From positions 19,646 to 83,645 of the forward strand of contig JBBTZT010000005.1 of the NCBI GenBank assembly GCA_038061225.1: a DNA stretch of 64,000 nucleotides, given 5' to 3'. Both the position numbers and the translations under genes were made by a program. This document shows, one piece after another, positions 1 to 64,000 of this stretch. The notes below the pieces were generated by a model, which was given only the letters and a program-made list of their open reading frames with translations, was not told the DNA's origin and searched no databases. Source of the DNA: Patescibacteria group bacterium (lineage in GTDB: Bacteria > Patescibacteriota > Microgenomatia > UBA8517). Positions within the stretch are counted from its first letter, which is position 1, and each line of letters starts with the position of its first letter.

Positions 1-501
1 ATCATATTTTTCACCTAATAGGATGTTTGTAACGAAACATCTAATAAACATTTCATGAGATACAACTACAATACTTTTATTTAAATAGTTAGTTGTTAAA
101 TTATTTTTGAAATTAAATGCACGTTCTGAGACCTCTCTTATCGATTCTTCATTATTTTCGAATTTCCAATCAAGATCACTGTAATTTTTGATATTCTCAT
201 CGTTATAACGTTTACTTATATCACTTTGTCTATCAACTCCATAAATTTCTGAATATTGCTCACGTTCCTGAATTCCGTCAATTTGCTCAAGTTTTTTATC
301 AAGTAATTCTGAAATTATTTTTGCTGTTTCTATTGCTCTTTTCCACTTACTGGATAGTATTAAATCCACTTTTTTGAACCGAGATAGAGTAGATAAGTTT
401 TCAGATTGTTTTACCCCTGTACCACTAAGTGGAGTATCAGGAGTCTGCCATTTTTCTCTTGAACCTGAACCTTCTGCATGTCTAACTAGAAATATAAACA
501 T
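1..501 (-). CDS. Histidine phosphatase superfamily protein (phosphoglycerate-mutase-like), 3' end beyond window
   Basis: Manual minus-strand translation from the ATG at 501..499: MFIFLVRHAEGSGSREKWQTPDTPLSGTGVKQSENLSTLSRFKKVDLILSSKWKRAIETAKII...VVVSHEMFIRC. It has the RHxE catalytic His motif, the SxxxRAxxTA motif and a VSHxxxIR motif. There is an in-frame TAG upstream of the ATG. The ORF runs off the window start, so it is absent from the ORF track. Confidence 0.6.
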   Translation of the reverse strand, partial: MFIFLVRHAEGSGSREKWQTPDTPLSGTGVKQSENLSTLSRFKKVDLILSSKWKRAIETAKIISELLDKKLEQIDGIQEREQYSEIYGVDRQSDISKRYNDENIKNYSDLDWKFENNEESIREVSERAFNFKNNLTTNYLNKSIVVVSHEMFIRCFVTNILLGEKYD

Positions 502-525
502 ATTTAGAAGTATATCATCCTATTT

Positions 526-1302
526 TCATTTTGTACCAACTGCCACCACACCAACGACAGATTCATCAAGACCATCAATATCAAGCAGTTTGTTAATTCC
601 TTTGTCGTTAAATCCACCAATTGAGCAAACCCCAAGACCCAAACCAGTTCCCATTAAATATAGATTTTGAGCCATGTGTCCATATTCTGTCAAAATATGT
701 CTATAGCCTCTGTCCTTATATTTAACTTCAGTTCTGTCAAATACAGCTGTAATAATAAATAGCAATGCTGACTTTTTAATCCAAAGTTGATCAAATTGAC
801 TTATAACTTCTTCTTTTGAAACATCATCCAAGACACATTCTAGAGAATGAGTTTTAACGTGATAATGATATATACCCTTTTTTATTTTCTCTACATTGAA
901 AACAATTGGATATACTTCTAATGGATATCTCGCTCCGCCTGATGGATAATTTCTTTTTTCACCACTTTTACTGGAGTCTCTTATTCCAGCAGAATAATAA
1001 ATAAGATCAGAAAATTTATTAAGATTTATTCTATTACTAGCAAAGTTTCTGAATGATTCTCTTTCCAAAATTGTTTTTTCAAGATCTATTTTAATTGCTG
1101 TTGGGGTAGGTAGAATCAATTGATCAAACCTAGGATATGCTTTGTGATACACTTTTTTCCATTCTGATGGCCATGACTCTCGAGGAGTTTTCTTAAACGC
1201 TTTAAAATCATCAATATTTGTAGATATATGAAATTTTCGTGAATTAGATAGTCCTTCAACGCATTCAATTAAACTTTCAATTTTGTCATTTATTTTTGTC
1301 AT
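526..1302 (-). CDS. SagB-type dehydrogenase (nitroreductase superfamily, TOMM/LAP azoline oxidase-like)
   Basis: 258 aa. It has the YPSGGARYPLEVY hallmark of SagB/McbC-type dehydrogenases. It lies 3 nt downstream of the YcaO gene on the same strand. Confidence 0.75.
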   Translation of the reverse strand: MTKINDKIESLIECVEGLSNSRKFHISTNIDDFKAFKKTPRESWPSEWKKVYHKAYPRFDQLILPTPTAIKIDLEKTILERESFRNFASNRINLNKFSDLIYYSAGIRDSSKSGEKRNYPSGGARYPLEVYPIVFNVEKIKKGIYHYHVKTHSLECVLDDVSKEEVISQFDQLWIKKSALLFIITAVFDRTEVKYKDRGYRHILTEYGHMAQNLYLMGTGLGLGVCSIGGFNDKGINKLLDIDGLDESVVGVVAVGTK

Positions 1303-1305
1303 ATT

Positions 1306-2649
1306 TTATAAAAATGGATGAGGAAATTTATTTAAATTCAACTCTAATTTTCTTTTAAATCCAAGTTTTTCAGGAATACTATATAGCCTATCTCCACCTA
1401 ATAGTGGATATTTTTCATTAAGGTAAATCGGTTGCATTTTTGGAATAATTACTTTTACAATATGATAATTAAGTTTTTTAAATTTTTCTATAGTTATATC
1501 TTTATAATATAAGTCATATTTTTTATTTTTAAATATTTCAATTAACGTTTTTAGTTTTTCCCCTGATTTCATTAGATTACTAGAATAATTAATATCTTTT
1601 ATATTTGCATTTTCTATCCAAAAATTGATATTTTTAATTGCTTCTGTGCCATACCACAAGAAACCTCTTAGTTTGATATCTGAACTTTTTTGTAAATCCT
1701 GGATATTAACTTTCATTGGCTCATCTTCAAAACTTGATCTAAGCCATGATCGTGTATGAAGTGCTTCTTCAATAGATCCACTAATTGCTTTGATTATATC
1801 AAAATCGCATTTTAGTCCGACAGATACAGCCTTACCAATTCCAGAGCGATTTATTATAATTGATGCAATAGTTGGAATTTTAATGTCTGTTGTAATATCT
1901 AACACTACAACTTCAAATTTATACCTATCTAAAATCAATTGTAACTTTCTAATTTCAGGATTATCTATATTTCTAAGGTTAATTTTTGAAGGTGTAATTT
2001 TATTAAGATAAAAAATCATAAACGAATCACGTTCAACAACTTCACAAATTCCTCGAACTATAGCAGCTGAGATGTTTGCACCACCTGCCACTCCCGTACT
2101 GATAGCTGAATAAATAGATGGCTCATTCTTTAGATATGGATATGAAAGATATATAAATTGTGAAGGTATCAGATATTGTTTATCAACTAATAGAGAAATA
2201 CAATCGGTCCATCTAAAAACAGAATTATTGTCAATTCTGAATTTTTTAAATTCATCCTTCTTAAGTTGGTTTTTCGAAAAAGCTGATATTGATCTAGGAT
2301 CAATAAAATTACAATTCATATGATTAATTGATTTCGTAGTAAAAGTTGATTCTTTTTTAAAAAAGAAGTTACAATATCTTTCTGTAGATTCACACAAGGA
2401 TTTTAACAATGCCTCCTTTTGTGAATGAAGTGAAGCTCCCGAAGACTTTGAGTGAAAATGTCTACCATCATTTTTTAAAAATAAATCATTTAGATCAGCA
2501 GAATAATACCAAAATTTAGGTTCATCATAATATTGACGAACTCTTTTAATTTTTTTAATTAATCCGTAATCCTTATCGACAAGACAAGACAAAGACAATA
2601 AAGTCCTATCTATATCTTGCTCACTTTCGCTATATAGATTCTGTATCAC
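1306..2649 (-). CDS. YcaO-domain protein (ATP-dependent cyclodehydratase-type)
   Basis: 447 aa. It carries the YcaO ATP-binding motifs SGASLHSQKEALLKSLCESTERY and GVAGGANISAAIVRGICEVVERD. It starts 8 nt downstream of the precursor ORF. Confidence 0.85.
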   Translation of the reverse strand: MIQNLYSESEQDIDRTLLSLSCLVDKDYGLIKKIKRVRQYYDEPKFWYYSADLNDLFLKNDGRHFHSKSSGASLHSQKEALLKSLCESTERYCNFFFKKESTFTTKSINHMNCNFIDPRSISAFSKNQLKKDEFKKFRIDNNSVFRWTDCISLLVDKQYLIPSQFIYLSYPYLKNEPSIYSAISTGVAGGANISAAIVRGICEVVERDSFMIFYLNKITPSKINLRNIDNPEIRKLQLILDRYKFEVVVLDITTDIKIPTIASIIINRSGIGKAVSVGLKCDFDIIKAISGSIEEALHTRSWLRSSFEDEPMKVNIQDLQKSSDIKLRGFLWYGTEAIKNINFWIENANIKDINYSSNLMKSGEKLKTLIEIFKNKKYDLYYKDITIEKFKKLNYHIVKVIIPKMQPIYLNEKYPLLGGDRLYSIPEKLGFKRKLELNLNKFPHPFL

Positions 2650-2657
2650 TTTTTGTG

Positions 2658-2843
2658 TTATTCACCTGAACCACCTGAACCTTCACAACCGCAGCTTGCT
2701 GCACAATCAGACTCACAACCACAACTTTGTGCACAATCCGCTGTACATGCTGAATCACAGTCAGAAGTTTCCATTTTGATGCTTTTTGTTTCCATCATTG
2801 GCTTAGCGTCTCTCAAATCTCTATTTTTGTTTATTAATTTCAA
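2658..2843 (-). CDS. RiPP precursor peptide, Cys/Ser-rich core (LAP/TOMM-like)
   Basis: The 74-codon ORF in the track (2658..2882) begins at a TTG. The better start is the TTG at 2843..2841, which is preceded by a strong SD (AAGGAGGTGA, 8-nt spacer). The resulting 61-aa product is MKLINKNRDLRDAKPMMETKSIKMETSDCDSACTADCAQSCGCESDCAASCGCEGSGGSGE. It has nine Cys at regular xxxC spacing with adjacent Ser/Thr. It sits immediately upstream of YcaO. Confidence 0.6.
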   Translation of the reverse strand: MKLINKNRDLRDAKPMMETKSIKMETSDCDSACTADCAQSCGCESDCAASCGCEGSGGSGE

Positions 2844-2887
2844 TTTAATCACCTCCTTAGTAAATTCGTAAGAATAATACAAGCAGA

Positions 2888-2915
2888 ACTATATCAGAAA
2901 TGATCAAATAGTCAA
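2888..2915 (-). promoter_or_regulatory. Candidate sigma70-type promoter for the precursor-YcaO-SagB operon
   Basis: On the minus strand there is TTGACT (plus 2915..2910), a 16-nt spacer and TATAGT (plus 2893..2888). This lies ~45 nt upstream of the SD and TTG start. Confidence 0.4.
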
Positions 2916-2987
2916 TAACTTATGGGGCTTATGGGTATATTTAAAATTGGCTTGTCAAGTTGTAAACAAGTTTGGCACTTTAACTCG

Positions 2988-3047
2988 TCAGAACTGACTC
3001 GTTAAATTGTAAATTGGCAGGATTATTGCAATGACTAAAAATCCAAC
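2988..3047. repeat. Direct repeat copy A: duplicate of the pilC 3' terminus (candidate attL/attR-type island boundary)
   Basis: It matches 7833..7892 over ~60 nt (30+14+8+5 identical, 3 mismatches). All 3 mismatches are synonymous in the pilC frame. The copy still encodes ...VGFLVIAIILPIYNLTSQF* preceded by a stop. Confidence 0.7.
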
Positions 3048-3066
3048 ACACTATCATGCAATTTGG

Positions 3067-4404
3067 CTATTTTATTTGTAAAGCTTCAATAAAATTCTTA
3101 TCAAATTTATCAAATCTCTCCGTTAGTATAGGATCTAGATAGAAAAATGGCTGGTGTGAGTAATTTGAATTAAAAATTTTTCCATAAACAGGTAGATAAC
3201 CCTTTGTCGTTAACATAATTCTAAATCCCACATTTATATCAAAGTTCTTACCGACATACCCGCTTCCGTGGAATGATGATAGTTTTGTAGATCTATTGAT
3301 AGGATATAAAGTTAAACGATCTATAATATTATGCATGTCGCATCTAATAGAATCTGGATATATATATTCTACTGGTTTAGTTAATCTTCCAGACACAATT
3401 TCAGAAATATAATTTATAGTAAAACTCCATGTATCATGGACGATCTTTTGCCTAAGTATATTAATTTTTTCACTAGAATTTTTAAAGTTGAATATATCTT
3501 CAAAAACATGGAGAGTTAAATTATCTTTATCTTTTGAAGATTTAATTTCATGTACATAAATGCAATAAATTAAAGACATATAGAGGGCAATAAATTTATT
3601 TGCTAATTCTTTATCTTTAGCTGAACTCAAAATCTTCGAAATGTTTAAGAGAGGATCTTTAAGATTGATATACTTACCAAACATCTTTGTATAATTTGCC
3701 CTTGTTTTTAAAAAGATTTTTCTTTTTTCAAATTTAATTTCTTCTGGAAGAAATTTGTCTAAAGTCTTAACATAATCTACAAGCTCGACATATCCTTCTA
3801 AATTTAAATGTTTGGAAAATAATAACAAAGTCGTTTGATATTTATTAATTATTTCATCAGGAAAATTTAAAATCTGTTTAAAACGATACCCATCCATTAA
3901 AACAATAAATTTAGCTCCAACTGGATAAATATATTTTACAGCCAAACATATTTCCTTTAATCTTGCCAAGGAAGCCAAATCTGCTAGGTCTGGTAACAAA
4001 TCTGCACTCTTTAATAAATTTGGTATCTTGCAAGGAAATAAAGAGATAGTGAGTCGAATTGGTAAATTTTCTTTTATTCTATCAGAAACTTTTTGGTACA
4101 AAATATCAAAACCACTACTTTCTCTAGTACCACCCCTATATCTTCTTGCCATAAGTACTTCTACAACCATCCGATTGAGATCAGTTTTCTTACCATTCCT
4201 AAATTTCTTTTTAACTCTCTCTGCTATTTTAGACGCGTTTTTCTCTATCAATTGATTTATTTTTTTTGAAAGTAGCAGAAATAATTCATCATTCATTGTA
4301 AAATTAGTGTTTTTTCTTGATACAAATTTACTTGTTTTAAGATTAATAGATCTTAATGACGAACAGCTGATTAAAATTTCATTTTTGCTAAAAATATTTT
4401 TCAT
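3067..4404 (-). CDS. Hypothetical protein, 445 aa (island cargo)
   Basis: The ORF is intact and overlaps the upstream gene's stop by 4 nt (ATGA). Motifs FPCKIPN ... YPVGAKFIVLMDGYRF weakly recall the Dit1/PvcA isonitrile-synthase family. This is from memory only and unverified. Confidence 0.35.
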   Translation of the reverse strand: MKNIFSKNEILISCSSLRSINLKTSKFVSRKNTNFTMNDELFLLLSKKINQLIEKNASKIAERVKKKFRNGKKTDLNRMVVEVLMARRYRGGTRESSGFDILYQKVSDRIKENLPIRLTISLFPCKIPNLLKSADLLPDLADLASLARLKEICLAVKYIYPVGAKFIVLMDGYRFKQILNFPDEIINKYQTTLLLFSKHLNLEGYVELVDYVKTLDKFLPEEIKFEKRKIFLKTRANYTKMFGKYINLKDPLLNISKILSSAKDKELANKFIALYMSLIYCIYVHEIKSSKDKDNLTLHVFEDIFNFKNSSEKINILRQKIVHDTWSFTINYISEIVSGRLTKPVEYIYPDSIRCDMHNIIDRLTLYPINRSTKLSSFHGSGYVGKNFDINVGFRIMLTTKGYLPVYGKIFNSNYSHQPFFYLDPILTERFDKFDKNFIEALQIK

Positions 4405-5630
4405 ATATTTTGTAAATCAATAATGTTTCCTGGCAACTCTTTATCTACAATTTTTTGAATTGTTTGCCAATAATCTTTTATTTCCGATAATTCCTTTTCT
4501 GTAGCTGGTGTTTTGTCACGTCCGAATACAATAGGTACGTCTTTATTACATAAAGTTTTGGATGAACAAGCGGTGGTGATGACTCTAGGGATAATATCCA
4601 ACCTAAATTCAGGAGATTCTTTTGAAAAGGAAAAGTTAAATGCTCCAGAGAAACCTTTTGATATCCAAATCTGGTTGGCTTTAGTTATTATTCCCTTTTC
4701 TCTTCCTGGAGCAGCTGCCACTAAATTATTTGCAAGATATTTAAGTAATACGACAGAATCTCTTGATATAAAGTTTTGTTTATTCAAATAGGTACTTAAT
4801 CTTTTAACACGATCTTTTCTTGCTCTTGGAATATATCTTTGAGTAGTAAAATCTAATGATTTATCGGTGAAGACTTCCTGAATTTTGTTATACTCGCATC
4901 TCATATTGGTATATAAATTTACTAATCCTGGGAATAAACTTTTAAAATTCTTGGTGTCTGAAAAATATATAGATGTAAAACCAAAGTTTTCTTCCAACCT
5001 ACTGAAACCTTGATTTGGAAATAAATTCTTTTTTTCCTTCAGAGATATTATAAAATCATGGAAGATTTTTGAAAATGGCTCGATAAGAGATAATCTATCA
5101 AACCAATTTAGTTCACTCCATGATATTGACGTTAGATTTTTATTCAACACAGAATCTTCAACTAAATAAATATGGGAGTGTAATCTTTTTAAAGTATGGT
5201 TTCCCAAAAGCGAAACATCTTCAGAATTGAAACCTAGTGTTATTTGGACGTTTTTATTCCCAAAATCTAAAAGTTTGTTCACCATAACTTGATTGACAAT
5301 AAGTAATTTCTCACCCTCAACTTCAGTAAGATCAGTGATCGAAGAAACATCTCTGTCTGGCTCGCCAATGAAAATGTTCACATCCCTCAAACCGAATGAA
5401 TAGCTTTTTGGTGTAATTAAGTAATCTAAGTGTGATCCTTCAAATTTAAGAGCAGCAAGAGGAAGAATTCTTTTTCTAAACTTCAACCAATCTACTGAGT
5501 TAGCTTCTGTATTATTCAACGGTGCCATAAAATATAAAGGTCGATGAATTTTTCCAACATTCATCGATTTTGCTTTTAACATTTGGTCAAAAATAGGGTT
5601 TTCTATCATGTTATTTAATAGTAAGAACAT
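4401..5630 (-). CDS. Hypothetical protein, 409 aa (island cargo)
   Basis: The ORF is intact with no recognisable catalytic motif. It is translationally coupled to its neighbours. Confidence 0.35.
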   Translation of the reverse strand: MFLLLNNMIENPIFDQMLKAKSMNVGKIHRPLYFMAPLNNTEANSVDWLKFRKRILPLAALKFEGSHLDYLITPKSYSFGLRDVNIFIGEPDRDVSSITDLTEVEGEKLLIVNQVMVNKLLDFGNKNVQITLGFNSEDVSLLGNHTLKRLHSHIYLVEDSVLNKNLTSISWSELNWFDRLSLIEPFSKIFHDFIISLKEKKNLFPNQGFSRLEENFGFTSIYFSDTKNFKSLFPGLVNLYTNMRCEYNKIQEVFTDKSLDFTTQRYIPRARKDRVKRLSTYLNKQNFISRDSVVLLKYLANNLVAAAPGREKGIITKANQIWISKGFSGAFNFSFSKESPEFRLDIIPRVITTACSSKTLCNKDVPIVFGRDKTPATEKELSEIKDYWQTIQKIVDKELPGNIIDLQNI

Positions 5631-6663
5631 CTAACTGGTCAAGACGCGTTTTTATTCTAGAGAATAAATATTTTATATATTTATTCTCATTAAAATTGGA
5701 ATCTGCAAATTTCCTTGATTCCAACTTTTGGGGTGTGAAACTCCAAAGAAGAATACCTATCCAATTCAATGCCTGTAGAGGAACAAAGATTTTAACTCTA
5801 TCTATAATATCTTTTGGTAACATTGACTCACTTCGATATTTATTTATAAAATATCTTATATTTTCATTAGATAGACCCCAAGATCCTTCATGTGTTACAA
5901 AATTTGCAACTATTTTAGAAGGGTCGTCCCATCCAAAATACTCAAAATCTATGAAACATACATCTCCATTATCTTTAAAAATTGCATTATGAGGTCCAAA
6001 ATCTACTGGGCTTAATCTCATTAAAGAGTCATCTATTTCTTCGGAGAAACTATCACCGGACATTCTTTTTAGATTTTTTATTTGACCGTTAATTCGTTCC
6101 AAAACTTTGGTTCCCTTTGAAAAATTAACAATATCTGGACTTGTCTTAGGTGTCTTAATTAATTCTTCAAATTTTTTGATCTTTTCCAAGATTACATTTG
6201 AAAACTGTTCAGCTGATTGTGTAGAAAGAACAGCATTTGGAAAATTCTGTTTTGTTTCAATAGGTTTAATGTTTTGTATTTTAAAAATAAATGACAGGAA
6301 TCTGTCTAAATCCTTTTTAACTAATTCTCTTCCAGATTTCACTATACCTGTTTCAAAAGAGTAAACCGCATAGCCTTTATCCTCATCTTTAAAAAAAGGT
6401 ACGGGTAATCTTGTTTCTCCAAGGCTTCTTAAATATTTAAAAGCTGAAAATTCTCTATTCAATCTATTTCTATCATCTTTAAAATATCGTTTAAATAAGT
6501 AACTTTTTCCGTTCTCCGAACTTACTTTAAAAATTTTATTATTAAAACCACCATCCAAGCTTTCAAACTCATCAATCGATATTCCAAAATGTTTTGCTAT
6601 TACACCTTTTATAATAGAAGAATCTTCTTGTGTTTTGTTTTCTTTCATTTTTGTTTTACTCAT
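5611..6663 (-). CDS. Aminoglycoside-phosphotransferase/choline-kinase-like kinase (APH fold)
   Basis: 350 aa. It has the Brenner-type catalytic/Mg-binding region HNAIFKDNGDVCFIDFEYFGWDDP (HxN...IDFE) typical of the APH/ChoK/CotS family. Confidence 0.6.
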   Translation of the reverse strand: MSKTKMKENKTQEDSSIIKGVIAKHFGISIDEFESLDGGFNNKIFKVSSENGKSYLFKRYFKDDRNRLNREFSAFKYLRSLGETRLPVPFFKDEDKGYAVYSFETGIVKSGRELVKKDLDRFLSFIFKIQNIKPIETKQNFPNAVLSTQSAEQFSNVILEKIKKFEELIKTPKTSPDIVNFSKGTKVLERINGQIKNLKRMSGDSFSEEIDDSLMRLSPVDFGPHNAIFKDNGDVCFIDFEYFGWDDPSKIVANFVTHEGSWGLSNENIRYFINKYRSESMLPKDIIDRVKIFVPLQALNWIGILLWSFTPQKLESRKFADSNFNENKYIKYLFSRIKTRLDQLDVLTIK

Positions 6664-7354
6664 TTATCAAGTTAATATCGTCAATTGTGCACTGGTCTAC
6701 CTTCCATTTTGTAACATCTGATAAATTTTTTTTACCTTCAAACCCTTTAAAGATATGGGTATGTACTAATAGTTCGGATTTGTGTAAATTGTTTACCAAA
6801 TCAGCATTACCAAATCTATTTAAAACTGAAAAGGGTACGTGCGCAACATTTGCTTGTGACATTTTAGTCCAACCGATAATTTTGTTCGTAACTAACCCTT
6901 GAGACATCCAGTCCTGAAAAATAAAATTATGCATAATCAATCCTAATTTTAATTTAGGAAAAATATCCCTGATATATGGTAAAAGTGGAACTTCACTTGT
7001 AGTTAATTCTATATCTGCTTTAGAATATTGTTTTAGTTGATCCTTGAGAATCGGAAGTATCTCAGTATTCATAGCTTTAATCTCTATTTCAATCCTTCCT
7101 TTGTTGTGAATTTTGCTAAGAATTTCGTCTAGTCCTGAATAATCAGACTCTATCGAAGAGATATAATTGTGTACTATCATAATTTTTCCATTTCGAAGTT
7201 GAATATCCATTTCAATTCCATCAGCCCCATTCAAAAAGGCTGAATTGAAAGCGTCAAGAGTATTTTCAAGAAAATGAACAGTATCCCCTCGATGGGCAAT
7301 AAGAAGAGGTTTATACCTAAAATTTTCAAACTTTTCTTTTGGAGCTAGCGACAT
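6656..7354 (-). CDS. Glycerophosphodiester phosphodiesterase family protein
   Basis: It has LIAHRGDT...ENTLDAFNSAFLNGADGIEMDIQL, the GDPD/UgpQ-type active-site region. Confidence 0.65.
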   Translation of the reverse strand: MSLAPKEKFENFRYKPLLIAHRGDTVHFLENTLDAFNSAFLNGADGIEMDIQLRNGKIMIVHNYISSIESDYSGLDEILSKIHNKGRIEIEIKAMNTEILPILKDQLKQYSKADIELTTSEVPLLPYIRDIFPKLKLGLIMHNFIFQDWMSQGLVTNKIIGWTKMSQANVAHVPFSVLNRFGNADLVNNLHKSELLVHTHIFKGFEGKKNLSDVTKWKVDQCTIDDINLINE

Positions 7355-7411
7355 TTACCTATAGTATCACTATTAAGACAAAATGGCAAAAAAACAGCTT
7401 CTTTAATATTT

Positions 7412-7831
7412 TTAGATAATTAAGCTTTTGTATTTAGATAGTCTAAGTTTTACAGCACTGGTAAGCTTTAGTTTTGTTAGTTCTTTCAAATTGAAGAATT
7501 TTATTGCTTGACCTTCGTCCTGTCCTAACTTAAATAATTTTACTTCATCATTGTCGACCGTTGACAAAAATGTATATGAATATTTTCCGTCATCCTTTTT
7601 AAATTCTCCAATATATTGAAGCTCTTTGGGTACATGTGTAATTTCTTCTTTAAGTTCTCTTTTTATTGCTTGGAGTGGAGTTTCATTTTCATTCATCCGC
7701 CCTCCTGGGAGATGCCAATAATTGGGATATGGAATATCTTTTTTGTCGTCTCTATGAAATAGAAGCAACTTATTTTTATAAGTTATTAAAGCGAAAACTG
7801 AATTACTTGCAATCCAATGGTTAATATTCAT
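7412..7831 (-). CDS. NUDIX hydrolase
   Basis: It has the Nudix box GGRMNENETPLQAIKRELKEEI (GX5EX7REUXEEXGU). Confidence 0.7.
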   Translation of the reverse strand: MNINHWIASNSVFALITYKNKLLLFHRDDKKDIPYPNYWHLPGGRMNENETPLQAIKRELKEEITHVPKELQYIGEFKKDDGKYSYTFLSTVDNDEVKLFKLGQDEGQAIKFFNLKELTKLKLTSAVKLRLSKYKSLII

Positions 7832-7832
7832 A

Positions 7833-7892
7833 TCAGAACTGACTCGTTAAATTGTAAATTGGAAGGATTATTGCAATAACTAAAAAGCCAAC
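7833..7892. repeat. Direct repeat copy B = genuine 3' end of pilC
   Basis: It is identical to 2988..3047 apart from 3 synonymous mismatches. It encodes the PilC C-terminus ...VGFLVIAIILPIYNLTSQF*. Confidence 0.7.
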
Positions 7893-9038
7893 CCCTAACC
7901 CCAAAAGAACCATCACAATAGGCTCAATTGCTGCAGTTAGCGTTTTAACTTTTTGATCTGATTCAACTTCAAAAACATGACTTACTTTAGTTAAAACTTC
8001 TTCCATTTTTCCAGTTTCTTCACCAACAGCAATCATTTGAGAAAGAATAAATGGAAAAGCATCGGGGTGTTTTGCAAAAGCATAGGAGACAGGAAAACCT
8101 TTTTCAACTTGCAGAGAAACATCTTTTAAAGCATTACTTATCACAGCATTACTCATAACCTCTGATGTTATATTTAAACTTTCTAAAATTGATACTCCTG
8201 CACCAGACATTAGAGATAGTGTACTAGTTAGCTCAGTTAATAAAACTTGTTTTTGCAGTGGTCCAATAATTGGAATTTTAAATTGAAGTTCGTCTGTTTT
8301 TAATTTTCCTGCAATAGTTTTTCTATATGCTTTAAAACCATAAAATCCACCCACAAAAAAAGCAACTGTTACAGGCCAAAATTTAATAACAGCATCAGAT
8401 ATTCCCATTAATATTCTAGTTGGTAGTGGAAGTTCTGCATTAAATTCTGAATAAAGTGAGGTAAGCCTTGGAACAACAAAAATCATCATTAAAAAGGCAA
8501 CTATTACCATGCCGGTAACAATTATCATAGGATAAATCATGGCTCCTTTAACTTTTCCTTTAAATTCTTGTTGCTTTTCCATATCATCAGCAAGACGAAC
8601 TAAAACAGTATCCAAAACTCCACCAACTTCACCTGACTTGACTAAGGCAATGTAAGTTGGAGAAAAAACATTAGGATGTTTGATAAAAGCTTTTGAAACG
8701 GATTCTCCTCCTTCAATGTCAGCTAATATTTGGGAAACAACCTTACCCATTGACCCATTTGCTTGAGATTTTAAAATAATAAGTGACTCAGTAATTGGTA
8801 AACCAGCATTTACCATTGTTGCAAATTGACGGGTAAAAGTAACAACATCTGACGGGGTAATTCTATTTTTTAAATTTTTAATAAAAACAATTGGATTTTC
8901 AAAAACTTGTTTTATAGATAGTACTAAAAGTCCTTTTCCATGAACTAACCTTGCAGCATTAATTTCATCCACAGCTTCAACTTCTCCAGTTACCAATTTT
9001 CCAACTTTATTCTTTGCTTTGTAGTTGAATCGTTTCAT
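7833..9038 (-). CDS. pilC: Type IV pilus assembly platform protein PilC (GspF family)
   Basis: 401 aa with duplicated GspF domains and 3 TM segments. It follows pilT and ends with TGA. Confidence 0.85.
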   Translation of the reverse strand: MKRFNYKAKNKVGKLVTGEVEAVDEINAARLVHGKGLLVLSIKQVFENPIVFIKNLKNRITPSDVVTFTRQFATMVNAGLPITESLIILKSQANGSMGKVVSQILADIEGGESVSKAFIKHPNVFSPTYIALVKSGEVGGVLDTVLVRLADDMEKQQEFKGKVKGAMIYPMIIVTGMVIVAFLMMIFVVPRLTSLYSEFNAELPLPTRILMGISDAVIKFWPVTVAFFVGGFYGFKAYRKTIAGKLKTDELQFKIPIIGPLQKQVLLTELTSTLSLMSGAGVSILESLNITSEVMSNAVISNALKDVSLQVEKGFPVSYAFAKHPDAFPFILSQMIAVGEETGKMEEVLTKVSHVFEVESDQKVKTLTAAIEPIVMVLLGLGVGFLVIAIILPIYNLTSQF

Positions 9039-9042
9039 TTTC

Positions 9043-10104
9043 TTAGAGACTACCTTTGATTAATCTATTTAATTCATCAGGCCGTACTGTCCATTCTTGT
9101 GCAGTCTCAATAGTAATTTTATTTGTTTTAACAAGACTAGAAAGCGAATGTTCAAGCGTTGACATACCAGCCTCTAGCGAAGTTTGAATAATTGAATCAA
9201 TTTGGTGCGATTTACCTTCTCTAATTGCAGTTTTTATGGCTGTTGTTCCAAGCATTACTTCATGAGCAACGAGGCGTCCACCAGCGCTTGCTTTTATTAA
9301 TCTTTGGGAAAATACAGCCTCTAAGATCGATGATAGTTGTAATCTTATCTGGTTCTGTTGGTTTTCAGGAAAAACATCAACAATTCTATCAACTGTTTGG
9401 GAAGCAGAATTAGTATGCAGTGTCCCAAAAACTAAATGCCCTGTTTCTGCAATTGTCATTGCCGCTGAGATAGTCTCAAAGTCTCTCATTTCACCAACCA
9501 AGACAACATCAGGATCTTCGCGTAGGACTGATCTTAAAGCAACCTGCCATGAATGGGTATCAGATCTCATCTCACGCTGGGAAATGATTGATTTAATTGG
9601 TCTGAATACAAATTCTATTGGGTCTTCAATGGTCACAATATGAGATGCTCTGTTTTTATTTATTTCATTTATTATGGCAGCAAGTGTGGTTGATTTTCCA
9701 TGTCCAGTTGGCCCTGTAACAAGCACCAATCCTTGCCTTAAATCAGTAAAACTTTTGGCTATAGGAGGTAAACCTAACGAATCAATTTCTGGAATTTCCA
9801 AAGGAATCCTTCTAAATGAAGCCGCCATTGATCCTTTTTGGGTATAGGCATTCACTCTAAATCTTGCCTTTTCGCTAAATGATAATGAAAAATCAATTTC
9901 TTTATTTACGCTAAATCTTTCAAGTTGGTCTTTTGTTAATATTTGTTTTAATCCTTCATTTATAATATCGGGGGTTAAAATAGCATTGTCTGCAATTGAT
10001 TTTAAGTCGCCATCTAATCTAACCATAGGAGGAACACCCGCCACCAAATGCAAGTCGGATGCTTTTAAATCAATTGTTTGTTCCAGTAAGTTTTTTGCGT
10101 CCAT
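9043..10104 (-). CDS. pilT: Twitching motility ATPase PilT
   Basis: 353 aa. It has the Walker A motif GPTGHGKSTT and is PilT/PilU-like throughout. Confidence 0.85.
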   Translation of the reverse strand: MDAKNLLEQTIDLKASDLHLVAGVPPMVRLDGDLKSIADNAILTPDIINEGLKQILTKDQLERFSVNKEIDFSLSFSEKARFRVNAYTQKGSMAASFRRIPLEIPEIDSLGLPPIAKSFTDLRQGLVLVTGPTGHGKSTTLAAIINEINKNRASHIVTIEDPIEFVFRPIKSIISQREMRSDTHSWQVALRSVLREDPDVVLVGEMRDFETISAAMTIAETGHLVFGTLHTNSASQTVDRIVDVFPENQQNQIRLQLSSILEAVFSQRLIKASAGGRLVAHEVMLGTTAIKTAIREGKSHQIDSIIQTSLEAGMSTLEHSLSSLVKTNKITIETAQEWTVRPDELNRLIKGSL

Positions 10105-10105
10105 C

Positions 10106-11821
10106 TTATTCTTGTGCTACACGCAATATTTCTTCAATCGTTGTTTCACCAGCTAAAACTTTCAAATAACCGTCCTGTTTTAATGTTATCATACCTTCTT
10201 CCTTTGCTTTAGTTTCAATTTCTGATGCAGGAGATCTTTCAAGAATCATTTTACCAATAGAATCGCTAACTGGCAAAACTTCAAAAATACCAATTCTCCC
10301 ATAATAGCCTGAATTGCCACAAGCCTGACAACCTTTACCTCTTGAGATTTTTGATAATGCGTCTTTTGGCCACAGCGGCCCGAGGACGCTTTTCATTTCT
10401 TCAATGACTTTTGGATCAAGTTCATAATTTTCTCTACAATCTTCATGAATTTTTCTGGCAACTCTTTGAGCCATAATTGCAGTCATTGAAGAAGTCAAAA
10501 GATAAGGCTCGGCTCCCATGTCAAGCATACGAGGCAAAGCTCCGGCAGCATTATTGGTATGAAGTGTAGAAAAAACCAAATGCCCGGTTAAAGATGCTTG
10601 TATGGCAAGATCTGCAGTTTCTTGATCTCTAATTTCTCCCACCAAGATAATATTTGGATCCTGTCTTAAAAATGATTTAAGTCCTGAAGCAAAAGTAAGA
10701 CCTACTGCGGGATTAATTTGAACTTGATTAACTCCAACCATTTTATATTCAATAGGATCTTCCAAAGTAACAATATTTACCTTAGGAGTATTTATTTTAC
10801 TTATGATTGAATAAAGAGTTGTAGTTTTACCTGACCCTGTTGGGCCACAAATCATAATAATTCCATGAGGCCGGAGTATTGCATCTTGTAAATTTTTTAA
10901 AGCTTTTCCACGAAGACCAAGAGTAGGAAGATCGGGGACACCGCCTGTTTTTTTAAGAAGACGCATAACAATCTTTTCACCCCACGTTGTAGGAAGTGAA
11001 GAAACACGAAGGTCAGTGTCTTCACCTGCCGCTTTAAAATTAAATCTACCATCTTGAGGAATTCTTTTTTCATCAATTTTCATTCCCGAGAGAATCTTTA
11101 TTCTAGAAGTTAATGATTCATGCAATTCTTTTGGAATAGTTAATTTTTCAACTAAAATTCCATCTATTCTATATCTAACCCTGGTGGACCTTTCTTCTGG
11201 TTCAATATGAATGTCACTAGACCTTGATTTTACTGCAAATTCTAAAATATGAGATACTATTTCTGAAATTTTTTCTTCTTTAATAAAACCAATTTTTAAA
11301 TTATCTTTGATATTTGATTTTTTCTCAGGTGCAACATCTTTTAGGGCTTCTGTAACTTCTTGAGAAAGTGATGTCTGATATCTTGTTGTTATAACATCCC
11401 CCAATTTATCTTCTTCAACAGCTACAGGTTTAACTCTAAGGCCTGTTTTTCTTTCTACAAACTCAATAGCAGTTAAATCAAGCGGGTCTGCCATGGCAAG
11501 GGTAATTGTTTTTGCAAGTTTATCTATTGCAAGTGGAAAAATATTAAACTTAGAAGAAATGTCTTGCGCTAAAACAGACATGGCTTCAGGAGATGATGGG
11601 GAAGTAGCGAGGTCTGCATAAGGAATGTTATAAAGTGTTGCTTTGGCGCGAACGAGATCTGAATTTGAGACTAAATTTTGTTTTTTAATAATTTCTTCTT
11701 GAGTGGTGCCATACTGCACCTCAGCCATTTTAATCTGTTTGGCACGTTCTTCAGTTAAAGCACCCATCGAAATTAAAATATCTGAAAGACTATTTCCTGT
11801 AGCAATGGCAGTATTGGGCAT
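10106..11821 (-). CDS. pilB: Type IV pilus assembly ATPase PilB (GspE family)
   Basis: 571 aa. It has a GspE N-domain plus Walker A GPTGSGKTTTLYS and a tetracysteine motif. Confidence 0.85.
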   Translation of the reverse strand: MPNTAIATGNSLSDILISMGALTEERAKQIKMAEVQYGTTQEEIIKKQNLVSNSDLVRAKATLYNIPYADLATSPSSPEAMSVLAQDISSKFNIFPLAIDKLAKTITLAMADPLDLTAIEFVERKTGLRVKPVAVEEDKLGDVITTRYQTSLSQEVTEALKDVAPEKKSNIKDNLKIGFIKEEKISEIVSHILEFAVKSRSSDIHIEPEERSTRVRYRIDGILVEKLTIPKELHESLTSRIKILSGMKIDEKRIPQDGRFNFKAAGEDTDLRVSSLPTTWGEKIVMRLLKKTGGVPDLPTLGLRGKALKNLQDAILRPHGIIMICGPTGSGKTTTLYSIISKINTPKVNIVTLEDPIEYKMVGVNQVQINPAVGLTFASGLKSFLRQDPNIILVGEIRDQETADLAIQASLTGHLVFSTLHTNNAAGALPRMLDMGAEPYLLTSSMTAIMAQRVARKIHEDCRENYELDPKVIEEMKSVLGPLWPKDALSKISRGKGCQACGNSGYYGRIGIFEVLPVSDSIGKMILERSPASEIETKAKEEGMITLKQDGYLKVLAGETTIEEILRVAQE

Positions 11822-11854
11822 GCATTAATGATATCATATGTTTATATAAATATG

Positions 11855-12391
11855 CATGCGTTTTTGTTAATTAATACAAATCCAAAAGAATTTGCCACAA
11901 AACAAAAGGCAAAACAGATTCCGTTTAGATTACAAAAAATTGATGATGTTAGAGAACTTAAAAAATTTGTTAAGTTTAGCTTCGCTCTAAAAACTGCAAT
12001 TATCATTGAAGATATTGATAAAGCTACAGTAGAAACACAAAATGCTTTTCTTAAAAATTTAGAAGAACCAAACAAGAATTTGATTTATGTATTAACAGTT
12101 AGCAATTTGGAGAATGTATTACCAACAATAGTATCTCGATGCCAAGTAATTAAGATCCAAGATCTAAGATATAAGATGTATGACAAAAACGCAAACTACA
12201 AGGATGCGTTGAATATTAAAGATAGGGGAGAGGCGATTAAATTTGTTGAAAATCTAATATATATAGATCATGAAAAAAATATTTTTCAAAATCAAGAAAA
12301 TTATTTACAGTCTCTGAAAAATTTAAAAGCAAATGGTAATGTCTCGTTGCAGTTACTAAATTTAGTTGTTAAAATGAACAGCCAGAGATAA
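11855..12391 (+). CDS. holB: DNA polymerase III delta-prime-like clamp-loader subunit (short, degenerate)
   Basis: It has TQNAFLKNLEEP (like ALLKTLEEP) and TIVSRCQ (like TIxSRCQ). The start is probably the ATG at 11855 rather than 11828. Confidence 0.5.
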   Translation, partial: HAFLLINTNPKEFATKQKAKQIPFRLQKIDDVRELKKFVKFSFALKTAIIIEDIDKATVETQNAFLKNLEEPNKNLIYVLTVSNLENVLPTIVSRCQVIKIQDLRYKMYDKNANYKDALNIKDRGEAIKFVENLIYIDHEKNIFQNQENYLQSLKNLKANGNVSLQLLNLVVKMNSQR

Positions 12392-12469
12392 TTTTCAATT
12401 TTTAATTATCAATTTTCATTGAATTTTCAATGATATAATGATTAATTGTTAATTGATTGGAAATTGTAA

Positions 12470-14416
<1,947 letters not shown>

Positions 14417-14470
14417 GACTTGGAATATGTTAGAAAATTGATATAATCACTTTATTATAAATTTAACTTT

Positions 14471-16483
14471 ATGAATTATTTAATTTTTTCAGTGGCATGT
14501 GCAGTAATTGCTGTTTTATATTCAGCATATTTAACATATAAAATATTGCAGCTTCCTAAAGGAACTCCTGACATGATAGAAATTGCAGATGCAATTGCAG
14601 AAGGAGCATCAGCCTACTTAAAAAGACAATATACTGTCATTGGTTTTATATCACTCGCAATATTCGTATTAATGTGGCTTACATTAGGTTCACTTTCAGC
14701 TATTTCCTTTTTAATCGGAGCATTATTATCAGCAATTGCTGGTTTTGTCGGAATGAATGTAGCAGTTAGAACCAATGTTAGATGCGCAAAAGCTGCACAA
14801 AAGGGGATAGGTCCAGCTTTAACCACAGCTTTTTCAGGTGGATCTGTAACAGGACTCATGGTTGCAGGTCTTGCTCTTTTAGCTGTAGCAGGAACGTACC
14901 TTTTGTTAACACTTTTAAATCAAACTGCAAATTTAACTCCCTTAATTGCTCTAGGTTTTGGTGGTTCATTAATTTCAGTTTTTGCAAGGCTTGGCGGTGG
15001 AATTTATACTAAAGGAGCTGATGTTGGGACAGATATGGTCGGAAAGATTGAGGCGGGAATCCCTGAAGACGATCCAAGAAATCCAGGAGTTATTGCTGAT
15101 TTAGTAGGAGATAATGTAGGAGATGATGCTGGTATGGCAGCTGATCTTTTTGAAACATATGTTGTTACAGCAGTTGCCTCAATGTTACTAGGCTCATCAA
15201 TATTTAGTGGTAATCCAAGCGCTTTTTATTTCCCATTAGCAATTGGTGCTAGCGCAATTTTTGCCTCAATTATTGGAACTTTATTTGTAAAAGTTGGAAA
15301 AGATAAGGCTATCATGAAAGCTTTATATAAAGGTCTTGCTGCAGCTTCAATTGTTTCAATTGTGTCTTTTTGGTATATTACCAAAATCTTCATGTCTGGA
15401 AACGGTTATTTTTCAAACCTAAATCTTTATCTTTCTACTTTAATTGGGATTGCTGTTACTATTGGTATGGTATTAATTACAGAGTACTTTACTTCTAAAA
15501 GTTTTGGACCAGTTAAATATATCTCAGAGGCTTCAACTACAGGACATGGAACAAACATCATAGCCGGTTTGGCTATATCAATGAAATCTACATTTCCCCC
15601 TATCATTTTAATTTCTCTTGCAATATTGGGGTCTTTTTCATTGGCAGGTCTTTATGGTATAGCTCTTGCCGCCATGGCTATGCTTTCTTTAACAGGAATT
15701 GTGGTTGCAATAGATGCATTTGGGCCAATTACTGACAATGCTGGTGGGATTGCTGAAATGACAAACCAGCCAGAAAAAGTTAGAAATGTTACAGATGCCT
15801 TAGATGCAGTCGGAAACACCACAAAAGCTGTTACAAAAGGCTACGCAATTGGTTCTGCAGGTCTTGCAGCTTTAGTCCTTTTTGCAAGTTTTATTGATGA
15901 ATTGGCTAAATCTGGAATAGGGGTTGGTAATTTTTCACTTTCTGATCCTAGGGTTTTAATTGGCCTATTTATTGGTGGTTCTATTCCTTATATGTTTGGA
16001 GCTCTGGCAATGGAAGCTGTTGGAAAAGCTGCTAAATCTATTGTTGAAGAAATTAGAAGACAATTTAAAGAAATACCTGGAATTATGACTAGAAAGGCAA
16101 AACCAGAATATGGTAAGGCTGTTGATATTGTAACCAAATCTGCACTTAAAGAGATGGTTGTTCCCGCACTTTTACCAGTAGTTTCTCCAATCTTAGTAGG
16201 ATTCTTGCTAGGCGCACAAGCTTTAGGTGGTTTACTAGTTGGAACTATTATTACTGGACTTTTTGTTGGTATTTCAATGACTACAGGTGGAGCTGCTTGG
16301 GATAATGCAAAAAAATATATTGAGGCTGGTAATTTTGGAGGTAAAGGAAGTGAAGCTCATAAAGCTGCGGTAACAGGAGATACTGTAGGGGATCCTTATA
16401 AAGATACAGCAGGGCCTGCAATTAATCCAATGATTAAAATAATAAACATTGTTGCTCTTCTGATTGCTCCATTTTTGGTTTAA
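14471..16483 (+). CDS. hppA: Membrane-bound H+-translocating pyrophosphatase
   Basis: 670 aa and polytopic, with [18 protein letters not shown] and [14 protein letters not shown] motifs. Confidence 0.9.
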
Positions 16484-17057
16484 TTTCAGAATAGCTAAAA
16501 TCTACATCAATTGTTTTTGTATCATTCCAAAAATCTTTAAAGTGAAGCTTTTTATTTTTTAGGCCATAGTCATAAATTTCTTTAGTCAACCTAACGTCTT
16601 CCTCACAATAAAATTTGAGTTTCTTTAGCGACTCTTTATCTCTCTTTTGCCAATAAATAATTGCATTTGCCGGATCATCAGCTTTATTACTACCCAATGT
16701 CTCCTTGGCGATTGCATTTAAAGAAACTCTTTTACCGTTAATTTCCTTTACATGTTCCAATATGTCAAGATGGGGGAGTTTGGTAATTTCTATAGGTAAA
16801 TATGTTTTTAGAGCAGGAAGATCAAATTTTTTGGAATTAAAACCAATAATTCTATCTGCATTTTTAAAGTATTGCCAAGATTTAGAAACTTCATCCTCAA
16901 AAAAAGAAACCATTTCTCCCTTAATCTCTTTAAAATCTTTATCTAAGGTACGAACATAAAGTGAAAGAACAGACACACCAAGGTTAGAAGGGTCAAAACC
17001 TTCAATTTCATCAAAAAACTTTTGTGTCTCAAGGTCAAAAATTACTTCTGTATACAT
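16434..17057 (-). CDS. RNase-H-like 3'-5' exonuclease family protein (YprB/DEDD-like)
   Basis: 207 aa with an N-terminal FDLET acidic motif. It overlaps the hppA 3' end convergently by 50 nt. Confidence 0.4.
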
Positions 17058-17089
17058 TTGTAAAATGTATTATATACTACCCTTATTAT

Positions 17090-18208
17090 ATGGACTCAAT
17101 TGCATACCATAAAAAATACAAGGGTAAAATTGGTACTGAGTTAAAATCTCCAATTAATAATAAGGATGATTTATCTCTTGCCTACACTCCAGGTGTAGCC
17201 AAAGTCAGTCTAGAACTTTTTAAAAACAATAAATTGGCATCTATTTTGTCTCTTAAATCAAATACAATAGCTATAGTTTCGGATGGATCAGCGGTTTTAG
17301 GACTTGGTAATATTGGTGCATATGGAGCGATTCCCGTTATGGAAGGAAAAGCAGCACTTTTTAAAAAGTTTGCTAATGTTGATGCTTTTCCAATTTGTCT
17401 TGATACCCAAAATAACGAGGAGATTATTAAATTGGTTAAAAATATAGCTCCTGTCTTTGGAGGAATAAATTTAGAGGATATAAAGGCACCAAGATGTTTT
17501 GAGATAGAAAGAAGATTGATTAAAGAATTAGATATCCCAGTAATGCATGATGACCAGCACGGAACTGCGGTTGTAGTACTAGCTGCATTAATTAACGCTT
17601 TAAAAGTAGCTAAAAAAGATAAAACAGTTAAAATTGCCATAAACGGAGCAGGAGCAGCTGGGACAGCAGTTTCTTATTTACTTTTAGAATATGGATTTAA
17701 AAATATTGTGATTTGTGATTCTATGGGAGCTATCTCAAATAAAAGAAAGGATTTGAGTGATGAAAAAATACGATTAGCTAAAATTACAAATAAAAATAAT
17801 GAAATTGGTGATATCCACAAAATAATTAAAAACAAAGATGTTTTTATTGGTGTTAGTAAGGGTAATTTGGTAAATGTAGAAGATATAAAGAATATGAATC
17901 CTAAAGCAATAGTATTTGCCATGGCAAACCCGACACCTGAGATAATGCCAGACGAGGCAAAACTAGGTGGGGCAATGATTGTTGCAACAGGAAGAAGTGA
18001 TTTTGATAATCAGATAAATAATGTTCTAGCTTTTCCTGGAATTTTTAGGGGGGCGCTAGACAATAAAGTAAAAAAGATAACCAACAAAATGTTAATATCT
18101 GCAGCAGTAAATTTAGCTAGATTAATAAAATTTCCAACTCCCGAAAAGATAATTCCAAGTCCATTTAACAAGAGTGTTGTCAAAGCAGTTTCTTCAAGCA
18201 TTAGATAG
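17090..18208 (+). CDS. NAD(P)-dependent malic enzyme (small form)
   Basis: It is malic-enzyme-like with a Rossmann motif GAGAAG. The start is taken at MDSIAYHKKY (17090) rather than the track's 17024. Confidence 0.8.
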   Translation: MDSIAYHKKYKGKIGTELKSPINNKDDLSLAYTPGVAKVSLELFKNNKLASILSLKSNTIAIVSDGSAVLGLGNIGAYGAIPVMEGKAALFKKFANVDAFPICLDTQNNEEIIKLVKNIAPVFGGINLEDIKAPRCFEIERRLIKELDIPVMHDDQHGTAVVVLAALINALKVAKKDKTVKIAINGAGAAGTAVSYLLLEYGFKNIVICDSMGAISNKRKDLSDEKIRLAKITNKNNEIGDIHKIIKNKDVFIGVSKGNLVNVEDIKNMNPKAIVFAMANPTPEIMPDEAKLGGAMIVATGRSDFDNQINNVLAFPGIFRGALDNKVKKITNKMLISAAVNLARLIKFPTPEKIIPSPFNKSVVKAVSSSIR

Positions 18209-18268
18209 ATATAAGATTAAAACATTTCCCCTTGCTTCAAGTAATTAAACAAGCTAAAATTACTAGGC

Positions 18269-20887
18269 ATGGAAATTGGTAAAATTAAACAAATTGAAAT
18301 AACTTCAGAATTATCTAAATCATATGTTGATTATGCTATGAGTGTCATTGTTGCTCGTGCTCTTCCTGACGTCCGTGATGGTTTAAAACCAGTACATAGA
18401 AGAATACTTTACGCCATGGCCCAAATGGGTCTAAAACATACTGGTCCTTTTTCTAAATCTGCAAAAGTTGTTGGAGAAGTTTTGGGTAAATATCATCCCC
18501 ATGGCGACACAGCTGTATATGACACGGCAGTAAGAATGGTGCAAGACTTTTCACTTCGCTATCCACTACTTAAAGGTCAAGGAAATTTTGGCTCAGTCGA
18601 TGGAGATTCTGCTGCAGCCATGAGGTATAGTGAAATGAAGTTGTCTGCAATTTCAGAATACATCTTGGCTGACATGGAAAAGGATACAGTTGATTATATT
18701 GATAATTTTGATGCAACTTTGAAAGAACCTACTTTTTTACCTGCTCTACTTCCTAACTTGCTTCTTATGGGTTCTGAAGGTATTGCTGTTGGAATGGCTA
18801 CTAAAATTCCGCCACACAATTTAACTGAAGTAGTTAATGCAATTCTTGATATAATTAAAAAAGGAAGAGTTACAATAGAAAATGAAGAAATTCATGCAAC
18901 TGAAAATGATTTTGTAATCAAAAAGATAAATTTAATTGCAGCAGGTGAAGCAAAATCGTTTACACAAGATGAAGTCGATCCAAAAAGTATTTCTTTTGAA
19001 ACCGACGCCACAATTGATGAAATAACAGATATTCTTCCAGGTCCCGATTTTCCAACAGGTGGAGCAATTTATGATGCAAATTCTCTAAAAGAGGTGTATG
19101 CAACAGGCAGGGGAAGAATAGTAGTTCGTGGTATTGCAGAAATTATAAGCGGTGAAAAACGGTCCCAGATTATAATTTCTGAGATTCCATATCAAGTAAA
19201 TAAGGCTGAGATGGTTGCAAAAATTGCAGAACTTGTAAAAGATAAAAAATTAATAGGAATTGCAGATTTAAGAGATGAATCTGATAAAGATGGTATGAGA
19301 GTTGCTATTGATCTTAAAAAAGATGCTAAACCAAAATCTGTTTTAAATAATATCTATAAACATACAAGGCTACAAACCACATTTCCTGCCAACTTTGTTG
19401 CTCTTGTTGATGGAACACCTCATACTTTAAATTTAAAACAAATATTAGTTGAATACATTAAACACAGACAAAAAGTAGTCGTTAGAAGAACAATTTTTGA
19501 ACTAACTGAAGCAAAAAGAAGAGCTCATATATTAGAAGGTTTAAAGATAGCACTTGATAATTTAGATGCAGTAATTAAAACAATTAGAGAAAGTAAAACC
19601 CAAGAAGAAGCAAAAACAAATTTGATAACAAGATTTAAGTTATCGGAAATTCAAGCAACAGCAATACTTGATATGCAACTTAGACGCTTGGCTGCTTTGG
19701 AAAGAGAAAAAATTGAAAATGAATATGAAGATTTGAAAAAATTGATTGATGAATTGGTTGCAATATTAAAAGATCCTGCAAGGATTTTAACAATAATAAA
19801 TACTGAACTGACTGAACTTAAAGCAAAATTTGGAGATAGTCGAAAAACAAAGATCTATAAAAGTAAAATCGGGGAGTTTTCTGAAGAAGATTTAGTAGCC
19901 AAAGAAGATTGTTTGGTAACAGTCACAAAAACAGGTTATATCAAGAGAGTTCCAAAAAACACTTATAAAGCACAAAGAAGGGGTGGTAAAGGGGTAATCG
20001 GGATGACCACCAAAGAAGAAGATGAAATTGATCATTTGGTAACTGCTTCAACTCATGATCAAATACTATTCTTTACCAACAAAGGTCGTGTTTTTGGTAC
20101 AAAAGTATATGAAATACCTGAGTCCTCTCGTCAAGCAAAAGGACAGGCATTAGTTAACTTTCTAAATCTTGAAAGTGGTGAAGTCATCAAATCAATTTTG
20201 CCAATGGATAAAACATTAGGAGCAAAACACTTAGTACTTGCCACTGCTTCAGGAGTTATTAAAAAAACTGAATTAAAGCATTATGAAAATTTACGCGCAA
20301 ATGGTTTAATTGCAATTAAACTTCATGGCAACGACAGTTTGATATCAGCTCACTTAACCTATGGGTCAGATAACATCATGCTTTTAACTAAAAAGGGTAT
20401 GTCTATTAGATTTCCAGAGGGAAATGTTAGACCTATGGGTAGAGCAACAACTGGTGTAACTGGTGTAAAAATTGATAAGGGAGATAGTGTAATTGGAATG
20501 GAAGTTTTTCCAGAAAAATTAGAAAAAATGATTGACAAAAGAAAAAAGATCTTTAGAGATATTTTAACAATTTCAATTCATGGACTAGGAAAAAGGACTC
20601 GTTTCGACCTTTTTCCTATCCAAAAAAGGGCAGGTAAAGGACTTAAAGCTTGTGTAGTTTCAGAAAAAACTGGTGAACTTGCTTGTGCAGCCATGGTAAC
20701 CGAAAAATCAGACCAATTAGTAATAACTTCTAAAAAAGGGCAAGTGATAAAACTACCTGTTAAAAACATTCCACAGTTAGGCAGGGCAACACAAGGAGTT
20801 ATTATTATGAGATTTGCAAATAAAGGAGATTCTATTGCTGCAGCCACTATAATTGACAAAACAGGGGAAGAGGAAGAAGTGGTTTAA
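18269..20887 (+). CDS. gyrA: DNA gyrase subunit A
   Basis: 872 aa. It has AMSVIVARALPDVRDGLKPVHRRILYAM with the active-site Tyr region and a C-terminal beta-pinwheel. Confidence 0.95.
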   Translation: MEIGKIKQIEITSELSKSYVDYAMSVIVARALPDVRDGLKPVHRRILYAMAQMGLKHTGPFSKSAKVVGEVLGKYHPHGDTAVYDTAVRMVQDFSLRYPLLKGQGNFGSVDGDSAAAMRYSEMKLSAISEYILADMEKDTVDYIDNFDATLKEPTFLPALLPNLLLMGSEGIAVGMATKIPPHNLTEVVNAILDIIKKGRVTIENEEIHATENDFVIKKINLIAAGEAKSFTQDEVDPKSISFETDATIDEITDILPGPDFPTGGAIYDANSLKEVYATGRGRIVVRGIAEIISGEKRSQIIISEIPYQVNKAEMVAKIAELVKDKKLIGIADLRDESDKDGMRVAIDLKKDAKPKSVLNNIYKHTRLQTTFPANFVALVDGTPHTLNLKQILVEYIKHRQKVVVRRTIFELTEAKRRAHILEGLKIALDNLDAVIKTIRESKTQEEAKTNLITRFKLSEIQATAILDMQLRRLAALEREKIENEYEDLKKLIDELVAILKDPARILTIINTELTELKAKFGDSRKTKIYKSKIGEFSEEDLVAKEDCLVTVTKTGYIKRVPKNTYKAQRRGGKGVIGMTTKEEDEIDHLVTASTHDQILFFTNKGRVFGTKVYEIPESSRQAKGQALVNFLNLESGEVIKSILPMDKTLGAKHLVLATASGVIKKTELKHYENLRANGLIAIKLHGNDSLISAHLTYGSDNIMLLTKKGMSIRFPEGNVRPMGRATTGVTGVKIDKGDSVIGMEVFPEKLEKMIDKRKKIFRDILTISIHGLGKRTRFDLFPIQKRAGKGLKACVVSEKTGELACAAMVTEKSDQLVITSKKGQVIKLPVKNIPQLGRATQGVIIMRFANKGDSIAAATIIDKTGEEEEVV

Positions 20888-20891
20888 ATCT

Positions 20892-21158
20892 TTATGCAAA
20901 AACTTGGTGAGAATTGTGAGGGTGAATTTTTTGAAGTTTTTCGATTTTGTCAGTATTATCATAAGTTCTATTACTTAACATTTTTGTTTGTTCTTCAATA
21001 TTATCCAACCGTTTCATAATTTTTAAAGTTTCTTCAAAAAAGGTATCCTTGTCAGGTAAGTATTTCAAGTCATCTTTGGTGGTTATATCCATTTCACCCA
21101 AAGCTACCTTAACAGCTTCTTTTATAATTTCAAAAGTGTTTTCATTCTTTTTTGTCAT
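20892..21158 (-). CDS. Hypothetical protein (88 aa)
   Basis: ORF only. Confidence 0.25.
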   Translation of the reverse strand: MTKKNENTFEIIKEAVKVALGEMDITTKDDLKYLPDKDTFFEETLKIMKRLDNIEEQTKMLSNRTYDNTDKIEKLQKIHPHNSHQVFA

Positions 21159-21212
21159 ACTTTAATTAAATCACTTATTGATAAATTGATCAATTACTAA
21201 TATATTTATGTT

Positions 21213-21953
21213 ATGGAAAGAAGAGTTGAATTCGTGGGATCAATTATTATCTTTTTTGTACTTCTTTTTATCTACTCAAAATTTGGGCCAAGTCTTCCAA
21301 TTTCTGTTTTGACACAAACCAAGGGTGAGCCAATGATGGTAACTGAAACAGGAAAAGCAGCAATTGTGCCTGATATTGCAAAAGTGAGCCTAGGAATTGA
21401 AGCACAAGGTCCAGTGCTCAAGTTAGTACAAGATGATGTTAACAAAAAATCAAAAGGTTTAACTTCTGAACTTAAAAAATTAGGAATTGACGAAAAAGAT
21501 ATAAAGACAACAAATTATAGTGTGAATCCTGAATATAATTACGATTCAATTCCATATAGAATTAATGGCTACAGAGTTTCGACAAACTACGAGGTTGAAA
21601 TCGTTGATTTTAACATTGTCAATGAAGTTTTGACAATTGCTACAGAATTAGGAGCTAATGTAATTGGAAATATATCTTTTGAGGTTAATGAAAAAACTAA
21701 ACAAGAATTAACTCAAAAAGCTCGTGAAGAAGCAGTTAGTTTAGCAAAAAGTAAGGCTGAGAGTCTTGCCAAAGCTTCAGGAATAACGCTTGGAAAAATA
21801 ATTAATGTAACAGAGTCACAAGATGTCGATTATCCAAGACCTGTTGCCATGATGACTAAAGATTCATCTATAGGTATTTCTGAAATTGCAAATATTCAAG
21901 CTGGCGAAACAGAAATATCAGTTACAGTTACACTTTCGTACGAAATAAGATAA
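21213..21953 (+). CDS. SIMPL-domain (DUF541) secreted/periplasmic protein
   Basis: It has an N-terminal TM/signal segment and the SIMPL signature TGKAAIVPDIAKVSLGIE. Confidence 0.6.
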   Translation: MERRVEFVGSIIIFFVLLFIYSKFGPSLPISVLTQTKGEPMMVTETGKAAIVPDIAKVSLGIEAQGPVLKLVQDDVNKKSKGLTSELKKLGIDEKDIKTTNYSVNPEYNYDSIPYRINGYRVSTNYEVEIVDFNIVNEVLTIATELGANVIGNISFEVNEKTKQELTQKAREEAVSLAKSKAESLAKASGITLGKIINVTESQDVDYPRPVAMMTKDSSIGISEIANIQAGETEISVTVTLSYEIR

Positions 21954-21956
21954 AGG

Positions 21957-22457
21957 ATGAAAAACAATATCGAAAATACAGAAGCATTTCAAATTGCAAA
22001 TGAACGAGTAAAAGCAGAGAAACAAAGACAGTATGATACGCTTCATAATGAGCCCCCACAAGATTTTCGAGGAGAACGAGCTGGTGAAGCATTTAATCTT
22101 GGCTTTCCATCAACCCAAGCAATGGATGAGGAAATTTCTAAACATCCAAAAGTGTTTATGGAAATAAGCACGCTTGCAACTAAAAAGATAATAGGCTACG
22201 AAGAAGCCGAGAAGGAATTAAGGAAAGTTAAGGATCCAAATCTAATACTTAAAGTTAAAAAGTATCAAAATTTAAAAGCCATAAGTAAAACATACAAAAA
22301 GGAACCAGGTCCACCAGGAATATATAATAATAAACATAAATCTAGACCAAAAACAAAAAATCAAGTTATTCAAATATACGAACGATGGAAAACACAAAAA
22401 GCGCTAAACGCAGAAAAACCTACTCCACTTGATGAATACCCAGAATTCACTTGGTAA
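21957..22457 (+). CDS. Hypothetical protein (166 aa)
   Basis: ORF only and basic/Lys-rich. Confidence 0.3.
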   Translation: MKNNIENTEAFQIANERVKAEKQRQYDTLHNEPPQDFRGERAGEAFNLGFPSTQAMDEEISKHPKVFMEISTLATKKIIGYEEAEKELRKVKDPNLILKVKKYQNLKAISKTYKKEPGPPGIYNNKHKSRPKTKNQVIQIYERWKTQKALNAEKPTPLDEYPEFTW

Positions 22458-22467
22458 TATTTTAAAA

Positions 22468-23199
22468 CTACATACTATTTTTAATATATTCCTTAATATT
22501 TTGTCCTTCTTTTGGAACCAATATATAAGCACCCGCAGAACTTTTACCCTGAGTTAATACATTCTGATCGGATACTCCCAAATATGAGATGGCATAATCC
22601 AATGGATTTCCAATATCAGTTAATATTTCATTTACTTTATTTAAATCCAAATCCGTATTAACAAAGCTAAATACACTAGATGTATCTTTAATATTTGCTT
22701 TTTGTAAAATTGCTTTTAATACTTCAAACTGGCGCATACTTCTTCCAAAATCTCCATCACCATGCCTACTTCTAACATATTTTAAAGATTCTTCACCATT
22801 CATCTGAGTTAATCCCACACTATATGAGATGGTTTCATATCTACAAGTAAATTGTTTTTCAAGTTCAAAACCTGAATATTTTACATGTAAACTGACAACT
22901 TCATCAGCCGACTTTCCACAAAGTTCATTTTCAAGTCCACGAACTGGATAGAAATTATCTATATATTCTTTTCCAACATCTACTGCAATCCCTTCCATTG
23001 AATCAATCATTTTAACAAAAGAATTAAAATCAACAGATATAGAGTGAGAGATAGGCAAACCAGTAACCCCTGTTAGCGCATCTTTTAATGATGGATCAGC
23101 GTTTATTTTATGTCCTGAAAACCAAAAATCACGAGGGAAAGAAATTATATTTGCTTTCTTGTCAGTTACATTAACATGAACAATAATTATAGCGTCCAT
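22468..23199 (-). CDS. LytR-CpsA-Psr (LCP) family domain protein, apparently 5'-truncated
   Basis: The first ATG gives MDAIIIVHV. The LCP-like sequence (NILLTGYGGSGHSGGGL) continues upstream in frame with no ATG/GTG/TTG until an in-frame TAG. No TM anchor is encoded. Confidence 0.55.
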   Translation of the reverse strand: MDAIIIVHVNVTDKKANIISFPRDFWFSGHKINADPSLKDALTGVTGLPISHSISVDFNSFVKMIDSMEGIAVDVGKEYIDNFYPVRGLENELCGKSADEVVSLHVKYSGFELEKQFTCRYETISYSVGLTQMNGEESLKYVRSRHGDGDFGRSMRQFEVLKAILQKANIKDTSSVFSFVNTDLDLNKVNEILTDIGNPLDYAISYLGVSDQNVLTQGKSSAGAYILVPKEGQNIKEYIKNSM

Positions 23200-23318
23200 T
23201 AGTCCTCCTCCAGAATGACCAGACCCACCATAACCTGTTAGTAATATATTAAAAGTTTTTGCACCTTTAGTGGTTTCTCTTTCTTCTTCAACAAATATAT
23301 GCTATTTTATTATTCATC

Positions 23319-24275
23319 TTATTTTCCTCTTCCATGAAAGATTTCGTGTATATCATGGAGTTGCTTGTTTGTAACATGGGTATAAATTTGTGTAGTTGAT
23401 ATATTCTTATGCCCCAACATCTCTTGAATACTTCTTAAATCAGCACCTGCATTAAGCAAATCTGAGGCGAAACTGTGACGGATTGTGTGAGGAGTAGCTT
23501 CAATTGGAAGTTTGACTTTCCTAACATATTTTTTTAATAATCTTTCTATCGATCGGGGAGTGAGACGCATTTTTTCATCCTCCACCGTTGGATCAATTTT
23601 ACCTTTGTGACGTATAAAGAGTGGTTTAAAATGATCTTTTCTTTCATTTAGATATCTTTTCAAATAATCAGATGACCTAGAGGATAGAAAAACCACTCTT
23701 GCTCTTCCACCTTTACCTGTTATACCAAATTCTCGTCTATCAAAATCAATTTTTTCAATATTAAGGCTTGTCAGCTCAGATACACGAAGACCTGTGGAAA
23801 ACAAAACTTCTAAGATTGCTTTATCACGAAGACTCATGAGTCTGAGTGACAAGCTTTGCTTATCACTACCTATTGTTGGAGCATTCAATAGTCTATCTAC
23901 TTGTTCACCATTTAAAAACTTGATTTGTCTGTCAGGAATTTTGGGTAGTTCAATTTTATCAGGTGCCATAACTTGATAATCATTTCTAATTAACCATTTT
24001 AAAAAAGATCGTAGCGCAATTGCGTGATATCCTTGAGTTTTTTTGGAAAGTCCAAGTTTAGCTAGATATGCCCTAAAGTCATGAACAATATCTTGGTTTA
24101 TAGACTTTATATCTGTGTGTTTGTGATTTGTAATTAACCACTCAAGAAGTCGATTTAAGTAATGTCTATAATTTCGAATTGTAAGAGGGGAGCATCCTTT
24201 TTCAACAGACAAATAATCTAAAAATTCATCAGTTTTTTTTGATATATCACTATTTTTTCCTTGAGCAGAATTCAT
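23319..24275 (-). CDS. xerC: Tyrosine recombinase XerC/XerD family
   Basis: 318 aa with an N-terminal core-binding domain and the C-terminal catalytic motif RHSFASDLLNAGADLRSIQEMLGHKNISTTQIYTH. Confidence 0.85.
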   Translation of the reverse strand: MNSAQGKNSDISKKTDEFLDYLSVEKGCSPLTIRNYRHYLNRLLEWLITNHKHTDIKSINQDIVHDFRAYLAKLGLSKKTQGYHAIALRSFLKWLIRNDYQVMAPDKIELPKIPDRQIKFLNGEQVDRLLNAPTIGSDKQSLSLRLMSLRDKAILEVLFSTGLRVSELTSLNIEKIDFDRREFGITGKGGRARVVFLSSRSSDYLKRYLNERKDHFKPLFIRHKGKIDPTVEDEKMRLTPRSIERLLKKYVRKVKLPIEATPHTIRHSFASDLLNAGADLRSIQEMLGHKNISTTQIYTHVTNKQLHDIHEIFHGRGK

Positions 24276-24366
24276 CTATAAAAATATTATAACTATCTAG
24301 GGAGTGTGTCAATAACATTGTGCGACACTATAAATTATAATAATTTTCACGCATGAAAACGAAGTA

Positions 24367-24394
24367 GGGGAGGAGTCCCCTCGCGAAGCGAGGG
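24367..24394. other. GC-rich double hairpin in an AT-rich noncoding tract
   Basis: GGGGAGgaGTCCCC overlaps the perfect 7-bp stem CCCTCGC-gaa-GCGAGGG. Confidence 0.4.
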
Positions 24395-24401
24395 AAATTT
24401 C

Positions 24402-24428
24402 TAATTGACCTAATTGACCTAATTTCTA
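24402..24428. repeat. 9-nt tandem repeat (taattgacc x2.5), intergenic
   Basis: The sequence reads taattgacc taattgacc taatttcta. Confidence 0.5.
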
Positions 24429-25115
24429 AACAAATTAAAATTAACAACAAATTTCTATAAATTATAATATTGTTTAAAAAATTGAAAATTTTAATTAATT
24501 ACATGTTATATAAAGGACATTAGAGGAATTTAAAGGTTTTAAATAACTGTAAATTTGGCCTTGAATACGACCTTCTGTAATCGATTTTAAGGCCTATCTA
24601 AATCAAAAAACGACTAGTACATCATTTAAATATATTGTCGTATTTTCGGATCAACATGGCACTTCTCTGATTTTTAAAATTTAGGGGAGTCAAATAAGTA
24701 ACTAGAAGCTAGAAACTTGATATTAGATATACGGTAATAACAACACAAAAACAGTGAGTAAAACTCTAATGCAATAACATAAAAAATAGTTATTGATTCT
24801 TAATTTTAAATTATTAATTGCTTATGTACACTACTCTCTGCATTATATTCAACGTCGTAAAAGTATTATTGTACGACATAGTATTTTAATAGACATATAC
24901 TTAGGGTGTTGGATGAACAATTTGATAGCCTAAATAAGAAGGGCTTATGTTATAAATAAATTAGTTTGTTATCAGTTAGAGAGTCTACTCCTCCAAAGGA
25001 ATGAAAAATATAGTTATCCACATATGTATCAAACTATATCATTTCGTGAAAACTCTTCCCTGCCCTGTGAAAACACACTCAATAATTATAGGGTATTTGA
25101 AGCCTTACTCCCCTT

Positions 25116-25880
25116 TTACCATCTGGTGGCAAAAAACATACCAATAAGTATAACTAAACCTACTGTTAAGTATTCTCTAACTACAGCTGGAAATAATCTA
25201 TCTTCAATTTTGGCTTGTCCTAGACCTAAAAGAAGGTATACCCCACTGGTTAAAAAAAGTGAGCCTACAACGACTGTTACCGGCCAGAAAAATATAAGAG
25301 TTGATAATTCAGCTACTATCAAGGCAGAAATAAGTGCCATTTGAAAAATTTTCATATTAAATTCTTTTTCAAGTTCTATTGACCACATACCTTGCCAAAA
25401 AAGCAAAAGGGAAGAAATAAAAACTAAAAATGAAGAATATAAAAAATTTAGTCTTATAGACAAGATGGCATCAAAGAGTAAAAATGAAGTTAAAAGAGTT
25501 AAAACAAAACCAACACCATGAGCTGCCCTTAGGAGTGCAATTGTTTTTTGTGAGGAAACTGTATAAATATTCATAGTTGAAGAAAGTATATATATCCCAA
25601 AACCATAAAAGATGACAATAGGGATACGTGTATAAATATTAACTGGTAGTAAAAACCAAAAAATACCAACCCCAAGAGTAAAAAGCATTGGTAAAAATAA
25701 TGATAAAAGAGTCATATTTTTAGCCAAACCTTCATAAAATGACCAAAAAGAAAAAATACCAGTTAAAAAAACTAAGATAGCAATTGCTAAAAATTTAGTT
25801 GAATCATCAATAAATTGAATCCAAATAAATCCTGCCGATAGAAAAAATGATGAAATTATAAATCTCAATCTTTTAGACAT
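25116..25880 (-). CDS. Polytopic membrane protein, unknown function
   Basis: 254 aa with ~8 hydrophobic helices. Confidence 0.4.
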   Translation of the reverse strand: MSKRLRFIISSFFLSAGFIWIQFIDDSTKFLAIAILVFLTGIFSFWSFYEGLAKNMTLLSLFLPMLFTLGVGIFWFLLPVNIYTRIPIVIFYGFGIYILSSTMNIYTVSSQKTIALLRAAHGVGFVLTLLTSFLLFDAILSIRLNFLYSSFLVFISSLLLFWQGMWSIELEKEFNMKIFQMALISALIVAELSTLIFFWPVTVVVGSLFLTSGVYLLLGLGQAKIEDRLFPAVVREYLTVGLVILIGMFFATRW

Positions 25881-25898
25881 GTTATGAAAAATAAAATT

Positions 25899-26609
25899 TT
25901 AAAAATTATGATATACCTTTTGGACGTCATCATGATTTTCAAAATTATCAATAAAATTAGTTAATTTTTCAATTTGGTCGTCATCAATAATATCTAAGTA
26001 AATTTTAGGTACCATAGTAAGCTCTCTTTTTAAAACCTTATAACCTATACTTTCCAGTTTGTCGCTTATTTCTTTTAGCTTATCTGGTAATGTGTAAACC
26101 ACAAGCCCTTCTTCACTGTCTTTAATATCCTCTATTCCTAAATCAATAATTGTTAAGGTCTGTGAATCAGAATTATCTGTTTTTTCAATTAATAAAAATC
26201 CTTTGTGTTCAAAATTATGTAAAACTGAATTTGGTCCACCCATTGCTCCCCCATTCTTTTCAAATAAAGTTTTAATTTCCTGAGCCGTTCTATTTTTATT
26301 ATCTGTTGCCGTTTCAACGACTACAGCCATTCCAAAAGGTCCAAATCCCTCATATGTAATTCCCTCAATACTTTCCATTTTGTCTTCGGCTGATTTTAGA
26401 ATTCTATTTATATTTTCCTTTGGCATGTTAAATTCTCTAGCTTTATCAATTGCTACGCGAAGTTTGAAATTCATATCAGGATTGGTGCTTCCCCCTGACT
26501 TTATAGCAATAGAAATAGTTTTTGAGAGTTTGCCAAAAATATTACCTTTAGCTGTATCTTTTAATCCTTTTTGTCTTTTAATTGTTGCAAAATGTGAATG
26601 ACCTGACAT
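25899..26609 (-). CDS. yebC: YebC/PmpR family DNA-binding transcriptional regulator
   Basis: It has MSGHSHFATIKRQKGLKDTAKGNIFGKL, the typical YebC N-terminus. Confidence 0.8.
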   Translation of the reverse strand: MSGHSHFATIKRQKGLKDTAKGNIFGKLSKTISIAIKSGGSTNPDMNFKLRVAIDKAREFNMPKENINRILKSAEDKMESIEGITYEGFGPFGMAVVVETATDNKNRTAQEIKTLFEKNGGAMGGPNSVLHNFEHKGFLLIEKTDNSDSQTLTIIDLGIEDIKDSEEGLVVYTLPDKLKEISDKLESIGYKVLKRELTMVPKIYLDIIDDDQIEKLTNFIDNFENHDDVQKVYHNF

Positions 26610-26630
26610 ACTATATTACAATATTATATC

Positions 26631-27290
26631 ATGATATCTGTTGATACAACCATGGATGAAAATCTAGCCCAAACCGCAATTAAAAAAGCTTTAAAATGTG
26701 ACTGGGATGAAGCTATTAAGATAAATAAATTGTTGTTATCAGAGGATAAAAACGATACTGAAGCATTAAATCGTTTAGCTAGGGCTTACTACGAATCAGG
26801 TAATATAACTTTGGCTAAAAAAGCTTCGCTCAAAGTATTAAAGATTGAATCCACAAACAAAATTGCACAAAAGGCTGTAGAGAAATATAAGCAAAGCTTG
26901 CCACTTCGTGGTAAAAAAACAAATAGTATAGTTACTTCTGATTTTATTGAAGAGATAGGAACAACAAAACAAGTTCAACTGCTTAATTTATGCTCTGAAA
27001 ACATTATTTCAACGCTTGACTCAGGAGATGAAATCTTTTTATCAACACATTCTCACAGGGTGACAGTCATTACACATGACAAAAAATACATTGGTAAATT
27101 ACCTGATGATTTATCTGCAAGACTCAGGTTTCTAACTAAGGAAGGGTATGAATATAAAGTAGTAATAAAATCTGCAAATAAAGAAAGTATCAAAATAATT
27201 ATTAAGGAAACTAAAAAAGGCAAGGGCTGTGAAAAAGTAAACTCATTTCCGGTAGAAATCTCAGAATCTATCAGCGAATTTGCCTCCTAA
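26631..27290 (+). CDS. Hypothetical protein, TPR-like N-terminal region
   Basis: The ORF has a TPR-like helical repeat. Confidence 0.3.
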   Translation: MISVDTTMDENLAQTAIKKALKCDWDEAIKINKLLLSEDKNDTEALNRLARAYYESGNITLAKKASLKVLKIESTNKIAQKAVEKYKQSLPLRGKKTNSIVTSDFIEEIGTTKQVQLLNLCSENIISTLDSGDEIFLSTHSHRVTVITHDKKYIGKLPDDLSARLRFLTKEGYEYKVVIKSANKESIKIIIKETKKGKGCEKVNSFPVEISESISEFAS

Positions 27291-28028
27291 TTTTATTTTG
27301 ATATCTGATGTGGTTACATCTTCTTTACTTATTTTACAACCAAAAATATTGGCTATAATTTTTACAGCTTTTGTATTGCTTCCATAGATTTGACAATCAA
27401 AATCTTCTTCATAACCCTTAGTATAAGTTGATATTTTAGTTCCTAAATTTCCAAGAATTGATGAAACATTTTTAACAACATTTTGATCACCTGTTAAATC
27501 GTTAAGTTCAACAGATAAACCTGCTTCTTGTATGTCATTATTAATAAAATCAATTAATATTGAGCTCGGTAAATCAAAGGATACAAATTCAAGATCATTG
27601 TTATCGTTTTGGTACTTATTAAAAAATACTTTTATTCTTTGAAAAATATTCAAATTAGTTTTTACTCCATCTTTCCATAAATAAAGCGGTATAGAATAAT
27701 TACTCGATATCGATTCAGAAACTAACTTACCTTCAAAATTTTCCTTTTTGCCTAATATCCAAAGACTTTCTATTTTATATTCTCCCAAACCTCTTGAACT
27801 TTTTAATAATGTTCCTGCTGGTATTTTATATATTATGTTTTTATCTTTTTTGGAATCAACTACAATAATTTTTGTTAAGTTATCACTTGTTTTAGTAACG
27901 TAAATAAATTTATCTAGAGTCGAAATTTTAAAAAAAATAATTGCTAAAAAGATAAATAACAAAAAAATAAATATGCTAAAAAAAATCTTATTATTCCTTA
28001 ATTTCTTAATTTTATTATATCTTCGCAT
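27261..28028 (-). CDS. Membrane-anchored protein, possible LytR_C-like C-terminal domain
   Basis: It has an N-terminal TM. The C-terminal LSVELNDLTGDQNVVKNVSSILGNLG resembles the LytR C-terminal domain. This is a weak call. Confidence 0.3.
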   Translation of the reverse strand: MRRYNKIKKLRNNKIFFSIFIFLLFIFLAIIFFKISTLDKFIYVTKTSDNLTKIIVVDSKKDKNIIYKIPAGTLLKSSRGLGEYKIESLWILGKKENFEGKLVSESISSNYSIPLYLWKDGVKTNLNIFQRIKVFFNKYQNDNNDLEFVSFDLPSSILIDFINNDIQEAGLSVELNDLTGDQNVVKNVSSILGNLGTKISTYTKGYEEDFDCQIYGSNTKAVKIIANIFGCKISKEDVTTSDIKIKLGGKFADRF

Positions 28029-29688
28029 GTGATAATCGTAAACTTTTAATCGACTTGTTTATTTCATCTTTACTTTTACCCATTGATACTAATATATTTC
28101 TAATTATTGAGGTGGCTGCTTCAAATTCAGGTTGGACTAGTTTATGAACTCTTAAGCTTTTTAGCTTTTCATAATCCTCATCCAAATGAACTCGTGAGAT
28201 GATTCTAACTTCTGGAGCTATAGTTTGAACATGAGCTATAACTGATTCTTGAGAAAGCCTGTCAGGAATTGCAATTACAACAGCTTTAGCTGTAAGTAAA
28301 CTTGCCATTAATAAAACTTCTTTTTCAATTGGATCACCATGTATTGCAACAATACCTTTGTTAGTACAATCAAAAATAATTTTTGGGTCAAGATCTACAA
28401 CTACAAAATTAATTCCATGATCAGTCAGTGCTCTTCCTACCCAGCCCCCTACTCTACCAAAACCACAAATAATTATGTGATTTGATAAATTTGACACTGA
28501 AAGTGTATTTCTTTCAAGCGATGAAAACCCTTTAATTTTAGTACTTAAAAATCTCCACAATGGCATCGCTAATCTATAGACAAAAGGAGTTGCAATTAAT
28601 GTTACAAGACTTACTGCGATTCCCAAAGATGCAGTATTTTCTGGAATAATTTTTAAAATACTAGCACTGCCAAATATGATAAAGGCAAACTCTCCAACCT
28701 GAGACAAGCCAAGGGCTGTAATAATCATGGTTTTACCATTGTATTTTGCAAAATAATTAATAACTAAAATTACTAAAAACTTAATTACTAAAACTAAAAC
28801 TGAAAGCAATATTATAAGGCCAAAATTTTGATAAATTGTTGTGAAACTCACAAAAAATCCTAAAGTCACAAAAAAAAGTGCTACAAACAAATCACGTAAG
28901 GGACGTGTTTCTGCAAAGACTGCATGATTCTCTTGAGATTCAGAAATAACAAATCCTGCAACAAAAGCTCCAAGTGTTGCTGAAATGCCAAATAAAGAAA
29001 CAAAAACAGCAGTTCCAACTGCAAGAGCTATAGATGTTAAAACTAAAAGTTCTCTTGAGTTAACACTTGCAACCTTATGAATTATAAATGGAACTATGTG
29101 TTTACCTAACATAATAGAGGCAAAAATTAAAAATACCGCTTTAACAATAGCAACGCTACCTCCAACTAATGCTCCACTAAAACCGTTTACTAAAATAGGA
29201 AGAATTATCATCATTGGAATTACAGCTAAGTCTTGAACTAAAAGCCAACCGATCATTAATTTTCCGTGGATTGTTTCTGACTCTCCCCTATCAATTAATG
29301 TTTTAACCACAACTGCAGTCGATGAGAGAGAAAAACCAAGAGATAATACAAGAGAAGAGAGGTTGTCAAAGCCTAAAAGTTTTAAAATAAAATAAAATAA
29401 AGCTGTAACAATCACCATTTGCAAAGTTGCAGACATCAAAATTTTTTTAAAGCTTCCCGCAAATTTAGAAATAGATAATTCTAATCCAATTGAAAAAAGC
29501 AGTAAAATTGCTCCAAGTTCAGCTAATTTTTCAATTCCTAAGCCATCAACGGGAAAAATTGAAGCTGTTGTAACTCCAGCTATTATATAACCAATAATAG
29601 GTTGTAATTTTAAAAGCTTGGCTAGATATCCTCCAATTAAAGCAGAAGTTAAACAAATAAATAATCCTAGTGTGAAAGAAATCTCCAT
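28015..29688 (-). CDS. Kef-type monovalent cation:proton antiporter (CPA2) with TrkA-N domain
   Basis: 557 aa with ~12 TM segments plus the Rossmann motif IIICGFGRVGGWVGRAL. Confidence 0.75.
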   Translation of the reverse strand: MEISFTLGLFICLTSALIGGYLAKLLKLQPIIGYIIAGVTTASIFPVDGLGIEKLAELGAILLLFSIGLELSISKFAGSFKKILMSATLQMVIVTALFYFILKLLGFDNLSSLVLSLGFSLSSTAVVVKTLIDRGESETIHGKLMIGWLLVQDLAVIPMMIILPILVNGFSGALVGGSVAIVKAVFLIFASIMLGKHIVPFIIHKVASVNSRELLVLTSIALAVGTAVFVSLFGISATLGAFVAGFVISESQENHAVFAETRPLRDLFVALFFVTLGFFVSFTTIYQNFGLIILLSVLVLVIKFLVILVINYFAKYNGKTMIITALGLSQVGEFAFIIFGSASILKIIPENTASLGIAVSLVTLIATPFVYRLAMPLWRFLSTKIKGFSSLERNTLSVSNLSNHIIICGFGRVGGWVGRALTDHGINFVVVDLDPKIIFDCTNKGIVAIHGDPIEKEVLLMASLLTAKAVVIAIPDRLSQESVIAHVQTIAPEVRIISRVHLDEDYEKLKSLRVHKLVQPEFEAATSIIRNILVSMGKSKDEINKSIKSLRLSHAKI

Positions 29689-29701
29689 ACTAGTATTAAT
29701 A

Positions 29702-30412
29702 CTAGGCTAAAACTGTAAGCTGTTCAAGTGATGTACGTAAATCACTAGGTAATTCAGCCTTAAAAATTACTTTTTTCTTTGAAGTGGGGTGAATAAAACT
29801 TATACCTCCAGCGTGTAAAAACAATCTAGAACACCACTTACGATCTTTTCTAGCAGTTTTTCTGCCAGCATAAAATTCATCTGCAACTATTGGATGGCCA
29901 ATATGCTTTAAATGAATTCTTATTTGATGAGTTCTGCCAGTTTTTGGTTTTATTTCTAGCAAAGTAAGTTGCTCGTCACCATAAAGCATATAGCTTAAAA
30001 CTTTATACTCTGTGGTCGCCTCACGTCCATCTGCAAGTACCCCAAATCTATCTCTCCTCCAAGGCAGTCTTCCAACAGGTTCATTTATCTCGCCTTCTGG
30101 CGGATCAACGTTCCCATGAACTAAAGCAATATATGTTTTACTAACTAAACGTTCTTTAAATTGCCTTTGGAGCTCCTCAAATGCTATTCTAGTCTTTGCC
30201 ACAAGAAGTATCCCTGATGTTTCTTTGTCAAGCCGATGAACTATTCCATGTCTTAATTCTTGAAAATTGAAAATTGAAAATTGAAAATTCTCAGCAATCC
30301 AGTTTTCAACCACAGGTTGAATACCGGTAGTCTTTGCTGAGTTAGTTATCCAACCAGAAGGTTTCTCCAACACAAAAAATTCACTATCTTCAAATATCAT
30401 CCTTGGCGTCAT
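29702..30412 (-). CDS. RluA-family pseudouridine synthase
   Basis: It has the HRLDKETSGILLVAKT catalytic motif. Confidence 0.8.
   Translation of the reverse strand: MTPRMIFEDSEFFVLEKPSGWITNSAKTTGIQPVVENWIAENFQFSIFNFQELRHGIVHRLDKETSGILLVAKTRIAFEELQRQFKERLVSKTYIALVHGNVDPPEGEINEPVGRLPWRRDRFGVLADGREATTEYKVLSYMLYGDEQLTLLEIKPKTGRTHQIRIHLKHIGHPIVADEFYAGRKTARKDRKWCSRLFLHAGGISFIHPTSKKKVIFKAELPSDLRTSLEQLTVLA
30260..30289. repeat. 7-nt tandem repeat (tgaaaat x4) in-frame inside rluA-like gene
   Basis: There are four perfect copies at 30261..30288. They encode NFQFSIFNFQ just N-terminal of the HRLD motif. Confidence 0.7.
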
Positions 30413-30777
30413 TTCTCTTTCTTTTTCTCACAAGTGATGCATAATGTGGCTTCGGGGAAAACCGCAAGTCTATCTGTATTAATCATCTTTCCACATTCCT
30501 CACAAATACCATATTTACCAATTTTAACTCTTTTCAATGCCTTTTTAATTTGTTTTGATTTTTGATTTAATTCTTCTTTGATTGCAGATACTCTAGCATG
30601 TCCAAATTGTTCCTCTGCTTCAGTATCAGGAGAAGCATATTTTAGATCTCTTGATTTATCATTAAATGGATCTTCTGAAGAAATATTTTTTCTACTAATT
30701 CTCAATGTTTTTAAACTAGCCATTAAGAAATCTCCAACAGGTTTAAGAAGGTTTTTTGGGAATAAAATTTTAGTCAT
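30409..30777 (-). CDS. DksA/TraR-family C4 zinc-finger protein
   Basis: It has a C-terminal CEECGKMINTDRLAVFPEATLCITCE motif. The start is probably MTKILF (30777), giving an 8-nt overlap with the upstream gene. Confidence 0.6.
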   Translation of the reverse strand: MTKILFPKNLLKPVGDFLMASLKTLRISRKNISSEDPFNDKSRDLKYASPDTEAEEQFGHARVSAIKEELNQKSKQIKKALKRVKIGKYGICEECGKMINTDRLAVFPEATLCITCEKKKEK

Positions 30778-31342
30778 TATTTCTTGACAAATTATACAAC
30801 AATATAATAAGTAGTAAAGCGGCAACAGATGACAAAATTAATTCAACTGTATTATTATAAAAAAGCCCTGCTCTTAATACAAAAAAGATAGCAAGTGTTG
30901 CAATACCTGAAAACCCCACCCTACCTGATTTATACCATGTAAATTTCTTGTATTGTGTATCAAAAAAGAAAAATAAGAAAACAGAAACTGAGACCAACCA
31001 AAAATATAAAAATGAAATTAAATTATAAGTTAGAATAGCATTTGCTAAATAATAAAGTCCCAACCAAGGCAAGAGGCCAATAATTAATCCTTCAAATGAT
31101 TCAATAAATTTAATTTTTTGATTTTTTATGACAAAAGTAAAACCTAAAGCGACACCCACTATCTCTAGCCAAAACCAATAATCACTAAAAAATTTTAAAC
31201 TAGTAAAAAAGCCAAGAGATAATCCAATTAAAATAATTACAGCCAAATTAAATACTTTTTCGTAGTGATAATCATCTTTTAATCTTTTCCATAAAAAAAA
31301 GAAAAATAGAAATACACCTAGTAGATTTGCAATTACCATCAA
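30770..31342 (-). CDS. Membrane protein, unknown function
   Basis: 190 aa with 5-6 TM segments. Confidence 0.35.
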   Translation of the reverse strand: MMVIANLLGVFLFFFFLWKRLKDDYHYEKVFNLAVIILIGLSLGFFTSLKFFSDYWFWLEIVGVALGFTFVIKNQKIKFIESFEGLIIGLLPWLGLYYLANAILTYNLISFLYFWLVSVSVFLFFFFDTQYKKFTWYKSGRVGFSGIATLAIFFVLRAGLFYNNTVELILSSVAALLLIILLYNLSRNND

Positions 31343-31362
31343 TTATATATTATCATATTTAA

Positions 31363-31800
31363 ATGCTTGAAACTCCACATGTAGCCTTGGGTGTTGCGAT
31401 AGCCGTTGCAATTCCCAATCCTCTTATCTCAATTCCACTAGCTTTTGCTAGCCACTTTGTTCTTGACATGACTCCTCATTGGAATCCCCATCTAAATACT
31501 GAAACAAAAAAATATGGATATTTAACAAACAAAACTCTATTAATTATTGGAATAGACTTAGCTTGTGCAGCAATATTAACTGCCTTTGTATCAAAAGGTA
31601 ATATGAATATACTTCTGGTTGCCTTTGTATCTATTTTACCTGATGTTGTTGAAGGACCATATTTTTTGCTTGGATGGAAAAATGAGCTTATTAAAAAATG
31701 GATAAATTTTCAAAAATCAATTCAATCTGAAGCTAATCTTTTCTGGGGACTTTTAACACAAGTTTTAGTCATCCTTGGAGCGCTCTACATAATCTCCTGA
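31363..31800 (+). CDS. Membrane protein, unknown function
   Basis: 145 aa with 4 TM segments. Confidence 0.35.
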   Translation: MLETPHVALGVAIAVAIPNPLISIPLAFASHFVLDMTPHWNPHLNTETKKYGYLTNKTLLIIGIDLACAAILTAFVSKGNMNILLVAFVSILPDVVEGPYFLLGWKNELIKKWINFQKSIQSEANLFWGLLTQVLVILGALYIIS

Positions 31801-32343
31801 TCTTGTATCTACTCTTATCATTTCTCCCGCTTTAATAAAAAGTGGAACTTTTACAGTTAATCCATTTTCCATTACAGCTGATTTTAAATAGTTACTGGCA
31901 GTATTTCCCTTAACTCCAGGGTCACATTCAACTACTTTTAACGTTATTTTTGAAGGTAAATCAACAGACATGGCACGTTTTCCCCAAAACAAAATATCGC
32001 ATTCTCCCCCTTCTTTAATATAATTTACATCGCTTCCTAAAATTACTAATGGAACCTCGATTTGTTCATAAGTACTAGTATTCATAAAATAGGCAATTTT
32101 TGTATCTTTGTATAAATATTGGAGTTTCTTTTTGTTTAAAGTTATAAGTTCAAAAGAAAGATTGCTTGAAAAAGCATGTTCGACATTGGCAAATGTCTCA
32201 AGATTTAGACAATTTACACGAACTGTGGCACCACCTCTACCCATTTTAATAAGCTGGTATTTTGTTACTTTAAATGGTTTACCTTCATATAAAAATGATG
32301 TTCCACTTCTTAATTCTGTTGCATTAACATTTGCCATTGACAA
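31765..32343 (-). CDS. efp: Elongation factor P
   Basis: It is EF-P-like throughout (KPFKVTKYQLIKMGRGGATVRVNCLN... with a KOW-like N-domain). Confidence 0.8.
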   Translation of the reverse strand: MSMANVNATELRSGTSFLYEGKPFKVTKYQLIKMGRGGATVRVNCLNLETFANVEHAFSSNLSFELITLNKKKLQYLYKDTKIAYFMNTSTYEQIEVPLVILGSDVNYIKEGGECDILFWGKRAMSVDLPSKITLKVVECDPGVKGNTASNYLKSAVMENGLTVKVPLFIKAGEMIRVDTRSGDYVERSKDD

Positions 32344-32359
32344 AAGATTATATCATTAC

Positions 32360-32623
32360 TTATGCATTTAGAAAAACTGCATTTTGAAGCTCTTCAATTT
32401 GATCAGAATGTATTTTAATTCTACCCGATTGCATAGTTTCTTCCTCATCAAATTTCTTAACCAAACCCGCAATACTATCGAGCTGAGTCATCATTTTATC
32501 AAATCTTTTTTCTGCGAGAACCTCGGCTTGATCAAATTTTTTTTCTAATCTCTTTTCAGAATCACCAACAACACGATATACAAAATTTTCTGTAGCAACA
32601 CTTGTTTTTGAAGACTTTGTCAT
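32360..32623 (-). CDS. Hypothetical protein (87 aa, coiled-coil-like)
   Basis: ORF only. Confidence 0.25.
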   Translation of the reverse strand: MTKSSKTSVATENFVYRVVGDSEKRLEKKFDQAEVLAEKRFDKMMTQLDSIAGLVKKFDEEETMQSGRIKIHSDQIEELQNAVFLNA

Positions 32624-32678
32624 GTTTTTAATATATTCTTTGAAAACAAAAGTGTCAATGATACAATAGGTGTCAGAT

Positions 32679-32762
32679 GGTGCGGTGCTGAAATTGGTAT
32701 ACAGTCAGGTCTCAAAAACCTGTGGTAGCAATACCGTGAGGGTTCGACCCCCTCCCGCACCA
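32679..32762 (+). tRNA. tRNA-Leu (anticodon CAA)
   Basis: Hand fold: acceptor GGTGCGG/CCGCACC, discriminator A. The anticodon stem is CAGGT/ACCTG with loop CTCAAAA. There is a long 15-nt variable arm, a T-arm GAGGG-TTCGACC-CCCTC, and no encoded CCA. Confidence 0.8.
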
Positions 32763-32768
32763 CAAAAA

Positions 32769-34091
32769 TTAATTTTTGTGTTTTGAATCTCTTGAAAAAA
32801 ATTTAATTCTATCCCCTTTGAAGAATAATGGGACAGAGGCTAGTGGTCCATTTCTATGTTTTGCAATATCAAGCATTATATTTTCATTATTTTCATCATC
32901 CTCTCGCCACAAAAACATAACAACGTCAGCATCTTGTTCTATAGATCCACTCTCTCTTAGGTCCGAAAGTTGGGGCTTTTTAATATTTCTTGATTCAACA
33001 CCACGGGATAACTGTGAAAGTGCTAAAACTGGAATTTTAAGTTCACGAGCAAGATTTTTAAGTCCTTGTGAAATTTCTGAAACTTCTTGTACTCTATTTT
33101 CTAAACTCCTACTTCTTGCAAGTTGTAAGTAATCAACAACTATTAAATCTAGACCTTGTTCTACTTGAAGCCTTCTTGCTTTTGTTCTCATTTCAAGGAT
33201 GGAAAGTGCCGGAGTGTCATCAATATATAATTTAGATTCAGCCAAAATACCATAGGCGTTAGAAAGTTTTGTAAAATCTTCTTCACTAAGTTTCCCTGTT
33301 TTTAATCTCCAGGCATCGATATCTGCTTGAGCAATTGAAAGTCTATCTACCAATTCTTCCTTACTCATTTCTAGAGAAAAATAACCTACGGTTCGTTTAC
33401 CTATAACCGAAGCATGTTGTGAAATATTTAAAGCAAAAGCTGTTTTTCCAACTCCAGGTCTTGCGGCCAATATCACCAAATTACTTTTTTGTAAGCCCGC
33501 AAGTGCATTATCAAGATCTATAAACCCTGTTGCAATGCCTCTTAACCCTTCACCTTGTTTGTGAAGTTCATCAAGCCTGTCAAAACTTTCAGCTAAAGTG
33601 TCGCGAACTAAAGTAAAAGCTTTAGTTAAATGTTTTTGGGTTAGAGAAAAAACTTCTGATTCTGCTCTGTCTAATAAGTCAGCTGAGGACATTCCTTCAT
33701 CAAGTGAAAACTCAACAAGTCTGGTTGCAGCTTTCATTAAAGATCTTTTAACTGATTGATCTTTAACTATTTTTCCATAATGTTCGACGTGCGCTGCTGT
33801 AGGAACTTTATTGACAATATTAGTTAAATAAGATGCTCCTCCTATTTTTTTTAAATCTTTTTGTTTTTTTAATCTTTCAGCAACTGTTAAAACATCAACG
33901 GGAGTTCTTTCTTCATAAAGAGATAATATAGCTTGATAAATTTCTTTATGTCGTTCATCATAGAAATCATCTGGAGATAAAAATTCAGCAACAGCTATTA
34001 CTGCATCTTTATCCAATAGAAGTGCTCCAAGGACACTTTCCTCTGCTTCTACCGAATGCGGTGGTACTTTAACCTGATTTGTATCTGCCAT
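32769..34091 (-). CDS. dnaB: Replicative DNA helicase DnaB
   Basis: It has a DnaB N-domain (VPPHSVEAEESVLGALLLD), a RecA-like domain with Walker A GVGKT and a C-terminal motif. The start is probably MADTNQ. Confidence 0.9.
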   Translation of the reverse strand: MADTNQVKVPPHSVEAEESVLGALLLDKDAVIAVAEFLSPDDFYDERHKEIYQAILSLYEERTPVDVLTVAERLKKQKDLKKIGGASYLTNIVNKVPTAAHVEHYGKIVKDQSVKRSLMKAATRLVEFSLDEGMSSADLLDRAESEVFSLTQKHLTKAFTLVRDTLAESFDRLDELHKQGEGLRGIATGFIDLDNALAGLQKSNLVILAARPGVGKTAFALNISQHASVIGKRTVGYFSLEMSKEELVDRLSIAQADIDAWRLKTGKLSEEDFTKLSNAYGILAESKLYIDDTPALSILEMRTKARRLQVEQGLDLIVVDYLQLARSRSLENRVQEVSEISQGLKNLARELKIPVLALSQLSRGVESRNIKKPQLSDLRESGSIEQDADVVMFLWREDDENNENIMLDIAKHRNGPLASVPLFFKGDRIKFFSRDSKHKN

Positions 34092-34095
34092 TTTT

Positions 34096-34590
34096 TTAGT
34101 CTGTAAGAACAACTATTTGGGCAGTTGAGTCCTCAACCAATTCTTCTTTTTTAATTGAAAACTTATTCATTTTTTCTACAACTAATCCACTTTCCTTTAA
34201 GAATTTCTCTAATTCTTCTTCTGTTTTGTATCCAAAAGGAATAATATAATAACTCTCAAGTTGCTGGGTCATTTCAATTGATTCATCAGTAACTGGAACT
34301 AATAAAATATCAACATCTCCAATTTGTGATAGTTTGCTGTCTGTTAATTTTTTTGTTAAACCGTCTAAATTACAAACTCTAAACCCATCAATCTCATAGA
34401 CAAAGACTGTCCCCTCTTCAGTTTTCACACCAACAACTGAAATTTCACTTACTTCATATTCTCCAGCTCCTTTTAATTCTTTTGAAGTGTTGCCATCTAA
34501 TGATTCAATTAATACTCCATTTGCTTTAGAATAAAGAATTCCTGTCTTGCCTTTAATTTTAAATTGATTATCTTTATAGACTATTTCCAT
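34096..34590 (-). CDS. Hypothetical protein (164 aa)
   Basis: ORF only. It is not L9-like despite its position upstream of dnaB. Confidence 0.3.
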   Translation of the reverse strand: MEIVYKDNQFKIKGKTGILYSKANGVLIESLDGNTSKELKGAGEYEVSEISVVGVKTEEGTVFVYEIDGFRVCNLDGLTKKLTDSKLSQIGDVDILLVPVTDESIEMTQQLESYYIIPFGYKTEEELEKFLKESGLVVEKMNKFSIKKEELVEDSTAQIVVLTD

Positions 34591-34660
34591 AGTATTGTCA
34601 TTCTAACTATTTAAGTCTCGCTTGACAAGATGGTAGTTTTTAAGGTTTAATAGCCACTAC

Positions 34661-35524
34661 ATGCGAAAAGAAGTAATTTTTGCAATAATTGCAGGCATAT
34701 CAATCGGCCTTATTGTTGCTTTTGGAGCTTGGAGAGTAACAAGAGCAATTAAAAAAAATGCTGAAATTGTTGATATTAAAAAAGATACGCCTCCTAAAAA
34801 CCAAGTTTCACTAGCTATTAGTAATCTATATGACTATGATGTTATAACTAGTTCAAAAGTCAAAATTGCTGGACTAGCAAAGAGAAACTCCGATCTTATT
34901 ATCTCCACTTCTGATGAAGACTTTTTTGGTATATCAGATGCTGATGGAGCATTTGAAATAGAAATAAGTTTACCTGCTGGAATTTCTGAAGTTAATATAA
35001 ATGATCCAGTAAATAAAATAGTTGAAAAAATAATACTTGTTTATTCAACTGAATTTGAAAAATATATAAAAACAGATGAAAAATTAAAGACTACATCATA
35101 TGTTGGTACAGTCACAGATATTTCTTCTGGAACGATTCAAATAAAAACAGTTAAAGGAGATATTGAACAAATGTCAATTGTGGAGGAAACAAGTTATGTT
35201 AACACCTTGAAAAAAAATACTGAGGTTAAATCTACAGATATTGCAATTGGAGATTATATCGTAGCGATGGGTTTTGTTAATGGAAACAAAGTTTTAGATG
35301 CAAAAAGAATTTTAATTACAAGCCCTTTAGAAGAAAACAAATATTCAGCAAAAGAAATTACAATTGAAACACTTTCAAAAACAAAAATTAATGATATTAC
35401 CCTACCTAAAAAATGGGTTGGCCCAAATGTAAGTGAACTTGAAGTTGGACAAACAATAATTGTTGTGGGAACAAGCGAAAATGAAAAATACTCTTTAAGA
35501 AGTATCTTCACTACTGTAGAATAA
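34661..35524 (+). CDS. Membrane-anchored hypothetical protein
   Basis: It has an N-terminal TM followed by a beta-rich extracellular-looking region. Confidence 0.3.
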   Translation: MRKEVIFAIIAGISIGLIVAFGAWRVTRAIKKNAEIVDIKKDTPPKNQVSLAISNLYDYDVITSSKVKIAGLAKRNSDLIISTSDEDFFGISDADGAFEIEISLPAGISEVNINDPVNKIVEKIILVYSTEFEKYIKTDEKLKTTSYVGTVTDISSGTIQIKTVKGDIEQMSIVEETSYVNTLKKNTEVKSTDIAIGDYIVAMGFVNGNKVLDAKRILITSPLEENKYSAKEITIETLSKTKINDITLPKKWVGPNVSELEVGQTIIVVGTSENEKYSLRSIFTTVE

Positions 35525-35528
35525 ATAT

Positions 35529-36401
35529 ATGCAAAAAGGACCAGTAACACCAAAGGGTTTTGTAGACATGTTGCCAGAAACTGCAGCAAGGCGTAGGGTG
35601 TTTATAAATAAAATTAGTCTTGTTTTAGAAAAATATGATTTTGTTCCCCTTGAAACCCCTATTGTAGAGTTTGCAGAAACTCTACTTGGAAAATATGGTG
35701 AAGAAGAAAAATTAATATATACTTTTGAAGATAAAGGAGGAAGAAAGCTTGCTTTAAGGTATGATTTAACTGTTCCTTTAGCTCGATTTGTTGCTAATAA
35801 TTTAGGTTTATTAAAACCAACTTTTTCAAGATATCAAATTGGTCAAGTCTTTAGAGGTGAAAAACCACAAAAAGGGAGGTCGAGAGAATTAACACAATTT
35901 GACTATGATATTGTTGGAAGTAATAACCTGCAAGAAGACGCTAGGATTATAGCTGCAGCAATTGATGGATTTAGAATAATAGGTTTAACAAAATCTAAAA
36001 TGGCAGTTAACGATCGGGTAAATTTTAAAGACTTACCTGTTGAAGACATAAGACTAATTGACAAAATGCACAAGATAGGTAAGGAAAATTTGCCATCAAA
36101 CTTAATTGATTTTGTAAATTTGGCAAAGCCTACCGACAATTTAGTTAAAATATTTAAAGTTTTAAAAGAGGATTATAAATTAGTCGAAAATAAAGATTTC
36201 TTTTTTGATCCAACTCTTGCAAGAGGGCTTGATTACTACACCAGTACTGTTTTTGAAATGAAACTAAATGGGCTCCCCTCTGATTTATCAATCGGTGGTG
36301 GAGGTAGATATGACAATTTAATTGGTATGTTTGCAGGACGCCAAATTCCTGCAGTCGGATTTTCCTTTGGAATTGATCGAATTATAGAATTAACAAATTA
36401 A
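35529..36401 (+). CDS. Histidyl-tRNA synthetase-like protein, class II catalytic core only (HisZ-like, no anticodon-binding domain)
   Basis: 290 aa with HisRS motifs 1-3 (RYDLTVPLARF, RGLDYYTSTVFE, GGGRYDNL...PAVGFSFGIDRI). The ORF ends right after the catalytic domain. Confidence 0.6.
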   Translation: MQKGPVTPKGFVDMLPETAARRRVFINKISLVLEKYDFVPLETPIVEFAETLLGKYGEEEKLIYTFEDKGGRKLALRYDLTVPLARFVANNLGLLKPTFSRYQIGQVFRGEKPQKGRSRELTQFDYDIVGSNNLQEDARIIAAAIDGFRIIGLTKSKMAVNDRVNFKDLPVEDIRLIDKMHKIGKENLPSNLIDFVNLAKPTDNLVKIFKVLKEDYKLVENKDFFFDPTLARGLDYYTSTVFEMKLNGLPSDLSIGGGGRYDNLIGMFAGRQIPAVGFSFGIDRIIELTN

Positions 36402-36402
36402 G

Positions 36403-37308
36403 ATGAACCCAGCTAGACTTCGCGCCTACTTAATGCTTTTGGTTGTTGCGGTTATTTGGGGTATTGCCTCGCCTGTCATTAAATATACACTGGGAGGCTT
36501 TGACCCTTTAACATTTTTAACTTATCGTTTTGGAATCTCATCAATAATATCAATTGTTATATTTTTGATAATTGGTTTTAAACTCCCTAATAATTTAAAG
36601 GATATTGCTTTGTTAATTATTTATGGCCTTTTGGCTTCATCAATTTCTCTTGCGCTTTTGTTTTTTGGTTTAAAAAATACTACAGTTCTTGATTCAAGCC
36701 TAATTACACTTTCAGATCCACTTATAATTTCAATTGCAGGAGTTTATTTTTTAAAGGAACGAATTTCAAAAAGAGAAAGGATTGGAATATCAATAGCAAT
36801 TATTGGAACACTATTGACAATAGTTGAGCCTTTGATTCAAAACGGCAATGGTCATTTAAGATTTTCAGGAAATTTAATGATTATTGCATATGCAATAATT
36901 GTTGCAGGAACTGCAGTCTTGGGCAAAATACTACTAAGACGTGGGGTTCCCGCTTCGACAATGACAGCTTTATCCTTTATATTAGGGTTTATTTCACTTT
37001 TGCCGTTTTGGTTTAACTCTGGAACTTCCCTAAATACTATGTATAACACACCATACACTTTTCATCTTGGAGTTTTCTACATGGCTGTTATTTCAGGGAG
37101 CTTAGCTTTTTATCTTTCAAACAGAGCCCAAAAGTCAATTGAGATTGGTGAACAAGCGATTTTTGGTTATATGTATCCAATATTTGCAGCACCGTTAGCC
37201 GTATTATGGCTTGGTGAAAAGATAACGCCAATGTTTATAATTGGGGCAGTAATTATTACAATTGGAGTAGCTGTTGCTGAGATCAAGAAGAAACGGTATA
37301 ATATCTAA
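36403..37308 (+). CDS. EamA/DMT-superfamily transporter
   Basis: 301 aa with 10 TM segments and duplicated EamA-like halves. Confidence 0.6.
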   Translation: MNPARLRAYLMLLVVAVIWGIASPVIKYTLGGFDPLTFLTYRFGISSIISIVIFLIIGFKLPNNLKDIALLIIYGLLASSISLALLFFGLKNTTVLDSSLITLSDPLIISIAGVYFLKERISKRERIGISIAIIGTLLTIVEPLIQNGNGHLRFSGNLMIIAYAIIVAGTAVLGKILLRRGVPASTMTALSFILGFISLLPFWFNSGTSLNTMYNTPYTFHLGVFYMAVISGSLAFYLSNRAQKSIEIGEQAIFGYMYPIFAAPLAVLWLGEKITPMFIIGAVIITIGVAVAEIKKKRYNI

Positions 37309-37338
37309 CATAAGCAAATAGCTTGTGACATAAATATC

Positions 37339-37650
37339 ATGAAAGCAAACATACATCCAAAATGGTTTAAGACATCAAAAGTAAGCTGTGCCTGTGGTAA
37401 TACATTCATAGTGGGTGCCGTAATTCCAGAAATAAATGTTGAAGTTTGTTCTGTCTGTCATCCATTTTATACAGGTCAAATGAAATATCTTGATGCTGCG
37501 GGAAGAGTTGAAAGTTTTAAACAAAAATTATCACAAGCTTCAAAAAAGGTTATTTCAAAATCTGAAAAAAGAAAAATTAAACAAGAAAAAAGAATTAGAG
37601 AAGAAATGAGTAGACCAGATTCACTTGAACAACTTCGAAAGAATGTTTAA
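37339..37650 (+). CDS. rpmE: Ribosomal protein L31 with Lys-rich C-terminal extension
   Basis: MKANIHPKWF...CACGN...CSVCHPFYTGQ is the L31 zinc-ribbon. It is followed by a 33-aa extension. Confidence 0.8.
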   Translation: MKANIHPKWFKTSKVSCACGNTFIVGAVIPEINVEVCSVCHPFYTGQMKYLDAAGRVESFKQKLSQASKKVISKSEKRKIKQEKRIREEMSRPDSLEQLRKNV

Positions 37651-38341
37651 TCAAACTACATATATTGAAATTCGTGGTGCTACAGGTGGAGATGAAGCCA
37701 AACTTTGGGGGCAAGATCTTCTTCGTATGTATTCTAGGTTTGCTACAAAAAAAAATTGGAAGCAATCACAAATTGATGATTTAACTCTAAAAATAACAGG
37801 GCCAGCTGTTTTTGATGAGCTGAAAAATGAGTCGGGGGTACATAGAGTTCAAAGAGTTCCAACAACAGAAAAAAGAGGTAGGATTCACACATCAACTGCA
37901 ACAGTTGTAGTACTCCCAGAGGTAGCAGAAACTGATGTTAAAATTAACCCCAGTGACCTAGAGTGGCAATTTACAACTGCTGGTGGACATGGTGGACAAA
38001 ATGTCAACAAGGTGTCTACCGCTGTTAGACTACGACACGTACCTTCCGGCATAGTGGTGCAAGCAAGAGAAGAAAGATTTCAAGAACAAAATAGAATTAT
38101 AGCTCTTGCCTTACTTCGAACAAAACTATTTGAAAAACAGGAAGAAGAAAAATTAAAAACAATTGCAGGATATCGATCTGTTATTGGAAGTGGTAAGAGA
38201 AGCGAAAAAATACGCACTTATAACTATCCACAAGATAGAATAACTGATCACAGACTTAAAAAGTCTTGGGGAAATTTGGAAAGTATCGTTGATGGTAGTT
38301 TAGAGAAAGTTGTGGAACTTACTAAATTACTTTATATCTAA
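37625..38341 (+). CDS. prfA: Peptide chain release factor 1-like (domains 2-4 only)
   Basis: It has a GGQ motif (GGHGGQNVNKVSTAVRL) and an RF1-type PxT tripeptide (QRVPTTE). About 100 aa of N-terminal domain 1 is missing. It overlaps rpmE in the +1 frame. Confidence 0.7.
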   Translation: MNNFERMFNQTTYIEIRGATGGDEAKLWGQDLLRMYSRFATKKNWKQSQIDDLTLKITGPAVFDELKNESGVHRVQRVPTTEKRGRIHTSTATVVVLPEVAETDVKINPSDLEWQFTTAGGHGGQNVNKVSTAVRLRHVPSGIVVQAREERFQEQNRIIALALLRTKLFEKQEEEKLKTIAGYRSVIGSGKRSEKIRTYNYPQDRITDHRLKKSWGNLESIVDGSLEKVVELTKLLYI

Positions 38342-39603
38342 TTACTATTCACTTGTTTTATTGCTTCTTGAAGTTGTTCGTCTTCGGTTGTCTCATCTTT
38401 ATCAGAAACAACAACATCAGGTTCAATTCCTTTTTCATTTACCCATATTCCCTTTGGTGTTAACCATTTTGCAATTGTAATATGTAATGATGATCCTTTT
38501 TCAAGTTGTAATGGTTCTTGTATTGTCCCTTTTCCAAATGTTTTTTCCCCTACTAATTTATAGCCTTTAATTTCAGATAGTGCTCCTGCTAATATTTCAG
38601 AAGCTGATGCGCTTCCACCATTAACCAAAATTACAACTTTCATATTGCCAAATTTTCCAATTCTATTTGATGCAAAATTATTTTTTGTTTGCCCTTTCTC
38701 CTCAATTACTATAATTGAATCCTTTTTTACAAATTCGCCTGCAATATCAACAGCACCTTGTAAATATCCACCTGGGTTATTTCTTACATCGAGCACGATG
38801 TTCATAATCTGAGGTTTATGGTTTATCACCTCTGAAACTGCTTTTTGCCATTCTGAATTAGTATCAGCACCAAACTTGAGCAATTTAATATGAGCTATTG
38901 AGCCTACCTGGCCATTGGTTGGGTCAATAAAAGTGGTGATAACAGATGGTACATCTAAACTTTCTCTTGTAATTTCTACCTTTATTGGTTCATCTTTTCC
39001 ATCACGAATAAGTAAAAGTGTAACTTTAGTTCCAGCCTTGCCTCTTATTAATTTTACAGCGTCTGAAAGTGTAATTCCAAATGTCCCGATATCAACTCCC
39101 TTAACAGAATCGGCAATTCCAACTATAAAATCTCCAGCTTTTACTCCTTCTTTTTCAGCAGGAGATCCGAGTAGTGGCGCAATTACAGCTAAGTTTTTAC
39201 CCTTAAATCCAATTTGAATTCCAACTCCTTCAAATGAACCAGAAAGATCTTCTTCAACAACTTTATTTTCTTCAGGTGGAAGAAAAGCGGTGTAAGGATC
39301 ACCTAAAGAAGCAACCATTCCAGAAATTGCTCCATATATCATTTTTTGAGGACTTATTTTTGATCTATCATAGTATGAGTTTTCAAGAGTATCCCAAATT
39401 CTCCAAAATAAAGAAAAATCAACATCTCTTTTGTCCTCTGGAATTTCTCTTGATATTTTTACTTTTGGAAAAGAAACTGTTTCAAGCTTAAAACCGTTAG
39501 TTCCTAAGGTATAGCCAGAAATAAAAATTAATCCTATTACTACAGAAGATAATATTACTTTTCTAACGGCAGGATAATTCATAACGCTTACGTTGAATTT
39601 CAT
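38338..39603 (-). CDS. C-terminal processing peptidase (S41 family) with PDZ domain
   Basis: It has the S41 serine region GGSASASEILAGAL, a PDZ domain and an N-terminal TM. Confidence 0.8.
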   Translation of the reverse strand: MKFNVSVMNYPAVRKVILSSVVIGLIFISGYTLGTNGFKLETVSFPKVKISREIPEDKRDVDFSLFWRIWDTLENSYYDRSKISPQKMIYGAISGMVASLGDPYTAFLPPEENKVVEEDLSGSFEGVGIQIGFKGKNLAVIAPLLGSPAEKEGVKAGDFIVGIADSVKGVDIGTFGITLSDAVKLIRGKAGTKVTLLLIRDGKDEPIKVEITRESLDVPSVITTFIDPTNGQVGSIAHIKLLKFGADTNSEWQKAVSEVINHKPQIMNIVLDVRNNPGGYLQGAVDIAGEFVKKDSIIVIEEKGQTKNNFASNRIGKFGNMKVVILVNGGSASASEILAGALSEIKGYKLVGEKTFGKGTIQEPLQLEKGSSLHITIAKWLTPKGIWVNEKGIEPDVVVSDKDETTEDEQLQEAIKQVNSN

Positions 39604-39605
39604 AA

Positions 39606-39845
39606 TTAGAAGGGCAATAAAGCCAAAAACCTTGCTCTTTGTATTTCAACTGCCATTTTTCTTTGATGTTTAGCACAAATTCCACTTCTTTCTCTTGAGA
39701 GAATTCTACCCCTATCTGACAAAAATTTTGATAGTATTTCGTAACTTTTATATGAAGGCAATGTTTTTGTCTCACAAAAAAGACACTTTGTAGAAATTGG
39801 TCTTTCTTTTCTTATTTGTTTTTTGAATTTCTTTTTAGCTGGCAT
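39606..39845 (-). CDS. rpsR: Ribosomal protein S18
   Basis: It has S18 signature sequence (ISTKCLFC...RGRILSRERSGICAKHQRKMAVEIQRARFLALLPF). Confidence 0.85.
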   Translation of the reverse strand: MPAKKKFKKQIRKERPISTKCLFCETKTLPSYKSYEILSKFLSDRGRILSRERSGICAKHQRKMAVEIQRARFLALLPF

Positions 39846-39866
39846 AATTAAATAACAGTTTTCAAC

Positions 39867-40304
39867 TTAAAAAGGGATGTCATCGCTAGTTACTTCTTCA
39901 GTTTTAGGTTCTTTGGGTTCATCTGGAACGTTAAATTCCTGATTTTCAGATTCCATTGATTCCCCCACTGGTTTAGAATCAAGAAGTATCATATCTGAAA
40001 GTACGACTTCTGTCATATACTTTGTTTGTCCATCTTTATCTTGCCATGATCTTGTTTGAAGTCTTCCCTCTACATATACTTTTCTTCCTTTTTTAAGTAA
40101 TTGTCCACAAATTTCAGCAAGTTTATTCCAAGCAACTAGTCGATGAAAATCTGCTTCATCTTTTTTCTCTCCTGTATCAGTTGTCCAACTTCTATTTGTT
40201 GCCAGTGAAACAGTACAAACTGCAGCACCAGTTGGAGTATATTTTAATTCTGGGTCGCGTGTTAAATTACCAATTAATTGTACTTTGTTTAATGATTTTG
40301 CCAT
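39867..40304 (-). CDS. ssb: Single-stranded DNA-binding protein
   Basis: It has an OB fold and the acidic C-terminal tail DDIPF. Confidence 0.85.
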   Translation of the reverse strand: MAKSLNKVQLIGNLTRDPELKYTPTGAAVCTVSLATNRSWTTDTGEKKDEADFHRLVAWNKLAEICGQLLKKGRKVYVEGRLQTRSWQDKDGQTKYMTEVVLSDMILLDSKPVGESMESENQEFNVPDEPKEPKTEEVTSDDIPF

Positions 40305-40306
40305 TT

Positions 40307-40624
40307 CTATTTATTTTCTTCTTTGACAAGTAAATATCTTAATATATTATCTTCTGCTTTTAATTTGATGTCTAGCTGTTTGATTGATTTAGCTTTAAGT
40401 TCTAGAGGAATATGCAAGTAAGTCCCTTGACTATTTTTTTTGATTTGGTGAAATAATTCCTTAACTCCCCAATCTTCTGCTTTTTCTATTTTGCCTTCAA
40501 GCATTTTAATATTCTTTTCAAGTGTTTCTAAAACAGTCTTTTTCTTGGCACTTGTAGCCTTGCCTTCTAAAATTATTGTAAGTCCATATTTACCAGCGGA
40601 GCTGGCCAAGCTTTGCTTATTCAT
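40307..40624 (-). CDS. rpsF: Ribosomal protein S6
   Basis: It has the S6 EDWG motif and sits in the conserved rpsF-ssb-rpsR gene order. Confidence 0.7.
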   Translation of the reverse strand: MNKQSLASSAGKYGLTIILEGKATSAKKKTVLETLEKNIKMLEGKIEKAEDWGVKELFHQIKKNSQGTYLHIPLELKAKSIKQLDIKLKAEDNILRYLLVKEENK

Positions 40625-40636
40625 TCCGCCATTATA

Positions 40637-41590
40637 CTAAGAACCAATCTTAAATTCAATAACATCTCCGTCTTTTACAACATAATCTCTACCTTCACTT
40701 CTAACTTTTCCCAATTCTCTTGCATTTTTCCAGCCTTTATTTTTAATAAATTCATTAAAATCGCAAACATCTGCCTTAATAAATTTACCCATAAAGTCAG
40801 TATGTATCACGCCTGCCGCGTTTGACGCGGTAATTCCATTTTTAATAGTCCAAGCCCTTACCTCTTTTTCCCCTGCTGTTAAAAAGGTAATCAGTCCTAA
40901 AGTTTTAAATGCCTTTTGAATTAATTTATCTAATGCCGATTCCCTAGTGCCTAATGCCTGTAAGTATTCTTTTTGTTCTTCACCTGACAACTCAGCAAGT
41001 TCTGCTTCAACCTTGGCACAAATTGCAACAACTTGACCTTGTTCTAATCCAAGCTCTTTTGCGTACCTTTCTTCATACTGCTTACTACTTACTACATCTT
41101 GTTCATCAACATTTAGAGCAACAAGAATTGGTTTTTGAGAAAAAGGCGGTGCATCTGGATGTTCCATGTCTGCAATATCTAATTCAGTTTTAATAATTTC
41201 AAAATCATTTTTTGCTGAAGTAGCTCTTTGTTTAACTATTTCTGGATCAGAAAAACATCTTATTACATGACAAATTGCATCCACCTGCCTTATGTGGTTT
41301 AAAAATTTATTTCCTAATCCCTCGCCTTTTGAAGCTCCTTCAATTAAACCTGCAATATCAACAAACTCCACAGTTGCAGGCACAATTGGTGGAGTTACTG
41401 ATTCCAAACTGACTATAACTGATTGTAATTGATTTAACCTCTCGTCTGGCACAGGAACAACTCCAATATTTGGTTCAATTGTTGCAAAGGGGAAATTAGC
41501 AACATATGCTTGTTGCTTTTTAAGTAAAGCATTAAAAAGCGTAGATTTTCCTACATTTGGAAGCCCCACTATCCCTACAGATAATCCCAT
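40637..41590 (-). CDS. ychF: Ribosome-binding ATPase YchF/Ola1
   Basis: It has MGLSVGIVGLPNVGKSTLFNAL...NFPFATIEPN, the YchF G-domain. Confidence 0.85.
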   Translation of the reverse strand: MGLSVGIVGLPNVGKSTLFNALLKKQQAYVANFPFATIEPNIGVVPVPDERLNQLQSVIVSLESVTPPIVPATVEFVDIAGLIEGASKGEGLGNKFLNHIRQVDAICHVIRCFSDPEIVKQRATSAKNDFEIIKTELDIADMEHPDAPPFSQKPILVALNVDEQDVVSSKQYEERYAKELGLEQGQVVAICAKVEAELAELSGEEQKEYLQALGTRESALDKLIQKAFKTLGLITFLTAGEKEVRAWTIKNGITASNAAGVIHTDFMGKFIKADVCDFNEFIKNKGWKNARELGKVRSEGRDYVVKDGDVIEFKIGS

Positions 41591-41665
41591 ATATTTATAT
41601 TATACCTCACTAATTTGTGACATGAGATTAGTATTATAACCTAATTACTAACCCTCTTTTGTGAT

Positions 41666-42415
41666 TTAGTTGTCATGAGGTAATAATAATATAGTGACCA
41701 TTATTATTCCAGCGCCCAATATCAATGGTAAAATTGATTTTAATTTATTACTGTTCTGGTCTTTAATTTTAGGTAAAAAATCACTAGCCCCTAAATATAA
41801 AAATACTCCGGCTGATATCGCCATTAACGATCCATTTAAACCATCGCTTTGATTAAAAAAGTAAACTGTAAATGCACCAACAATAGTCATTAATGATGAA
41901 ATTATATTTACCACCAATATTTTAGATTTGTTCCACCCTGCTTTTAGTAAAATTCCAAAATCTCCAATTTCGTGTGGCACTTCATGCAGAAACGTTGACA
42001 AAGCTGTAATTAAGCCTAGGTTTGGATTAATCATGAAACTAGCTCCTATTGCTACTCCATCAATAAAGTTGTGAATTGTATCTCCAAAAATAACAAAACC
42101 TATCGATGAAGTTTTTATTTCATGAGTGTGGCCATCTTCATCCCCATGATGATGAATGTCAAAAAATAAATGTTCGAAAATATATACTCCTAAAAATGAA
42201 ATTAAAACAATCCAGTACACCGTCCCACCTATCTCATGCTCTGCTTCAGGTATAAGACCCAAAAGTGACACTGTTACTAAAACGCCAGCCGCAAAAGGAA
42301 CAGAATATTTTTCTAAGACTGAAGATAATTTACGATTGTATAAAAAAACAACTCCTCCAAAAAGTGCAATTACACTTCCTAAGAGTGCTTGGAATAATAA
42401 ATTAATAGCCTGCAT
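41666..42415 (-). CDS. ZIP-family divalent metal transporter
   Basis: It has HEVPHEIGDFGILL, the ZIP signature, and 8 TM segments. Confidence 0.75.
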   Translation of the reverse strand: MQAINLLFQALLGSVIALFGGVVFLYNRKLSSVLEKYSVPFAAGVLVTVSLLGLIPEAEHEIGGTVYWIVLISFLGVYIFEHLFFDIHHHGDEDGHTHEIKTSSIGFVIFGDTIHNFIDGVAIGASFMINPNLGLITALSTFLHEVPHEIGDFGILLKAGWNKSKILVVNIISSLMTIVGAFTVYFFNQSDGLNGSLMAISAGVFLYLGASDFLPKIKDQNSNKLKSILPLILGAGIIMVTILLLPHDN

Positions 42416-42443
42416 AGACTTAAAGTATATCAGAAAATATTAC

Positions 42444-43100
42444 TTATAATGCAAGACTAAGGGATATTAGAACCATAATTATCCCAAATCCATAACCAAC
42501 AATTGTTGGCCAAGATGCACCAGTTACAGGTATTGGAGCTGTAGTTGCGGTAGCTTGTGCTGAACTTGTCGAAGTAGGTGTCGTAGTTTTTGAAGCAGAT
42601 GTTACAGTAGCTGTGGCAGTTGGAGTTGCAGTAGCTTTTGATGTATTTGTGGCAGTTGGGCTAGCAGTTGCAGTGGCAGTAGCAGTAGCAGTAGCGGTTG
42701 GAGTGGCTGCAACACTACATAGAGTAAGATTTGTTGTCCAAGCTGCTCCAGCAGAAGGGCAACAAAATTGTTTTGCGTTTGAAGCAGTAGATCCACAAAC
42801 CTCAACTCTACCAGCAGAATTACAAAGACTGTCGTTTGGAAATTCTTCTCCAGTTGAACAATCACGAAGCAAACTAGAGTTATTTGAATCAGGACAAGCA
42901 TATCCTCCTAAGTTGCATTCTTTTGCTTTTTCAGAAATATTCTGATTCTGTCTAACTAAAATTATTCCAGCAATTACACCAAGAGCCAAAACAACAATCC
43001 CAATTATTGCACCCATTACTTTCCAATTTGTTTTATCTTTGGATTTGCTATTTGAAATACCTACAACTTTAATGTCACTATCTTTCATATCTTTAATCAT
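42444..43100 (-). CDS. Cys-rich, Thr/Ala-repeat cell-surface protein with C-terminal IPVTG + hydrophobic sorting-like tail
   Basis: It has an N-terminal signal anchor, a Cys-rich domain of 10 Cys, a (TA/TP)n low-complexity linker, and then IPVTGASWPTIVGYGFGIIMVLISLSLAL at the C-terminus. Confidence 0.5.
   Translation of the reverse strand: MIKDMKDSDIKVVGISNSKSKDKTNWKVMGAIIGIVVLALGVIAGIILVRQNQNISEKAKECNLGGYACPDSNNSSLLRDCSTGEEFPNDSLCNSAGRVEVCGSTASNAKQFCCPSAGAAWTTNLTLCSVAATPTATATATATATASPTATNTSKATATPTATATVTSASKTTTPTSTSSAQATATTAPIPVTGASWPTIVGYGFGIIMVLISLSLAL
42664..42704. repeat. Hexanucleotide (gcagta/gcagtg)n microsatellite encoding the (Thr-Ala)n linker
   Basis: The sequence reads gcagttgcagtggcagtagcagtagcagtagcggttgg. 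Confidence 0.6.
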
Positions 43101-43108
43101 GACACAAA

Positions 43109-43483
43109 TTGTCCCTTGAAATCAATAGTATAAATCGTCTAAATTACATCATGACCAAATATAGGGAATATTTTGAAAGAATGATAACAAACGAAAAGGA
43201 AGCTTTTGATGAATTTACTAAACTCCATATGCAATATAGTTTAGATCAAGATGGTTTGCAAGATAAATTTAATGAGGAAGGAACAAAAATTGTAATTATT
43301 ATCAGAGAATGGGAAAATAAACTATGTTCAACAAGTGAAAAGGCAGGATATGGTGGATATACAACCAATCTTTCTGAGAAATTCTGGCAAGAAGTAAGGA
43401 AAAGTTATCCTCTAATTGATTATGTTGGAGTAATTACAAAAAACCTCAAAAGTTTTAATATTCAAAAAATAAAATTAAATTAA
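43109..43483 (+). CDS. Hypothetical protein (124 aa)
   Basis: ORF only. Confidence 0.3.
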   Translation: MSLEINSINRLNYIMTKYREYFERMITNEKEAFDEFTKLHMQYSLDQDGLQDKFNEEGTKIVIIIREWENKLCSTSEKAGYGGYTTNLSEKFWQEVRKSYPLIDYVGVITKNLKSFNIQKIKLN

Positions 43484-44091
43484 TATTTTATTTTTATTCT
43501 TCCGCTACCAAATGTTACCTCAAATGAATTTAGAGATTTAATTTGCACTCTATATAAGTTATTACCTGCCCAAAAACTTAATCCACCAGATATCACTTGA
43601 GTGAGGTCTGACTTGTTGGTTATTAAAACTTCACTACCATTTACTGCAATATTATTTGTTACATCGTAGAGTCTTGCGTAAACAGTACCATTTCCATGAG
43701 CAACTTTTAAAAACGCTTCCCAATTTGCATATGATGATTTTCCATAATCAGTATTAAAATCTAAGTAAAATTCAGTTCCTGGAGCATTGTACCATTCTGT
43801 AGAAGTCGTAGTAATTGGTCCTGTAATTGGAATATATCCAAATTGTATTTTTGCAGTTTGTGGTTTTGGGGTTACTACTATATTTGTTACACTTTCTTTG
43901 GTACTAGCAGAAATTGTAGAAATAAATTTTGCAACAGTTTCTTCAATTTGTTTTTTGCAATCACTTTCACAAACATCATTAGATATAACTTGTGTAACTA
44001 CATTTTTAGTATTTTGAAATACAAGAAGCCAAACAAACGCTCCAATTAAAAAAATTGTTAAAATAAAATTAATATAAACTACAGTTTTCAT
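43480..44091 (-). CDS. Membrane-anchored secreted hypothetical protein
   Basis: It has an N-terminal TM and a Thr-rich beta-rich body. Confidence 0.3.
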   Translation of the reverse strand: MKTVVYINFILTIFLIGAFVWLLVFQNTKNVVTQVISNDVCESDCKKQIEETVAKFISTISASTKESVTNIVVTPKPQTAKIQFGYIPITGPITTTSTEWYNAPGTEFYLDFNTDYGKSSYANWEAFLKVAHGNGTVYARLYDVTNNIAVNGSEVLITNKSDLTQVISGGLSFWAGNNLYRVQIKSLNSFEVTFGSGRIKIKY

Positions 44092-45335
44092 TATTTAAGA
44101 TTTAATCCCAAAACTTCATCAAAAGAAATAGCTAAATCATATTTATCTTCGCTTGGGATATTGCTTTTTAGCATTTCAAACATCACAGCCATTGCTTTGC
44201 TTGTATTTAAATCGTCATTAATTGCTTTGTTAAACTTATTTCTATATTCGTTTACTTTTTCATTTTTTTCCCGACTTAAAGTAGTTCTGGCTGATGACTG
44301 GAGACTAATGACTAATGACTGTAGCCGTTTTAGCCCTTTAGAAGCTGATTCAAGCGCTTGCCAAGTAAAATTCATTGGTTTTTTGTAATGTGCACCAAGA
44401 TATAAATAGCGAAGAGCTATTGGGTCAACCCCTTTATTCAAAACATCTTGAATTGTATAGTAATTACCAAGTGACTTACTCATTTTAGTTCCATCAACCA
44501 TTAAAAATGCACAGTGAAGCCAAAATTTACTAAAGGGAACTTTTCCTGTTGCTCCTTCACTTTGTGCAATTTCATTTGGATGGTGAATTGAGAGATGGTC
44601 TTCCCCACCAGTATGTATATCTATTTGTTCTCCTAAATATTTTATACTCATTGCAGAGCATTCAATATGCCACCCAGGAAACCCATCACCCCATGGACTT
44701 TCCCAATGCATAACATGATCTTTAAAATTTCCTACTCTTTTAAACCAAAGTGCAAAATCTTGAGGATTTCTCTTGTTTTCGTCTGTTTTTACCTGTTCCC
44801 TAACACCTATTCGCTTTTCACTGATGTCTTGTCCAAACATTTTTCCATAATCTGCAAATTTTGATACATCAAAGTAAACTGCTTCTTCTGTATCATAGGC
44901 ATATCCATTGATGAATAGTTTATCAATCAGTTCAATTTGTTCTTTGATATGATCAGTTGCTTTACAAATTGTTGTGGGTCTAATTATATTTAATTTATCC
45001 ATTGATTCGTAAAAATTCTTAGTAAAAAAATCAGCCACTTCCCAAACGGTTTTACCTTGTTTTTTAGCTCCTTTTTCTAATTTATCTTCGCCATCATCGG
45101 CATCAGAAACTAAGTGACCAACATCAGTCACATTTTGGACATGATTAACCTTAAAATCATTATATATAAGTACTCTTTTCAAAATATCGTCTATAACATA
45201 TTTTCTGCCATGACCTATGTGTGCATAATCATAAACAGTCATTCCACAGGTATACAATCCCACTCCCGATGTGGGATTTATTGGTGTAAACAATTCTTTT
45301 TGTCTAGTTAGTGAGTTATATAAATACAAATCCAT
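44091..45335 (-). CDS. cysS: Cysteinyl-tRNA synthetase
   Basis: It has HIGH (HIGHGR) and KMSKS motifs on a class I CysRS core. Confidence 0.9.
   Translation of the reverse strand: MDLYLYNSLTRQKELFTPINPTSGVGLYTCGMTVYDYAHIGHGRKYVIDDILKRVLIYNDFKVNHVQNVTDVGHLVSDADDGEDKLEKGAKKQGKTVWEVADFFTKNFYESMDKLNIIRPTTICKATDHIKEQIELIDKLFINGYAYDTEEAVYFDVSKFADYGKMFGQDISEKRIGVREQVKTDENKRNPQDFALWFKRVGNFKDHVMHWESPWGDGFPGWHIECSAMSIKYLGEQIDIHTGGEDHLSIHHPNEIAQSEGATGKVPFSKFWLHCAFLMVDGTKMSKSLGNYYTIQDVLNKGVDPIALRYLYLGAHYKKPMNFTWQALESASKGLKRLQSLVISLQSSARTTLSREKNEKVNEYRNKFNKAINDDLNTSKAMAVMFEMLKSNIPSEDKYDLAISFDEVLGLNLK
44292..44326. repeat. Degenerate 7-nt tandem array (gactaat core x2.6) in-frame inside cysS
   Basis: Perfect copies at 44304..44321 are flanked by diverged copies. 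They encode QSLVISLQSS in a variable CysRS region. Confidence 0.55.
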
Positions 45336-45372
45336 TCTTATATACTACATACAATACACGATATTCTCAAGC

Positions 45373-45846
45373 CTATCCTGAAGGAGGGACTGGTTTTTCG
45401 ACACGAGTTGTTTGCTGTTGTGCAGACTGTTTTTGCCCCCCACCCATTTTACGACCCTTCTTAGCAGAGGGCATTACTAGTTGATCAGTTACGAGTTGCG
45501 AGTTACGAGTTTTGACAGCCTCAATTTGAGCTTTTAAAACATCACGTTGTTCATAACTAAGTTCTGTAAATTCTTCCAAGGGAATATTTTCCCCTGCCTG
45601 AATTCTTCTCATTAAATCGTTAAATATTTTTTGTCTTCTTATATCTTTTAGTTCTGATTCTAGCGCCTGCAGATGTCTTCCATCTTTTTCTGCTATTGCA
45701 GTTTTATCTAAATTAGACTGTTCTTGATTTATAGGCTGTTCTAGAGGTTTGGTATTTTCGGATACATTAATTTGTTTTGCAACAGATTTCAAAAATTCTA
45801 GCGGTTCTTCTCCAATTGCTTTAATTGTTTTTTTGATAGGATTCAT
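45373..45846 (-). CDS. Hypothetical protein (157 aa)
   Basis: ORF only. It overlaps the recR stop. Confidence 0.3.
   Translation of the reverse strand: MNPIKKTIKAIGEEPLEFLKSVAKQINVSENTKPLEQPINQEQSNLDKTAIAEKDGRHLQALESELKDIRRQKIFNDLMRRIQAGENIPLEEFTELSYEQRDVLKAQIEAVKTRNSQLVTDQLVMPSAKKGRKMGGGQKQSAQQQTTRVEKPVPPSG
45488..45515. repeat. 7-nt tandem repeat (agttacg/agttgcg x4) in-frame inside hypothetical gene
   Basis: The copies are agttacg agttgcg agttacg agttttg. They encode NSQLVTDQLV. Confidence 0.6.
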
Positions 45847-46469
45847 AGTTCTTTCCTTCCTTCCAATGCTTGCGTAAGAGTAGTATCATCTGCATATTCT
45901 AAATCAGCACCTGTTGGAATACCCATACCTAAGCGAGTAATTTTTAATTTTAAATTTTTATCACGAAGTGTAGTCATCATTTTCAATTGTTTAACAAGGT
46001 ACATACTAGTTGCTTCACCTTCCATTGTAGGATTTGTAGCAATTATTATTTCTTGGATCTTAGATCCTACATCTTGGATCCGTTCAAGCAAAGCTTGAAC
46101 AAATATCTCGTCAGGTCCAATATTTTCCAAGGGGTTAATAGCACCATGCAGTACATGGTATAGACCTTTGTATCTTCCGCTTCTTTCAAATGCAATTAAA
46201 TCAAGTGGATTTTCAACAACCAAACAAGTTTTTTTATCACGATTATGATCAGAGCAAATGGAACATGGATCCGTTTCAGCCACATTTTTACAAATAGAAC
46301 AAAGAACAGTATCTTTTTTAAGGCGTGATAAGTTCTCACTAAATTCATCAAGTTCTTTCTGTGGAACATGAAGAAGATAGTATGCCAATCGTTGCGCAGA
46401 TTTTGGGCCGATTCCAGGAAGTTTTTCAAAGGACTCTGTTAAAGAAGAAATTGCTTTGGCAATTTTCAT
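45843..46469 (-). CDS. recR: Recombination protein RecR
   Basis: It has HhH (LPGIGPKSAQRLAYYL), a C4 zinc finger and a Toprim domain. Confidence 0.9.
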   Translation of the reverse strand: MKIAKAISSLTESFEKLPGIGPKSAQRLAYYLLHVPQKELDEFSENLSRLKKDTVLCSICKNVAETDPCSICSDHNRDKKTCLVVENPLDLIAFERSGRYKGLYHVLHGAINPLENIGPDEIFVQALLERIQDVGSKIQEIIIATNPTMEGEATSMYLVKQLKMMTTLRDKNLKLKITRLGMGIPTGADLEYADDTTLTQALEGRKEL

Positions 46470-46476
46470 GGAAATA

Positions 46477-46773
46477 TTATTTGCCTAATCCACCAAGAAG
46501 ACCTGATAGACCTCCACCCATTTCCATCATTTTTTTCGCAGCTTCTTTTTGGACTTTTTTCATGGCTTCATTTATAAGATCAACTAAAAAAGCCATATCT
46601 TCGCCGTCTTTTTTAATGTATCTTAACTTTTGGTCACCAGTAACTGATACTGACCATTCATTTTTTTCAACAGTTTCAATTATCTTTTCTAACTCTTTCT
46701 GAAGTGCGCTGGCTTGTTGCCTCATTTTATTTAACTGACCTATTTGTTTAAATTTGTCAAACATGTGCAACAT
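46477..46773 (-). CDS. ybaB: Nucleoid-associated protein YbaB/EbfC
   Basis: It is YbaB-like throughout and sits in the conserved dnaX-ybaB-recR order. Confidence 0.8.
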   Translation of the reverse strand: MLHMFDKFKQIGQLNKMRQQASALQKELEKIIETVEKNEWSVSVTGDQKLRYIKKDGEDMAFLVDLINEAMKKVQKEAAKKMMEMGGGLSGLLGGLGK

Positions 46774-47035
46774 TTATTATATTTTCCTTTTTGACTTCCG
46801 TCAACTGGTACTCAATTTTAATATTTTTACCTAAGATATTTAATGTGACGTCATCTAACATTTTTTTTGTTTTAACTTCTTCTAATTTATCTTTATGAAA
46901 TTTATAACTAACACCAAGTTTTAGCTTATTACTATCAAATTCAAGTAGTACTACCGATCTTAATAATCTTGCAATTGAAATACTTTGAGTCATCACTTTG
47001 TCAAGAATTTTGTTCCAAGTTGTTTCATCCATCAC
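46757..47035 (-). CDS. DnaX tau-subunit C-terminal domain (domain V-like), separate ORF in-frame with dnaX
   Basis: The pattern W-NKIL--V...L..L..A..L.F...KFHKDKLEE...IEYQL matches the conserved DnaX C-terminal region. It starts at a GTG immediately after the dnaX TAG, in the same frame. Confidence 0.55.
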   Translation of the reverse strand: MMDETTWNKILDKVMTQSISIARLLRSVVLLEFDSNKLKLGVSYKFHKDKLEEVKTKKMLDDVTLNILGKNIKIEYQLTEVKKENIINVAHV

Positions 47036-47986
47036 CTAAAGATTACACCATTTTATTATAGCAATCTCTAGAGGTAATTTCTCAATTGGGCTAACTTTTA
47101 TCATTTCATTTGACTTTAATATTAATTCAATGAGTGGAATCAATTCAAGAGATTCCGAATTAACCAATTTTTGATGTAGTATGTTTAATATCTCACTTGT
47201 TAAATAATGAATATTATTTGCTTTTTTTAGATCTGCTAGAATGATTTTAATATCTTTTTTAATTAAGGCTTCAACAAATACTTCTAGATCAATATTTAAG
47301 TCTTTAATTAAAAAACTTTTGTCGCTACTATATTGTTCTAAATTTTTGACAGCGTCTCGAAATGATCCTTTTGAAATTTTTATTATTTTATTTAAATCAT
47401 CATTTGTTATTTCGATCTTTTCTCCCTTAACAACTCTTTTTAATGATCTAAATATTTCTTCATCAGTTGCTTTAGTAAAAGAGATAGAAGTTGTTCTACT
47501 TTTTATAGTCTCGATTAATTTTTCGGGGTTAGTTGTTGCTAATATGAAATAAACATGGGATGGTGGCTCTTCTAAGGTCTTTAATAAGGCGTTTGACGCC
47601 TCTATTGTCAACATGTGAGCTTCATCAATAATATATATTTTAGCTTTAGCATTTGCTGGGGCTAGTTTTACAATATCACGAAGAGCTCTGACATCATCAA
47701 TTCCTCTGTTACTTGCCGCATCCATTTCGATTACATCGATATTTGTACCATTAGTTATTGAAATACATTGACTACATTTATTACAAGGTTTTTCTTTAGA
47801 TGACTCACAATTAATTACTTTAGCTAATATTCTAGCAGCAGATGTTTTACCAGTTCCTTTTGGTCCAGCAAATAAAAATGCATGTGGAATAGAACCTGAT
47901 TTAACAATATTAGTTAGTGTTTCTCTAACAGTGGCAATATCAAGTTCAGCAATCGTTTGTGATCTATATTTTAAATAATATGTCAT
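47036..47986 (-). CDS. dnaX: DNA polymerase III subunit gamma/tau, ATPase portion (domains I-III)
   Basis: It has Walker A GPKGTGKTS, a zinc module (CNKCSQC), sensor motifs and the domain III start (KISKGSFRDAVKNLEQ). Confidence 0.9.
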   Translation of the reverse strand: MTYYLKYRSQTIAELDIATVRETLTNIVKSGSIPHAFLFAGPKGTGKTSAARILAKVINCESSKEKPCNKCSQCISITNGTNIDVIEMDAASNRGIDDVRALRDIVKLAPANAKAKIYIIDEAHMLTIEASNALLKTLEEPPSHVYFILATTNPEKLIETIKSRTTSISFTKATDEEIFRSLKRVVKGEKIEITNDDLNKIIKISKGSFRDAVKNLEQYSSDKSFLIKDLNIDLEVFVEALIKKDIKIILADLKKANNIHYLTSEILNILHQKLVNSESLELIPLIELILKSNEMIKVSPIEKLPLEIAIIKWCNL

Positions 47987-48003
47987 TTTTTTAAAAAAAG
48001 TTA

Positions 48004-48390
48004 CTATTCTTTGTGGTGAATTCCGAGTAAGTGTAACCCAGAATGACCAACTAATTCTAGTACCTTTTCTTCAATTAGTTTATTCTCCTTTTTAGCTTCG
48101 GCTAAAGCAATTGGAAAGCAAACAACAATCTCGCCAAGTTGCATTAAATTATTTGGATATTTAAAATCAGGTACTTCTGATTCTACAAATGAAAAAACGT
48201 TGTGAGTTTTTGTATCGTTTTTGTAGTACTTTTTACCAAAGGTTTTCATCTTTGCCTCGCTAACAAAGGAGACGTGACATTCTGCACTTGATACTATACC
48301 ATGATCTTTGAAAAACTTTTGTAAAAATTTTCTTACTTTTATTCCACTAATTGGATAATTTGATTGTTTTGAAACATTAATTTTAACCAT
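48004..48390 (-). CDS. ybeY: rRNA maturation endoribonuclease YbeY
   Basis: It has a C-terminal HSGLHLLGIHH metal-binding motif. Confidence 0.7.
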   Translation of the reverse strand: MVKINVSKQSNYPISGIKVRKFLQKFFKDHGIVSSAECHVSFVSEAKMKTFGKKYYKNDTKTHNVFSFVESEVPDFKYPNNLMQLGEIVVCFPIALAEAKKENKLIEEKVLELVGHSGLHLLGIHHKE

Positions 48391-48826
48391 TACTTAATTT
48401 AGAACGAACAAGATTTGCAACAAGACCACCATCAACCCCTGAATTTTTAGATTTTACTGTTGCGATAACCTTACTCATATCCTGCATTGTAGATGCACCC
48501 ATTTCTTTAATTGTTTCTTCAACTAATTTTACTATTTCCTCTTCTGTAACTTCTGGTGGTAAAAACTTTTGGAGAATCGCGAGTTCAGCTTTTTCATTTT
48601 CTACTCTATCTAAAGCATTTGCCTTTGTATACATTTCAATTGCTTCTTTTCTTTTTTTTGCTTCTTTTCTAACAACTACTAATTCTTCTTCATTTGTTAA
48701 TTCGTGTTGCAGATTAATCTTTTCATTTTTTAGTTCTGATGAAAGCATACGAAGCGTTGAAACACGAACAGTGTCGTGCGCTTTCATTGCCTCTCCAATT
48801 TTTTGCATCATTGTTGCTGTTATCAT
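48383..48826 (-). CDS. GatB/YqeY-domain protein
   Basis: It is YqeY-like throughout. Confidence 0.7.
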   Translation of the reverse strand: MITATMMQKIGEAMKAHDTVRVSTLRMLSSELKNEKINLQHELTNEEELVVVRKEAKKRKEAIEMYTKANALDRVENEKAELAILQKFLPPEVTEEEIVKLVEETIKEMGASTMQDMSKVIATVKSKNSGVDGGLVANLVRSKLSNG

Positions 48827-48827
48827 C

Positions 48828-49136
48828 TTAAGTATTAAATTTTGATAAAAAATGAAAATGTAAATGATTAACTTCCAAGAGTTTGCCCCAATTTATTCTA
48901 AATTGGAATTCATCAAGATTTAATTCTTTTTGCAAATCTAAAGCGATCTCTTTTGCTTCAAGAAATAAAGTATCACTTACTTTTTCAATATCATCAATAT
49001 GTTCTTTAGAAATTATTAATAAATGTATTTTTGCTGACGGTTTAACATCTGCTATTACAATGTAATTGTCTGTTTCTTTTTTAATCTCAGAAGATATTTC
49101 TTTTTTTACAATTTTACAAAAAATACAATCATTCAT
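48828..49136 (-). CDS. HIT-family hydrolase
   Basis: It has the histidine triad HLHFHFL. Confidence 0.75.
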   Translation of the reverse strand: MNDCIFCKIVKKEISSEIKKETDNYIVIADVKPSAKIHLLIISKEHIDDIEKVSDTLFLEAKEIALDLQKELNLDEFQFRINWGKLLEVNHLHFHFLSKFNT

Positions 49137-50326
49137 ATTAATTTTTTAACCACTTCATCAAAATCAAAAAGTGTTGACACTTTTGAATTTCTCATTTTGA
49201 ATTCTATCTTTTTGTCTGTTTTGTCTGACACAACAAGTCTTATAGGAATTCCAATTAAATCAGAATCTGCAAATTTTTCCCCAGCTCCGATGTCTCTATC
49301 ATCAAACAAAACATCTATATTTTTTGCAAGTAATTTTTTATAGATATCATAACCTTTACCATTTAAGCCAACTAAGTGAACATCAAATGGCGAAATTTCT
49401 TTACTCCAAATGATGCCTTTATCATCATGGCTAACTTCCACCCATGTACCCATTACTCTGGTCGGTCCTATTCCGTAACTTCCAAACCAAACAGGTTTTC
49501 TTTTACCATCTGCATCAGTAAAGGTCATTCCCATTTTTTCTGCATACCAAGTTCCTAATGGAAAAATATTACCAACCTCAATTGCTTTTGCTAATTTGTA
49601 ATCTTTTTTACCTCCTTTTAATACTTCTTCGTTTATTGCTTCTTTATCTCCTTCTTTCCAATAAATTGTATCTTCCCCTGCTTCGCTTAATACTTGGAAT
49701 TCATGCGTAAATTTATCTGTAAATACACCGCCTGAAGCCTTTGCAATTTTAAAATTAAACCCAAGCCTCGTAAAGATTTTTTCGTAGGCGCGTTTGACGC
49801 ACTCGTAATATTCCATTAAATCTTTTTCTGAAGTATGTGCTGAATATAAATCCTTCATCATAAACTCGCGACCTCTTAGTATTCCATTTTTAGCTCTAAG
49901 TTCATTTCTAAATTTGGTTGAAAAATGATAGACAGAAACGGGTAAATCTTTATAACTATTAATTGTTTTACGAAGTAGATCCATGACAATTTCCTCATGA
50001 GTAAAAGATAAAACAAACTCTTTATCATGAATATCTTTAAGTTTATACATAATTTCATTTGCTTTATCCCACCTTCCTGTTTCTCCCCATATTGCCTTTG
50101 GGTGAAGAAGTGGCATTAGCATCTCTTGCCCACCAATTGCATTCATTTCCTCTCTAATTATTTGATTAATTTTAGTTACAACTTTCCAGCCCATAGGAAG
50201 TAGTGTCCAACTTCCAGCCATAAGTTGATCAATAAAACCTGCTCTAACAAGAAGCTTGTGGTTTACACTTTCAGCATCCTTTGGAGCTTCTTTTTTCGTT
50301 TTCGGAAATAATTGACTTTGCAACAT
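49133..50326 (-). CDS. proS: Prolyl-tRNA synthetase (short form, no INS editing domain)
   Basis: It has a ProRS N-terminus (HKLLVRAGFIDQLMAGSWTLLPMG) and class II motifs, at 397 aa. Confidence 0.8.
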   Translation of the reverse strand: MLQSQLFPKTKKEAPKDAESVNHKLLVRAGFIDQLMAGSWTLLPMGWKVVTKINQIIREEMNAIGGQEMLMPLLHPKAIWGETGRWDKANEIMYKLKDIHDKEFVLSFTHEEIVMDLLRKTINSYKDLPVSVYHFSTKFRNELRAKNGILRGREFMMKDLYSAHTSEKDLMEYYECVKRAYEKIFTRLGFNFKIAKASGGVFTDKFTHEFQVLSEAGEDTIYWKEGDKEAINEEVLKGGKKDYKLAKAIEVGNIFPLGTWYAEKMGMTFTDADGKRKPVWFGSYGIGPTRVMGTWVEVSHDDKGIIWSKEISPFDVHLVGLNGKGYDIYKKLLAKNIDVLFDDRDIGAGEKFADSDLIGIPIRLVVSDKTDKKIEFKMRNSKVSTLFDFDEVVKKLI

Positions 50327-50340
50327 ATGAACTTATTGTA

Positions 50341-51429
50341 TCACTTGATCATATTATCAAGGAAGCCTGAAATTGAACCTGCTGAAATCAAACCTCTAAT
50401 ATCTTTAATTGTAATTGCTAAAATAACAAGTAATAATATTGCCATTCCTACAGTATGGACAATCGCCTCAAATTTAGGAGCTATCTTTTTACCAAATATA
50501 GCTTCTATTACAATAAACAAAAGTCTTCCCCCATCAAGAGCTGGAAATGGAATAATATTTAAAATAGCAAGATTAACAGAAATAATTCCAACAAGATTTA
50601 AAAGTGAAAGAATTCCAGTTTTAGCTACCTCTGTTGTAATTGCAAAAACTCCAACTGGACCTGATACATCTTTTGGACTTCTACCTTGAAATAATTCTGT
50701 AAAGATATTAACAAAACCATAAATAACTGTCTTACCCCAATATAATGCTTCTTTGGTTCCATAATACGCTCCATAAAATGGTCTTTGCCAAACAGGAGGA
50801 AAATAAGTTTCTATATCAGTTATTGCAACACCTAATGGACCTTCACCTGCAGGTGGACTTGTACGAGGAATGATTGTTACTTTTCTGTTTTGAAGATCAA
50901 GTACAGTTTTTTTACCTTTTTTAGTATCAATTTGAGCTATAAACTCAGACACATTTGAAACACTAACTCCATCAACAGAAATAATTTTATCTCCAACAAT
51001 AATCTGAGCAATCTGAGCTGGTGAATTAGTAGCAACATTTAAAACTTTTACTTCTTTTAACTCTCTTGGAATTCCAGTAAATGAATACACAATTCCAAAC
51101 AAAACAATGGCGAGTAAGAAATTCATAACTACCCCCGCAATTATTACCGCTGTTTTTACCCAAAGTGATTTACCCAAGAATGCTAGTTTAGGTTTAGTCA
51201 CTCCCTCCTCGTTCATTTCACCATGAAGCCTAACAAAACCTCCAAATGGAAGTGCATTAATTGAATAAATTGTGCCTCCTACTTTCTTTCCAAAAATCCG
51301 AGGTGGCAAACCAAAACCAAATTCTTCAACCCAAATGCCATTTTTCTTTGCAACAACAAAATGACCCAATTCATGAACTATAACCAAAAGAGAAAGAACT
51401 GCGAAAAAAATTAAAATTGACCAAATCAT
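50341..51429 (-). CDS. rseP: RIP metalloprotease RseP (site-2 protease) with PDZ
   Basis: It has HELGHF (HExxH) in TM1 and a PDZ domain. Confidence 0.8.
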   Translation of the reverse strand: MIWSILIFFAVLSLLVIVHELGHFVVAKKNGIWVEEFGFGLPPRIFGKKVGGTIYSINALPFGGFVRLHGEMNEEGVTKPKLAFLGKSLWVKTAVIIAGVVMNFLLAIVLFGIVYSFTGIPRELKEVKVLNVATNSPAQIAQIIVGDKIISVDGVSVSNVSEFIAQIDTKKGKKTVLDLQNRKVTIIPRTSPPAGEGPLGVAITDIETYFPPVWQRPFYGAYYGTKEALYWGKTVIYGFVNIFTELFQGRSPKDVSGPVGVFAITTEVAKTGILSLLNLVGIISVNLAILNIIPFPALDGGRLLFIVIEAIFGKKIAPKFEAIVHTVGMAILLLVILAITIKDIRGLISAGSISGFLDNMIK

Positions 51430-51983
51430 ATTGTTAGAAGCTCTTTCTTTTTATTTTCTCCAAGTGTTTCTATTTTCCCAATATAAAGATCTGTTAATTC
51501 TTGAAGTTTTTTCTCTGTATCTTTTTTTTCATCTTCTGTAATTTCCTTTGCCTCAAAGCCTTTTTTAATATCATGCATTTCATCAGCCCTAATTTGTCTT
51601 ATCATTACTTTTCCATTTTCAAGTTTTTGGGATAATAATTTTACATATTTTTCCCTATCTTCTGTAGTAAGTTGGGGAAATACAATTCTAATTACTTCTC
51701 CATCGATTGATGGATTCATACCGATATTTGCTTCCAGTATTCCTTTTCTAATATCTCCAATTATTGATTTATCCCAAGGAGAAATAACAAGTGTTTGAGT
51801 ATCAGGAGCTGTAATACTTGCAAGTTCCAAGACGCGAAGCGGCTGTGTTCCACCATAAGCAGGACATATAACATTTTCAATCAAACTTGGAGTTGCTCGA
51901 CCACTTCTAATAGCTGAAATATCAGAAACAACAGAATCCACCACTTTTTGCATTTTTGAAGAAATTAAATTTGTATCCATCAC
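51426..51983 (-). CDS. frr: Ribosome recycling factor
   Basis: It is RRF-like throughout and sits in the rpsB-tsf-frr order. Confidence 0.85.
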   Translation of the reverse strand: MMDTNLISSKMQKVVDSVVSDISAIRSGRATPSLIENVICPAYGGTQPLRVLELASITAPDTQTLVISPWDKSIIGDIRKGILEANIGMNPSIDGEVIRIVFPQLTTEDREKYVKLLSQKLENGKVMIRQIRADEMHDIKKGFEAKEITEDEKKDTEKKLQELTDLYIGKIETLGENKKKELLTI

Positions 51984-52444
51984 ATACCTAGTTCAACACG
52001 AACTACTCTACCCAGTTTAATATTTTCACCAGTTTTTGCAATAACTTCTTTAATTAAATCTGTAATTTTTTTGTTTGGGTCTTTAATAAAATCTTGATTT
52101 TCTATATTTTCTTCACCCATTGAAGCAACTTGTAATGCAATATCTTTTCCTAATTGTTCAAATAATTCATTTCGGGAAACAAAATCAGTTTCACTAAAAA
52201 GTTCAACAACTGAAACTATTTTATTATTATGGTGCGAATATGAAAAAACCTTTCCTTGTCCTGTTTGACGAGATTCTCTTTTTGCAACTTTTTCTAATCC
52301 TTCTTTTTTAAGAATTTGAACTGCTTTTTTTTCGCTTATCTGCGCAGGCAGGTCTCCAAACTGTTCTAAAATTTGCTTCACTCGCATAACCCCAGCTCCC
52401 GTTTCTTCTCTAACTTTTTTGATTAAATCAGCAGTTATCTTCAT
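51980..52444 (-). CDS. tsf: Elongation factor Ts (short form)
   Basis: It has an N-terminal UBA-like LIKKVREETGAGVMRVKQIL, at 154 aa. Confidence 0.8.
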   Translation of the reverse strand: MKITADLIKKVREETGAGVMRVKQILEQFGDLPAQISEKKAVQILKKEGLEKVAKRESRQTGQGKVFSYSHHNNKIVSVVELFSETDFVSRNELFEQLGKDIALQVASMGEENIENQDFIKDPNKKITDLIKEVIAKTGENIKLGRVVRVELGM

Positions 52445-53166
52445 GATTTTGATTTTGCTTGTCTCGCCGGAGTCTTTTTGACAGAGGCGGATCCTTCAAG
52501 AATTGCTCCCTTTATATATTCTAAAACTAATTCTAATGCTTTTGTAGCATCGTCATTCATTGGAATTGGGAAATCCACCATATTTGGATCCGAGTTAGTA
52601 TCAACAATACCAACTATTGGTATATTTTTTCTATTTGCCTCTCTTATAGCAGTAGCCTCTTTTCTAATATCAACTACTATTAAAAGATCAGGCATTTTTT
52701 TAAGATTTGTAATACCTCCAAAAAACCTTTCTAATCTATCTTTTTCTCTTTCCAAAAGAAGTCTTTCTTTCTTTGTATATTTTGCATAATATCCTGACTC
52801 AAATTTAGCTTTCATATCAGCTAGTAAATCTATTGATTTTTTGATTTGGGCAAAATTAGTAATAGTTCCACCTAGCCATCTATCAGTTACAACTGATATG
52901 TTCGTATCTTGAGCAATTTCTAAGGCTTTATCTTTTGCTTGCTTTTTAGTAGCAAGAAGAAGAATTGTTTTATTTTCTTTAATAGTTTTTGTAATTTCAA
53001 AAAGAGCAATTTCAAGTGCTTCTTTAGTTTTTACAAGATCAAAAATATGGACGCCATCTTGTTCACCATATACAAAATCTTTAACTTTTGGATTCCAACG
53101 TTTAACTTGGTGCCCAAAGTGAGCACCTGATTCTAGTAAGTCTGTAAGTGATATCTTAACTGCCAT
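52441..53166 (-). CDS. rpsB: Ribosomal protein S2
   Basis: It has LLESGAHFGHQVKRWNPK, the S2 signature. Confidence 0.9.
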   Translation of the reverse strand: MAVKISLTDLLESGAHFGHQVKRWNPKVKDFVYGEQDGVHIFDLVKTKEALEIALFEITKTIKENKTILLLATKKQAKDKALEIAQDTNISVVTDRWLGGTITNFAQIKKSIDLLADMKAKFESGYYAKYTKKERLLLEREKDRLERFFGGITNLKKMPDLLIVVDIRKEATAIREANRKNIPIVGIVDTNSDPNMVDFPIPMNDDATKALELVLEYIKGAILEGSASVKKTPARQAKSKS

Positions 53167-53177
53167 AGTAAGGTATT

Positions 53178-53714
53178 TTAATTTAAAGATTGAAGTTTAA
53201 CAAGAGCTTGTTTGTTTATTTTTATATTTTCTAAAGCTGATTTACTTGCAGCTCTGGCTAAATGAATTGCGGTTTTGGCATCACTTAGTGTATTTTTGTT
53301 ACCAATTTTCGAGACGTGATAGGCAAGTTTTTCTAGAATTTGTGACAATTTTCTCACTTCCATTGGAACAGCAATTGCATATTTTAATGACTTTCTAATT
53401 GCAGTTTTGCCTGCCTGCGCAGGCAGGTTCTTTGCAGATTTATAAGCCACCATTACCTTATCAAATGCTTTTTTGTCGTCTTCAACTAATTTAGTTAGCT
53501 TCTTTTTTAGATCAACTGCATCTTTATGAATCTTAATAATATCTTTTTGCACTTTTTCATAACCCTTTTTATCAATTGTTAAATTACAAACCATTTCAAT
53601 AAGACTTGCTGCAAATGAACCAGACAAAGCAGCAATTACTCCACCTCCAGGAGTTGGATTTTTGCTAGATAGATCCTTTTGAAATTTTTCTAATGTTTGT
53701 GAGTTAATACTCAT
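53178..53714 (-). CDS. Formiminotetrahydrofolate cyclodeaminase / methenyl-THF cyclohydrolase-like protein (FTCD C-domain)
   Basis: It has PTPGGGVIAALSGSFAASLIEMV, the cyclodeaminase signature. Confidence 0.65.
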   Translation of the reverse strand: MSINSQTLEKFQKDLSSKNPTPGGGVIAALSGSFAASLIEMVCNLTIDKKGYEKVQKDIIKIHKDAVDLKKKLTKLVEDDKKAFDKVMVAYKSAKNLPAQAGKTAIRKSLKYAIAVPMEVRKLSQILEKLAYHVSKIGNKNTLSDAKTAIHLARAASKSALENIKINKQALVKLQSLN

Positions 53715-54604
53715 TCGTATAATTTCTTTTCTAAAACTTGGCCACTTTTAAAGGCGTCCGCCTTAAAAGTAGATTTAATAGCCTTAACAAGGCTTTCAAG
53801 AGGAATCATACCATATATTTCTGAATTTTTAATCTTAACTCCAAGTTTATCTGCCACTAATTTCACCGCGTTAAACGCGGCATCGAAGTTTGTCTTCTCG
53901 AAATCAACCAAATTCATAGAGACTTGTGCAAACCCATCAACTTCAAAACCTAATGCCTTAACAGCTTTTAGCCCACCATCTTTTTCGCGAATGGTTTTAG
54001 CAATATTTTTTGCAATATTAATATCCTTTGTATCTAAATTTACATTATATGCAACTAAATATTTTCTAGCTCCTATTACTACAGCGCCTGCTGTAGGGTG
54101 AATTTTATCTGGGCCATAATCAGGCTTATTCATTTTTATTTTTAATCCTTGATATTCACCCCTTCTAATATCTGCTAAATTTTTATTTTCTTTTCTTTTT
54201 GCTGAAGCTTCATACATAAATACAGGGATTTTTAATTCCTCTGCTACTTTTTGAGCAAGCTTATTTGAAAGGGCAACACATTCTTCCATGGTCACAGCAG
54301 AAACTGGAACAAATGGAACAACGTCAGTTGCTCCAATTCTTGGGTGTTCCCCTTTATGTTTATTCATATCAATAAGTTTTGTAGCAATCTTTATGCTTTC
54401 AAAAACTGAATTTAAAACGTCTTCAGGAGAACCTACAATAGTGAATAAACATCTGTTGTGATCTTTATTGTATTCAAGTTCAAAGGATTTTACATTTTTG
54501 ATTTTGGAAGCATTAAAAATTGCATTTATAATTTTTAAATTTTTCCCCTCACTAAAATTCGGCACACACTCTACAATTTTGTTCATATTGGTATTATAAC
54601 TCAA
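53711..54604 (-). CDS. Glutamate formimidoyltransferase (FTCD N-domain)
   Basis: IVECVPNFSEG is the formiminotransferase N-terminus. It overlaps the downstream gene by ATGA. Confidence 0.7.
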   Translation of the reverse strand: MSYNTNMNKIVECVPNFSEGKNLKIINAIFNASKIKNVKSFELEYNKDHNRCLFTIVGSPEDVLNSVFESIKIATKLIDMNKHKGEHPRIGATDVVPFVPVSAVTMEECVALSNKLAQKVAEELKIPVFMYEASAKRKENKNLADIRRGEYQGLKIKMNKPDYGPDKIHPTAGAVVIGARKYLVAYNVNLDTKDINIAKNIAKTIREKDGGLKAVKALGFEVDGFAQVSMNLVDFEKTNFDAAFNAVKLVADKLGVKIKNSEIYGMIPLESLVKAIKSTFKADAFKSGQVLEKKLYE

Positions 54605-55209
54605 ATTGATTTTTTAAAGAATTTATTTACTTCATTTATAATTCTTTCTGAAATTTCTTTTTTGGTACCCTCACCATTGACAACTTTTATTGTCTTAGGA
54701 TATTTCATCGAAAGCCACTCATATGTTGTCCACACTTTTTTAAGTTTCTTTACTTCTTCAAAAAGCTCAAAGCCAAATCTGTTATCTTTTATTCGTTTAA
54801 GAGATTCTTCTGGTTTTATCTTTAAAATTATCGTCAGATCTGGTAACAAAAAGTATCTTTGCAGACCTAATAGCCATTTTTTGTCTAAAGTGGTAGATCC
54901 AAATGCAATAGTACTCCAAATATATCGATCGCAAACTACATTTTGTCCTTTTTGTAAAATAGGTTTTATAACTCTTTGGATGTGATGTCCCCTATCTGCA
55001 GAAAACAAAAGCTGCAACGATTCATCTGGTAGATGATAGACTCCTGTAAGAACACCTCGAATAAGTCCGCCTATAATATTGTCTGTCGGTTCTTTTGTAT
55101 AAAAAGTTTTTATTTTTTTACTATTTAAGTAATCAACCAATAAATTAATTTGAGAAGTAGCACCACTACCATCTAGCCCTTCTATAACTATAAATTTTCC
55201 TTTCATCAA
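54601..55209 (-). CDS. tmk: Thymidylate kinase
   Basis: It has a P-loop IVIEGLDGSGATSQ, a DRY motif and a lid region. Confidence 0.8.
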   Translation of the reverse strand: MMKGKFIVIEGLDGSGATSQINLLVDYLNSKKIKTFYTKEPTDNIIGGLIRGVLTGVYHLPDESLQLLFSADRGHHIQRVIKPILQKGQNVVCDRYIWSTIAFGSTTLDKKWLLGLQRYFLLPDLTIILKIKPEESLKRIKDNRFGFELFEEVKKLKKVWTTYEWLSMKYPKTIKVVNGEGTKKEISERIINEVNKFFKKSI

Positions 55210-55291
55210 TTGTAAATTATACTAACTCATTCCAAACTTCAAGAGGAAAATTATATTTAATTTTACTTGTTATCACGAAATGTCAATAGAT

Positions 55292-55651
55292 TTACCTATT
55301 ATCCCCACTGCCATGAAGAGCATTTCTTTCTTTTCTTGAAGATAATTTTTCAATATTCATAGAAACTACGTCAGAAAATTTTAAATTAAGTTCTGTTGAA
55401 AGTTGGGCAACATACCACAAAACATCTCCCAATTCCTTTCCTATTTCCAGTCTTTTTTCATTAGTTAATTTTCCACCATCGTCACGAAAAAGTTTTTTTA
55501 TTTTTTCTGAAACCTCGCCCACCTCACCCTGCAAACCAATTAGCGGATATACAAAACTTTTACCAATTTTTGGATAAACTGCAGTCTTTTTACAAAACTT
55601 TTGATACTCATCAAAATCTTTGAAATTTTTATTTTTTGAAAATACCGACAT
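55292..55651 (-). CDS. MazG-like nucleotide pyrophosphohydrolase
   Basis: It has the EVGEVSE ... ELGDVLWYVAQL EExxE/D motifs. Confidence 0.7.
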   Translation of the reverse strand: MSVFSKNKNFKDFDEYQKFCKKTAVYPKIGKSFVYPLIGLQGEVGEVSEKIKKLFRDDGGKLTNEKRLEIGKELGDVLWYVAQLSTELNLKFSDVVSMNIEKLSSRKERNALHGSGDNR

Positions 55652-55744
55652 CTTGGAGTCAATTTAACAAGTAAATACTTTGAAGTCAACTACTCATAAT
55701 GAATTTTTAAATACAAAATAGTTATTGTTAAAAACAAGCTTTGC

Positions 55745-55996
55745 TTATTCTTTTTCGATTAAAATCTTTGTCATCGGTGAAAATTTACAATTCTTTGTAA
55801 CTTCATCTGGTACAGCTAACGCACGTGTATATTTATCACCCTTTTTGTATTCTGCGATTGCATCTGCTTCACTCATTTCATATTTTTCCTGAAGCGCTTC
55901 TATAACATGTTTATACATATCTATGGCAAAAGGTTTTGAAGCACAGTCACATTCTTTTGTTGGATCGATTGCACAAATTACTGTATCAGCTGACAT
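55745..55996 (-). CDS. Hypothetical protein (83 aa)
   Basis: ORF only. Confidence 0.25.
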   Translation of the reverse strand: MSADTVICAIDPTKECDCASKPFAIDMYKHVIEALQEKYEMSEADAIAEYKKGDKYTRALAVPDEVTKNCKFSPMTKILIEKE

Positions 55997-56016
55997 AATT
56001 TGCGATTATACACTAC

Positions 56017-57966
56017 TCATTCTTTCTTTGGCAACTTCCAAGTAGCATGTTTACAATTAGGATAGTTACTACAACCAAAAAACTTTTTGCCCTTTTTTGA
56101 TCTTTTTACAATTAATTCTCCGATCTGACATTCTGGACATTTAAATCCAGTTTTTTCTAAATATTTTTCTGTATATTTACATTCAGGAAAAGTAGAACAA
56201 CTTATAAATTTTCCGAATCTTCCAACTCTAACTACTAGTTCTCCGGCAGAGCAATCCGGGCATTTTTTGCCCAATTTTTCAGTTTCAATTTTTACACGTT
56301 CTGAAGTTTTTTCGACATTATCTAATTTTTTTGAAAATGGTATCCAGAATTTTTTCATTTCTTCTTGCCATTTTATTTTTCCAAGTGCAATTCTATCTAA
56401 ATCTTCTTCCATTTCTGCGGTAAAACTATATTCAAGTTCATCTGGAAAATTCTTTACTAAAAACTCAGTTACTGCAAAACCAATCGAGGTTGGAAAAAAG
56501 TTTTTTTCTTTTTTTTCTACATAACTTCTTAATTGTATTGTTGAAATGATTGGTGCATATGTTGAAGGCCTACCAATCCCCAATTTTTCTAAAGTTTTAA
56601 TTAGAGATGCTTCATTATATCTTGCTGGGGCTAAGGTAAACTTTTGATCTGCCCAAATCTCGATCTTTTCTAAATTTTCACCCTTAATCACTTCAGGTAA
56701 AATTATTACTTCTTTATCTACATTAAATAATTTTCTCCAGCCATCAAATTTCATAACCTGACCGCTGGCGCGCAGGATGTAGGATGTAGGATGTAGGATG
56801 GCTGAAACATCAATTGTAGTTTCAGAATATGCAGCTTGAGCCATTTGACAAGCTAAAAATCTTCTTCTAATTAAATCATATAGCTTTTCTTCCCCATATT
56901 CACCGTTTACAAATGATGATTTACGATTCACATCCGTTACACGTATTGCTTCGTGTGCTTCTTGAGCCGACTTACTTTTTGTTTTGTAAGAAATTGGTTT
57001 TCCTGGTAAATAATCTTTTCCAAATTCTTTTTCTATAAAAGTCCTCGCGATTTTCACTGCGTCAACAGATAAATTTAGAGAGTCCGTACGATGATATGTA
57101 ATCAAACCTTCTTCATATAACTTTTGTGCAGCTGACATAGTTTTTTTTGCACTCCATCCAAATATTCTGGCAGCTGTCTGAGTCATTGTAGAAGTAGTAA
57201 ATGGCGGGTATGGATTTTTTCTAACTACTCTTTTTTTAACATCTGAAACCTGATATTTGGCTTTCTGGAGTTCTTCTAAAATTTTGTCAGCTTGCTCTTT
57301 TGTCTTAACTATTTGTTTGATTAGTTGTATTGTGAATGAATTATTATTTTTTAATTCTTCATTCTTAACTGTAGCGTATATTTCCCAATATTCTTCAGAT
57401 TTAAATGCTTTAATTTCATTTTCTTTCTCAACAATCAATCGAACTGCAACAGACTGAACACGTCCTGCAGAAAGTCCCCTTCTTACTTTTTTCCAAAGAA
57501 GAGGTGATAATTTATAGCCCACAAGCCTATCAAGTACTCTTCTTGCAATTTGTGCATCCACGAGGTTTCTATTTATAACAGTTGGATTGTTTAATGCATG
57601 CTCCACAGCTTGTTTAGTTATTTCGTGAAATGTAGCTCTCTTCAATTTTAAATTTTTAATTTTAAATTTTAAATTTGCAAAGATGTCTTCGACATGCTTT
57701 GCTATGGCTTCTCCTTCTCTATCAGGATCTGTTGCAATATAAATTTCATTAGCATTTTTAGCCTTTTTTTGTAATTTACTAATTACATCTTTTTTCTTTT
57801 CAAGTAGTAAATAATCTGGCATAAAATTATTTTCTATATCTATACTTAATTTACTTTTAGGTAAATCTTTAATGTGACCTTTTGTTGAATCCACATCATA
57901 ACCACTTCCTAAAAATTTAGAAAGCGTCTTAGCTTTTGTCGGTGACTCAACAATAATTAATTTCAT
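56017..57966 (-). CDS. topA: DNA topoisomerase I
   Basis: It has a TOPRIM domain, an active-site Tyr region and C-terminal C4 zinc ribbons (CPDCSAGEL..., CPECQIGEL...). Confidence 0.9.
   Translation of the reverse strand: MKLIIVESPTKAKTLSKFLGSGYDVDSTKGHIKDLPKSKLSIDIENNFMPDYLLLEKKKDVISKLQKKAKNANEIYIATDPDREGEAIAKHVEDIFANLKFKIKNLKLKRATFHEITKQAVEHALNNPTVINRNLVDAQIARRVLDRLVGYKLSPLLWKKVRRGLSAGRVQSVAVRLIVEKENEIKAFKSEEYWEIYATVKNEELKNNNSFTIQLIKQIVKTKEQADKILEELQKAKYQVSDVKKRVVRKNPYPPFTTSTMTQTAARIFGWSAKKTMSAAQKLYEEGLITYHRTDSLNLSVDAVKIARTFIEKEFGKDYLPGKPISYKTKSKSAQEAHEAIRVTDVNRKSSFVNGEYGEEKLYDLIRRRFLACQMAQAAYSETTIDVSAILHPTSYILRASGQVMKFDGWRKLFNVDKEVIILPEVIKGENLEKIEIWADQKFTLAPARYNEASLIKTLEKLGIGRPSTYAPIISTIQLRSYVEKKEKNFFPTSIGFAVTEFLVKNFPDELEYSFTAEMEEDLDRIALGKIKWQEEMKKFWIPFSKKLDNVEKTSERVKIETEKLGKKCPDCSAGELVVRVGRFGKFISCSTFPECKYTEKYLEKTGFKCPECQIGELIVKRSKKGKKFFGCSNYPNCKHATWKLPKKE
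56774..56801. repeat. 7-nt tandem repeat (aggatgt x4) in-frame inside topA
   Basis: There are three perfect copies plus aggatgg. They encode ILHPTSYIL. Confidence 0.7.
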
Positions 57967-58526
57967 CTAACGTTTAAATACTCTAATATATCTTGTGGTG
58001 AATTAGCAATACTCGCTCCATTTTCTATTAAATAATCAGTAGCCTCGCTACCCGGTATAGCATAAACATCTTTTCCTTCATTTGCCGCATGATTTGCGGT
58101 GGAAATTGTACCAGACCTCCTCTTTCCTTCAACCACCAAAACTGCAAGAGATAATTTAACTATTAACTGATTTCTAGCAAGAAAGTTAGCTCCTATCGGT
58201 TTTGTTCCATTTGGAAAACCTGAAACTAAAGCCCCATTTTTTGATATTTCTTCTGCTAACTTTTTATTTTCAGCTGGATATATAATGTCAATTCCAGATC
58301 CTAAAACTGCAATTGTGCGGCCGTGATATTTAAGTGTGGTTTGATGAGCTATTGTATCTATTCCCCTAGCAAGACCTGAAACAATTGTTATGTTGTTTTC
58401 AACTAGTACTTTTACAAATTCTTCCGTTAATTTTTTACCCCTTTCAGACATTTCCCTTGACCCAACAACAGCAACAGCTCTTTTATCAATATCTTTTAGC
58501 TCTCCTAAAATAAAAAGGTCATTCAT
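57963..58526 (-). CDS. dprA: DNA processing protein DprA (Rossmann core only)
   Basis: It has GSREMSERGKKLTEEF...SGLARGIDTIAHQ...RNQLIVKLSLAVLVVE. The start is probably MNDLFILGE. Confidence 0.75.
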   Translation of the reverse strand: MNDLFILGELKDIDKRAVAVVGSREMSERGKKLTEEFVKVLVENNITIVSGLARGIDTIAHQTTLKYHGRTIAVLGSGIDIIYPAENKKLAEEISKNGALVSGFPNGTKPIGANFLARNQLIVKLSLAVLVVEGKRRSGTISTANHAANEGKDVYAIPGSEATDYLIENGASIANSPQDILEYLNVR

Positions 58527-60033
58527 TTTTGTTTCCTTCAAAATAATAATTAAAAATATTTCTTGCAATTGGCCCTGCTATTTTTGAACCTTCTCCAGAT
58601 TTTTCAATCATTACAGTTAGTGCAATTTCTGGATTTTCAATCGGTGCAAAAGCAGTAAACCATGCATGAGTTTTATTATCTTCATTTGTTTCTGCGGTTC
58701 CTGTCTTACAGCCTATTTCAATACCATTATGTTTCTCACTAAAGTCAAAAAAAGTAAATCCTGTTCCACCCGTCTGACCTGCCTGCGCAGGCAGGCATAC
58801 TTTTTTCATCCCTTCTTTTACTAAATTAATATTTTCCATCTTTATTTTTGTTTTTTGACAATTTGTTTCACCCACAATTTTAAGATCACAAAATTTACCA
58901 CTATTTGCAATAACAAGGTTTGCTCTATGAATTCCAATAGGGGTTAGGGCAAGATCTCCTTGCCCTATTGAAAAATGATATGTATTACCTAAAAACCATT
59001 TCTCTTTTTTTGTTTTTTCTTTCCAATCGGGAGATGGAATAAGAGAAATAATTTCTCCAGGAATATCAATATCTGTTAATTTAGTTAAGCCAAAATTTTT
59101 CATCCAATCAACAAGTTTGTCAATGCCCACAGCCTCTCCAATCTTGTAGAAAAAAGTGTCTGTCGAACGCGCTATTGCTTTTGTTAAATCAATTTCTCCT
59201 TCTTTTCCACCATATTGGGTAAAATACCAATTTGTATATGAAAAATTACCATACATCGATTTAACGGTTACAACCCCAGTATCTATGTATCTATAATTTT
59301 TATCTATTTTCCCCTCTTCTAAAGCTGCAATAGCGATTAATGGTTTAAATATTGATCCTGGATGATACAAACCACCGATACTCCTGTTAAAAAGTGGAAG
59401 TTCTGGATCATTCAAACTTTTGGGGATATTATCTGGATCAAAAGATGGTGATGAAAAAAGAGCTAATACTCCACCATTTTTGTCTGTTGCAATAACTGAT
59501 CCACTTTTCCCAGCCATCTCTGTTGCAATAGTATTTTGTAAATTAAAATCAATATTTGTTCTAAGGTCACTACCCGAAATTGGATATTTTATGCCTAAAC
59601 TTCTTAGGTTTCTTCCCTGACTATCAACTTCTATTAATTCTTCCCCGTCAACACCTGTCAAATAACAATTATAATATTCAGAAAGTCCTCCACGACCTAC
59701 AATTTGCCCTAGTTTATAAACACCTTTTTCGATACATTTTGGATTAATTTTGCCGACCTCCTCGGCGTTGGTCTCAGCTAAATAACCAACTAGATGAGAA
59801 AAATTAACCCCATTCAAAACTTCACCACCACGAGCTAAAATTTTTCCTCGTTCTGCTTTAATCTTTATTCTTTCTATCCTATTTCCTTCCGATAATTTTC
59901 TGTAATATTCTCCTTTGATCAATTGAAGATCTATAAGCCTTGCTATCAAAACCAAAAAACCAAATAATAAAACTCCTCTTAAAAACCACGAAAACCATGA
60001 TTGCTGTCTATTAAATGTTGCCAACGTCTGCAT
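58519..60033 (-). CDS. Penicillin-binding protein 2 (class B transpeptidase)
   Basis: It has the SxxK (GSIFKP) and KTGTA motifs and an N-terminal TM. Confidence 0.85.
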   Translation of the reverse strand: MQTLATFNRQQSWFSWFLRGVLLFGFLVLIARLIDLQLIKGEYYRKLSEGNRIERIKIKAERGKILARGGEVLNGVNFSHLVGYLAETNAEEVGKINPKCIEKGVYKLGQIVGRGGLSEYYNCYLTGVDGEELIEVDSQGRNLRSLGIKYPISGSDLRTNIDFNLQNTIATEMAGKSGSVIATDKNGGVLALFSSPSFDPDNIPKSLNDPELPLFNRSIGGLYHPGSIFKPLIAIAALEEGKIDKNYRYIDTGVVTVKSMYGNFSYTNWYFTQYGGKEGEIDLTKAIARSTDTFFYKIGEAVGIDKLVDWMKNFGLTKLTDIDIPGEIISLIPSPDWKEKTKKEKWFLGNTYHFSIGQGDLALTPIGIHRANLVIANSGKFCDLKIVGETNCQKTKIKMENINLVKEGMKKVCLPAQAGQTGGTGFTFFDFSEKHNGIEIGCKTGTAETNEDNKTHAWFTAFAPIENPEIALTVMIEKSGEGSKIAGPIARNIFNYYFEGNKNE

Positions 60034-60042
60034 AACTATATA

Positions 60043-61116
60043 TTACAACATCCCTTTTGTAATTCTGATTTTGTTTAAAAGTGATAAATCGTCAAGTAAT
60101 TTTCCACAACCTCTAACTACACAAGTTAATGGATCTTCAGCAATATAAACTGGCATTTTAGTAGCATCTGCCACTGCTTTTTCTATTCCATGTATCATTG
60201 CACCACCACCTGCTAAATAAATTCCTTTTTTCATAATATCTGAGACAAGTTCTGGTGGAGTTTCTTCTAAAGTATCAGAAATACCTGTAATAATTTCATG
60301 TATTATTGGTCCTAAAGCCTCTCTTATTTCTCCATCAGTTAATTTAATAGACCTAGGAAGTCCATTTTCAAGATCTCTTCCACGAATTACAAAACTTTTT
60401 GGTTTGTCGTAATTTACTGCTGATCCAATAGCAATTTTTACAGCTTCTGCTGATGATTGACCCAGAAGAAGTGAATATTTTAATTTTACATAATTTATTA
60501 TGGCTTCATCCATTTCATCCCCAGCAATACGCAATGACCTACCTATTACAATTCCACCCAATGAAATTACAGCAATTTCTGAAGTTCCCCCACCAATATC
60601 TACTATAAAGTTACCCTCAGGATGGGAAACATCGAGCCCGGCTCCGATCGCGGCAGCCATTGGTTCTTCAATTAAATCTACTCTTCTTGCACCCGCGTCT
60701 AACGCGGCATCAGCCACAGCTCTTCTTTCAACTTCAGTAACACCTGATGGAATACCGACAATTACATGTGGTCTTGGAATACGTGGCATATTTCCACCAG
60801 TTTCATGAACTTTTTTAATATAGTGAGTTAATATTGAAGAAGCTGCATCAAAATCAGCAATAACTCCATCTCTAAGTGGTCTTATTACTTCAATTGTAGA
60901 AGGAGCTCTTCCAATCATTTTTTTAGCTGGAGCACCAATTGCCAATATCTCTTTTGTTTTTTTATTTCTAGCAACAGCAGAGGGTTCTCTAATTGCAACG
61001 CCTTTGCCTTTTATGTAAACAAGTGTATTTGAAGTTCCAAGATCAATCCCTAGATCAGTCGAAAAAAAACCAAGGATTAAATTAACCGGATTTGCTATAC
61101 TTTTAAATATCATCAT
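60043..61116 (-). CDS. mreB: Rod-shape determining protein MreB
   Basis: It is an actin-fold MreB with DLGTSNTLVYIKGKG. The start is probably MMIFKS, because the track's N-terminal 27 codons overlap the divergent gene. Confidence 0.85.
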   Translation of the reverse strand: MMIFKSIANPVNLILGFFSTDLGIDLGTSNTLVYIKGKGVAIREPSAVARNKKTKEILAIGAPAKKMIGRAPSTIEVIRPLRDGVIADFDAASSILTHYIKKVHETGGNMPRIPRPHVIVGIPSGVTEVERRAVADAALDAGARRVDLIEEPMAAAIGAGLDVSHPEGNFIVDIGGGTSEIAVISLGGIVIGRSLRIAGDEMDEAIINYVKLKYSLLLGQSSAEAVKIAIGSAVNYDKPKSFVIRGRDLENGLPRSIKLTDGEIREALGPIIHEIITGISDTLEETPPELVSDIMKKGIYLAGGGAMIHGIEKAVADATKMPVYIAEDPLTCVVRGCGKLLDDLSLLNKIRITKGML

Positions 61117-63052
61117 GATTCCAGTACTTTTTAACATATTATTTTTAATCTTACCACTTACCTTTTTCAAAACCACATCAGAACTCTTTGAATTCAATAA
61201 AGTTATAGTTCTTTATCTTTTTACAAGTTTGATTGTATCAGGATGGCTTATTGAGTCAATCAAACAAAGAAAATTTATATTTCGTCCCACTAAATTAGAT
61301 GTTCCCTTAGTCATCTATTTATCCATTTATTTGATCAGTACTTTATTTTCAATAGACCCTAGAACTTCGTGGCTTGGCTATTATTCCAGATTTAACGGCG
61401 GACTAATAACTCAAGTCTGCTATGTATTTCTTTACTGGGCTTTTGTCAGTAACCTCGACAAAAAGCAATCACTAAGTACTTTGTACTATGTACTGTCATC
61501 TACTGCAATAGCATCGTTATTAGCAGTTTTAGAGCATTTCGGTTTCTTTGCAACTTGTGGGATGATGAATTTTGGCTGGCGTGAATCATGCTGGGTACAA
61601 GATGTTCAAACAAGAGTTTTTAGTACATTAGGCCAGCCCAACTGGCTCGCCGCTTTACTAGTTGCACTAATACCATTTACTTGGAGAAAGTCATACAAGT
61701 ATTATTTATTGTCAATTTTGTTTTTTGTAACCTTATTATTTACAAAGTCTCGATCAGGATTATTAGCCTTTGGAATTGAAGCAATTATTTTTTGGGGATT
61801 TGTTTTTTGGCAAAGTAGATTTAAGTTTATAAAAGAATTTTTGATTTTATTTTTAAGTTCTATTATTTTATTTTTTGCTTTTAGTTCACCATTCACTAAT
61901 CACCAGTCGCCAACCGCTACTTCTGAGGGCCCTGCTCTTGAATCCGGCGGGACAGAAAGCAGTACTATCCGTAAATTCGTTTGGCTTGGAGCATTAGAGG
62001 TATTTAGACATTATCCAATTTTAGGAACTGGTCCTGAAACTTTTGCCTTTTCGTATCCAATGTTTAAACCAGTAGGACATAACTTAACTTCAGAATGGGA
62101 TTTTATATACAACAAGGCACATAATGAGTTTCTTAATATCTTGGCTAATGTCGGTTTACTTGGTTTCTTGTCATATATATCTATAATTATTTTTTCATTT
62201 TTGCAAATTACTAATTATTCTAAGTGCACTAATTTCAAAAATTATTTAGGTCAATTAGGTAAATTAGGTCAATTAGAAATTGGATTGCTTTCTGGTTATA
62301 TAGCAATTCTTGTTACAAACTTCTTTGGTTTTTCAATTGTTCCAGTTTCACTTCTTTTCTTTTTATTACCAGCAATTGCATTAGTAAGTAATAGTGATTA
62401 CAAAATTCATTTAAATAAAACGAGATTAAAAACATTTGAAAAACTTGCAATTCTTGGAGTTTTGCTTACTACATACTACATACTACATACTACATACAAT
62501 TATTGGAAAGCAGATATCAATTACAATATTGCTAGAAACTTAAACAGGTCAAATAAACCTGAGGAAGCAATAATAGAAATAAATAAAGCATTGCTAACTT
62601 CAGCAAATGAATCTATATATTTGTATGAATTGGCTTTAGCAGATACTAAAGTTGAAACTGCAAATAAAGCACTAAAATTAACCCCCTATAATCAAAATGT
62701 TAGAAAAATGCTAATTAATAATTTAGTTAAAAATGCAGACACAGATCCTAATAATTTAAAACTTGCCGAAAATGTTATTAAAGATGGCATTAAGTTGTCC
62801 CCTAATGACCCAAAACTTTATTATCAACAGGCAATATTACAATTAAAAATTGCAAAGAATAATGAGGCAGTCGCTAATTTACAAAAAACAATTGAATTAA
62901 AACCAAATTATAAAGAAGGAAGATATGCACTGGGGATGATATATAAATCTTTAAATAAAATTGAAGAGGCAAAAAAAGAATTTAAATATATCTTAAAAAA
63001 TATCGATCCAAATGATGAACTAACCCAAAAAAATCTAGAAGAATTAATGTAG
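61115..63052 (+). CDS. Polytopic membrane protein with O-antigen-ligase-like (Wzy_C) domain and C-terminal TPR repeats
   Basis: It has ~12 TM segments with a KSRSGLLAFG loop region, then TPR repeats (YYQQAILQL...NYKEGRYALGMIYKSL). The start is uncertain. Confidence 0.5.
   Translation: MIPVLFNILFLILPLTFFKTTSELFEFNKVIVLYLFTSLIVSGWLIESIKQRKFIFRPTKLDVPLVIYLSIYLISTLFSIDPRTSWLGYYSRFNGGLITQVCYVFLYWAFVSNLDKKQSLSTLYYVLSSTAIASLLAVLEHFGFFATCGMMNFGWRESCWVQDVQTRVFSTLGQPNWLAALLVALIPFTWRKSYKYYLLSILFFVTLLFTKSRSGLLAFGIEAIIFWGFVFWQSRFKFIKEFLILFLSSIILFFAFSSPFTNHQSPTATSEGPALESGGTESSTIRKFVWLGALEVFRHYPILGTGPETFAFSYPMFKPVGHNLTSEWDFIYNKAHNEFLNILANVGLLGFLSYISIIIFSFLQITNYSKCTNFKNYLGQLGKLGQLEIGLLSGYIAILVTNFFGFSIVPVSLLFFLLPAIALVSNSDYKIHLNKTRLKTFEKLAILGVLLTTYYILHTTYNYWKADINYNIARNLNRSNKPEEAIIEINKALLTSANESIYLYELALADTKVETANKALKLTPYNQNVRKMLINNLVKNADTDPNNLKLAENVIKDGIKLSPNDPKLYYQQAILQLKIAKNNEAVANLQKTIELKPNYKEGRYALGMIYKSLNKIEEAKKEFKYILKNIDPNDELTQKNLEELM
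62246..62281. repeat. 9-nt tandem repeat (ttaggtcaa x4, 1-3 mismatches) in-frame inside membrane protein gene
   Basis: It encodes LGQLGKLGQLEI. Confidence 0.6.
62467..62501. repeat. 7-nt tandem repeat (tactaca x4 perfect + 1 degenerate) in-frame inside membrane protein gene
   Basis: It encodes TTYYILHTTYN. Confidence 0.7.
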
Positions 63053-63077
63053 CCTCAATGATGATATAATTGACTAT

Positions 63078-63614
63078 ATGGTACAAAAAATAATTCAGTC
63101 TGGTGATCCAATATTAAGACGTGTTAGTAAACCAATTAAGTCAATAGATCGTAAAATCATAAGATTAATTCAAGATTTAAAAGATACTTTATCTGTTCAA
63201 AAAGATCCTGAAGGTGTTGGTCTAGCCGCACCACAAATTGGAAAAAATTTAAGGGTGTTTGCTGTGAACTTCAAAAATTTTAAGCGTATTGTAATTAATC
63301 CAGAAATAATTGAGGCAAAAGATTCAAGATCTAAGATCAAAGATCAAAGATCTACAAAATCGGAGATTTTGGAGGGTTGTCTTTCACTTCCCCATTACTA
63401 TGGTCCATTAAAAAGAGAGGGTTTAATAAAAATAAAATATTTAGATGAAAATGGAAAAGAAATAATAGAAGAATTTAAAGATTTTGATGCCCAAATAATA
63501 TTGCACGAAATTGATCATCTAAATGGATTTTTATTTATAGATAGATTATTAGAACAAAAAAAGAAACTTTATAAACTTGATGAAAAAGATGAGTGGGAGG
63601 AGGTGGAGATATAG
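63078..63614 (+). CDS. def: Peptide deformylase
   Basis: It has GVGLAAPQIG, EGCLSLP and HEIDHLNG motifs. Confidence 0.85.
   Translation: MVQKIIQSGDPILRRVSKPIKSIDRKIIRLIQDLKDTLSVQKDPEGVGLAAPQIGKNLRVFAVNFKNFKRIVINPEIIEAKDSRSKIKDQRSTKSEILEGCLSLPHYYGPLKREGLIKIKYLDENGKEIIEEFKDFDAQIILHEIDHLNGFLFIDRLLEQKKKLYKLDEKDEWEEVEI
63326..63353. repeat. 7-nt tandem repeat (aagatct/aagatca x4) in-frame inside def
   Basis: It encodes SKIKDQRS within an insertion relative to typical Def. Confidence 0.65.
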
Positions 63615-63658
63615 AATTAATCTAATTATTCTAATTTCTAATTAACCTAAACAAAACA

Positions 63659-64000
63659 ATGGAAAACAAAAAATTTGATCTTGAAGAAAGAACTGCTAAA
63701 TTTGGTGAATCAGTTATTGAATTTTGTTTAAAAATTCCAAAAAATGAGATTACTAGACCATTAATAACCCAGCTAGTTAAGGCTTCAACAAGTGTTGGTG
63801 CAAATTATTGCGAAGCAGATGATGCGGAAAGTGGTAAAGATTTTAAACACAAAATAGGCATTTGTAAAAAAGAAGCTCGTGAATCCAAACATTTCTTAAG
63901 AATGTTTGTTAAAACAAATCCAGAATTAATTGAAATTATTAGAAATTTATGGCAAGAAGCAAAAGAACTACACTTAATTTTCAATACAATTTATAAAAAA
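63659..64000 (+). CDS. Four-helix-bundle protein (23S rRNA intervening-sequence-protein family), 3' partial
   Basis: It has ...SVGANYCEADDAESGKDFKHKIGICKKEARESKHFLRM, the TIGR02436-type signature. It runs off the window end. Confidence 0.6.
   Translation, partial: MENKKFDLEERTAKFGESVIEFCLKIPKNEITRPLITQLVKASTSVGANYCEADDAESGKDFKHKIGICKKEARESKHFLRMFVKTNPELIEIIRNLWQEAKELHLIFNTIYKK

Follow-up and report, generated by a model that had tools for sequence, protein, structure and literature searches.

The five genes at positions 3067-7831 of the window (the whole 64,000-nucleotide stretch of DNA analysed) form a small mobile operon, which this Patescibacteria chromosome has acquired. Our interpretation of this accessory operon, which we hold tentatively and rate slightly below an even chance, is that it serves a nucleotide-linked small-molecule metabolism, most likely that of a nucleotide-sugar, with, at its core, a PvcA-type isonitrile-synthase homologue acting in concert with a nucleotidyltransferase. 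Its most likely role is the synthesis of an unusual sugar or head group in nucleotide-activated form, as opposed to resistance or the tailoring of the adjacent peptide, and the best reading of its product is an activated building block in which an isonitrile or a formamide has been formed from the amine.

Organization and mobility of the cassette

All five open reading frames of the cassette were confirmed, on the minus strand. From upstream to downstream, they encode a Nudix hydrolase (7412..7831, 139 aa; Pfam NUDIX, E 4.4e-17), a divergent, cytoplasmic GDPD-family phosphodiesterase (6656..7354, 232 aa; Pfam GDPD, E 6.2e-11), an APH/choline-kinase-fold kinase (5611..6663, a longest ORF of 350 aa, probably 345 aa from 6648; Pfam APH, E 3.1e-9), a HIT/GalT-like putative nucleotidyltransferase or phosphorylase (4401..5630, a 409-aa ORF, probably 402 aa from 5609), and a PvcA/Dit1-type protein of the isonitrile-synthase family (3067..4404, 445 aa). 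The phospho-ester chemistry that the preliminary description ascribed to three of these proteins (the kinase, the GDPD, and the Nudix) is borne out by Pfam matches above the gathering score. The same description had all five genes coupled by overlapping codons, which does not hold for the Nudix and GDPD genes, which are 57 nt apart. For the 409-aa and 445-aa genes, the ATGA overlap was confirmed, and it is kept in the metagenomic loci L001, L004, L007, and L015, whereas the overlaps of 20 nt and 8 nt exist only between the longest ORFs. The homologues of the 409-aa protein all begin with MxENP (402 aa), those of the kinase have 345 aa, and with these starts the two overlaps become gaps of 1 nt and 7 nt, respectively, leaving the ATGA between the last two genes as the only secure case.

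A 60-nt direct repeat of the 3' end of pilC flanks the cassette on both sides, and its two copies are identical at 57 of 60 positions, as found by repeat search and local alignment. The upstream copy comprises the last 19 codons and the stop codon of the intact pilC (7833..7892, minus strand), and the Nudix gene begins 1 nt past this stop. The downstream copy is an orphan duplicate (2988..3047, minus strand), which lies 19 nt 3' of the stop codon of the PvcA-like (ICS) gene. In the window, the precursor gene of the neighbouring RiPP (TOMM) genes is separated from the cassette by this remnant, which shows that the cassette entered at a site between pilC and the TOMM genes. The histidine phosphatase that had been assigned to this RiPP operon was also confirmed, 3' of the SagB gene (window 1-519; Pfam His_Phos_1, E 1.4e-24).

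The same five functions recur in the same order in the metagenomic loci L001, L002, and L003 (84% amino acid identity) and L004 (69-72%), where the flanks are unrelated, and the arrangement is thus not due to chance, bearing in mind that most of the comparison loci are short contigs of metagenomes that belong to a small number of related sample series, which limits the independence of their contexts. Overall, the gene order was found again in three diverged metagenomic versions, with differing flanks and without RiPP genes. This retention of the order agrees with the earlier view of the set as a conserved accessory unit rather than housekeeping.

The PvcA-like protein and its nucleotidyltransferase partners

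The 445-aa protein, which had been likened only tentatively to the Dit1/PvcA-type enzymes, is a member of this group, given that it matches Pfam PF05141 above the threshold (67.8 bits against a cutoff of 26.4, over model positions 1-124 of 273 only) and has the full PvcA fold. The sequence similarity to PvcA is found in the N-terminal half only, while the C-terminal half aligns by fold only, and the score against the NCBIfam PvcA equivalog (NF045653) is 49.1 bits, below the cutoff of 600. In comparison with the canonical enzymes of 310-330 aa, the protein has an N-terminal extension of approximately 90 aa and a helical insert of approximately 60 aa. In a family alignment, among whose members are a Streptomyces ICS of 313 aa and one from Bacillus, the residues P115, P124, K126, N129, K132, D139, Y160, G163, D171, G172, and Y189 are invariant, as are R318, H358, and H379, so that the invariant residues span both halves of the protein; its core is retained strictly in the sense that these family-invariant positions are kept. 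No partner of the PvcB/IsnB-type Fe/2-oxoglutarate oxygenase or P450 kinds was found among the called genes of L001-L010, L018-L022, and the window.

The 409-aa protein, in which no motif had been recognised in the preliminary description, contains GFNPxDxSPGHHSIxRLHSHIY, a motif of the HIT type, and is GalT-like in its fold, with the two lobes of the HIT fold. In the numbering of the 402-aa form, H144 is kept by all of 36 sequences, with a conservation of at least 90% for H146, and the two residues align with H96 and H98 of Fhit, the first histidine of the triad being replaced by arginine. The protein has no match in Pfam or NCBIfam, its family being without a Pfam model, and the HIT-like profile retrieves nothing significant from the PDB sequences (E 0.4-5). 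We regard it as a putative, previously unannotated HIT/GalT-like nucleotidyltransferase. This family adjoins a Nudix gene in L005, L023, L024, and L025/L026, and also adjoins a dTDP-glucose 4,6-dehydratase (above the NCBIfam cutoff), a PseC/ArnB-like aminotransferase, and a formyltransferase.

The PvcA-like gene adjoins a nucleotidyltransferase in every locus type in which both flanks are visible (approximately ten loci), and these partners are of four apparently unrelated kinds, two of them recognised by motif only. One is the HIT-like protein of 402/390 aa, which the cassette shares with L007/L008 (hhalign probability 100%), and another comprises the MurU-like NTP_transferases of L009/L010, L018, and L019. 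The other two are a 311-aa protein with the motif AGGAGVNHMHIHLIP (L015) and a 360-aa protein with the motifs YPGSFNPFPHRGH and ISGTTIRS (L006, L012, L014, and L020-22), assigned as nucleotidyltransferases on these motifs and on sub-threshold Pfam matches only (E 0.16 and 0.024, respectively). The 4-nt, ATGA-type coupling of the PvcA-like gene to the nucleotidyltransferase gene is seen in L001, L004, L007, L015, and L019. Across the approximately ten loci, a Nudix gene is usually present beside the PvcA-like gene, and a GDPD gene is often present, being fused to the NTP_transferase in L019. The genes of the polysaccharide locus L007 include glycosyltransferases, PMT_2, and a flippase, and in L015, RmlB lies immediately 3' of the PvcA-like gene.

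The kinase, phosphodiesterase, and Nudix hydrolase

The kinase matches Pfam APH with 37.4 bits (cutoff 23.2), and its translation contains the catalytic motifs VDFGPHN (D-x4-N) and IDFEY. The match to Pfam Choline_kinase (PF01633; E 2.6e-6) has 27.4 bits, under the cutoff of 29. The best NCBIfam matches are CotS-type kinases (E 3.5e-8), and none of the NCBIfam resistance models, nor any PDB sequence at E 0.01, is matched. The sole plasmid relative of this kinase sits in a pseB/pseC glycan locus.

The GDPD reaches 43.3 bits in Pfam (cutoff 23.6) over the N-terminal 44 model positions only, and GDPD chains in the PDB match at E 2e-9. The motifs HRG, ENT, GADGIEMD, VHN, and IEIEIK can be read from the translation, so that the catalytic set of His, Arg, Glu, and Asp is present, and the C-terminal half is divergent. 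The Nudix hydrolase scores 62.8 bits (cutoff 21.1), and its Nudix box (GX5EX7REUXEEXGU), which reads GRMNENETPLQAIKRELKEEITH, is complete except for the replacement of G by T at the penultimate position. Its counterpart in L001 is the stretch of residues 189-320 in a 322-aa HAD-Nudix fusion, with the C-terminal half of which it shares 63% identity (BLASTP), and a non-orthologous Nudix occupies the same position in L004.

The 57-nt spacer between the Nudix and GDPD genes contains a promoter-like element (7361..7389, minus strand), identified by a consensus scan, in which TTGCCA is followed, after 17 nt, by TG-n-TACTAT. Between the window, L001/L002, and L004, the -35-like block and the extended -10 block do not vary, in contrast to the remainder of the spacer, which diverges. 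The -10 hexamer ends 6 nt ahead of the GDPD ATG, which suggests that the GDPD transcript is leaderless.

Proposed pathway and alternatives

A phosphorylation/dephosphorylation module had been envisaged for the set, but the theme is not that of such a switch and is instead the transfer of a nucleotidyl group, to or from the phosphate of a sugar or an alcohol, together with isonitrile-synthase chemistry. The folds, the conservation of the operon, the pattern of partners, and the insertion scar are observed, whereas we infer the following order of steps, with their substrates and the destination of the product, and this flow agrees with the order of the genes. The GDPD-type phosphodiesterase would act on a phosphodiester to release a precursor, which may be an alcohol, a sugar, or a phospho-compound, and the APH-fold kinase would phosphorylate this precursor. 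The HIT/GalT-like enzyme would then transfer a nucleoside monophosphate via its invariant histidine, by which the NDP-activated form may be made or exchanged. The PvcA-like enzyme would join an amino group of the pathway to a sugar phosphate by condensation at the keto group (the known enzymes use ribulose-5-phosphate, and the substrate here is possibly an NDP-keto-sugar) to give an isonitrile or, like Dit1, a formamide. The Nudix may hydrolyse an NDP-linked by-product or surplus, with a possible contribution from HAD, histidine, or HD phosphatases in other genomes, and the product probably decorates an envelope glycan. The cassette itself has neither an aminotransferase nor a glycosyltransferase, and the Nudix and the nucleotidyltransferase would be opposed if they act on a single compound, both of which count against this explanation.

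The same logic could apply to an amino alcohol rather than a sugar, along a Lic-like route that we consider unlikely, in which the cytoplasmic GDPD would split scavenged glycerophospho-ethanolamine, -serine, or -choline, the kinase, as an enzyme resembling choline/ethanolamine kinases, would phosphorylate the amino alcohol, the HIT-like enzyme would form the NDP-amino alcohol, and the PvcA-like enzyme would modify its primary amine. Patescibacteria are thought to be reliant on scavenged lipids, and this route would also account for the intact active-site motifs of the GDPD, the GDPD-NTP_transferase fusion of L019, and the Choline_kinase match, with its IDFEY...D..ANF..HE motif. The order of GDPD, kinase, and nucleotidyltransferase parallels GlpQ, LicA, and LicC, a precedent for the pathway logic (PMC10434233). 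The Choline_kinase match is below the cutoff, however, neither the cassette nor the scanned ORFs of the window yielded a LicB permease, LicC-type transferase, or LicD, the NTP_transferase loci lack a kinase, and the neighbourhoods of the HIT-like and PvcA-like genes, with RmlB, a PseC-like aminotransferase, and MurU-like and RfaE-II-like transferases, point to nucleotide sugars. Somewhat more doubtful still is the pure salvage or recycling of nucleotide or cell-wall sugars, of the MupP/AmgK/MurU or NahK/GalT kind, in which the PvcA-like protein would have a non-isonitrile role, such as the binding or isomerisation of a sugar phosphate. Biosynthesis is reduced in the Patescibacteria, and the NahK/LnpC route resembles the logic of the cassette. 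The presence of a phosphatase (the HAD fused to the Nudix in L001), an APH-fold kinase, and a nucleotidyltransferase parallels MupP-AmgK-MurU, which is also a precedent for this logic (PMC5371407), and MurU is the best-scoring match of the NTP_transferase partners. Against salvage, no member of the set is as constant as the PvcA-like gene, which is translationally coupled to the nucleotidyltransferase and whose product keeps the residues invariant in the isonitrile-synthase family in both halves, and the kinase has no NCBIfam match to AmgK.

A canonical aromatic isonitrile, formed from Tyr or Trp and ribulose-5-phosphate as by PvcA/IsnA or in rhabduscin, with the other four enzymes supplying a glycosyl or phospho decoration, would fit the PvcA fold of the 445-aa protein and its membership of the Pfam and NCBI family. 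The lack of a PvcB/IsnB-type or P450 partner in approximately ten loci, the equivalog score, the restriction of sequence similarity to the N-terminal half, and the large extension and insert make such a product improbable. The mobility of the cassette and the APH-fold Pfam match of its kinase would be expected of a resistance or detoxification module, combining an APH-type kinase with hydrolases, as the preliminary description had allowed. Such a module is highly improbable, given that the kinase matches no resistance-enzyme model and no aminoglycoside or macrolide kinase in the PDB at E 0.01, its best matches being of the CotS type and its plasmid relative lying in a glycan locus, while the partner genes are biosynthetic in type, and a search with the PADLOC models of anti-phage defence gives a generic Nudix match only. 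The tie to the RiPP genes that had also been suggested is not supported, and a role of the set in tailoring the adjacent thiazole/oxazole (TOMM) peptide, by phosphorylation, for example, has an equally slight probability. The cassette does adjoin the precursor, YcaO, SagB, and histidine phosphatase genes, but this association is seen in the window only, YcaO and SagB neighbours being absent from L001-L004 and L013, and it is the inserted cassette that the pilC remnant separates from the precursor gene.

Comparison with known systems

The proposed nucleotide-sugar pathway shares some features with several known systems. The 402-aa protein has the two-lobed HIT-like fold in common with the GalT-branch enzymes (galactose-1-phosphate uridylyltransferase, ADP-glucose phosphorylase 1z84, the Ap4A phosphorylase Apa2, and CDP-diacylglycerol pyrophosphatase), and its family invariably has the histidine that is aligned to the nucleotidylated one of Fhit. 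It differs from these enzymes in its lack of significant sequence similarity (E 0.4) and of a Pfam model, in the arginine in place of the first triad histidine (R-L-H-S-H-I-Y), and in its length of approximately 400 aa, with additional helical segments.

The combination of a phosphatase, an APH-fold anomeric kinase, and a sugar-1-phosphate nucleotidyltransferase is similar to that of MupP-AmgK-MurU, which serves the anabolic recycling of MurNAc, and of the NahK-GalT (LnpB-LnpC) route, although the MurU matches of the partners are far below the cutoff and cover the nucleotide-binding half only, the GDPD and PvcA-like enzyme have no counterpart there, and the kinase does not match AmgK. In the Lic-1 phosphocholine pathway, taken together with GlpQ, a phosphodiesterase, an APH/choline-kinase-fold kinase, and a nucleotidyltransferase likewise act in succession, giving an NDP-activated head group for surface glycans, whereas the cassette has a HIT-like rather than a LicC-like nucleotidyltransferase, lacks LicB and LicD, has a kinase below the Choline_kinase cutoff, and includes an additional PvcA-like enzyme and a Nudix.

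In comparison with PvcA/IsnA (PF05141; PDB 3e59, 9dh4/9dhm), the 445-aa protein keeps FPxK..N, DG, the C-terminal IR.x.H, and the WH/FH histidines, but is only 18-23% identical and approximately 120 aa longer, with the first 20 residues of its N-terminal extension highly conserved, and its gene, in a Patescibacteria host, is paired with a nucleotidyltransferase rather than PvcB/IsnB. Another member of this family is yeast Dit1, which has the P450 Dit2 as its partner and whose N-formyl-tyrosine is destined for the spore wall, while the cassette has a bacterial host, a nucleotide-linked context, and no P450 partner. The product of Dit1 is a formyl compound rather than an isonitrile, which indicates that members of this family can provide a formamide for a cell-surface layer instead of a free isonitrile (PMC7345447).

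Genomic Context and Gene Organization of the Cassette

The window comes from the chromosome of a metagenome-assembled Patescibacteria (CPR) genome and has a GC content of approximately 30% along its entire length, and its proteins are recorded in NCBI as MEK7472966-73 (contig up to 90 kb). The cassette follows pilB (10106–11821), pilT (9043–10104), and pilC (7833–9038), all on the minus strand, and its five genes, on this same strand, encode a Nudix protein (7412–7831), a GDPD (6656–7354), an APH-fold kinase (5611–6663), a 409-aa ORF (4401–5630), and a 445-aa ORF (3067–4404). The five ORFs proposed in the preliminary description were confirmed, as were, by Pfam, the phospho-ester domains of the first three. 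The remainder of the window contains gyrB, gyrA, an H+-pyrophosphatase, dnaB, aminoacyl-tRNA synthetases, S2/RRF, mreB, and a PBP.

A spacer of 184 nt separates the 445-aa ORF from a TOMM-type RiPP set on the minus strand (1–2882), which is formed by a 74-aa precursor ORF with a Cys-rich C-terminus (2658–2882; SDCDSACTADCAQSCGCESDCAASCGCEGSGGSGE), YcaO (1306–2649; TIGR03604, 278 bits), a SagB dehydrogenase (526–1302), and a histidine phosphatase truncated at the edge of the window (1–519). The precursor seems to be unannotated at NCBI, given that the accessions are consecutive from YcaO to the isonitrile-synthase gene. The Rfam scan of the window at gathering thresholds recovered no RNA family, tRNA included, despite which ARAGORN identified a tRNA-Leu (CAA) at 32679–32763, and PADLOC found no defence system in the window. 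Further genes, at 22468–24275, 53711–54604, and 61115–63052, may be relevant to surface glycans or one-carbon chemistry, and include a LytR-CpsA-Psr ligase beside an XerC-type integrase, a glutamate formiminotransferase-like protein, and a Wzy_C/O-antigen-ligase-like protein with TPR repeats.

The overlaps claimed for the five genes were upheld only for the last two, which share ATGA. This coupling is conserved, and suggests that the products of these two genes form a complex. The 20-nt and 8-nt overlaps appear to be artefacts of choosing the longest ORF, because all homologues of the 409-aa protein start at Met8 of the window ORF, which gives 402 aa, and the kinase homologues have 345 aa, so that the true spacings are likely to be 1 nt and 7 nt. 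The Nudix gene overlaps nothing, and is followed by a 57-nt spacer before the GDPD. This spacer contains a promoter-like element, TTGCCA-17-TGnTACTAT in the window (7361–7389, minus) and TTGnnA-17-TGnTACTAT across the loci, which is also found at 4267–4317 of L001 and 1528–1578 of L004, two other copies of the cassette. Although these three loci have diverged, the window, L001/L002, and L004 share the blocks of this element without change, and differ in the adjacent bases. As the -10 hexamer stops 6 nt ahead of the GDPD ATG, a leaderless mRNA covering the last four genes is plausible.

Conservation and Mobility of the Cassette

The conservation of the operon had been put forward as a check in the preliminary description, and the Nudix, GDPD, kinase, HIT-like, and PvcA-like genes were indeed found in the same order in L001/L002/L003 (84% identity) and L004 (69–72%), together with a cassette fragment, L013 (83%). 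The flanks of these copies differ, and none contains pil or YcaO/SagB genes. In L001, the Nudix is fused to a HAD domain and makes up the C-terminal half of the resulting protein, residues 189–320 of which match the window protein, and a non-orthologous Nudix occupies the same place in L004. An HD-domain orthologue (42–67% identity) lies convergently just past the cluster in L001/L002 (8605–9303 of L001), L004 (5866–6456), L013 (after 863, minus), and L019 (4363–4995), the last of these four loci differing from the cassette in its gene composition. This HD-domain protein, of which the 64-kb window has no homologue, is a possible sixth member of the system.

The last 19 codons and stop of pilC (7833–7892) recur at 2988–3047 as a 60-nt direct repeat, with 57 of the 60 bases being identical. 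The downstream copy begins 19 nt past the stop codon of the PvcA-like gene, so that the cassette lies between an intact pilC and an orphan pilC 3' end, with the TOMM precursor gene being found 105 nt beyond. This arrangement is most simply explained by the insertion of a 4.8-kb segment between pilC and the TOMM genes, with the repeat as the insertion scar; the segment would have brought the Nudix portion of the fusion alone and no HD gene. No recombinase was found inside the cassette, and neither GC nor GC3 marks it as foreign.

A second sign of mobility is provided by L006 and L020, in which a different PvcA-like module lies between the genes for RRF and the M50 protease, given that these genes overlap directly in the window (51426–51429, 4 nt). 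In the window, S2, EF-Ts, RRF, and the M50 protease follow one another without a break (50341–53166), and this synteny is broken after RRF in L020 and L006 (6878–14308) by CYTH, Maf, PvcA-like, Nudix, and 360-aa genes. The HIT-like/Nudix/RmlB set of L023 likewise adjoins RRF, and the RRF neighbourhood may be a hot spot for these modules.

The PvcA-Like Protein

The tentative assignment of the 445-aa protein to the Dit1/PvcA type was substantiated by Pfam DIT1_PvcA (E 1.4e-18) and by the isonitrile-synthase chains of the PDB (E approximately 1e-12 with the single sequence and 8e-21 with the profile). The isonitrile synthase family label is already present in NCBI, and is hence known. Sequence likeness to the isonitrile synthases is confined to the N-terminal half, and an alignment that includes a 313-aa Streptomyces enzyme and a Bacillus enzyme revealed invariant residues in both halves (K126, N129, K132, D171-G172, R318, H358, and H379). 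The protein reaches 49 bits with the NCBIfam PvcA equivalog model, the cutoff of which is 600, and is not a PvcA orthologue. At its N-terminus, it is extended by approximately 90 aa, which begin with a strongly conserved stretch (MKNIFxKxEVLISCSSLR), and it also contains a helical insert.

Scans for the PvcA-like family recovered two loci in GTDB and five in JGI. A 412-aa "long" protein of the isonitrile-synthase family is encoded by the Bacillus thuringiensis plasmid pLM1 (NZ_CP024772.1, 203723–204961), and aligns with residues 89–422 of the window protein at 23.5% identity; its gene is followed by a HAD-hydrolase-like fragment, and is surrounded by IS elements, beside a cry8 toxin gene.

The HIT-Like Family

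The 409-aa protein matched nothing in Pfam, NCBIfam, or PADLOC, and a word-indexed search of 5.8 billion clusters recovered only five relatives. A second search of this kind, with the profile of alignment A2, added only three more usable proteins, and the GTDB species genomes scanned with alignment A1 returned 43 matched patterns and no true relative, while an exhaustive profile search yielded 71 representatives, nearly all of approximately 400 aa. The family shares the motif GFNPxDxSPGHHSIxRLHSHIY, in which H144 (402-aa numbering) is invariant. The profile matches PDB sequences only marginally (E 0.4–5), yet five of the seven matches belong to the HIT group, namely Fhit, a HIT-domain protein, and Ap4A phosphorylase. 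Their alignments coincide exactly with this motif, and H144 falls on His96 of Fhit, the residue that becomes nucleotidylated. With a pLDDT of 69.8 and a pTM of 0.76, the AlphaFold model is of medium quality, and the Foldseek comparison suggested in the preliminary description placed a GalT-type uridylyltransferase at the top (probability 0.96). With this motif and fold match, the view of the protein as an orphan was abandoned, and it may be assigned with moderate confidence to the GalT branch of the HIT enzymes, as a predicted nucleotidyltransferase, phosphorylase, or hydrolase acting via a nucleotidyl-histidine.

Outside the cassette, the family adjoins a Nudix gene in L005, L023, L024, and L025/L026, and its other neighbours include a dTDP-glucose 4,6-dehydratase (427 bits vs. 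365), another SDR, and a NADAR protein. In L005, a PseC/ArnB-like aminotransferase and a formyltransferase accompany the HIT-like/Nudix pair.

Nucleotidyltransferase Partners of the PvcA-Like Genes

A nucleotidyltransferase is adjacent to the PvcA-like gene, or no more than two genes away, in every locus type in which both sides are visible, in a set of comparison loci that are few and short, and many of which come from related sample series. This partner is of several kinds. In the cassette and in L007/L008, it is the 402/390-aa HIT-like protein (hhalign probability 100%), which in L007 forms part of a polysaccharide locus, alongside glycosyltransferases, PMT_2, an SDR, and a flippase. In L009/L010, L018, and L019, the partners are NTP_transferases, the best NCBIfam match of which is MurU (E 1e-14 to 1e-17, below the cutoff). 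The other two are putative nucleotidyltransferases assigned by their motifs only. One is a 311-aa protein of L015, the gene of which shares 4 nt with the PvcA-like gene, with a HIT motif (AGGAGVNHMHIHLIP) as its sole recognisable feature and HIT as its sole Pfam match (E 0.16). The other is a 360-aa protein with HxGH-type nucleotidyltransferase motifs (YPGSFNPFPHRGH and ISGTTIRS), which occurs in L006 (11879–12964), L012 (932–2065), L014, and L020–22, and has CTP_transf_like as its sole, non-significant Pfam match (E 0.024). It is always found with a NudE-like Nudix, convergent with the PvcA-like gene, and with a CYTH gene upstream. The alignment of the HIT-like profile with the 360-aa, 311-aa, and 410-aa neighbours by hhalign was not significant, only the motif of the 311-aa protein lining up, and PDB searches with the single sequences of the 409-aa, kinase, 311-aa, and 360-aa proteins returned nothing useful.

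The GDPD recurs in L009/L010 and, in L019 (2833–4359), as part of a 508-aa fusion with a MurU-like NTP_transferase. The fusion gene and the end of the PvcA-like gene share 4 nt, and this locus further encodes an RfaE-domain-II-like adenylyltransferase and a Nudix. A true dTDP-glucose 4,6-dehydratase lies directly downstream in L015 and L017 (466 bits vs. a cutoff of 365). Among 72,556 plasmids, the kinase has a single relative (23% identity, E 2e-18), encoded between pseB/pseC and genes for glycan modification. No PvcB/IsnB-type oxygenase or P450 was found in any of the loci examined.

Interpretation and Proposed Pathway

Across the loci, the PvcA-like enzyme, the nucleotidyltransferase, and usually the Nudix are constant, and the GDPD, the kinase, the HAD/His/HD phosphatases, and the NDP-sugar dehydratases are variable. 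As non-orthologous proteins replace one another in these loci, there is good evidence that nucleotidyl transfer is a required function. This leads, in turn, to the best-supported reading, in which a PvcA-type condensation (amine plus keto-sugar phosphate) is linked to an intermediate, probably a sugar, that is activated by a nucleotide.

A version of the pathway based on amino alcohols, similar to that of the Lic system, is plausible, but fits the nucleotide-sugar neighbours less well, whereas pure salvage would leave the constancy of the PvcA-like gene, the most constant member, unexplained. A canonical isonitrile product of tyrosine or tryptophan is disfavoured by the missing oxygenase and by the divergence of the C-terminal half. 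The tailoring of the TOMM peptide was dropped as essentially unsupported, the other copies being devoid of YcaO/SagB, as was antibiotic resistance, and the resistance module envisaged in the preliminary description thus finds essentially no support.

To our knowledge, PvcA/IsnA isonitrile synthases are known solely as partners of oxygenases acting on tyrosine or tryptophan. Here, the oxygenase is replaced, as the constant partner, by a nucleotidyltransferase of several apparently unrelated kinds, which suggests substrates of a different class, and perhaps a new route to formamido/isocyano sugars or head groups. The surface chemistry and host dependence of the Patescibacteria are poorly understood. 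One member of the family, Dit1, can yield a formamide destined for a surface layer (PMC7345447). The classical aminotransferase and formyltransferase beside the HIT-like/Nudix pair of L005 hint at a formamido product as a common goal.

A more specific proposal is that the Patescibacteria PvcA-type clade acts on nucleotide-activated substrates, with the new GalT-like HIT family giving the nucleotide handle, and that either the amine of an NDP-amino sugar or NDP-amino alcohol is converted to an isonitrile or formamide, or an NDP-keto-sugar replaces ribulose-5-phosphate as the carbon donor. This proposal is speculative and rather unlikely, but if true, it would be the first isonitrile-type chemistry tied to nucleotide sugars and the cell envelope of ultra-small bacteria, and the amine-conversion version would represent a folate-independent route of N-formylation.

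No paper linking isonitrile genes with Patescibacteria was found in the literature searched. Three features seem not to have been described before, namely the architecture of the operon, the constant coupling of the PvcA-like genes to nucleotidyltransferases in this group, and the HIT/GalT-like character of the 402-aa family. The last of these offers a first functional handle on a family of approximately 400 aa that has no Pfam model, and the modules themselves appear to travel as cassettes between Patescibacteria housekeeping genes.

The coupling of the PvcA-type condensation to a nucleotide-activated intermediate may be set out as a sequence of steps that fits the order of the GDPD, kinase, HIT-like, and PvcA-like genes. 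The GDPD would release a precursor, which the kinase would phosphorylate and the HIT-like enzyme nucleotidylate, before its modification by the PvcA-like enzyme, for which ribulose-5-phosphate or an NDP-keto-sugar are candidates, while the Nudix may remove by-products or regulate the pool. This order of release, phosphorylation, nucleotidylation, and modification has its precedents in the GlpQ-LicA-LicC (PMC10434233) and MupP-AmgK-MurU (PMC5371407) systems.

Follow-up and report, generated by a model that had tools for sequence, protein, structure and literature searches.

A naturally minimised release factor 1 without domain 1 in a Woesebacteria-like CPR bacterium, as read from sequence

The most probable reading of the prfA gene described here, to which we would give a probability of roughly 85%, is that it encodes the housekeeping release factor 1 (RF1) of a Woesebacteria-like bacterium (Microgenomates, CPR/Patescibacteria), that this factor has been minimised by nature and acts independently of RF3, and that the in-frame TGA and the open frame upstream of the gene are without function. 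In almost all bacteria, the class-I release factors carry domain 1, which is the handle for recycling by RF3. The gene lies in a stretch of 64,000 nucleotides with a GC content of 32%, which is called the window below. A preliminary description, made from this sequence alone, had left two readings side by side: a genuinely N-truncated RF1, or a regulatory arrangement in which a UGA codon read by RF2 gates the translation of RF1.

The features of the locus are collected in Table 1. The upstream gene, rpmE, is recognised by Pfam PF01197 (E = 7.3e-25, residues 1-63) and by NCBIfam PRK00019 (89.7 bits against a cut-off of 70, residues 1-69). Because the start of prfA overlaps the stop of rpmE in this genome, the pair is probably transcribed as a unit, and translational coupling is a possibility, although the arrangement that would permit coupling is not conserved across the clade: among 31 relatives with a short RF1, the spacing from the rpmE stop to the prfA ATG lies anywhere between -14 and +104 nt. 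The -8 overlap recurs in the closest of these loci (L001), an overlap of -14 is seen in two others (L003 and L007), and the rest have gaps of +1 to +104 nt. Most of the clade falls between -14 and +27 nt, and several members have spacers of 78-104 nt. The pairing itself is widespread, with rpmE preceding prfA in 71 of the 80 related loci. On the other side, the convergent gene for an S41 peptidase closes the rpmE-prfA unit at its 3' end. We also considered, and set aside, a known RNA element and a promoter or terminator signal at the junction: Rfam gave no match anywhere in the window, and promoter- and terminator-like sites at the junction occur only at the level of shuffled sequence.

Table 1. 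Features of the rpmE-prfA locus, with positions counted from the first nucleotide of the window
Feature	Coordinates	Strand	Basis
rpmE, ribosomal protein bL31, 103 aa, stop TAA 37648-37650	37339..37650	+	Pfam PF01197, NCBIfam PRK00019
39-codon off-frame open stretch within rpmE (ATG 37493), judged incidental and not a gene	37490..37609	+	HMM, relatives, run frequency
Lys-rich C-terminal tail of bL31, residues 64-103, ending in clade-conserved RPxSLxxLR	37528..37647	+	tblastn
In-frame TGA upstream of prfA, judged incidental; A-TGA-GT of the L31 Met-Ser codons	37607..37609	+	sequence, relatives
Alternative TTG start of the release factor ORF (ORF-finder listing), probably unused	37625..37627	+	homologue N-termini favour ATG 37643
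prfA, minimal RF1, 232 aa, domains 2-4 only, stop TAA 38339-38341	37643..38341	+	Pfam, NCBIfam, alignment, AlphaFold
Overlap of prfA start codon and rpmE stop codon, 8 nt, ATGTTTAA	37643..37650	+	read from sequence
PxT 'anticodon' tripeptide (PTT), prfA residues 73-75	37859..37867	+	sequence
GGQ catalytic motif, prfA residues 117-119	37991..37999	+	sequence
Convergent S41 (CtpA-like) peptidase gene, stop codon overlapping the prfA stop	38338..39603	-	Pfam Peptidase_S41, PDZ_6, CtpB_N-like

Profile searches place the prfA product among the release factors, and more precisely with RF1. Both Pfam families match above their gathering scores (PCRF, PF03462, E = 2.6e-32; RF-1, PF00472, E = 9.7e-35), the PCRF match covering profile positions 101-194 of 194, and the 232-aa protein scores 298 bits with the RF1 model versus 191 bits with the RF2 model. 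Matches to the NCBIfam prfA models begin only at position 104 of 347 and at position 113 of 361, so that domain 1 is absent, and the scores of 297.8 bits (cut-off 400) and 288.5 bits (cut-off 423.25) fall below the equivalog cut-offs because a third of the model is missing. This shortfall also accounts for the "release factor-like" name at NCBI, where a protein identical to ours from a Patescibacteria metagenome-assembled genome (MEK7473003.1, our P0001) is called "peptide chain release factor-like protein". The product aligns to residues 88-318 of Thermotoga maritima RF1 (E = 1.6e-65), 110-342 of Escherichia coli RF1, and 106-340 of Thermus thermophilus RF1, and in structural alignment its identity to the T. 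maritima and T. thermophilus proteins is 42-45%. Three parts of a canonical RF1 are missing from the product: domain 1 (about 105-110 residues), a domain-2 hairpin of some 10 residues, and the last 15 or so residues at the C-terminus. An AlphaFold model (pLDDT 80.4) resembles the free RF1 structures 1RQ0 and 1ZBT with TM scores of 0.77-0.78 and an rmsd of 3.2-3.4 Å. The hallmarks named in the preliminary description, that is, the PTT tripeptide, the GGQ motif, and an ORF beginning at domain 2, were all found again; PxT, in place of the SPF of RF2, and GGQ are each present in 120 of 120 family members, and the full set of PxT, GGQ, GG(D/E)EA, RIHTS, and DHR is kept in 119-120 of the 120. In our alignments of several release factors, the E. 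coli RF1 and RF2 sequences served for illustration.

The truncation belongs to a lineage rather than to a single genome. The proteins of the nearest 120 clusters (90% identity) are all 230-243 aa long and 84-100% identical, and several of these clusters are named Woesebacteria or Microgenomates. In loci collected by a scan of one genome per species, RF1 starts at domain 2 in all 31 that are at least 64% identical (L001-L031, from Woesebacteria, Blackburnbacteria, and Shapirobacteria); it is usually 229-238 aa long and lies directly downstream of rpmE. This bears out the suggestion, made at the outset, that comparison with CPR relatives might reveal a lineage-wide loss of domain 1. Against relatives with unsaturated dS (0.8-1.9), dN/dS is about 0.06, and because the truncated form is conserved, its maintenance goes far beyond chance. 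As judged by these sequence comparisons, prfA is a genuine RF1 without domain 1, lineage-wide and strongly conserved; the N-truncated RF1 of the preliminary description is supported by its spread through the lineage, by synteny, by the low dN/dS, and by intact catalytic and decoding motifs. The same observations bear on the idea that prfA owes its missing 5' part to an assembly error, a frameshift, or recent decay, for which the short length of the gene is the sole indication. We regard this as having a practically negligible likelihood, with the same architecture recurring in hundreds of independent assemblies and species, a dN/dS of 0.06, and an rpmE gene that abuts the prfA start and thus leaves no room for a missing 5' part.

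Homologue N-termini line up with the ATG at 37643 (M-x-x-Q-x-x-Y-[LI]-E-I-R-G), which is therefore probably the real start of prfA in preference to the TTG at 37625.

An alignment of CPR RF1 sequences suggests how the short form may have arisen. The RF1 proteins of Parcubacteria (Falkow- and Uhrbacteria, among others) have a complete domain 1 and are 347-374 aa long; in WWE3, Collierbacteria, Saccharimonadales-labelled genomes, and some Amesbacteria, the first 55 residues or so are missing (304-325 aa); other Amesbacteria have just about 22 N-terminal residues left (254 aa); and in Woesebacteria, Blackburnbacteria, and Shapirobacteria, no domain 1 residues are left. This series shows a stepwise erosion of domain 1 among CPR relatives. 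Such a gradient, showing gradual erosion and not fission, argues against a split gene, in which domain 1 would be made as a separate polypeptide that associates with the short RF1. A domain-1 HMM of 111 positions, built from 31 full-length CPR RF1s and recovering its positive controls at E = 1e-29 to 1e-31, gave no match when all six frames of the 64-kb window and of the flanks of 34 relatives were searched. A 210-aa protein encoded upstream of a short RF2 is not domain 1 either, to judge from its HExxH motif (HEITH), which is suggestive of a metalloprotease, and its lack of any Pfam match. We therefore consider a split gene highly improbable.

A further alternative is that the short protein is an accessory paralogue, a rescue or quality-control factor such as PrfH or ArfB, with a normal RF1 encoded elsewhere. 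Natural release factor homologues without domain 1 and with special roles do exist (PrfH; PMC1586002), and the score of the window protein under the RF1 equivalog cut-off would agree with such a role. However, the gene occupies the orthologous, rpmE-linked slot of the full-length CPR RF1: rpmE lies upstream of the full-length gene as well in most other CPR loci, which identifies the short prfA as the orthologue and not as an extra copy, and identity falls continuously from 93% to 50% among the relatives. The RF1-specific PxT loop and the decoding residues are kept. The PrfH model TIGR03072 (62.9 bits, cut-off 166.65) and the ArfB model NF006718 (49.8 bits, cut-off 100) match domain 3 only, there is no RtcB neighbour, and neither the 64-kb window nor the 3 kb on either side of 80 loci contained a second release factor gene. 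On this evidence, an accessory role is very unlikely, and the housekeeping RF1 remains our preferred reading.

The second arrangement proposed in the preliminary description concerns the sequence upstream of prfA. Translation would start at the ATG at 37493, and the UGA at 37607 would either be read through to give an N-extended RF1 or allow the level of RF2 to control that of RF1. Both elements are real. The 39-codon stretch is open and overlaps the Lys-rich tail of L31 in another frame, as had been described, and the TGA recurs, together with the frame, in three further assemblies from the same population, which rules out the sequencing error that had been considered. Moreover, TGA does serve as a stop here, and an RF2 must therefore exist. 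Its distance from the gene had been given as six codons, which holds for the TTG at 37625 but becomes 12 codons for the ATG that the homologues support.

Comparison with relatives nevertheless leaves little room for a function. Going upstream from the prfA ATG in the 31 loci with a short RF1, one first reaches a stop in the same frame after 1-37 codons; it is a TGA in three loci and TAA or TAG in the other 28. The open stretch is broken by stops in relatives: in L001, whose RF1 is 93% identical, the TGA is replaced by TGG, L31 there reading Met-Asp, and two TAA codons interrupt the otherwise open stretch 2 and 21 codons upstream. In the L31 frame, which is the one under selection, the open stretch codes for the conserved core and tail, and its 5' part is dictated by the L31 core YLDAAGRVE. 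Off-frame runs of this length are common, with 50 stop-free runs of at least 41 codons in the 57.6 kb of coding sequence in the window (0.87 per kb). The 39-aa peptide has no similarity to domain 1 (HMM E = 9.3), and its sole Pfam match is unrelated and below threshold; with its 5' half being the L31 core out of frame, it was rejected as a remnant of domain 1. Recoding of TGA under code 4 or 25 was likewise rejected: with translation table 11, the 59 long ORFs add up to about 90% of the window length, and TGA, an ordinary stop here, ends 16 of them, so that no code change is called for. Short RF1 genes thus have unrelated upstream frames and the TGA is not conserved, which refutes a gate read by RF2; we hold such control to be extremely improbable. 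On the sequence evidence, the TGA and the open frame are best taken as accidental by-products of the overlapping L31 gene, without function.

The tail of bL31 had also been thought atypical. It extends 34-40 aa beyond the Pfam and NCBIfam matches, and it is indeed unusual in comparison with E. coli; within the CPR it is not, L31 being 95-119 aa long in most CPR loci examined, with about 100 aa as the norm. tblastn matches in loci of the Woesebacteria clade extend through L31 residues 100-103 at 55-88% identity, and bL31 is among the ribosomal proteins that are enlarged in the CPR (Tsurumaki et al. 2022, PMC9297842). Two ways of tying the tail to the truncation were considered and rejected. It does not stand in for domain 1 of RF1, since CPR members with a full-length RF1 have the long tail as well. 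Fusion of L31 to RF1 by frameshifting is contradicted by in-frame stops and by the variable spacing (-14 to +104 nt) of the two genes.

A different kind of regulation could be added to our main reading without excluding it, namely that termination at the rpmE stop feeds into the translation of prfA and gives RF1 a feedback on its own synthesis. The rpmE stop is always readable by RF1 in the clade, overlapping or abutting the prfA start, and most members have overlaps or gaps in the range of -14 to +27 nt. In the 31 short-RF1 loci, it is TAA in 22, TAG in nine, and TGA in none, against 25% TGA in background ORFs. Of 27 Parcubacteria loci, 21 have TAG as the rpmE stop, a codon with a background share of 21%; these counts ignore phylogeny. 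On the other hand, TAA, the rpmE stop in the window, is also read by RF2, highly expressed genes in general avoid TGA, several members of the clade have spacers of 78-104 nt, and in Parcubacteria a terminator hairpin lies between rpmE and prfA. Feedback of this kind therefore seems unlikely to us.

Loss of domain 1 is not confined to the relatives of the window RF1. In Yanofsky/Colwellbacteria, a separate Parcubacteria clade (Paceibacterota), RF1 is without domain 1 in all 120 matches listed, with a median length of 245 aa. The minimisation is the same in a different CPR clade, but the domain-2 hairpin is kept there, which points to an independent loss. A pattern scan of metagenomes for SPF...GGQNVNK additionally retrieved RF2 genes of 232-242 aa that start at domain 2 (L096, L115, and L116), only from Parcubacteria or unnamed contigs. 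The type represented by L115, in the context prfB-ftsE-ftsX, is lineage-wide in Jorgensen/Brennerbacteria, Paceibacterota, and Minisyncoccia, again in all 120 matches listed, with a median of 232 aa. Although they belong to a different clade, one of the Parcubacteria, and to a different paralogue, these RF2s have exactly the two deletions of the window RF1, of domain 1 and of the 10-aa hairpin in domain 2. Having lost domain 1, the short RF2s are also without the region of the frameshift site.

Short matches in a search of representatives at 50% identity were mostly fragments or frameshifted high-GC genes (P0144, P0180, P0198, and others) and were not accepted as independent losses; two more (P0121 and P0124) are artefacts of internal duplication. 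P0125, P0126, P0129, and P0133 look like further genuine forms without domain 1, and P0123 (256 aa, Amesbacteria) has only a short N-terminal remnant. With a short RF1 in two clades and a short RF2 in a third, natural and stable deletion of domain 1 is recurrent in the CPR and affects both paralogues. We found no description of truncated release factors in the CPR in the literature searched, which is not proof of novelty.

How might such a factor work? Domain 1 is the least conserved domain of the release factors (Baranov et al. 2006, PMC1586002); it is unnecessary for codon recognition and peptide release, a truncated RF1 works in vivo, and domain 1 is required for stimulation by RF3 (Mora et al. 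2003, summarised in PMC1586002). In the mechanism that we propose, the minimal RF1 would be expressed from the conserved rpmE-prfA pair and would rely on the two parts that it keeps, namely domains 2 and 4, which form the stop-codon-reading superdomain and carry PxT, and domain 3 with GGQ. It is predicted to recognise UAA and UAG and to hydrolyse peptidyl-tRNA like any RF1, and release would take place without the contact of domain 1 to the L11 stalk and RF3. Since that contact is missing, the factor would also leave the ribosome without RF3. The RF3 gene prfC is missing from small genomes (PMC1586002), and by analogy RF3 is probably absent from the small genomes considered here. The parallel loss in RF2 fits a change on the side of the ribosome and RF3 rather than a peculiarity of a single gene.

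A broader speculation is that large CPR clades terminate translation with minimal RF1 or RF2 proteins, which independently lost domain 1 and the same hairpin, and that termination and recycling have been remodelled there, with no RF3, no docking to the L11 stalk, and the frameshift autoregulation of RF2 lost. We consider this possible, with the odds against it. If it were true, release of the factor would be intrinsic or would depend on some further partner, and feedback on prfA might run instead via the tightly linked, RF1-readable stop of rpmE. A prediction is that the ribosomes of these clades terminate without RF3. That engineered proteins can dispense with domain 1 was already known; the novelty lies in a loss that is natural, recurrent, and clade-wide, and that amounts to an evolutionary replicate of the laboratory result. 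A natural release factor of about 230 aa would be useful for structural work and engineering. The truncation also explains why these essential genes carry NCBI labels such as "release factor-like" or "PCRF domain-containing", labels that could hide them from surveys of genome completeness or essential genes, and a tempting but false candidate for recoding is removed.

Among known systems, the canonical RF1 (PrfA; TIGR00019/PRK00591) has domains 2, 3, and 4 in common with the window RF1, together with the PxT loop, GGQ, the GG(D/E)EA helix tip, RIHTS, and the C-terminal RTYN-PQ-R-TDHR block; it differs in its N-terminal helical domain 1, which contacts RF3 and the L11 stalk. The full-length RF1 of other CPR members occupies the same rpmE-linked locus. 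PrfH (RFH, paired with RtcB2) is likewise without domain 1 and has GGQ. To our knowledge, it is without the anticodon tripeptides of RF1 and RF2 and always follows an rtcB-like gene, whereas the window RF1 has a canonical PxT and follows rpmE. The rescue factors ArfB, ICT1, and C12orf65 share the GGQ domain; they are without the codon-reading domains 2 and 4 and have a basic C-terminal tail, ArfB and ICT1 being about 140 aa long, whereas domains 2 and 4 are intact in the window RF1.

The likeness to the +1 frameshift autoregulation of prfB, which has an in-frame UGA at RF2 codon 26, is superficial and consists in a UGA upstream in the release factor frame. In prfB, coding sequence homologous to release factors lies on both sides of the stop; in the window there is none upstream of the UGA, where the frame belongs to another gene, rpmE, and the stop codon and its context are not conserved in relatives. 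The closest parallel is provided by the engineered E. coli RF1 and RF2 without domain 1 (PMC1586002), which have the same architecture, show codon-specific release, and support growth, but cannot be stimulated by RF3. Those are laboratory constructs in a host that contains RF3, whereas truncation of the type seen in the window arose in nature, is ancient, and has become fixed throughout a large clade; by analogy, they are the best functional model for the window RF1.

Loss of the N-terminal domain 1 is also seen in release factors outside the set of short-RF1 loci. The RF1 of the Yanofsky/Colwellbacteria and Paceibacterota (the locus L037 and database entries P0275-P0394) lacks domain 1 and has a median length of 245 aa, and it keeps the domain-2 hairpin. 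Because this hairpin is retained in the Yanofsky/Colwellbacteria type, the comparison of sequences points to an independent event of domain-1 loss within Parcubacteria.

RF2 is shortened in some loci as well. Four genes with the SPF tripeptide of RF2 (see the table) encode proteins of 232-242 aa, which are without domain 1 and without the domain-2 hairpin of about 10 aa, as in the window's RF1, and without a frameshift site. The form at L115 is lineage-wide in the Jorgensen/Brennerbacteria, Paceibacterota, and Minisyncoccia: 120 of 120 hits are short (median 232 aa). Its gene lies in the order prfB-ftsE-ftsX, and tightly abutting prfB on the upstream side is a gene for a 210-aa protein with an HExxH motif, for which a Pfam search gave no match.

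Features of the window and of related loci
Feature	Location	Strand	Remark
prfA stop, TAA	window 38339-38341	+	overlap at 38338-38341
S41 peptidase stop, TAG	window 38338-38340	-	overlap at 38338-38341
HisRS-like protein	window 35529-36401	+	290 aa; Pfam tRNA-synt_His
YcaO cyclodehydratase and adjoining DIT1/PvcA-like genes	window 1306-2661 and 3067-4416	both -	
RF1	L037:2986-3708		no domain 1
Short RF2	L115:2430-3125	-	SPF; no domain 1
Short RF2	L096:758-1525	-	SPF; no domain 1
Short RF2	L116:12-758	-	SPF; no domain 1
Short RF2	L204:10001-10699		SPF; no domain 1

TAG is read by RF1 only. In a tally of the stop codons of rpmE, which directly precedes prfA, drawn from loci L001-L080 and uncorrected for phylogeny, TAG ended rpmE in 21 of the 27 CPR loci with full-length RF1, against about 21% of background ORFs, and the 31 short-RF1 loci had TAA in 22 cases, TAG in nine, and TGA in none. 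A terminator (a GC hairpin followed by a T-run) lies 3' of rpmE in the full-length-RF1 CPR loci. The rpmE-prfA spacer measures 78-104 nt in the short-RF1 loci L006, L008, L022, L027, L028, and L030, whereas the two genes overlap in the window; the long spacers of some clade members are AT-rich, and brief motifs, 'gaaaattg' or 'ccaattg' for example, recur in them. At the other end of prfA, its stop overlaps that of the convergent S41 peptidase gene, and therefore there is no space for an intervening terminator.

The HisRS-like protein consists of the class-II catalytic core only and lacks the domain that binds the anticodon. Two identities fit, a HisRS that has been truncated or a paralogue of the HisZ type, and the protein is possibly another minimised component of translation. 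The YcaO and DIT1/PvcA-like genes may form a small peptide-modification or secondary-metabolite cluster, a type unusual for a CPR genome. Rfam at gathering thresholds gave no RNA family, tRNA included, in window positions 1-64000.

The 178-kb contig L083 carries an RF1 99% identical to the window's, and single-base deletions in its A-runs break up three genes, namely rpmE and those for the HisRS-like protein and the S41 peptidase; these look like long-read error, not biology. Database entries for RF1 of 477-481 aa (P0121, P0124) are assembly artefacts with an internal duplication. In several entries starting at domain 2 (among P0144, P0180, P0198, P0225, P0237, and P0261), the long C-terminal extensions are out-of-frame junk tails; the residue composition suggests a high-GC origin. 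In entry P0129 (332 aa), domain 1 is absent, and a long insertion of low complexity takes the place of the domain-2 hairpin.

In the RF1 alignment, domain-1 erosion begins with the loss of about 55 N-terminal residues, a step found in loci of WWE3 and Microgenomates and in those labelled Saccharimonadales. The same groups are reported to lack bL9 and helix 78 of 23S rRNA (PMC9297842), a coincidence that probably reflects shared ancestry and not a functional link.

Follow-up and report, generated by a model that had tools for sequence, protein, structure and literature searches.

Conserved gene fission, rather than recoding at an in-frame TAG, probably accounts for the split dnaX of a Woesebacteria clade

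The in-frame TAG that interrupts dnaX in the 64,000-nt stretch of DNA analyzed here (the window) is very probably an ordinary stop codon at the site of a conserved gene fission, and not a site of recoding, with two polypeptides being made from two genes separated at the former linker. According to this reading, a single dnaX gene would have been cut between domain III and the C-terminal domain in an ancestor of a large clade of Woesebacteria (Microgenomates, CPR), tiny bacteria of groundwater, and the flexible linker would have been lost. One product would be a 316-aa gamma-like DnaX, which should form the clamp-loader ATPase core, and the other a free 91-aa protein (DnaX_C) resembling domain V of tau, by homology the module that contacts the alpha subunit of Pol III. 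The conservation of the split among relatives, the variability of its junction and the missing recoding signals together argue for fission at the linker rather than readthrough.

All genes of the locus lie on the reverse strand. ORF reading places ybeY (48004..48390; 128 aa, TAG-terminated) directly upstream of dnaX (47036..47986, TAG included), whose short form of 316 aa was assigned as a gamma-like clamp-loader ATPase from its ORF, profile matches and a structural model. The preliminary description of the window had flagged the TAG at 47036..47038 as the end of this ORF (ORF1), with the same frame continuing into a second ORF of 92 aa (ORF2, or dnaX_C). This was confirmed by our reading of the ORFs: ORF1 and ORF2 share a frame, with TAG and GTG as the sole intervening codons. 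Such frame identity is unremarkable by itself, as its chance expectation is 1/3. The GTG (47033..47035) forms a 3-nt spacer between stop and start and is an alternative, unconserved start codon, while dnaX_C proper (46757..47032) runs from an ATG at 47032..47030 to a TGA at 46759..46757, giving 91 aa from the ATG and 92 aa from the GTG. Its 3' end (46757..46772, ATGTTTGA) is a deletion scar that overlaps the start of ybaB by 8 nt. The ybaB gene (46477..46764) encodes a nucleoid-associated protein, assigned from its ORF and from PF02575 matches of its orthologues; its start, an ATG at 46764..46762 that opens a conserved MFDKFKQ, was positioned by comparison with relatives. The final gene of the conserved dnaX-(dnaX_C)-ybaB-recR block is recR (45843..46469), whose ORF is identical to a gene of L028 that carries the RecR Pfam domains. 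At NCBI, the two dnaX products are stored as separate proteins (MEK7473018.1 and MEK7473017.1).

The assignment of ORF1 to domains I–III of DnaX, as made in the preliminary description, is borne out by both profile and structure comparisons. ORF1 passes the curated cut-off of TIGR02397 (dnaX_nterm; 297.4 bits versus a cut-off of 250) and matches PF13177 at 1.9e-44, whereas PF12169, the Pfam model of domain III, gave no match to it. Its AF2 model (pLDDT 85.5) superposes on the gamma/tau core of E. coli, with Foldseek TM-scores of up to 0.82 over about 355 columns against E. coli gamma/tau chains of 360–370 residues. Across 35 homologues, residues G41, G44, G46, K47 and T48 of the P-loop GPKGTGKT (window residues 41–48) are invariant, as are the cysteines of the Zn module (C60, C68, C71 and C74) and S163-R164; the latter belong to an SRT motif that we take to occupy the position of the SRC arginine-finger motif of E. 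coli. As modelled, ORF1 is thus a complete gamma-like DnaX comprising domains I–III, including the helical collar of domain III.

For ORF2, the earlier assignment to the C-terminal domain of tau also held up. ORF2 matches positions 468–548 (of 585) of NCBIfam PRK14950, a model of full-length DnaX, with E = 2.4e-11, and it matches the Pfam family DnaX_C (PF20964) with E = 2e-5 and 24.9 bits, slightly below the gathering score of 26.2 bits; the related protein P0005 scores 29.6 bits against the same family. It is colinear with the last ~100 residues of DnaX in 8 fused GTDB relatives, and tblastn aligns it with the C-terminus of the fused ORF in 51 fused metagenome loci. Judged on these matches, the homology of ORF2 to the tau C-terminal domain is far beyond chance. 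The relationship to E. coli is remote (~8% sequence identity to tau domain V), and the structural model, which is only moderately confident (pLDDT 64), was assigned to the fold of tau domain V. The predicted fold would be of the DnaA-domain-I type, and similar folds are found in DnaA domain I (B. subtilis 4TPS, H. pylori 2WP0) and in N-terminal domain II of PolC (PF11490). We placed ORF2 with DnaX rather than with DnaA or PolC because of its genomic position between dnaX and ybaB, its colinearity with fused DnaX, and its stronger matches to DnaX_C and PRK14950. All 12 of the 12 sequence homologues found for ORF2 are stand-alone proteins of 56–105 aa.

Could the TAG simply be an error of sequencing or assembly, or else a recent nonsense mutation by which dnaX has become a pseudogene? 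One base change would suffice to make the stop, and in one ENA assembly both genes are present as fragmented copies on a 178-kb contig (P0003, 58 aa; P0167, 84 aa; P0172, 96 aa). We nevertheless give this explanation almost no credence. Five assemblies made independently in two projects carry the same TAG (three are from Hainich groundwater samples, one of these at 75x coverage, and two from unrelated SRA runs), with 0–2 mismatches over 1230 nt, and therefore the base-call error considered in the preliminary description can be dismissed. In addition, the strain represented by L035 (98% identical) also carries a TAG at the end of dnaX, and the 91-aa dnaX_C product is present on 19 contigs. The split is moreover common to dozens of species, down to ~58% DnaX identity, and both halves are under purifying selection, with pairwise dN/dS values of 0.06–0.30 for ORF1 and 0.05–0.19 for ORF2 (0.16–0.19 in comparisons that involve the window). 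ORF1 also retains all catalytic motifs. To the extent that sequences can tell, the purifying selection and the intact motifs show that dnaX is not a pseudogene, and the suggested nonsense mutation is ruled out by the conserved split and the dN/dS values.

Another way to dispose of the stop would be an alternative genetic code, in which TAG is a sense codon and dnaX a normal full-length gene. Stop-codon reassignments do occur in some uncultivated bacteria and phages, and the window contains a single tRNA gene (Leu-CAA), which puts suppressor tRNAs beyond the reach of our survey. However, TAG, TAA and TGA all serve as stops within the window, and ybeY and several other long conserved ORFs end at TAG with the expected lengths. 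YbeY orthologues in relatives measure 127–136 aa, and since the 128-aa ybeY of the window ends with TAG at the usual protein length, TAG is a functional stop in this genome. Orthologous dnaX junctions have TAA or TGA instead, or lie in other frames, and both PGAP and other gene callers give normal gene lengths under code 11. We therefore regard reassignment as even less credible than an error or a recent mutation, and practically negligible.

To see what the junction looks like elsewhere, we surveyed split junctions in 13 species-level genomes and 19 metagenome loci. The split is common to ~30 related Woesebacteria/Microgenomates loci, and in the split loci surveyed ORF1 ends at one and the same protein position (KWC-x-x-stop). 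The codon used there varies: it is mostly TAA, sometimes TAG, in one case TGA, and in L041 a doubled TAG-TAG. The frame of ORF2 relative to ORF1 varies as well, being 0 in, for instance, the window, L003 and L017; +2 in L001, L015, L018 and L020 (TAATG overlaps) and in L011 (TAA gt ATG); and +1 in L042, L044 and L048, with overlaps of 8, 32 and 50 nt. In roughly half of the split junction types observed, the two ORFs share a frame, and the type differs even between sister species (L001 versus L011, L012 versus L014, and L015/L018 versus L017). Stop-start distances range from -50 to +6 nt in all loci except one; in L039, the ORFs are 65 nt apart, and this spacer contains a terminator-like hairpin with a T-run behind it.

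Beyond these loci, dnaX is a single fused ORF of 444–544 aa in 51 of 51 more distant loci and in 8 of 18 GTDB loci. Exactly at the position of the break, the fused relatives have a low-complexity linker of 25–110 aa that leads to the C-terminal domain, and the earlier claim that the break coincides with the gamma/tau boundary is thereby upheld. Among the nearest 120 DnaX clusters, 102 are short (314–347 aa) and 18 long (437–520 aa), with PF20964 present in 17 of the 18 long ones. A neighbor-joining (NJ) tree of DnaX gathers all split forms and the fused L016 in one clade with 99% support. Internal resolution is poor for the placement of L016, L020 and L022, and with a fused form left inside the split clade, the fission may have happened once or more than once. 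Outside the clade, a search of representatives gave two DnaX_C copies that look stand-alone. Of these, P0053 is a fused gene cut by the end of its contig. Upstream of P0140, on a contig of 565 nt, lie 150 nt of AT-rich non-coding DNA, and this copy may be a stand-alone one of independent origin.

This survey bears directly on the reading in which programmed readthrough or another form of recoding at TAG 47038..47036 yields a tau-like 409-aa fusion (~47 kDa) beside the 316-aa product, as a functional analogue of frameshifting in E. coli or of two-ORF dnaX genes whose tau depends on slippage. The ORFs of the window are in frame, with nothing but TAG and GTG between them, as are roughly half of the split junction types, and Chlorobi and other genera are documented to have two-ORF dnaX genes that require recoding to make tau (PMC3711429). 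Against this stand the TAA of most relatives and the doubled stop of L041, the switches of frame relation between sister species, overlaps of up to 50 nt, and the one locus with a 65-nt spacer and a terminator-like hairpin. Moreover, the linker of the fused relatives is wholly gone, and ORF2 is absent from the locus in two close relatives. Nor did we find a recoding signal. Neither an X_XXY_YYZ heptamer nor a run of at least 6 A or 6 T occurs in the 120 nt that precede the stop in the window, and most relatives likewise lack a slippery heptamer or homopolymer run in that interval; the A7 runs of L001, L006 and L014 sit downstream of the stop. No Rfam family came near its gathering score at the junction, and the local RNA fold there is not unusual (z = -1.6). 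When relatives were compared for a sense codon in place of the TAG, none was seen, and their C-terminal domain is encoded by a gene that is clearly separate. Considering that there is no conserved leaky stop, that the frame is not kept and that TAA predominates, the proposal that readthrough generates a gamma/tau pair is not supported, and we rate programmed recoding as very unlikely. Basal in-frame readthrough of the TAG may still occur, typically in a very small fraction of ribosomes.

The fission reading also sets the locus apart from the known systems. In E. coli, gamma and tau are made from one dnaX gene by programmed -1 frameshifting, which depends on a slippery A_AAA_AAG, an upstream SD-like element and a downstream stem-loop. 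As in the window, domain III is the last domain of the short product, the break falls at this domain boundary, and the C-terminal polymerase-binding part distinguishes the two forms. Unlike E. coli dnaX, however, the window has no slippery site, stimulator or Rfam element and no continuous frame for a long form; the short form is its sole DnaX ATPase, and the C-terminal domain stands as a protein of its own. Domain IV, which binds DnaB in E. coli, has no counterpart here: in the fused CPR relatives, nothing but a low-complexity linker is present. In Caulobacter crescentus, gamma arises by partial proteolysis. This lineage shares with the window a lineage-specific DnaX without the C-terminal domain, but its route is post-translational and full-length tau is kept, whereas the separation in the window is genetic and complete; the origin of gamma in Caulobacter has been cited as one of three distinct mechanisms (PMC4756838). 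The two-ORF dnaX genes (Antonov et al. 2013, PMC3711429) and the transcriptional slippage of Thermus thermophilus dnaX resemble the window in having adjacent ORFs of which the first is gamma-like. In Chlorobi and the other two-ORF genera, however, a conserved poly-A (7–10 A) and a fixed -1 relation allow recoding to restore tau (PMC3711429), while the window has no poly-A upstream of the stop, and frame and stop vary among its relatives. In the open-access papers covered by our literature search, we found nothing specific on split dnaX, CPR clamp loaders or PF20964, and the split may still be reported elsewhere.

For the expression of the second gene, the sequence favors reinitiation. The conserved start is the ATG (M-D-E...) rather than the GTG named in the preliminary description; the GTG is in the same frame, as described, but this codon is GTG or GTA in the nearest relatives and absent in L017, L022 and L049–51 (TAG ATG) and in the TAATG forms. 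We therefore retain reinitiation as the likeliest expression route, at the ATG and not the GTG, and with gamma and a free C-terminal domain as its products instead of gamma and tau. DnaX_C would be translated by termination-reinitiation, or coupling, at ATG 47032, 3 nt downstream of the TAG. The AGGTG made by the stop and the GTG abuts the ATG with zero spacing, and SD-like motifs precede just 4 of the 57 long ORFs of the window, which is the background level. Because the genome as a whole is SD-poor, the absence of a dedicated SD for ORF2 is uninformative; the scarcity of SD motifs and the short stop-start distances fit translational coupling, which is probably the route of initiation at ATG 47032.

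Whether dnaX_C is fully maintained in the lineage of the window is a separate matter. The fission could be real and dnaX_C nonetheless a decaying remnant on its way to deletion, which would leave an effectively gamma-only DnaX; we consider this unlikely, though well short of implausible. The dnaX_C of the window lacks the tail AEE[MI]F[SG] (e.g. AEEMFS), which every other relative examined has, whether split or fused, and ends with NVAHV and a stop. Nucleotide alignment with L003, L006, L010 and L116 shows that ~29–32 nt are missing at its 3' end, a deletion that the five independent assemblies share. Tau of E. coli binds alpha through its extreme C-terminus, and removal of 7 residues weakens alpha binding from 260 pM to 7 uM (PMC1888804). 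In addition, the window has changes at the nearly invariant P15 and the conserved G22 of dnaX_C, and two relatives have no dnaX_C between dnaX and ybaB: L115, with 83% DnaX identity, which joins the window with 100% bootstrap support, and L117, with 76% identity, whose arrangement is also seen on contigs of 121 and 549 kb. Three-taxon estimates of omega for ORF2 are ~0.34 on the window branch versus 0.03 on the L003 branch, while those for ORF1 are ~0.18 and 0.17; recombination at the locus blurs these branch estimates. On the other hand, the ORF is intact and identical across assemblies, its pairwise dN/dS remains low, and relative-rate tests on ORF2 with L118 and L001 as outgroups were not significant (e.g. 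6 versus 3 and 4 versus 4 unique changes). The gene missing from the locus in L115 and L117 might also have relocated in the genome rather than vanished. As part of our main reading, the free domain looks partly dispensable in the sublineage of the window, given its deleted tail and the two close relatives without the gene at this locus.

In E. coli, the C-terminal domain of tau links the polymerases to the clamp loader, and tau is essential while gamma is not. To our knowledge, full-length tau is also kept in the lineages where gamma is produced by frameshifting, slippage or proteolysis. For the organisms studied here, we infer that a covalent tether between clamp loader and polymerase is absent. 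By analogy with E. coli only (PMC1888804, PMC4756838), the free DnaX_C may bind the alpha subunit of Pol III: in that species, tau domain V in isolation (tauC16) is sufficient for tight alpha binding (Jergic et al. 2007, PMC1888804). TauC16 (PMC1888804; cryo-EM 5FKU) is a laboratory fragment that is toxic in E. coli by competing with tau, whereas the dnaX_C product of the window would be a natural one with no tau to compete with, and lacks the C-terminal motif.

These results have practical consequences for annotation. In CPR genomes, in-frame ORF pairs of this kind, separated by a stop, should be kept apart and not be marked as recoding or as pseudogenes, and genes of 91–103 aa now labelled “hypothetical protein” can be annotated as DnaX C-terminal domain proteins. 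For the biology of the clade, the two functions lie permanently on separate polypeptides, and the free domain is missing beside dnaX in some members. The clade is thereby a natural experiment on the need for a covalent tether, and its small, tractable proteins (36 kDa and 11 kDa) would lend themselves to testing non-covalent assembly. [quoted passage not shown] If true, these bacteria would replicate without the covalent clamp-loader–polymerase tether that is considered essential in E. coli.

The gene pair lies on the minus strand of the window. ORF1 (dnaX, 316 aa, 47986..47036) stops at a TAG (47038..47036) that is followed directly, in the same frame, by a GTG (47035..47033) and an ATG (47032..47030), and ORF2 (dnaX_C), which shares the frame of ORF1, ends at a TGA (46759..46757). 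In profile searches, ORF1 matched TIGR02397 (dnaX_nterm) at 297 bits, with a curated cut-off of 250; ORF2 matched PRK14950, a model of full-length DnaX, in its C-terminal segment (positions 468-548 of 585; E = 2.4e-11) and scored 24.9 bits against Pfam DnaX_C (PF20964), slightly below the gathering score of 26.2 bits. The DnaX homology of both ORFs is therefore real, and the preliminary description, which had named them DnaX domains I-III and the tau C-terminal domain, was correct in this and in coordinates, frame and stop. At NCBI they are separate entries, MEK7473018.1 (“DNA polymerase III subunit gamma/tau”) and MEK7473017.1 (ORF2, “hypothetical protein”). All three stop codons are in use in the window (G+C 32%), and ybeY, which adjoins dnaX, is terminated by TAG at normal length; code 11 therefore applies. 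The identical 316-aa protein is encoded by 11 contigs, and in all five independent assemblies that we inspected (three from Hainich groundwater, of which one has 75x coverage, and two from unrelated SRA runs) the junction reads ...AAT CTT TAG GTG ATG GAT..., with 0-2 mismatches across the 1230 nt covering both ORFs, which rules out the base-call or assembly error considered earlier as the source of the TAG. One ENA assembly (178,555-nt contig) has both genes broken up, into the proteins P0003 (58 aa, ending KTKKC), P0167 (84 aa) and P0172 (96 aa); these fragments probably reflect homopolymer indel errors of that assembly, since the break in P0003 coincides with an A8 run in dnaX_C (window about 46865-46875, minus strand).

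A search with ORF2 matched exclusively stand-alone proteins (56-105 aa, identity down to 52%). We surveyed the contigs of these homologues together with 18 species-representative genomes and 80 metagenome loci, the organisms being Candidatus Woesebacteria/Microgenomates (CPR). Across the split loci, without exception, the dnaX product stops at one constant position, one to four residues past ...KWC, and ORF2 starts with M-D-E..W.KIL; despite this constancy, the nucleotide junction is variable. It reads TAG GTG ATG in the window and in L035 (a strain with 98% identical DnaX), TAA GTG/GTA ATG in loci L003-L010, L014, L036 and L116, TAG ATG in L017, L022 and L049-51, and TAG TAG ATG in L041. A TAATG overlap is present in L001, L015, L018, L020, L040, L043, L045 and L052, longer overlaps of 8, 32 and 50 nt in L042, L044 and L048, a TAA or TAG plus 2 nt in L011, L037 and L038, a TAA plus 5 or 6 nt in L012, L053 and L118, and a 65-nt spacer in L039. 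Frame relations are unlike even between sister species (L001 and L011; L012 and L014; L015/L018 and L017), which is the pattern of two genes and not of a recoding site. The comparison of orthologues that had been proposed thus gave stops of TAA, TAG or TAG TAG, variable frames, overlaps and spacers, as for two genes. The L039 spacer (1425-1500, AMFJ01007473.1) opens with a perfect hairpin spanning the dnaX stop (CCGCAAGCT-TAA-AGCTTGTGG), followed by CTTTTT, and looks like an intrinsic terminator between dnaX and dnaX_C. The neighbourhood is otherwise conserved in relatives (proS-HIT-yqeY-ybeY-dnaX-ybaB-recR-cysS), with toxin-antitoxin genes (PIN, MazE-like, PhdYeFM) inserted at differing points (L001 404-820; L006 3934-4586; L115 103-273). 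P0140 (113 aa), a more distant DnaX_C homologue, lies on a Hainich contig of only 565 nt (L034) and has no dnaX in front of it: the preceding 150 nt (1-150) are AT-rich, non-coding and interrupted by stops in every frame. Possibly this copy became stand-alone independently or was relocated.

Two-ORF dnaX genes known to require recoding for tau carry a poly-A tract (7-10 A), and their -1 relation is fixed (PMC3711429), whereas the window lacks an upstream run and frames vary across its clade. In the 120 nt upstream of the stop, neither an X_XXY_YYZ heptamer nor a homopolymer run was found in the window or most relatives; three relatives have A7 runs, all downstream of the stop. The local RNA fold at the junction is unremarkable (z = -1.6), and an Rfam search gave no match close to any gathering score. 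Readthrough of the TAG, suggested earlier as the origin of both gamma and tau, is thus unsupported, given the variable junctions, the ordinary fold and the absence of a slippery or homopolymer site and of an Rfam element. At 46400-46533 (plus strand), antisense to the ybaB/recR junction, Rfam gave a weak partial match that covers the 3' end of OLE RNA (E = 0.005; 20.7 bits, where the gathering score is 50) and is probably due to chance.

More distant CPR (Curtissbacteria, Beckwithbacteria, Saccharimonadales and the Woesebacteria genome GWF1_31_35) encode DnaX as a single ORF of 444-544 aa, and this fused form accounts for 8 of the 18 GTDB loci and for every one of the 51 metagenome loci that are more distant. 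In the alignment, domain III of the fused relatives ends at residues homologous to KWC, followed by a low-complexity charged linker of 25-110 aa and then the ORF2-homologous domain; this linker is wholly absent from the split clade. Among the nearest 120 DnaX clusters (60-100% identity), 102 are 314-347 aa long and the other 18 are 437-520 aa, with PF20964 in 17 of these 18. A neighbor-joining (NJ) tree of DnaX places all split forms and the fused L016 in one 99% clade, with 87% support for the main split group. Because L016, L020 and L022 have no settled positions, one fission and several are both compatible with this tree. dnaX is thus cut by an old, conserved fission at the linker between domain III and the C-terminal domain in a large Woesebacteria clade.

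Pairwise dN/dS values are 0.05-0.19 for ORF2 and 0.06-0.30 for ORF1. These low values and the conservation of the split in relatives refute a nonsense mutation, the other trivial explanation put forward. In ORF1 the P-loop, the four cysteines of the Zn module and S163-R164 are all retained, and they are invariant in 35 homologues; the AF2 model of ORF1 (pLDDT 85.5) can be superposed, with TM up to 0.82, on E. coli gamma/tau chains that comprise the whole of domains I-III. The ORF2 model (pLDDT 64, moderate confidence only) has the order alpha-alpha-beta-beta-alpha-beta. Judged by sequence conservation and modelling, both halves appear to be functional genes. The DnaX_C profile weakly matches B. 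subtilis DnaA domain I (E = 0.0045) and relatives of ORF2 match PolC N-terminus II (PF11490, about 1e-5), so that the tau C-terminal domain, DnaA domain I and the PolC N-terminal domain appear to form one shared fold or homologous family.

The stop-start distance in the split clade is -50 to +6 nt, one locus excepted, and Shine-Dalgarno motifs are almost absent from the genome (present at 4 of 57 long ORFs in the window, a background level). The most economical reading of ORF2 expression is that translation would begin at ATG 47032, which is conserved, by termination-reinitiation or by 70S coupling. Of the reinitiation at GTG 47035..47033 envisaged earlier, reinitiation itself is thus probable from this spacing and the SD-poor genome, but the GTG is not conserved and gives way to the ATG. 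Many ATGs in the window are preceded at 6-12 nt by a TATAAT-like box (e.g., starts 41590, 55206, 32337, 24275, 17057 and 26609, minus strand); such close boxes suggest leaderless or very short-leader mRNAs.

After fission, the detached domain was trimmed in the window's lineage and probably lost in two relatives close to it. All other split and fused relatives examined end in a conserved A-E-E-[IM]-F-[SG] tail, which is missing in the window (...NIINVAHV*, 46757-46772, minus strand) because ~29-32 nt are deleted. The deletion, found in all five independent assemblies, moves the dnaX_C TGA into the ybaB start (ATGTTTGA), an overlap of 8 nt. Two close relatives lack dnaX_C between dnaX and ybaB altogether, their junction reading ...KWCV, stop, about 10 nt, ybaB ATG: L115 (2440-2470; DnaX identity 83%, clustering with the window at 100% bootstrap) and L117 (2455-2480; 76%, also on contigs of 121 and 549 kb). 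None of the dnaX_C clusters from the ORF2 search is on a contig of L117's size, which suggests loss rather than relocation there. Although the L115 and L117 junctions look homologous, the two genomes fall into different subgroups of the DnaX tree; this could reflect loss plus recombination, or two separate losses. Recombination at the locus is indicated by L116, whose ORF2 barely differs from that of L003/L010 (dS 0.12-0.16) and whose ORF1 groups with the window (100% bootstrap; dS 0.40-0.53 to L003/L010). As to a possible relaxation of selection on the window's dnaX_C, a three-taxon estimate of ORF2 omega from pairwise values gave about 0.34 for the window branch and 0.03 for the L003 branch, with relative-rate tests not significant.

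We found no description of such a dnaX fission in the searchable literature. It is a new example within a known theme, that of bacteria producing a DnaX that lacks the C-terminus of tau: E. coli, Thermus and Caulobacter each produce gamma by a mechanism of their own, and Pol III alpha is bound by tau only, not gamma (PMC4756838). The finding is useful for annotation, as dnaX_C is currently annotated as hypothetical, and of moderate relevance to replication biologists. In E. coli, domain V of tau, when isolated, uses its extreme C-terminus to bind alpha with an affinity of about 260 pM, and removal of seven residues from this domain lowers the affinity to 7 uM (PMC1888804). By analogy, the Woesebacteria clade would have a constitutively gamma-like clamp loader plus a free, putative alpha-binding module, and hence no covalent link between clamp loader and polymerase.

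Follow-up and report, generated by a model that had tools for sequence, protein, structure and literature searches.

The topA gene of a Candidatus Woesebacteria genome carries within its reading frame a tandem array of a 7-nt unit, and similar arrays of other units lie in further conserved genes nearby. This raises the question of what generates arrays of a non-triplet unit and how essential genes come to hold them. The analysis covered a 64-kb stretch of this genome, henceforth called the window, together with related genomes. The host, from Hainich groundwater, belongs to a small-genome lineage of the candidate phyla radiation and has a GC content of 32%.

Using TRF with a cut-off of at least 3 copies and a score of at least 30, we detected 15 period-7 arrays in the 64-kb window; 100 shuffles that preserved dinucleotide counts had 0.40 on average and never more than 3. 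At a score of at least 40, 10 arrays were observed and none in the shuffles. Periods 5, 6, 8 and 9 yielded 3, 3, 0 and 5 arrays, respectively, those of period 9 likewise exceeding the shuffles (5 versus 0.22). Perfect runs of at least three units in 1.39 Mb of related genomes numbered 25 for period 7 and 4, 2, 0 and 0 for periods 5, 6, 8 and 9. The window arrays, found both by TRF and as perfect runs, consequently show the head-to-tail repetition of a 5-11 nt unit that defines long simple-sequence repeats (LSSRs), as well as the excess over composition (15 versus 0.40) and, in the window and the related set alike, the heptamer as dominant unit length. All eight arrays of the initial annotation were recovered at or within a few bases of their reported positions, the cysS array with only 18 perfect bases, and the proposed enrichment over shuffled controls is borne out in the 64-kb window. 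At least nine period-7 arrays lie beyond those first listed (starts 12151, 12390, 12456, 24790, 37564, 40930, 45938, 46051, 57644 and 61471).

Because the genome is about 90% coding, most arrays fall in genes: 12 of the 15 lie within topA (two), recR (two), a Wzy_C/TPR membrane protein gene (two), rluA, ychF, def, a holB-like gene, rpmE and a hypothetical gene. As had been proposed, the arrays occupy conserved genes without breaking the frame; all host ORFs are intact, and their identities were confirmed with NCBIfam and Pfam, in which the hypothetical protein (45373-45846) has no family match. On the minus strand, topA site D (56774..56800) consists of (CATCCTA)x3.9 on the coding strand, equivalent to AGGATGT on the forward strand, with 100% matches; it encodes ILHPTSYIL directly before the conserved LRASGQ. 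Site A of the same gene (57644..57676, minus) is (AAATTTA)x4.7 on the coding strand and encodes NLKFKIKNLKLK. The array in the rluA-family pseudouridine synthase gene (30260..30289, minus) is a perfect coding-strand (AATTTTC)x4.3 encoding NFQFSIFNFQ. The Wzy_C/TPR gene, on the plus strand, holds a perfect (TACTACA)x4.4 at 62467..62497, encoding LTTYYILHTTY, an (ACTATGT)x3.4 with 82% matches at 61471..61494, and a 9-nt array, (TTAGGTCAA)x3.4 at 62246..62276, encoding LGQLGKLGQL. In def (peptide deformylase), (AAAGATC)x5.0 at 63318..63352 (plus; 85% matches) encodes KDSRSKIKDQRS.

Less perfect copies are found in the remaining genes. The holB-like gene (DNA polymerase III delta-prime) contains (TAAGATC)x3.9 at 12151..12177 (plus; 85% matches). 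In recR, an array of the AAGATCN family, coding-strand GATCCAA/GATCTAA x4.3, lies in a variable RecR loop (46051..46080, minus; 73% matches), and a second is (TAATTTT)x3.3 at 45938..45960 (minus; 87% matches). The hypothetical gene has (AGTTACG)x3.6 at 45487..45511 (minus; 88% matches), ychF an old or degenerate (CTAATGC)x4.3 at 40930..40959 (minus; 69% matches), and the C-terminal tail of ribosomal protein L31 (rpmE) a low-complexity (GAAAAAA)x4.4 at 37564..37594 (plus; 75% matches). The cysS array (44289..44323, minus), a perfect core of (GACTAAT)x2.6 (18 bases at 44303-44320) with degenerate units on both sides, is the weakest of those listed and stands outside the count of 15. Intergenic arrays are (AATTTTC)x4.1 between the holB-like gene and gyrB (12390..12418), (ATTGGAA/ATTGTAA)x4.4 upstream of gyrB (12456..12486), a weak (TTATTAA)x4.3 with 73% matches (24790..24819), and a perfect 9-nt array, (CTAATTGAC)x2.7, adjoining xerC (24401..24424). 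A 6-nt array is also present at 42662; with the two 9-nt arrays it makes up the only window arrays whose unit is divisible by three.

Selection at the level of translation filters these arrays, the survivors being in frame, free of in-frame stops and located in loops or segments that tolerate new peptide. Array density per base is 2.4 times (window) to 5.7 times (related set) higher in non-coding than in coding DNA. A stop codon is contained in the cyclic unit of 27% of coding-array units, compared with 47% of random coding 7-mers, and stop-containing units account for 0 of 16 perfect arrays; in 16 of 20 arrays with such a unit, the break in the repeat falls precisely on the position of the prospective stop. 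In the window, the sole mismatch of the topA array at 57644 falls on the base at which a perfect repeat would create an in-frame TAA, one of the two mismatches in the holB-like array at 12151 avoids an in-frame stop, and a mismatch in the recR array at 45938 does the same. Perfect-run lengths in related genomes peak at 20 and 27 nt, and the 20-nt peak arises, at least in coding arrays, because stop-avoiding substitutions lie 21 nt apart. A unit structure of six conserved positions and one variable position was rejected, as no single phase holds a significant excess of mismatches (0.52 versus 0.46; 26 of 48 arrays). The initial idea that only arrays with a total length divisible by three survive does not hold, since array lengths range from 18 to 35 nt and are not all multiples of three; what counts is the net change, for example three added units of 21 nt together.

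Comparison with relatives shows what the arrays add to their hosts. Net length gains relative to close relatives are 0 to +7 residues, and not the 9-12 residues first suggested. No length is added by the cysS array relative to a solved CysRS, or by the Wzy array at 62467, whose counterpart in L026, L084 and L023 is a same-length segment of (GTACTAT)4 (decayed in L023; absent in L007); at this site the window, L026, L084 and L023 have lineage-specific units that are still 90-100% periodic. The orthologous site of the 61471 array in L026 is (CATACTA)x3.1, and the 9-nt array at 62246 is one unit (+3 aa) longer than in L002, the region being missing from L026. Compared with a distant homologue of solved structure, the rluA array, just upstream of the GIVHRLD motif, lengthens the protein by about 4 aa. 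The sole excess of 9-10 aa is that of Def over the distant Thermotoga maritima homologue, and this loop is common to all Woesebacteria relatives at about equal length. At topA site D the loop exceeds that of E. coli TopA by 4 aa; the array is identical in the sister population L081 and lacking in the nearest species-level relatives L026 and L001. Period-7 arrays are found at the same site in L017 (CATACTA), L025 (CATTCTA) and L084 (GTTCACA), in degenerate form in L015 and L002, and in most relatives not at all. A quantised gain of 7 aa was rejected here, net gains among relatives ranging from +4 to +9 aa. The 57644 array makes the window topA exactly 21 nt (7 aa) longer than L081/P0002, inside a patch of about 200 nt that is about 30% divergent and has identical sequence on both flanks. 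Because of this setting, the difference represents a recombined allele and not a recent insertion, and a clean, dated +21 nt event was rejected.

The same protein loops have been hit repeatedly in different lineages, which points to an active repeat-generating process. Of the early proposal of an active process filtered by selection, the filter is upheld by stop depletion and the activity is supported by these recurrent loop hits, whereas some of the proposed details fail. Among topA loci of related genomes, array density varies from 0 to 6.4 per 10 kb; Saccharibacteria, Dojkabacteria and Gracilibacteria loci have none or almost none, and a planctomycete topA locus of 63% GC also has period-7 arrays. 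This patchy distribution is consistent with a lineage-level mutational trait. A 27-nt palindromic insert, separate from the arrays and absent from the window topA, was seen in relatives and may be of the Rickettsia palindromic element type. The arrays themselves are direct repeats of diverse units and not the conserved, dispersed inverted-repeat family, inserted in frame, of that type; a reading of 'TVHxSPxTVH' peptides as palindromic elements was likewise rejected, these peptides being GTTCACN heptamer arrays.

Like genome-specific heptamer families, the arrays prefer four units. In the related set the mode is 4 both for coding arrays (25, 38 and 9 arrays with 3, 4 and 5 copies, respectively) and for non-coding arrays (11, 13 and 3). 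Metagenomic GTTCACN arrays have exactly four cores in 87 of 127 cases, with five, six and seven cores in 8, 8 and 6, and lie in long open frames no more often than random positions do. The four-unit preference in Xanthomonas and Nostoc has been attributed to G-quadruplex formation (Rehm 2015, PMC4692102). The window units are AT-rich, have no G-runs and lack G-tracts capable of forming such a structure, unlike the G-rich units of those genomes, and the mode is four in both. That AT-rich units and GTTCACN share the preference excludes selection for G-quadruplexes as its general explanation.

What is observed comprises an excess of arrays specific to period 7, a copy-number mode of four, filtering by translation, repeated occurrence in the same loops, and arrays that persist while staying internally homogeneous. 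We consider it probable, though well short of certain, that the arrays are heptanucleotide simple-sequence repeats of the long SSR 5-11 nt class, made and homogenised by out-of-register strand realignment. They are a coding-region variant of a repeat class known in other bacteria and not a new system. During replication or gap repair, a DNA end would realign out of register by 7 nt or multiples thereof, and short arrays with about four units would result; shifted conversion or further realignment would then keep the units of an array alike, at times overwriting neighbouring sequence at constant length. Most arrays land in genes, where translation removes those that break the frame or bear stops, a step from one to four units (+21 nt, 7 residues), for example, being permitted. 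Polymerase slippage over about 7 nt has been proposed as a cause, heptanucleotides being the most abundant long SSR class (Mrázek 2007, as reported in PMC4679880). The realignment mechanism itself is our inference, and several observations weigh against it. Simple slippage accounts neither for the preference for 7 nt over 6 or 8 nor for the stop at about four units. Stepwise growth from one to four copies in an essential gene passes through frameshifted intermediates, so that a multi-unit event must be assumed. Arrays of stop-containing units can at no time have been perfect over 21 nt in frame, and their origin needs error-containing events or gradual homogenisation. Several arrays (Wzy, cysS) bring no net length change, topA site D departs from a clean +7, and the lone 21-nt difference is allelic, lying in a divergent recombined patch, and not a dated de novo event.

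Recurrence of units within a genome, above expectation and unpredicted by purely local slippage, also weighs against realignment. It is the core of a second account, possible in our view though on balance unlikely, in which a genome-specific, sequence-targeted process writes favoured heptamers into many sites, loops of essential proteins included, with some agent recognising the unit or serving as its template. This might be a nicking or restriction-modification activity that sets off reiterative synthesis, a protein binding the unit, or ectopic conversion from one array to another; precedents are the STRR of heterocystous cyanobacteria, GGGNATC of Xanthomonas/Nostoc and TAACTGA of Beggiatoaceae. 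The initial annotation described each unit set as different in sequence, which is right as to diversity and overlooks families that recur in the window: AAGATCN and CATNCTA (three occurrences each), AATTTTN (four) and CTAATGN (two). Window unit pairs within one mismatch number 15 where 4.7 are expected (P = 0.002; P = 0.02 under a coding-strand, stop-free null), and unit similarity is 14% within genomes versus 9% between genomes (P = 0.008). In L084 (36% GC), four GTTCACN arrays occupy three TopA loops and the Def loop, which is made of such units, while the window has AAATTTA, CATCCTA and AAAGATC at the matching loops; L079 carries three [G/T]CCAAAN arrays in topA. Loop sequences apparently overwritten at roughly constant length, and the sharp four-unit preference of GTTCACN, a unit unable to form a G-quadruplex, agree with such a process. 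Against it, unit diversity is high (about 90 distinct units in 129 arrays), and the within-genome excess is modest and could be produced by composition together with stop-free, tolerated peptides. The units at topA site D fit the conserved Y-I/L-L codons of their surroundings, which is what local slippage would predict. No causal gene, candidate enzyme or template was found in the 64-kb window, which holds ordinary housekeeping genes (holB-like, gyrB, gyrA, dnaB, dnaX, recR, xerC, topA, dprA), and the unit comparison draws on 14-64 kb per genome, 64 kb in the case of the window's genome. A stricter version, in which a dedicated process working in fixed quanta of about four units (27-31 nt), and not passive slippage, writes preferred genome-specific heptamers at many sites, is somewhat more doubtful again. 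If true, the change from one to four units (+21 nt) would be frame-neutral by construction. Essential proteins of candidate phyla radiation bacteria (TopA, Def, RecR, Wzy) could then have their surface loops rewritten time and again, and heptamer arrays of four units in Xanthomonas, Nostoc and many uncultured bacteria would share this origin.

The arrays were initially suspected to be hypermutable sites, that is contingency or phase-variable loci at which fast copy-number change makes the host proteins vary in length. Slippage is classically frequent at SSRs, sister populations are three units apart at one array, and a point variant (S388Y) lies inside an array in one member of a 90%-identity TopA cluster. 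The members of that cluster are nevertheless all equal in length. Identical arrays occur in two further consensus assemblies of the same population, L082 (100% identity) and L083 (99.97%, without a gap over 13 kb), and the 56774 array is unchanged in the sister population L081; at shared arrays, these consensus assemblies show no difference in copy number. The hosts are housekeeping genes (topA, def, cysS, recR, rluA, ychF) rather than surface or virulence genes, the arrays are in frame in intact genes where on/off switching would operate by frameshift or promoter spacing, and a single-unit change would amount to a lethal frameshift. Several arrays have also been retained at the same orthologous position in different species. 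At the level of consensus sequence, the arrays belong to the stable make-up of their populations and are not fast-switching contingency loci, and we regard the hypermutable reading as improbable.

Still less credible, and largely refuted, is the idea that the encoded peptides, for example flexible hydrophilic loops or Tyr-rich membrane segments, are functional and the DNA period a by-product of selection on protein. VLCTM[YF]YVL-type peptides are indeed conserved in L026, L084 and L023, and loop arrays encode K/D/Q/R/S-rich sequence. Peptide selection, however, cannot make or hold a 7-nt DNA period through synonymous sites, at which periodicity is perfect; such arrays are denser still in non-coding DNA, and the same loop has different units in different lineages. 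Chance, base composition or assembly artefact, to which an AT-rich, low-complexity genome and the weak arrays at 24790, 37564, 40930 and the cysS core might lend colour, is refuted and carries next to no weight, given the 15 arrays versus 0.4 in shuffles, the specificity for period 7, identical arrays in independent assemblies and the occurrence of the phenomenon in many independent MAGs.

Heptanucleotide repeat enrichment in bacteria has been described since 2007 (Mrázek, Guo and Shah 2007, as reported in PMC4679880 and PMC4692102). As the class is portrayed in these two later papers, the window arrays resemble it in tandem heptamers far above expectation, heptamer dominance, scattered phylogeny and diverse units. 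The cases they describe are mostly large, high-GC, free-living bacteria, whereas this genome is small, of 32% GC and from the candidate phyla radiation; the host type, large, high-GC and free-living or opportunistic, is a tendency of the class and not a strict criterion. Non-triplet units are there mainly intergenic, whereas about 80% of the present arrays, by count, lie in frame in intact genes, their density per base being higher outside coding sequence. That described heptamer-rich genomes are mostly large, high-GC and non-pathogenic with mostly intergenic arrays, the opposite of the present genome, also counts against realignment.

Other systems share single traits. GGGNATC/GGGGAYT of Xanthomonas and Nostoc (Rehm et al. 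2015, PMC4692102) and STRR are similar in the 7-nt unit, genome-wide dispersal and under-representation in coding DNA; in the genomes that carry them a single unit or a small set dominates, occurring in roughly a hundred arrays or more, whereas units here are many and AT-rich. TAACTGA of marine Beggiatoaceae (MacGregor 2015, PMC4679880) also forms heptamer tandems of two to six copies, patchily distributed across phyla, but is a single unit, nearly always intergenic near start codons, with a proposed regulatory role (PMC4679880). Amino-acid tandem repeats of Borgs (Schoelmerich et al. 2023, PMC9879509) are independent in-ORF DNA repeats that leave the ORF unbroken, encode new peptide and tend to be genome-specific. 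Their units, however, are always multiples of three, perfect and fast-evolving within populations (PMC9879509), whereas the window arrays have a 7-nt unit, not divisible by three, keep the frame by three added units or constant-length replacement, and are stable. Phase-variable loci of host-adapted pathogens, such as the heptanucleotide repeats at the hmw genes of Haemophilus influenzae (PMC8262952), likewise consist of short tandem repeats, in some cases heptamers, and slippage alters them. There copy-number change switches the expression of surface or virulence loci, in contrast to the window arrays, which keep the frame of essential genes and do not vary among the compared assemblies.

Literature searches for 7-nt repeats in genomes of the candidate phyla radiation brought up nothing specific. 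The heptamer-repeat phenomenon now extends to these small, AT-rich genomes. Two features, the persistence of homogeneous arrays at orthologous sites and the recurrence of units in a genome, hint that something beyond random local slippage is involved. As the arrays act mostly within essential genes, they constitute a clean natural experiment in how translation filters a non-triplet repeat, through frame, stop avoidance and tolerated loops. They also give conserved marker proteins lineage-specific loop differences of 4-10 residues, which affects the alignment and phylogeny of the candidate phyla radiation.

The window contains 20 period-7 TRF rows, 15 of which have three or more copies. In topA, positions 56774-56800 consist of 3.9 copies of AGGATGT without a mismatch. 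The excess of 7-nt repeats is borne out by a shuffle control run on the window, in which 100 dinucleotide-preserving shuffles yielded a mean of 0.40 and a maximum of 3 period-7 arrays against the observed 15, and none against 10 at a score of at least 40. The excess at period 9 is smaller (5 versus 0.22 in the shuffles), while periods 5 and 6 are represented by three arrays each and period 8 by none. All eight arrays of the initial annotation, which had reported in-frame 7-nt arrays in conserved genes, are present, the one in cysS being weak (perfect core of 18 nt), and at least nine period-7 arrays had been overlooked (12151, 12390, 12456, 24790, 37564, 40930, 45938, 46051, 57644, 61471). Twelve of the 15 arrays lie in intact ORFs and three are intergenic. 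Host genes were confirmed as topA, an RluA-family synthase gene, cysS, recR, ychF, def, a holB-like gene, the ribosomal protein L31 gene and a Wzy_C/TPR membrane protein gene. Two adjoining heptamer arrays make up most of the 102-nt spacer (12392-12493) that separates the holB-like gene from gyrB, and this spacer coincides with a GC-skew sign change near 12 kb and a switch in gene orientation. Additionally, a 6-nt array, (TAGCAG)x5.7 at 42662-42695 inside the minus-strand ORF 42444-43100, is translated as a Thr-Ala repeat (TATATATATA); the protein has no Pfam match.

The arrays are filtered by translation. About 91% of the window is coding, and array density is 2.4 times higher in non-coding than in coding sequence, or 5.7 times in the related set. 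Three consecutive copies of a 7-nt unit (21 nt) are translated in three different frames, so any stop among the unit's seven cyclic triplets falls in-frame once every three units. A coding-strand stop of this kind is present in the consensus unit of 27% of coding arrays (n = 74), versus 47% of random coding 7-mers, and none of the 16 perfect coding arrays has a stop-containing unit. In 16 of the 20 stop-containing arrays a mismatch falls precisely at the would-be stop, which, at least in coding arrays, accounts for the peak of perfect runs at 20 nt; likewise, the sole mismatch of the 57644 array is the base where the stop would fall.

The excess of repeats fits a lineage trait and is specific to period 7. 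Across 80 topA-centred loci from other genomes analyzed with TRF, the density of period-7 arrays lies between 0 and 6.4 per 10 kb. Array-rich loci occur in some Woesebacteria (L078, L015, L002, L025), in Curtissbacteria, Blackburnbacteria and Moranbacteria, and arrays are also present at a planctomycete locus of 63% GC. Within the same set, several other Woesebacteria loci have none, and those of Saccharibacteria, Dojkabacteria and Gracilibacteria none or nearly none. In 1.39 Mb of these genomes, perfect runs of at least three units number 25 for period 7, and 4, 2, 0 and 0 for periods 5, 6, 8 and 9, respectively. The window itself has a GC content of about 32% and, judged by its TopA relatives, belongs to Candidatus Woesebacteria (Microgenomates group, candidate phyla radiation).

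TRF copy numbers concentrate within 3.3-5.0, with 25, 38 and 9 coding and 11, 13 and 3 non-coding arrays having three, four and five copies, respectively. Metagenome contigs were scanned with the pattern (GTTCACN)3GTTCAC, the unit being taken from a relative, and at least 120 contigs of environmental bacteria (L086-L205; GC 26-69%) matched. Among the matches listed, arrays clear of contig ends have four cores in 87 cases, and five, six and seven in 8, 8 and 6. About 40% of the listed four-core arrays lie inside a 600-nt open frame, versus 55% of random positions, so that reading frame by itself does not account for the four-unit mode. Expansion of one pre-existing unit to four adds 21 nt and so keeps the frame. 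G-rich heptamers of Xanthomonas and Nostoc likewise show a marked bias toward arrays of four (PMC4692102), but GTTCACN and the AT-rich units of the window are unable to form G-quadruplexes, which rules these structures out as the general cause. The listed contigs (0.6 Mb) also carry 107 further heptamer arrays of diverse units, and the longest arrays on them include some of 15-33 units.

The suggestion that the arrays are hypermutable in copy number finds no sign in its favor in the consensus assemblies compared. An identical TopA and a 100% identical 18-kb stretch were found in Hainich groundwater assemblies; the one from well H41 (L082) shows no indels across 18 kb and another (L083) none across 13 kb, at 99.97% identity. 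The 56774 array is the same in the sister population (L081), and TopA cluster members are of uniform length, one having a point change within the array. Between 55291 and 60043, the window and L081 (wells H41 and H52) share long identical stretches interrupted by sharp patches that differ by 15-30% (~56000-56400, 57500-57700, 57900-58000 and from 60000 onward), indicating frequent homologous recombination with diverged alleles. L081 also differs in the gene block (PIN, Thy1) that separates mazG from the thymidylate kinase gene.

Elsewhere in the window, region 526-4404 has a gene for a YcaO cyclodehydratase (1306-2649) that lies close to unannotated ORFs and to a DIT1/PvcA-like gene (3067-4404). 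The region may represent a small cluster of the peptide-modification or isonitrile type and, if so, would be unusual for a candidate phyla radiation genome. At the window end (63659-64000) lies the gene for a 23S rRNA intervening-sequence protein, with a LAGLIDADG homing-endonuclease-like gene a few kb beyond (region L082:1134-4308).

The proposal that the arrays are lineage-specific insertions fits the topA loop containing the 56774 array (site D), where the nearest species-level relatives have VSTDKYLLRASGQ, without an array, and the window and sister population have VSAILHPTSYILRASGQ. The loop is short in most of the best 120 TopA relatives; other lineages carry different period-7 arrays there (CATACTA in L017, CATTCTA in L025, GTTCACA in L084; degenerate arrays in L015 and L002). 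At site A (57644), the window is longer than L081 by exactly 21 nt, within a recombined patch of about 30% divergence flanked by identical sequence. Compared with distant solved homologues, TopA is longer by 5 residues at site A and by 4 at site D, and the differences are +4 for rluA (30260) and 0 for cysS.

Insertions of another nature were also seen in TopA. In the zinc-ribbon region of L081 (~4360-4390) and at the same site in L001, a GC-rich palindrome of 27 nt, CAAAGCTTGGCCGGCGATGCCGGTAAA, is inserted in frame and encodes QSLAGDAGK; it is absent from the window (corresponding site ~56124), and near-identical peptides occur in two relatives, at site A (P0118) and site D (P0079). It resembles a small, dispersed palindromic element that inserts in frame and is separate from the heptamer arrays. 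A further type at site D (L013 ~11100-11140, L022, P0005, P0077, P0081), with peptides such as THTSEVKDVHTSEV, is a ~24-nt direct repeat with the palindrome CCTCGGAGG. The site D loop tolerates insertions of several kinds.

At the Wzy_C/TPR site (62467), on the other hand, the insertion proposal fails, the length difference being zero. The segment is (GTACTAT)4 in L026, L084 and L023, with decay at synonymous positions in L023, and L007 lacks this array; that of the window, (TACTACA)4.4, is perfect and reaches about 9 nt further. The Def loop (63318) is found in all relatives at about equal length, is 9-10 residues longer than in the solved Thermotoga enzyme, and in L084 contains GTTCACN units in place of AAAGATC. 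Overall, some arrays are insertions, some constant-length replacements and some old. As some old arrays are still nearly perfect, their units must have been homogenised.

The units of the window are not independent of each other. Fifteen pairs are at most one mismatch apart, versus 4.7 expected (P = 0.002), or 6 versus 1.8 under a coding-strand, stop-free null (P = 0.02), and AAGATCN units are shared by the holB-like gene, recR and def, on the coding strand each time. Across genomes, unit similarity is higher within (14%) than between genomes (9%; P = 0.008), most clearly in L084 (36% GC), where the Def loop and three loops of TopA all carry GTTCACN arrays. This recurrence is the main support for a sequence-targeted origin of the arrays, which we nevertheless consider unlikely; the presence of about 90 different units among 129 arrays, and the agreement of site D units with local Y-I/L-L codons, speak against it.

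The arrays are best interpreted as heptanucleotide long simple-sequence repeats, so that the initial annotation is confirmed in its observation and supported in part in its interpretation. According to PMC4679880, this class was described by Mrázek and co-workers in 2007, with heptamers as the commonest unit and slippage across the ~7-nt polymerase-bound stretch as the proposed origin. Out-of-register realignment in 7-nt steps, accompanied by multi-unit events and shifted conversion, would be the probable mechanism; it gives no account of the 7-nt length, the four units or the unit recurrence. Borg tandem repeats (PMC9879509) keep the frame through unit length, whereas the arrays of the window do so through copy number or replacement. 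New aspects are the small AT-rich candidate phyla radiation host, in which in-frame coding arrays predominate, an explicit signature of stop avoidance, arrays that recur and persist in the same protein loops, and a mode of four copies for units incapable of forming G-quadruplexes. While the class is familiar to specialists, its behavior in coding regions and the general four-unit rule merit follow-up.
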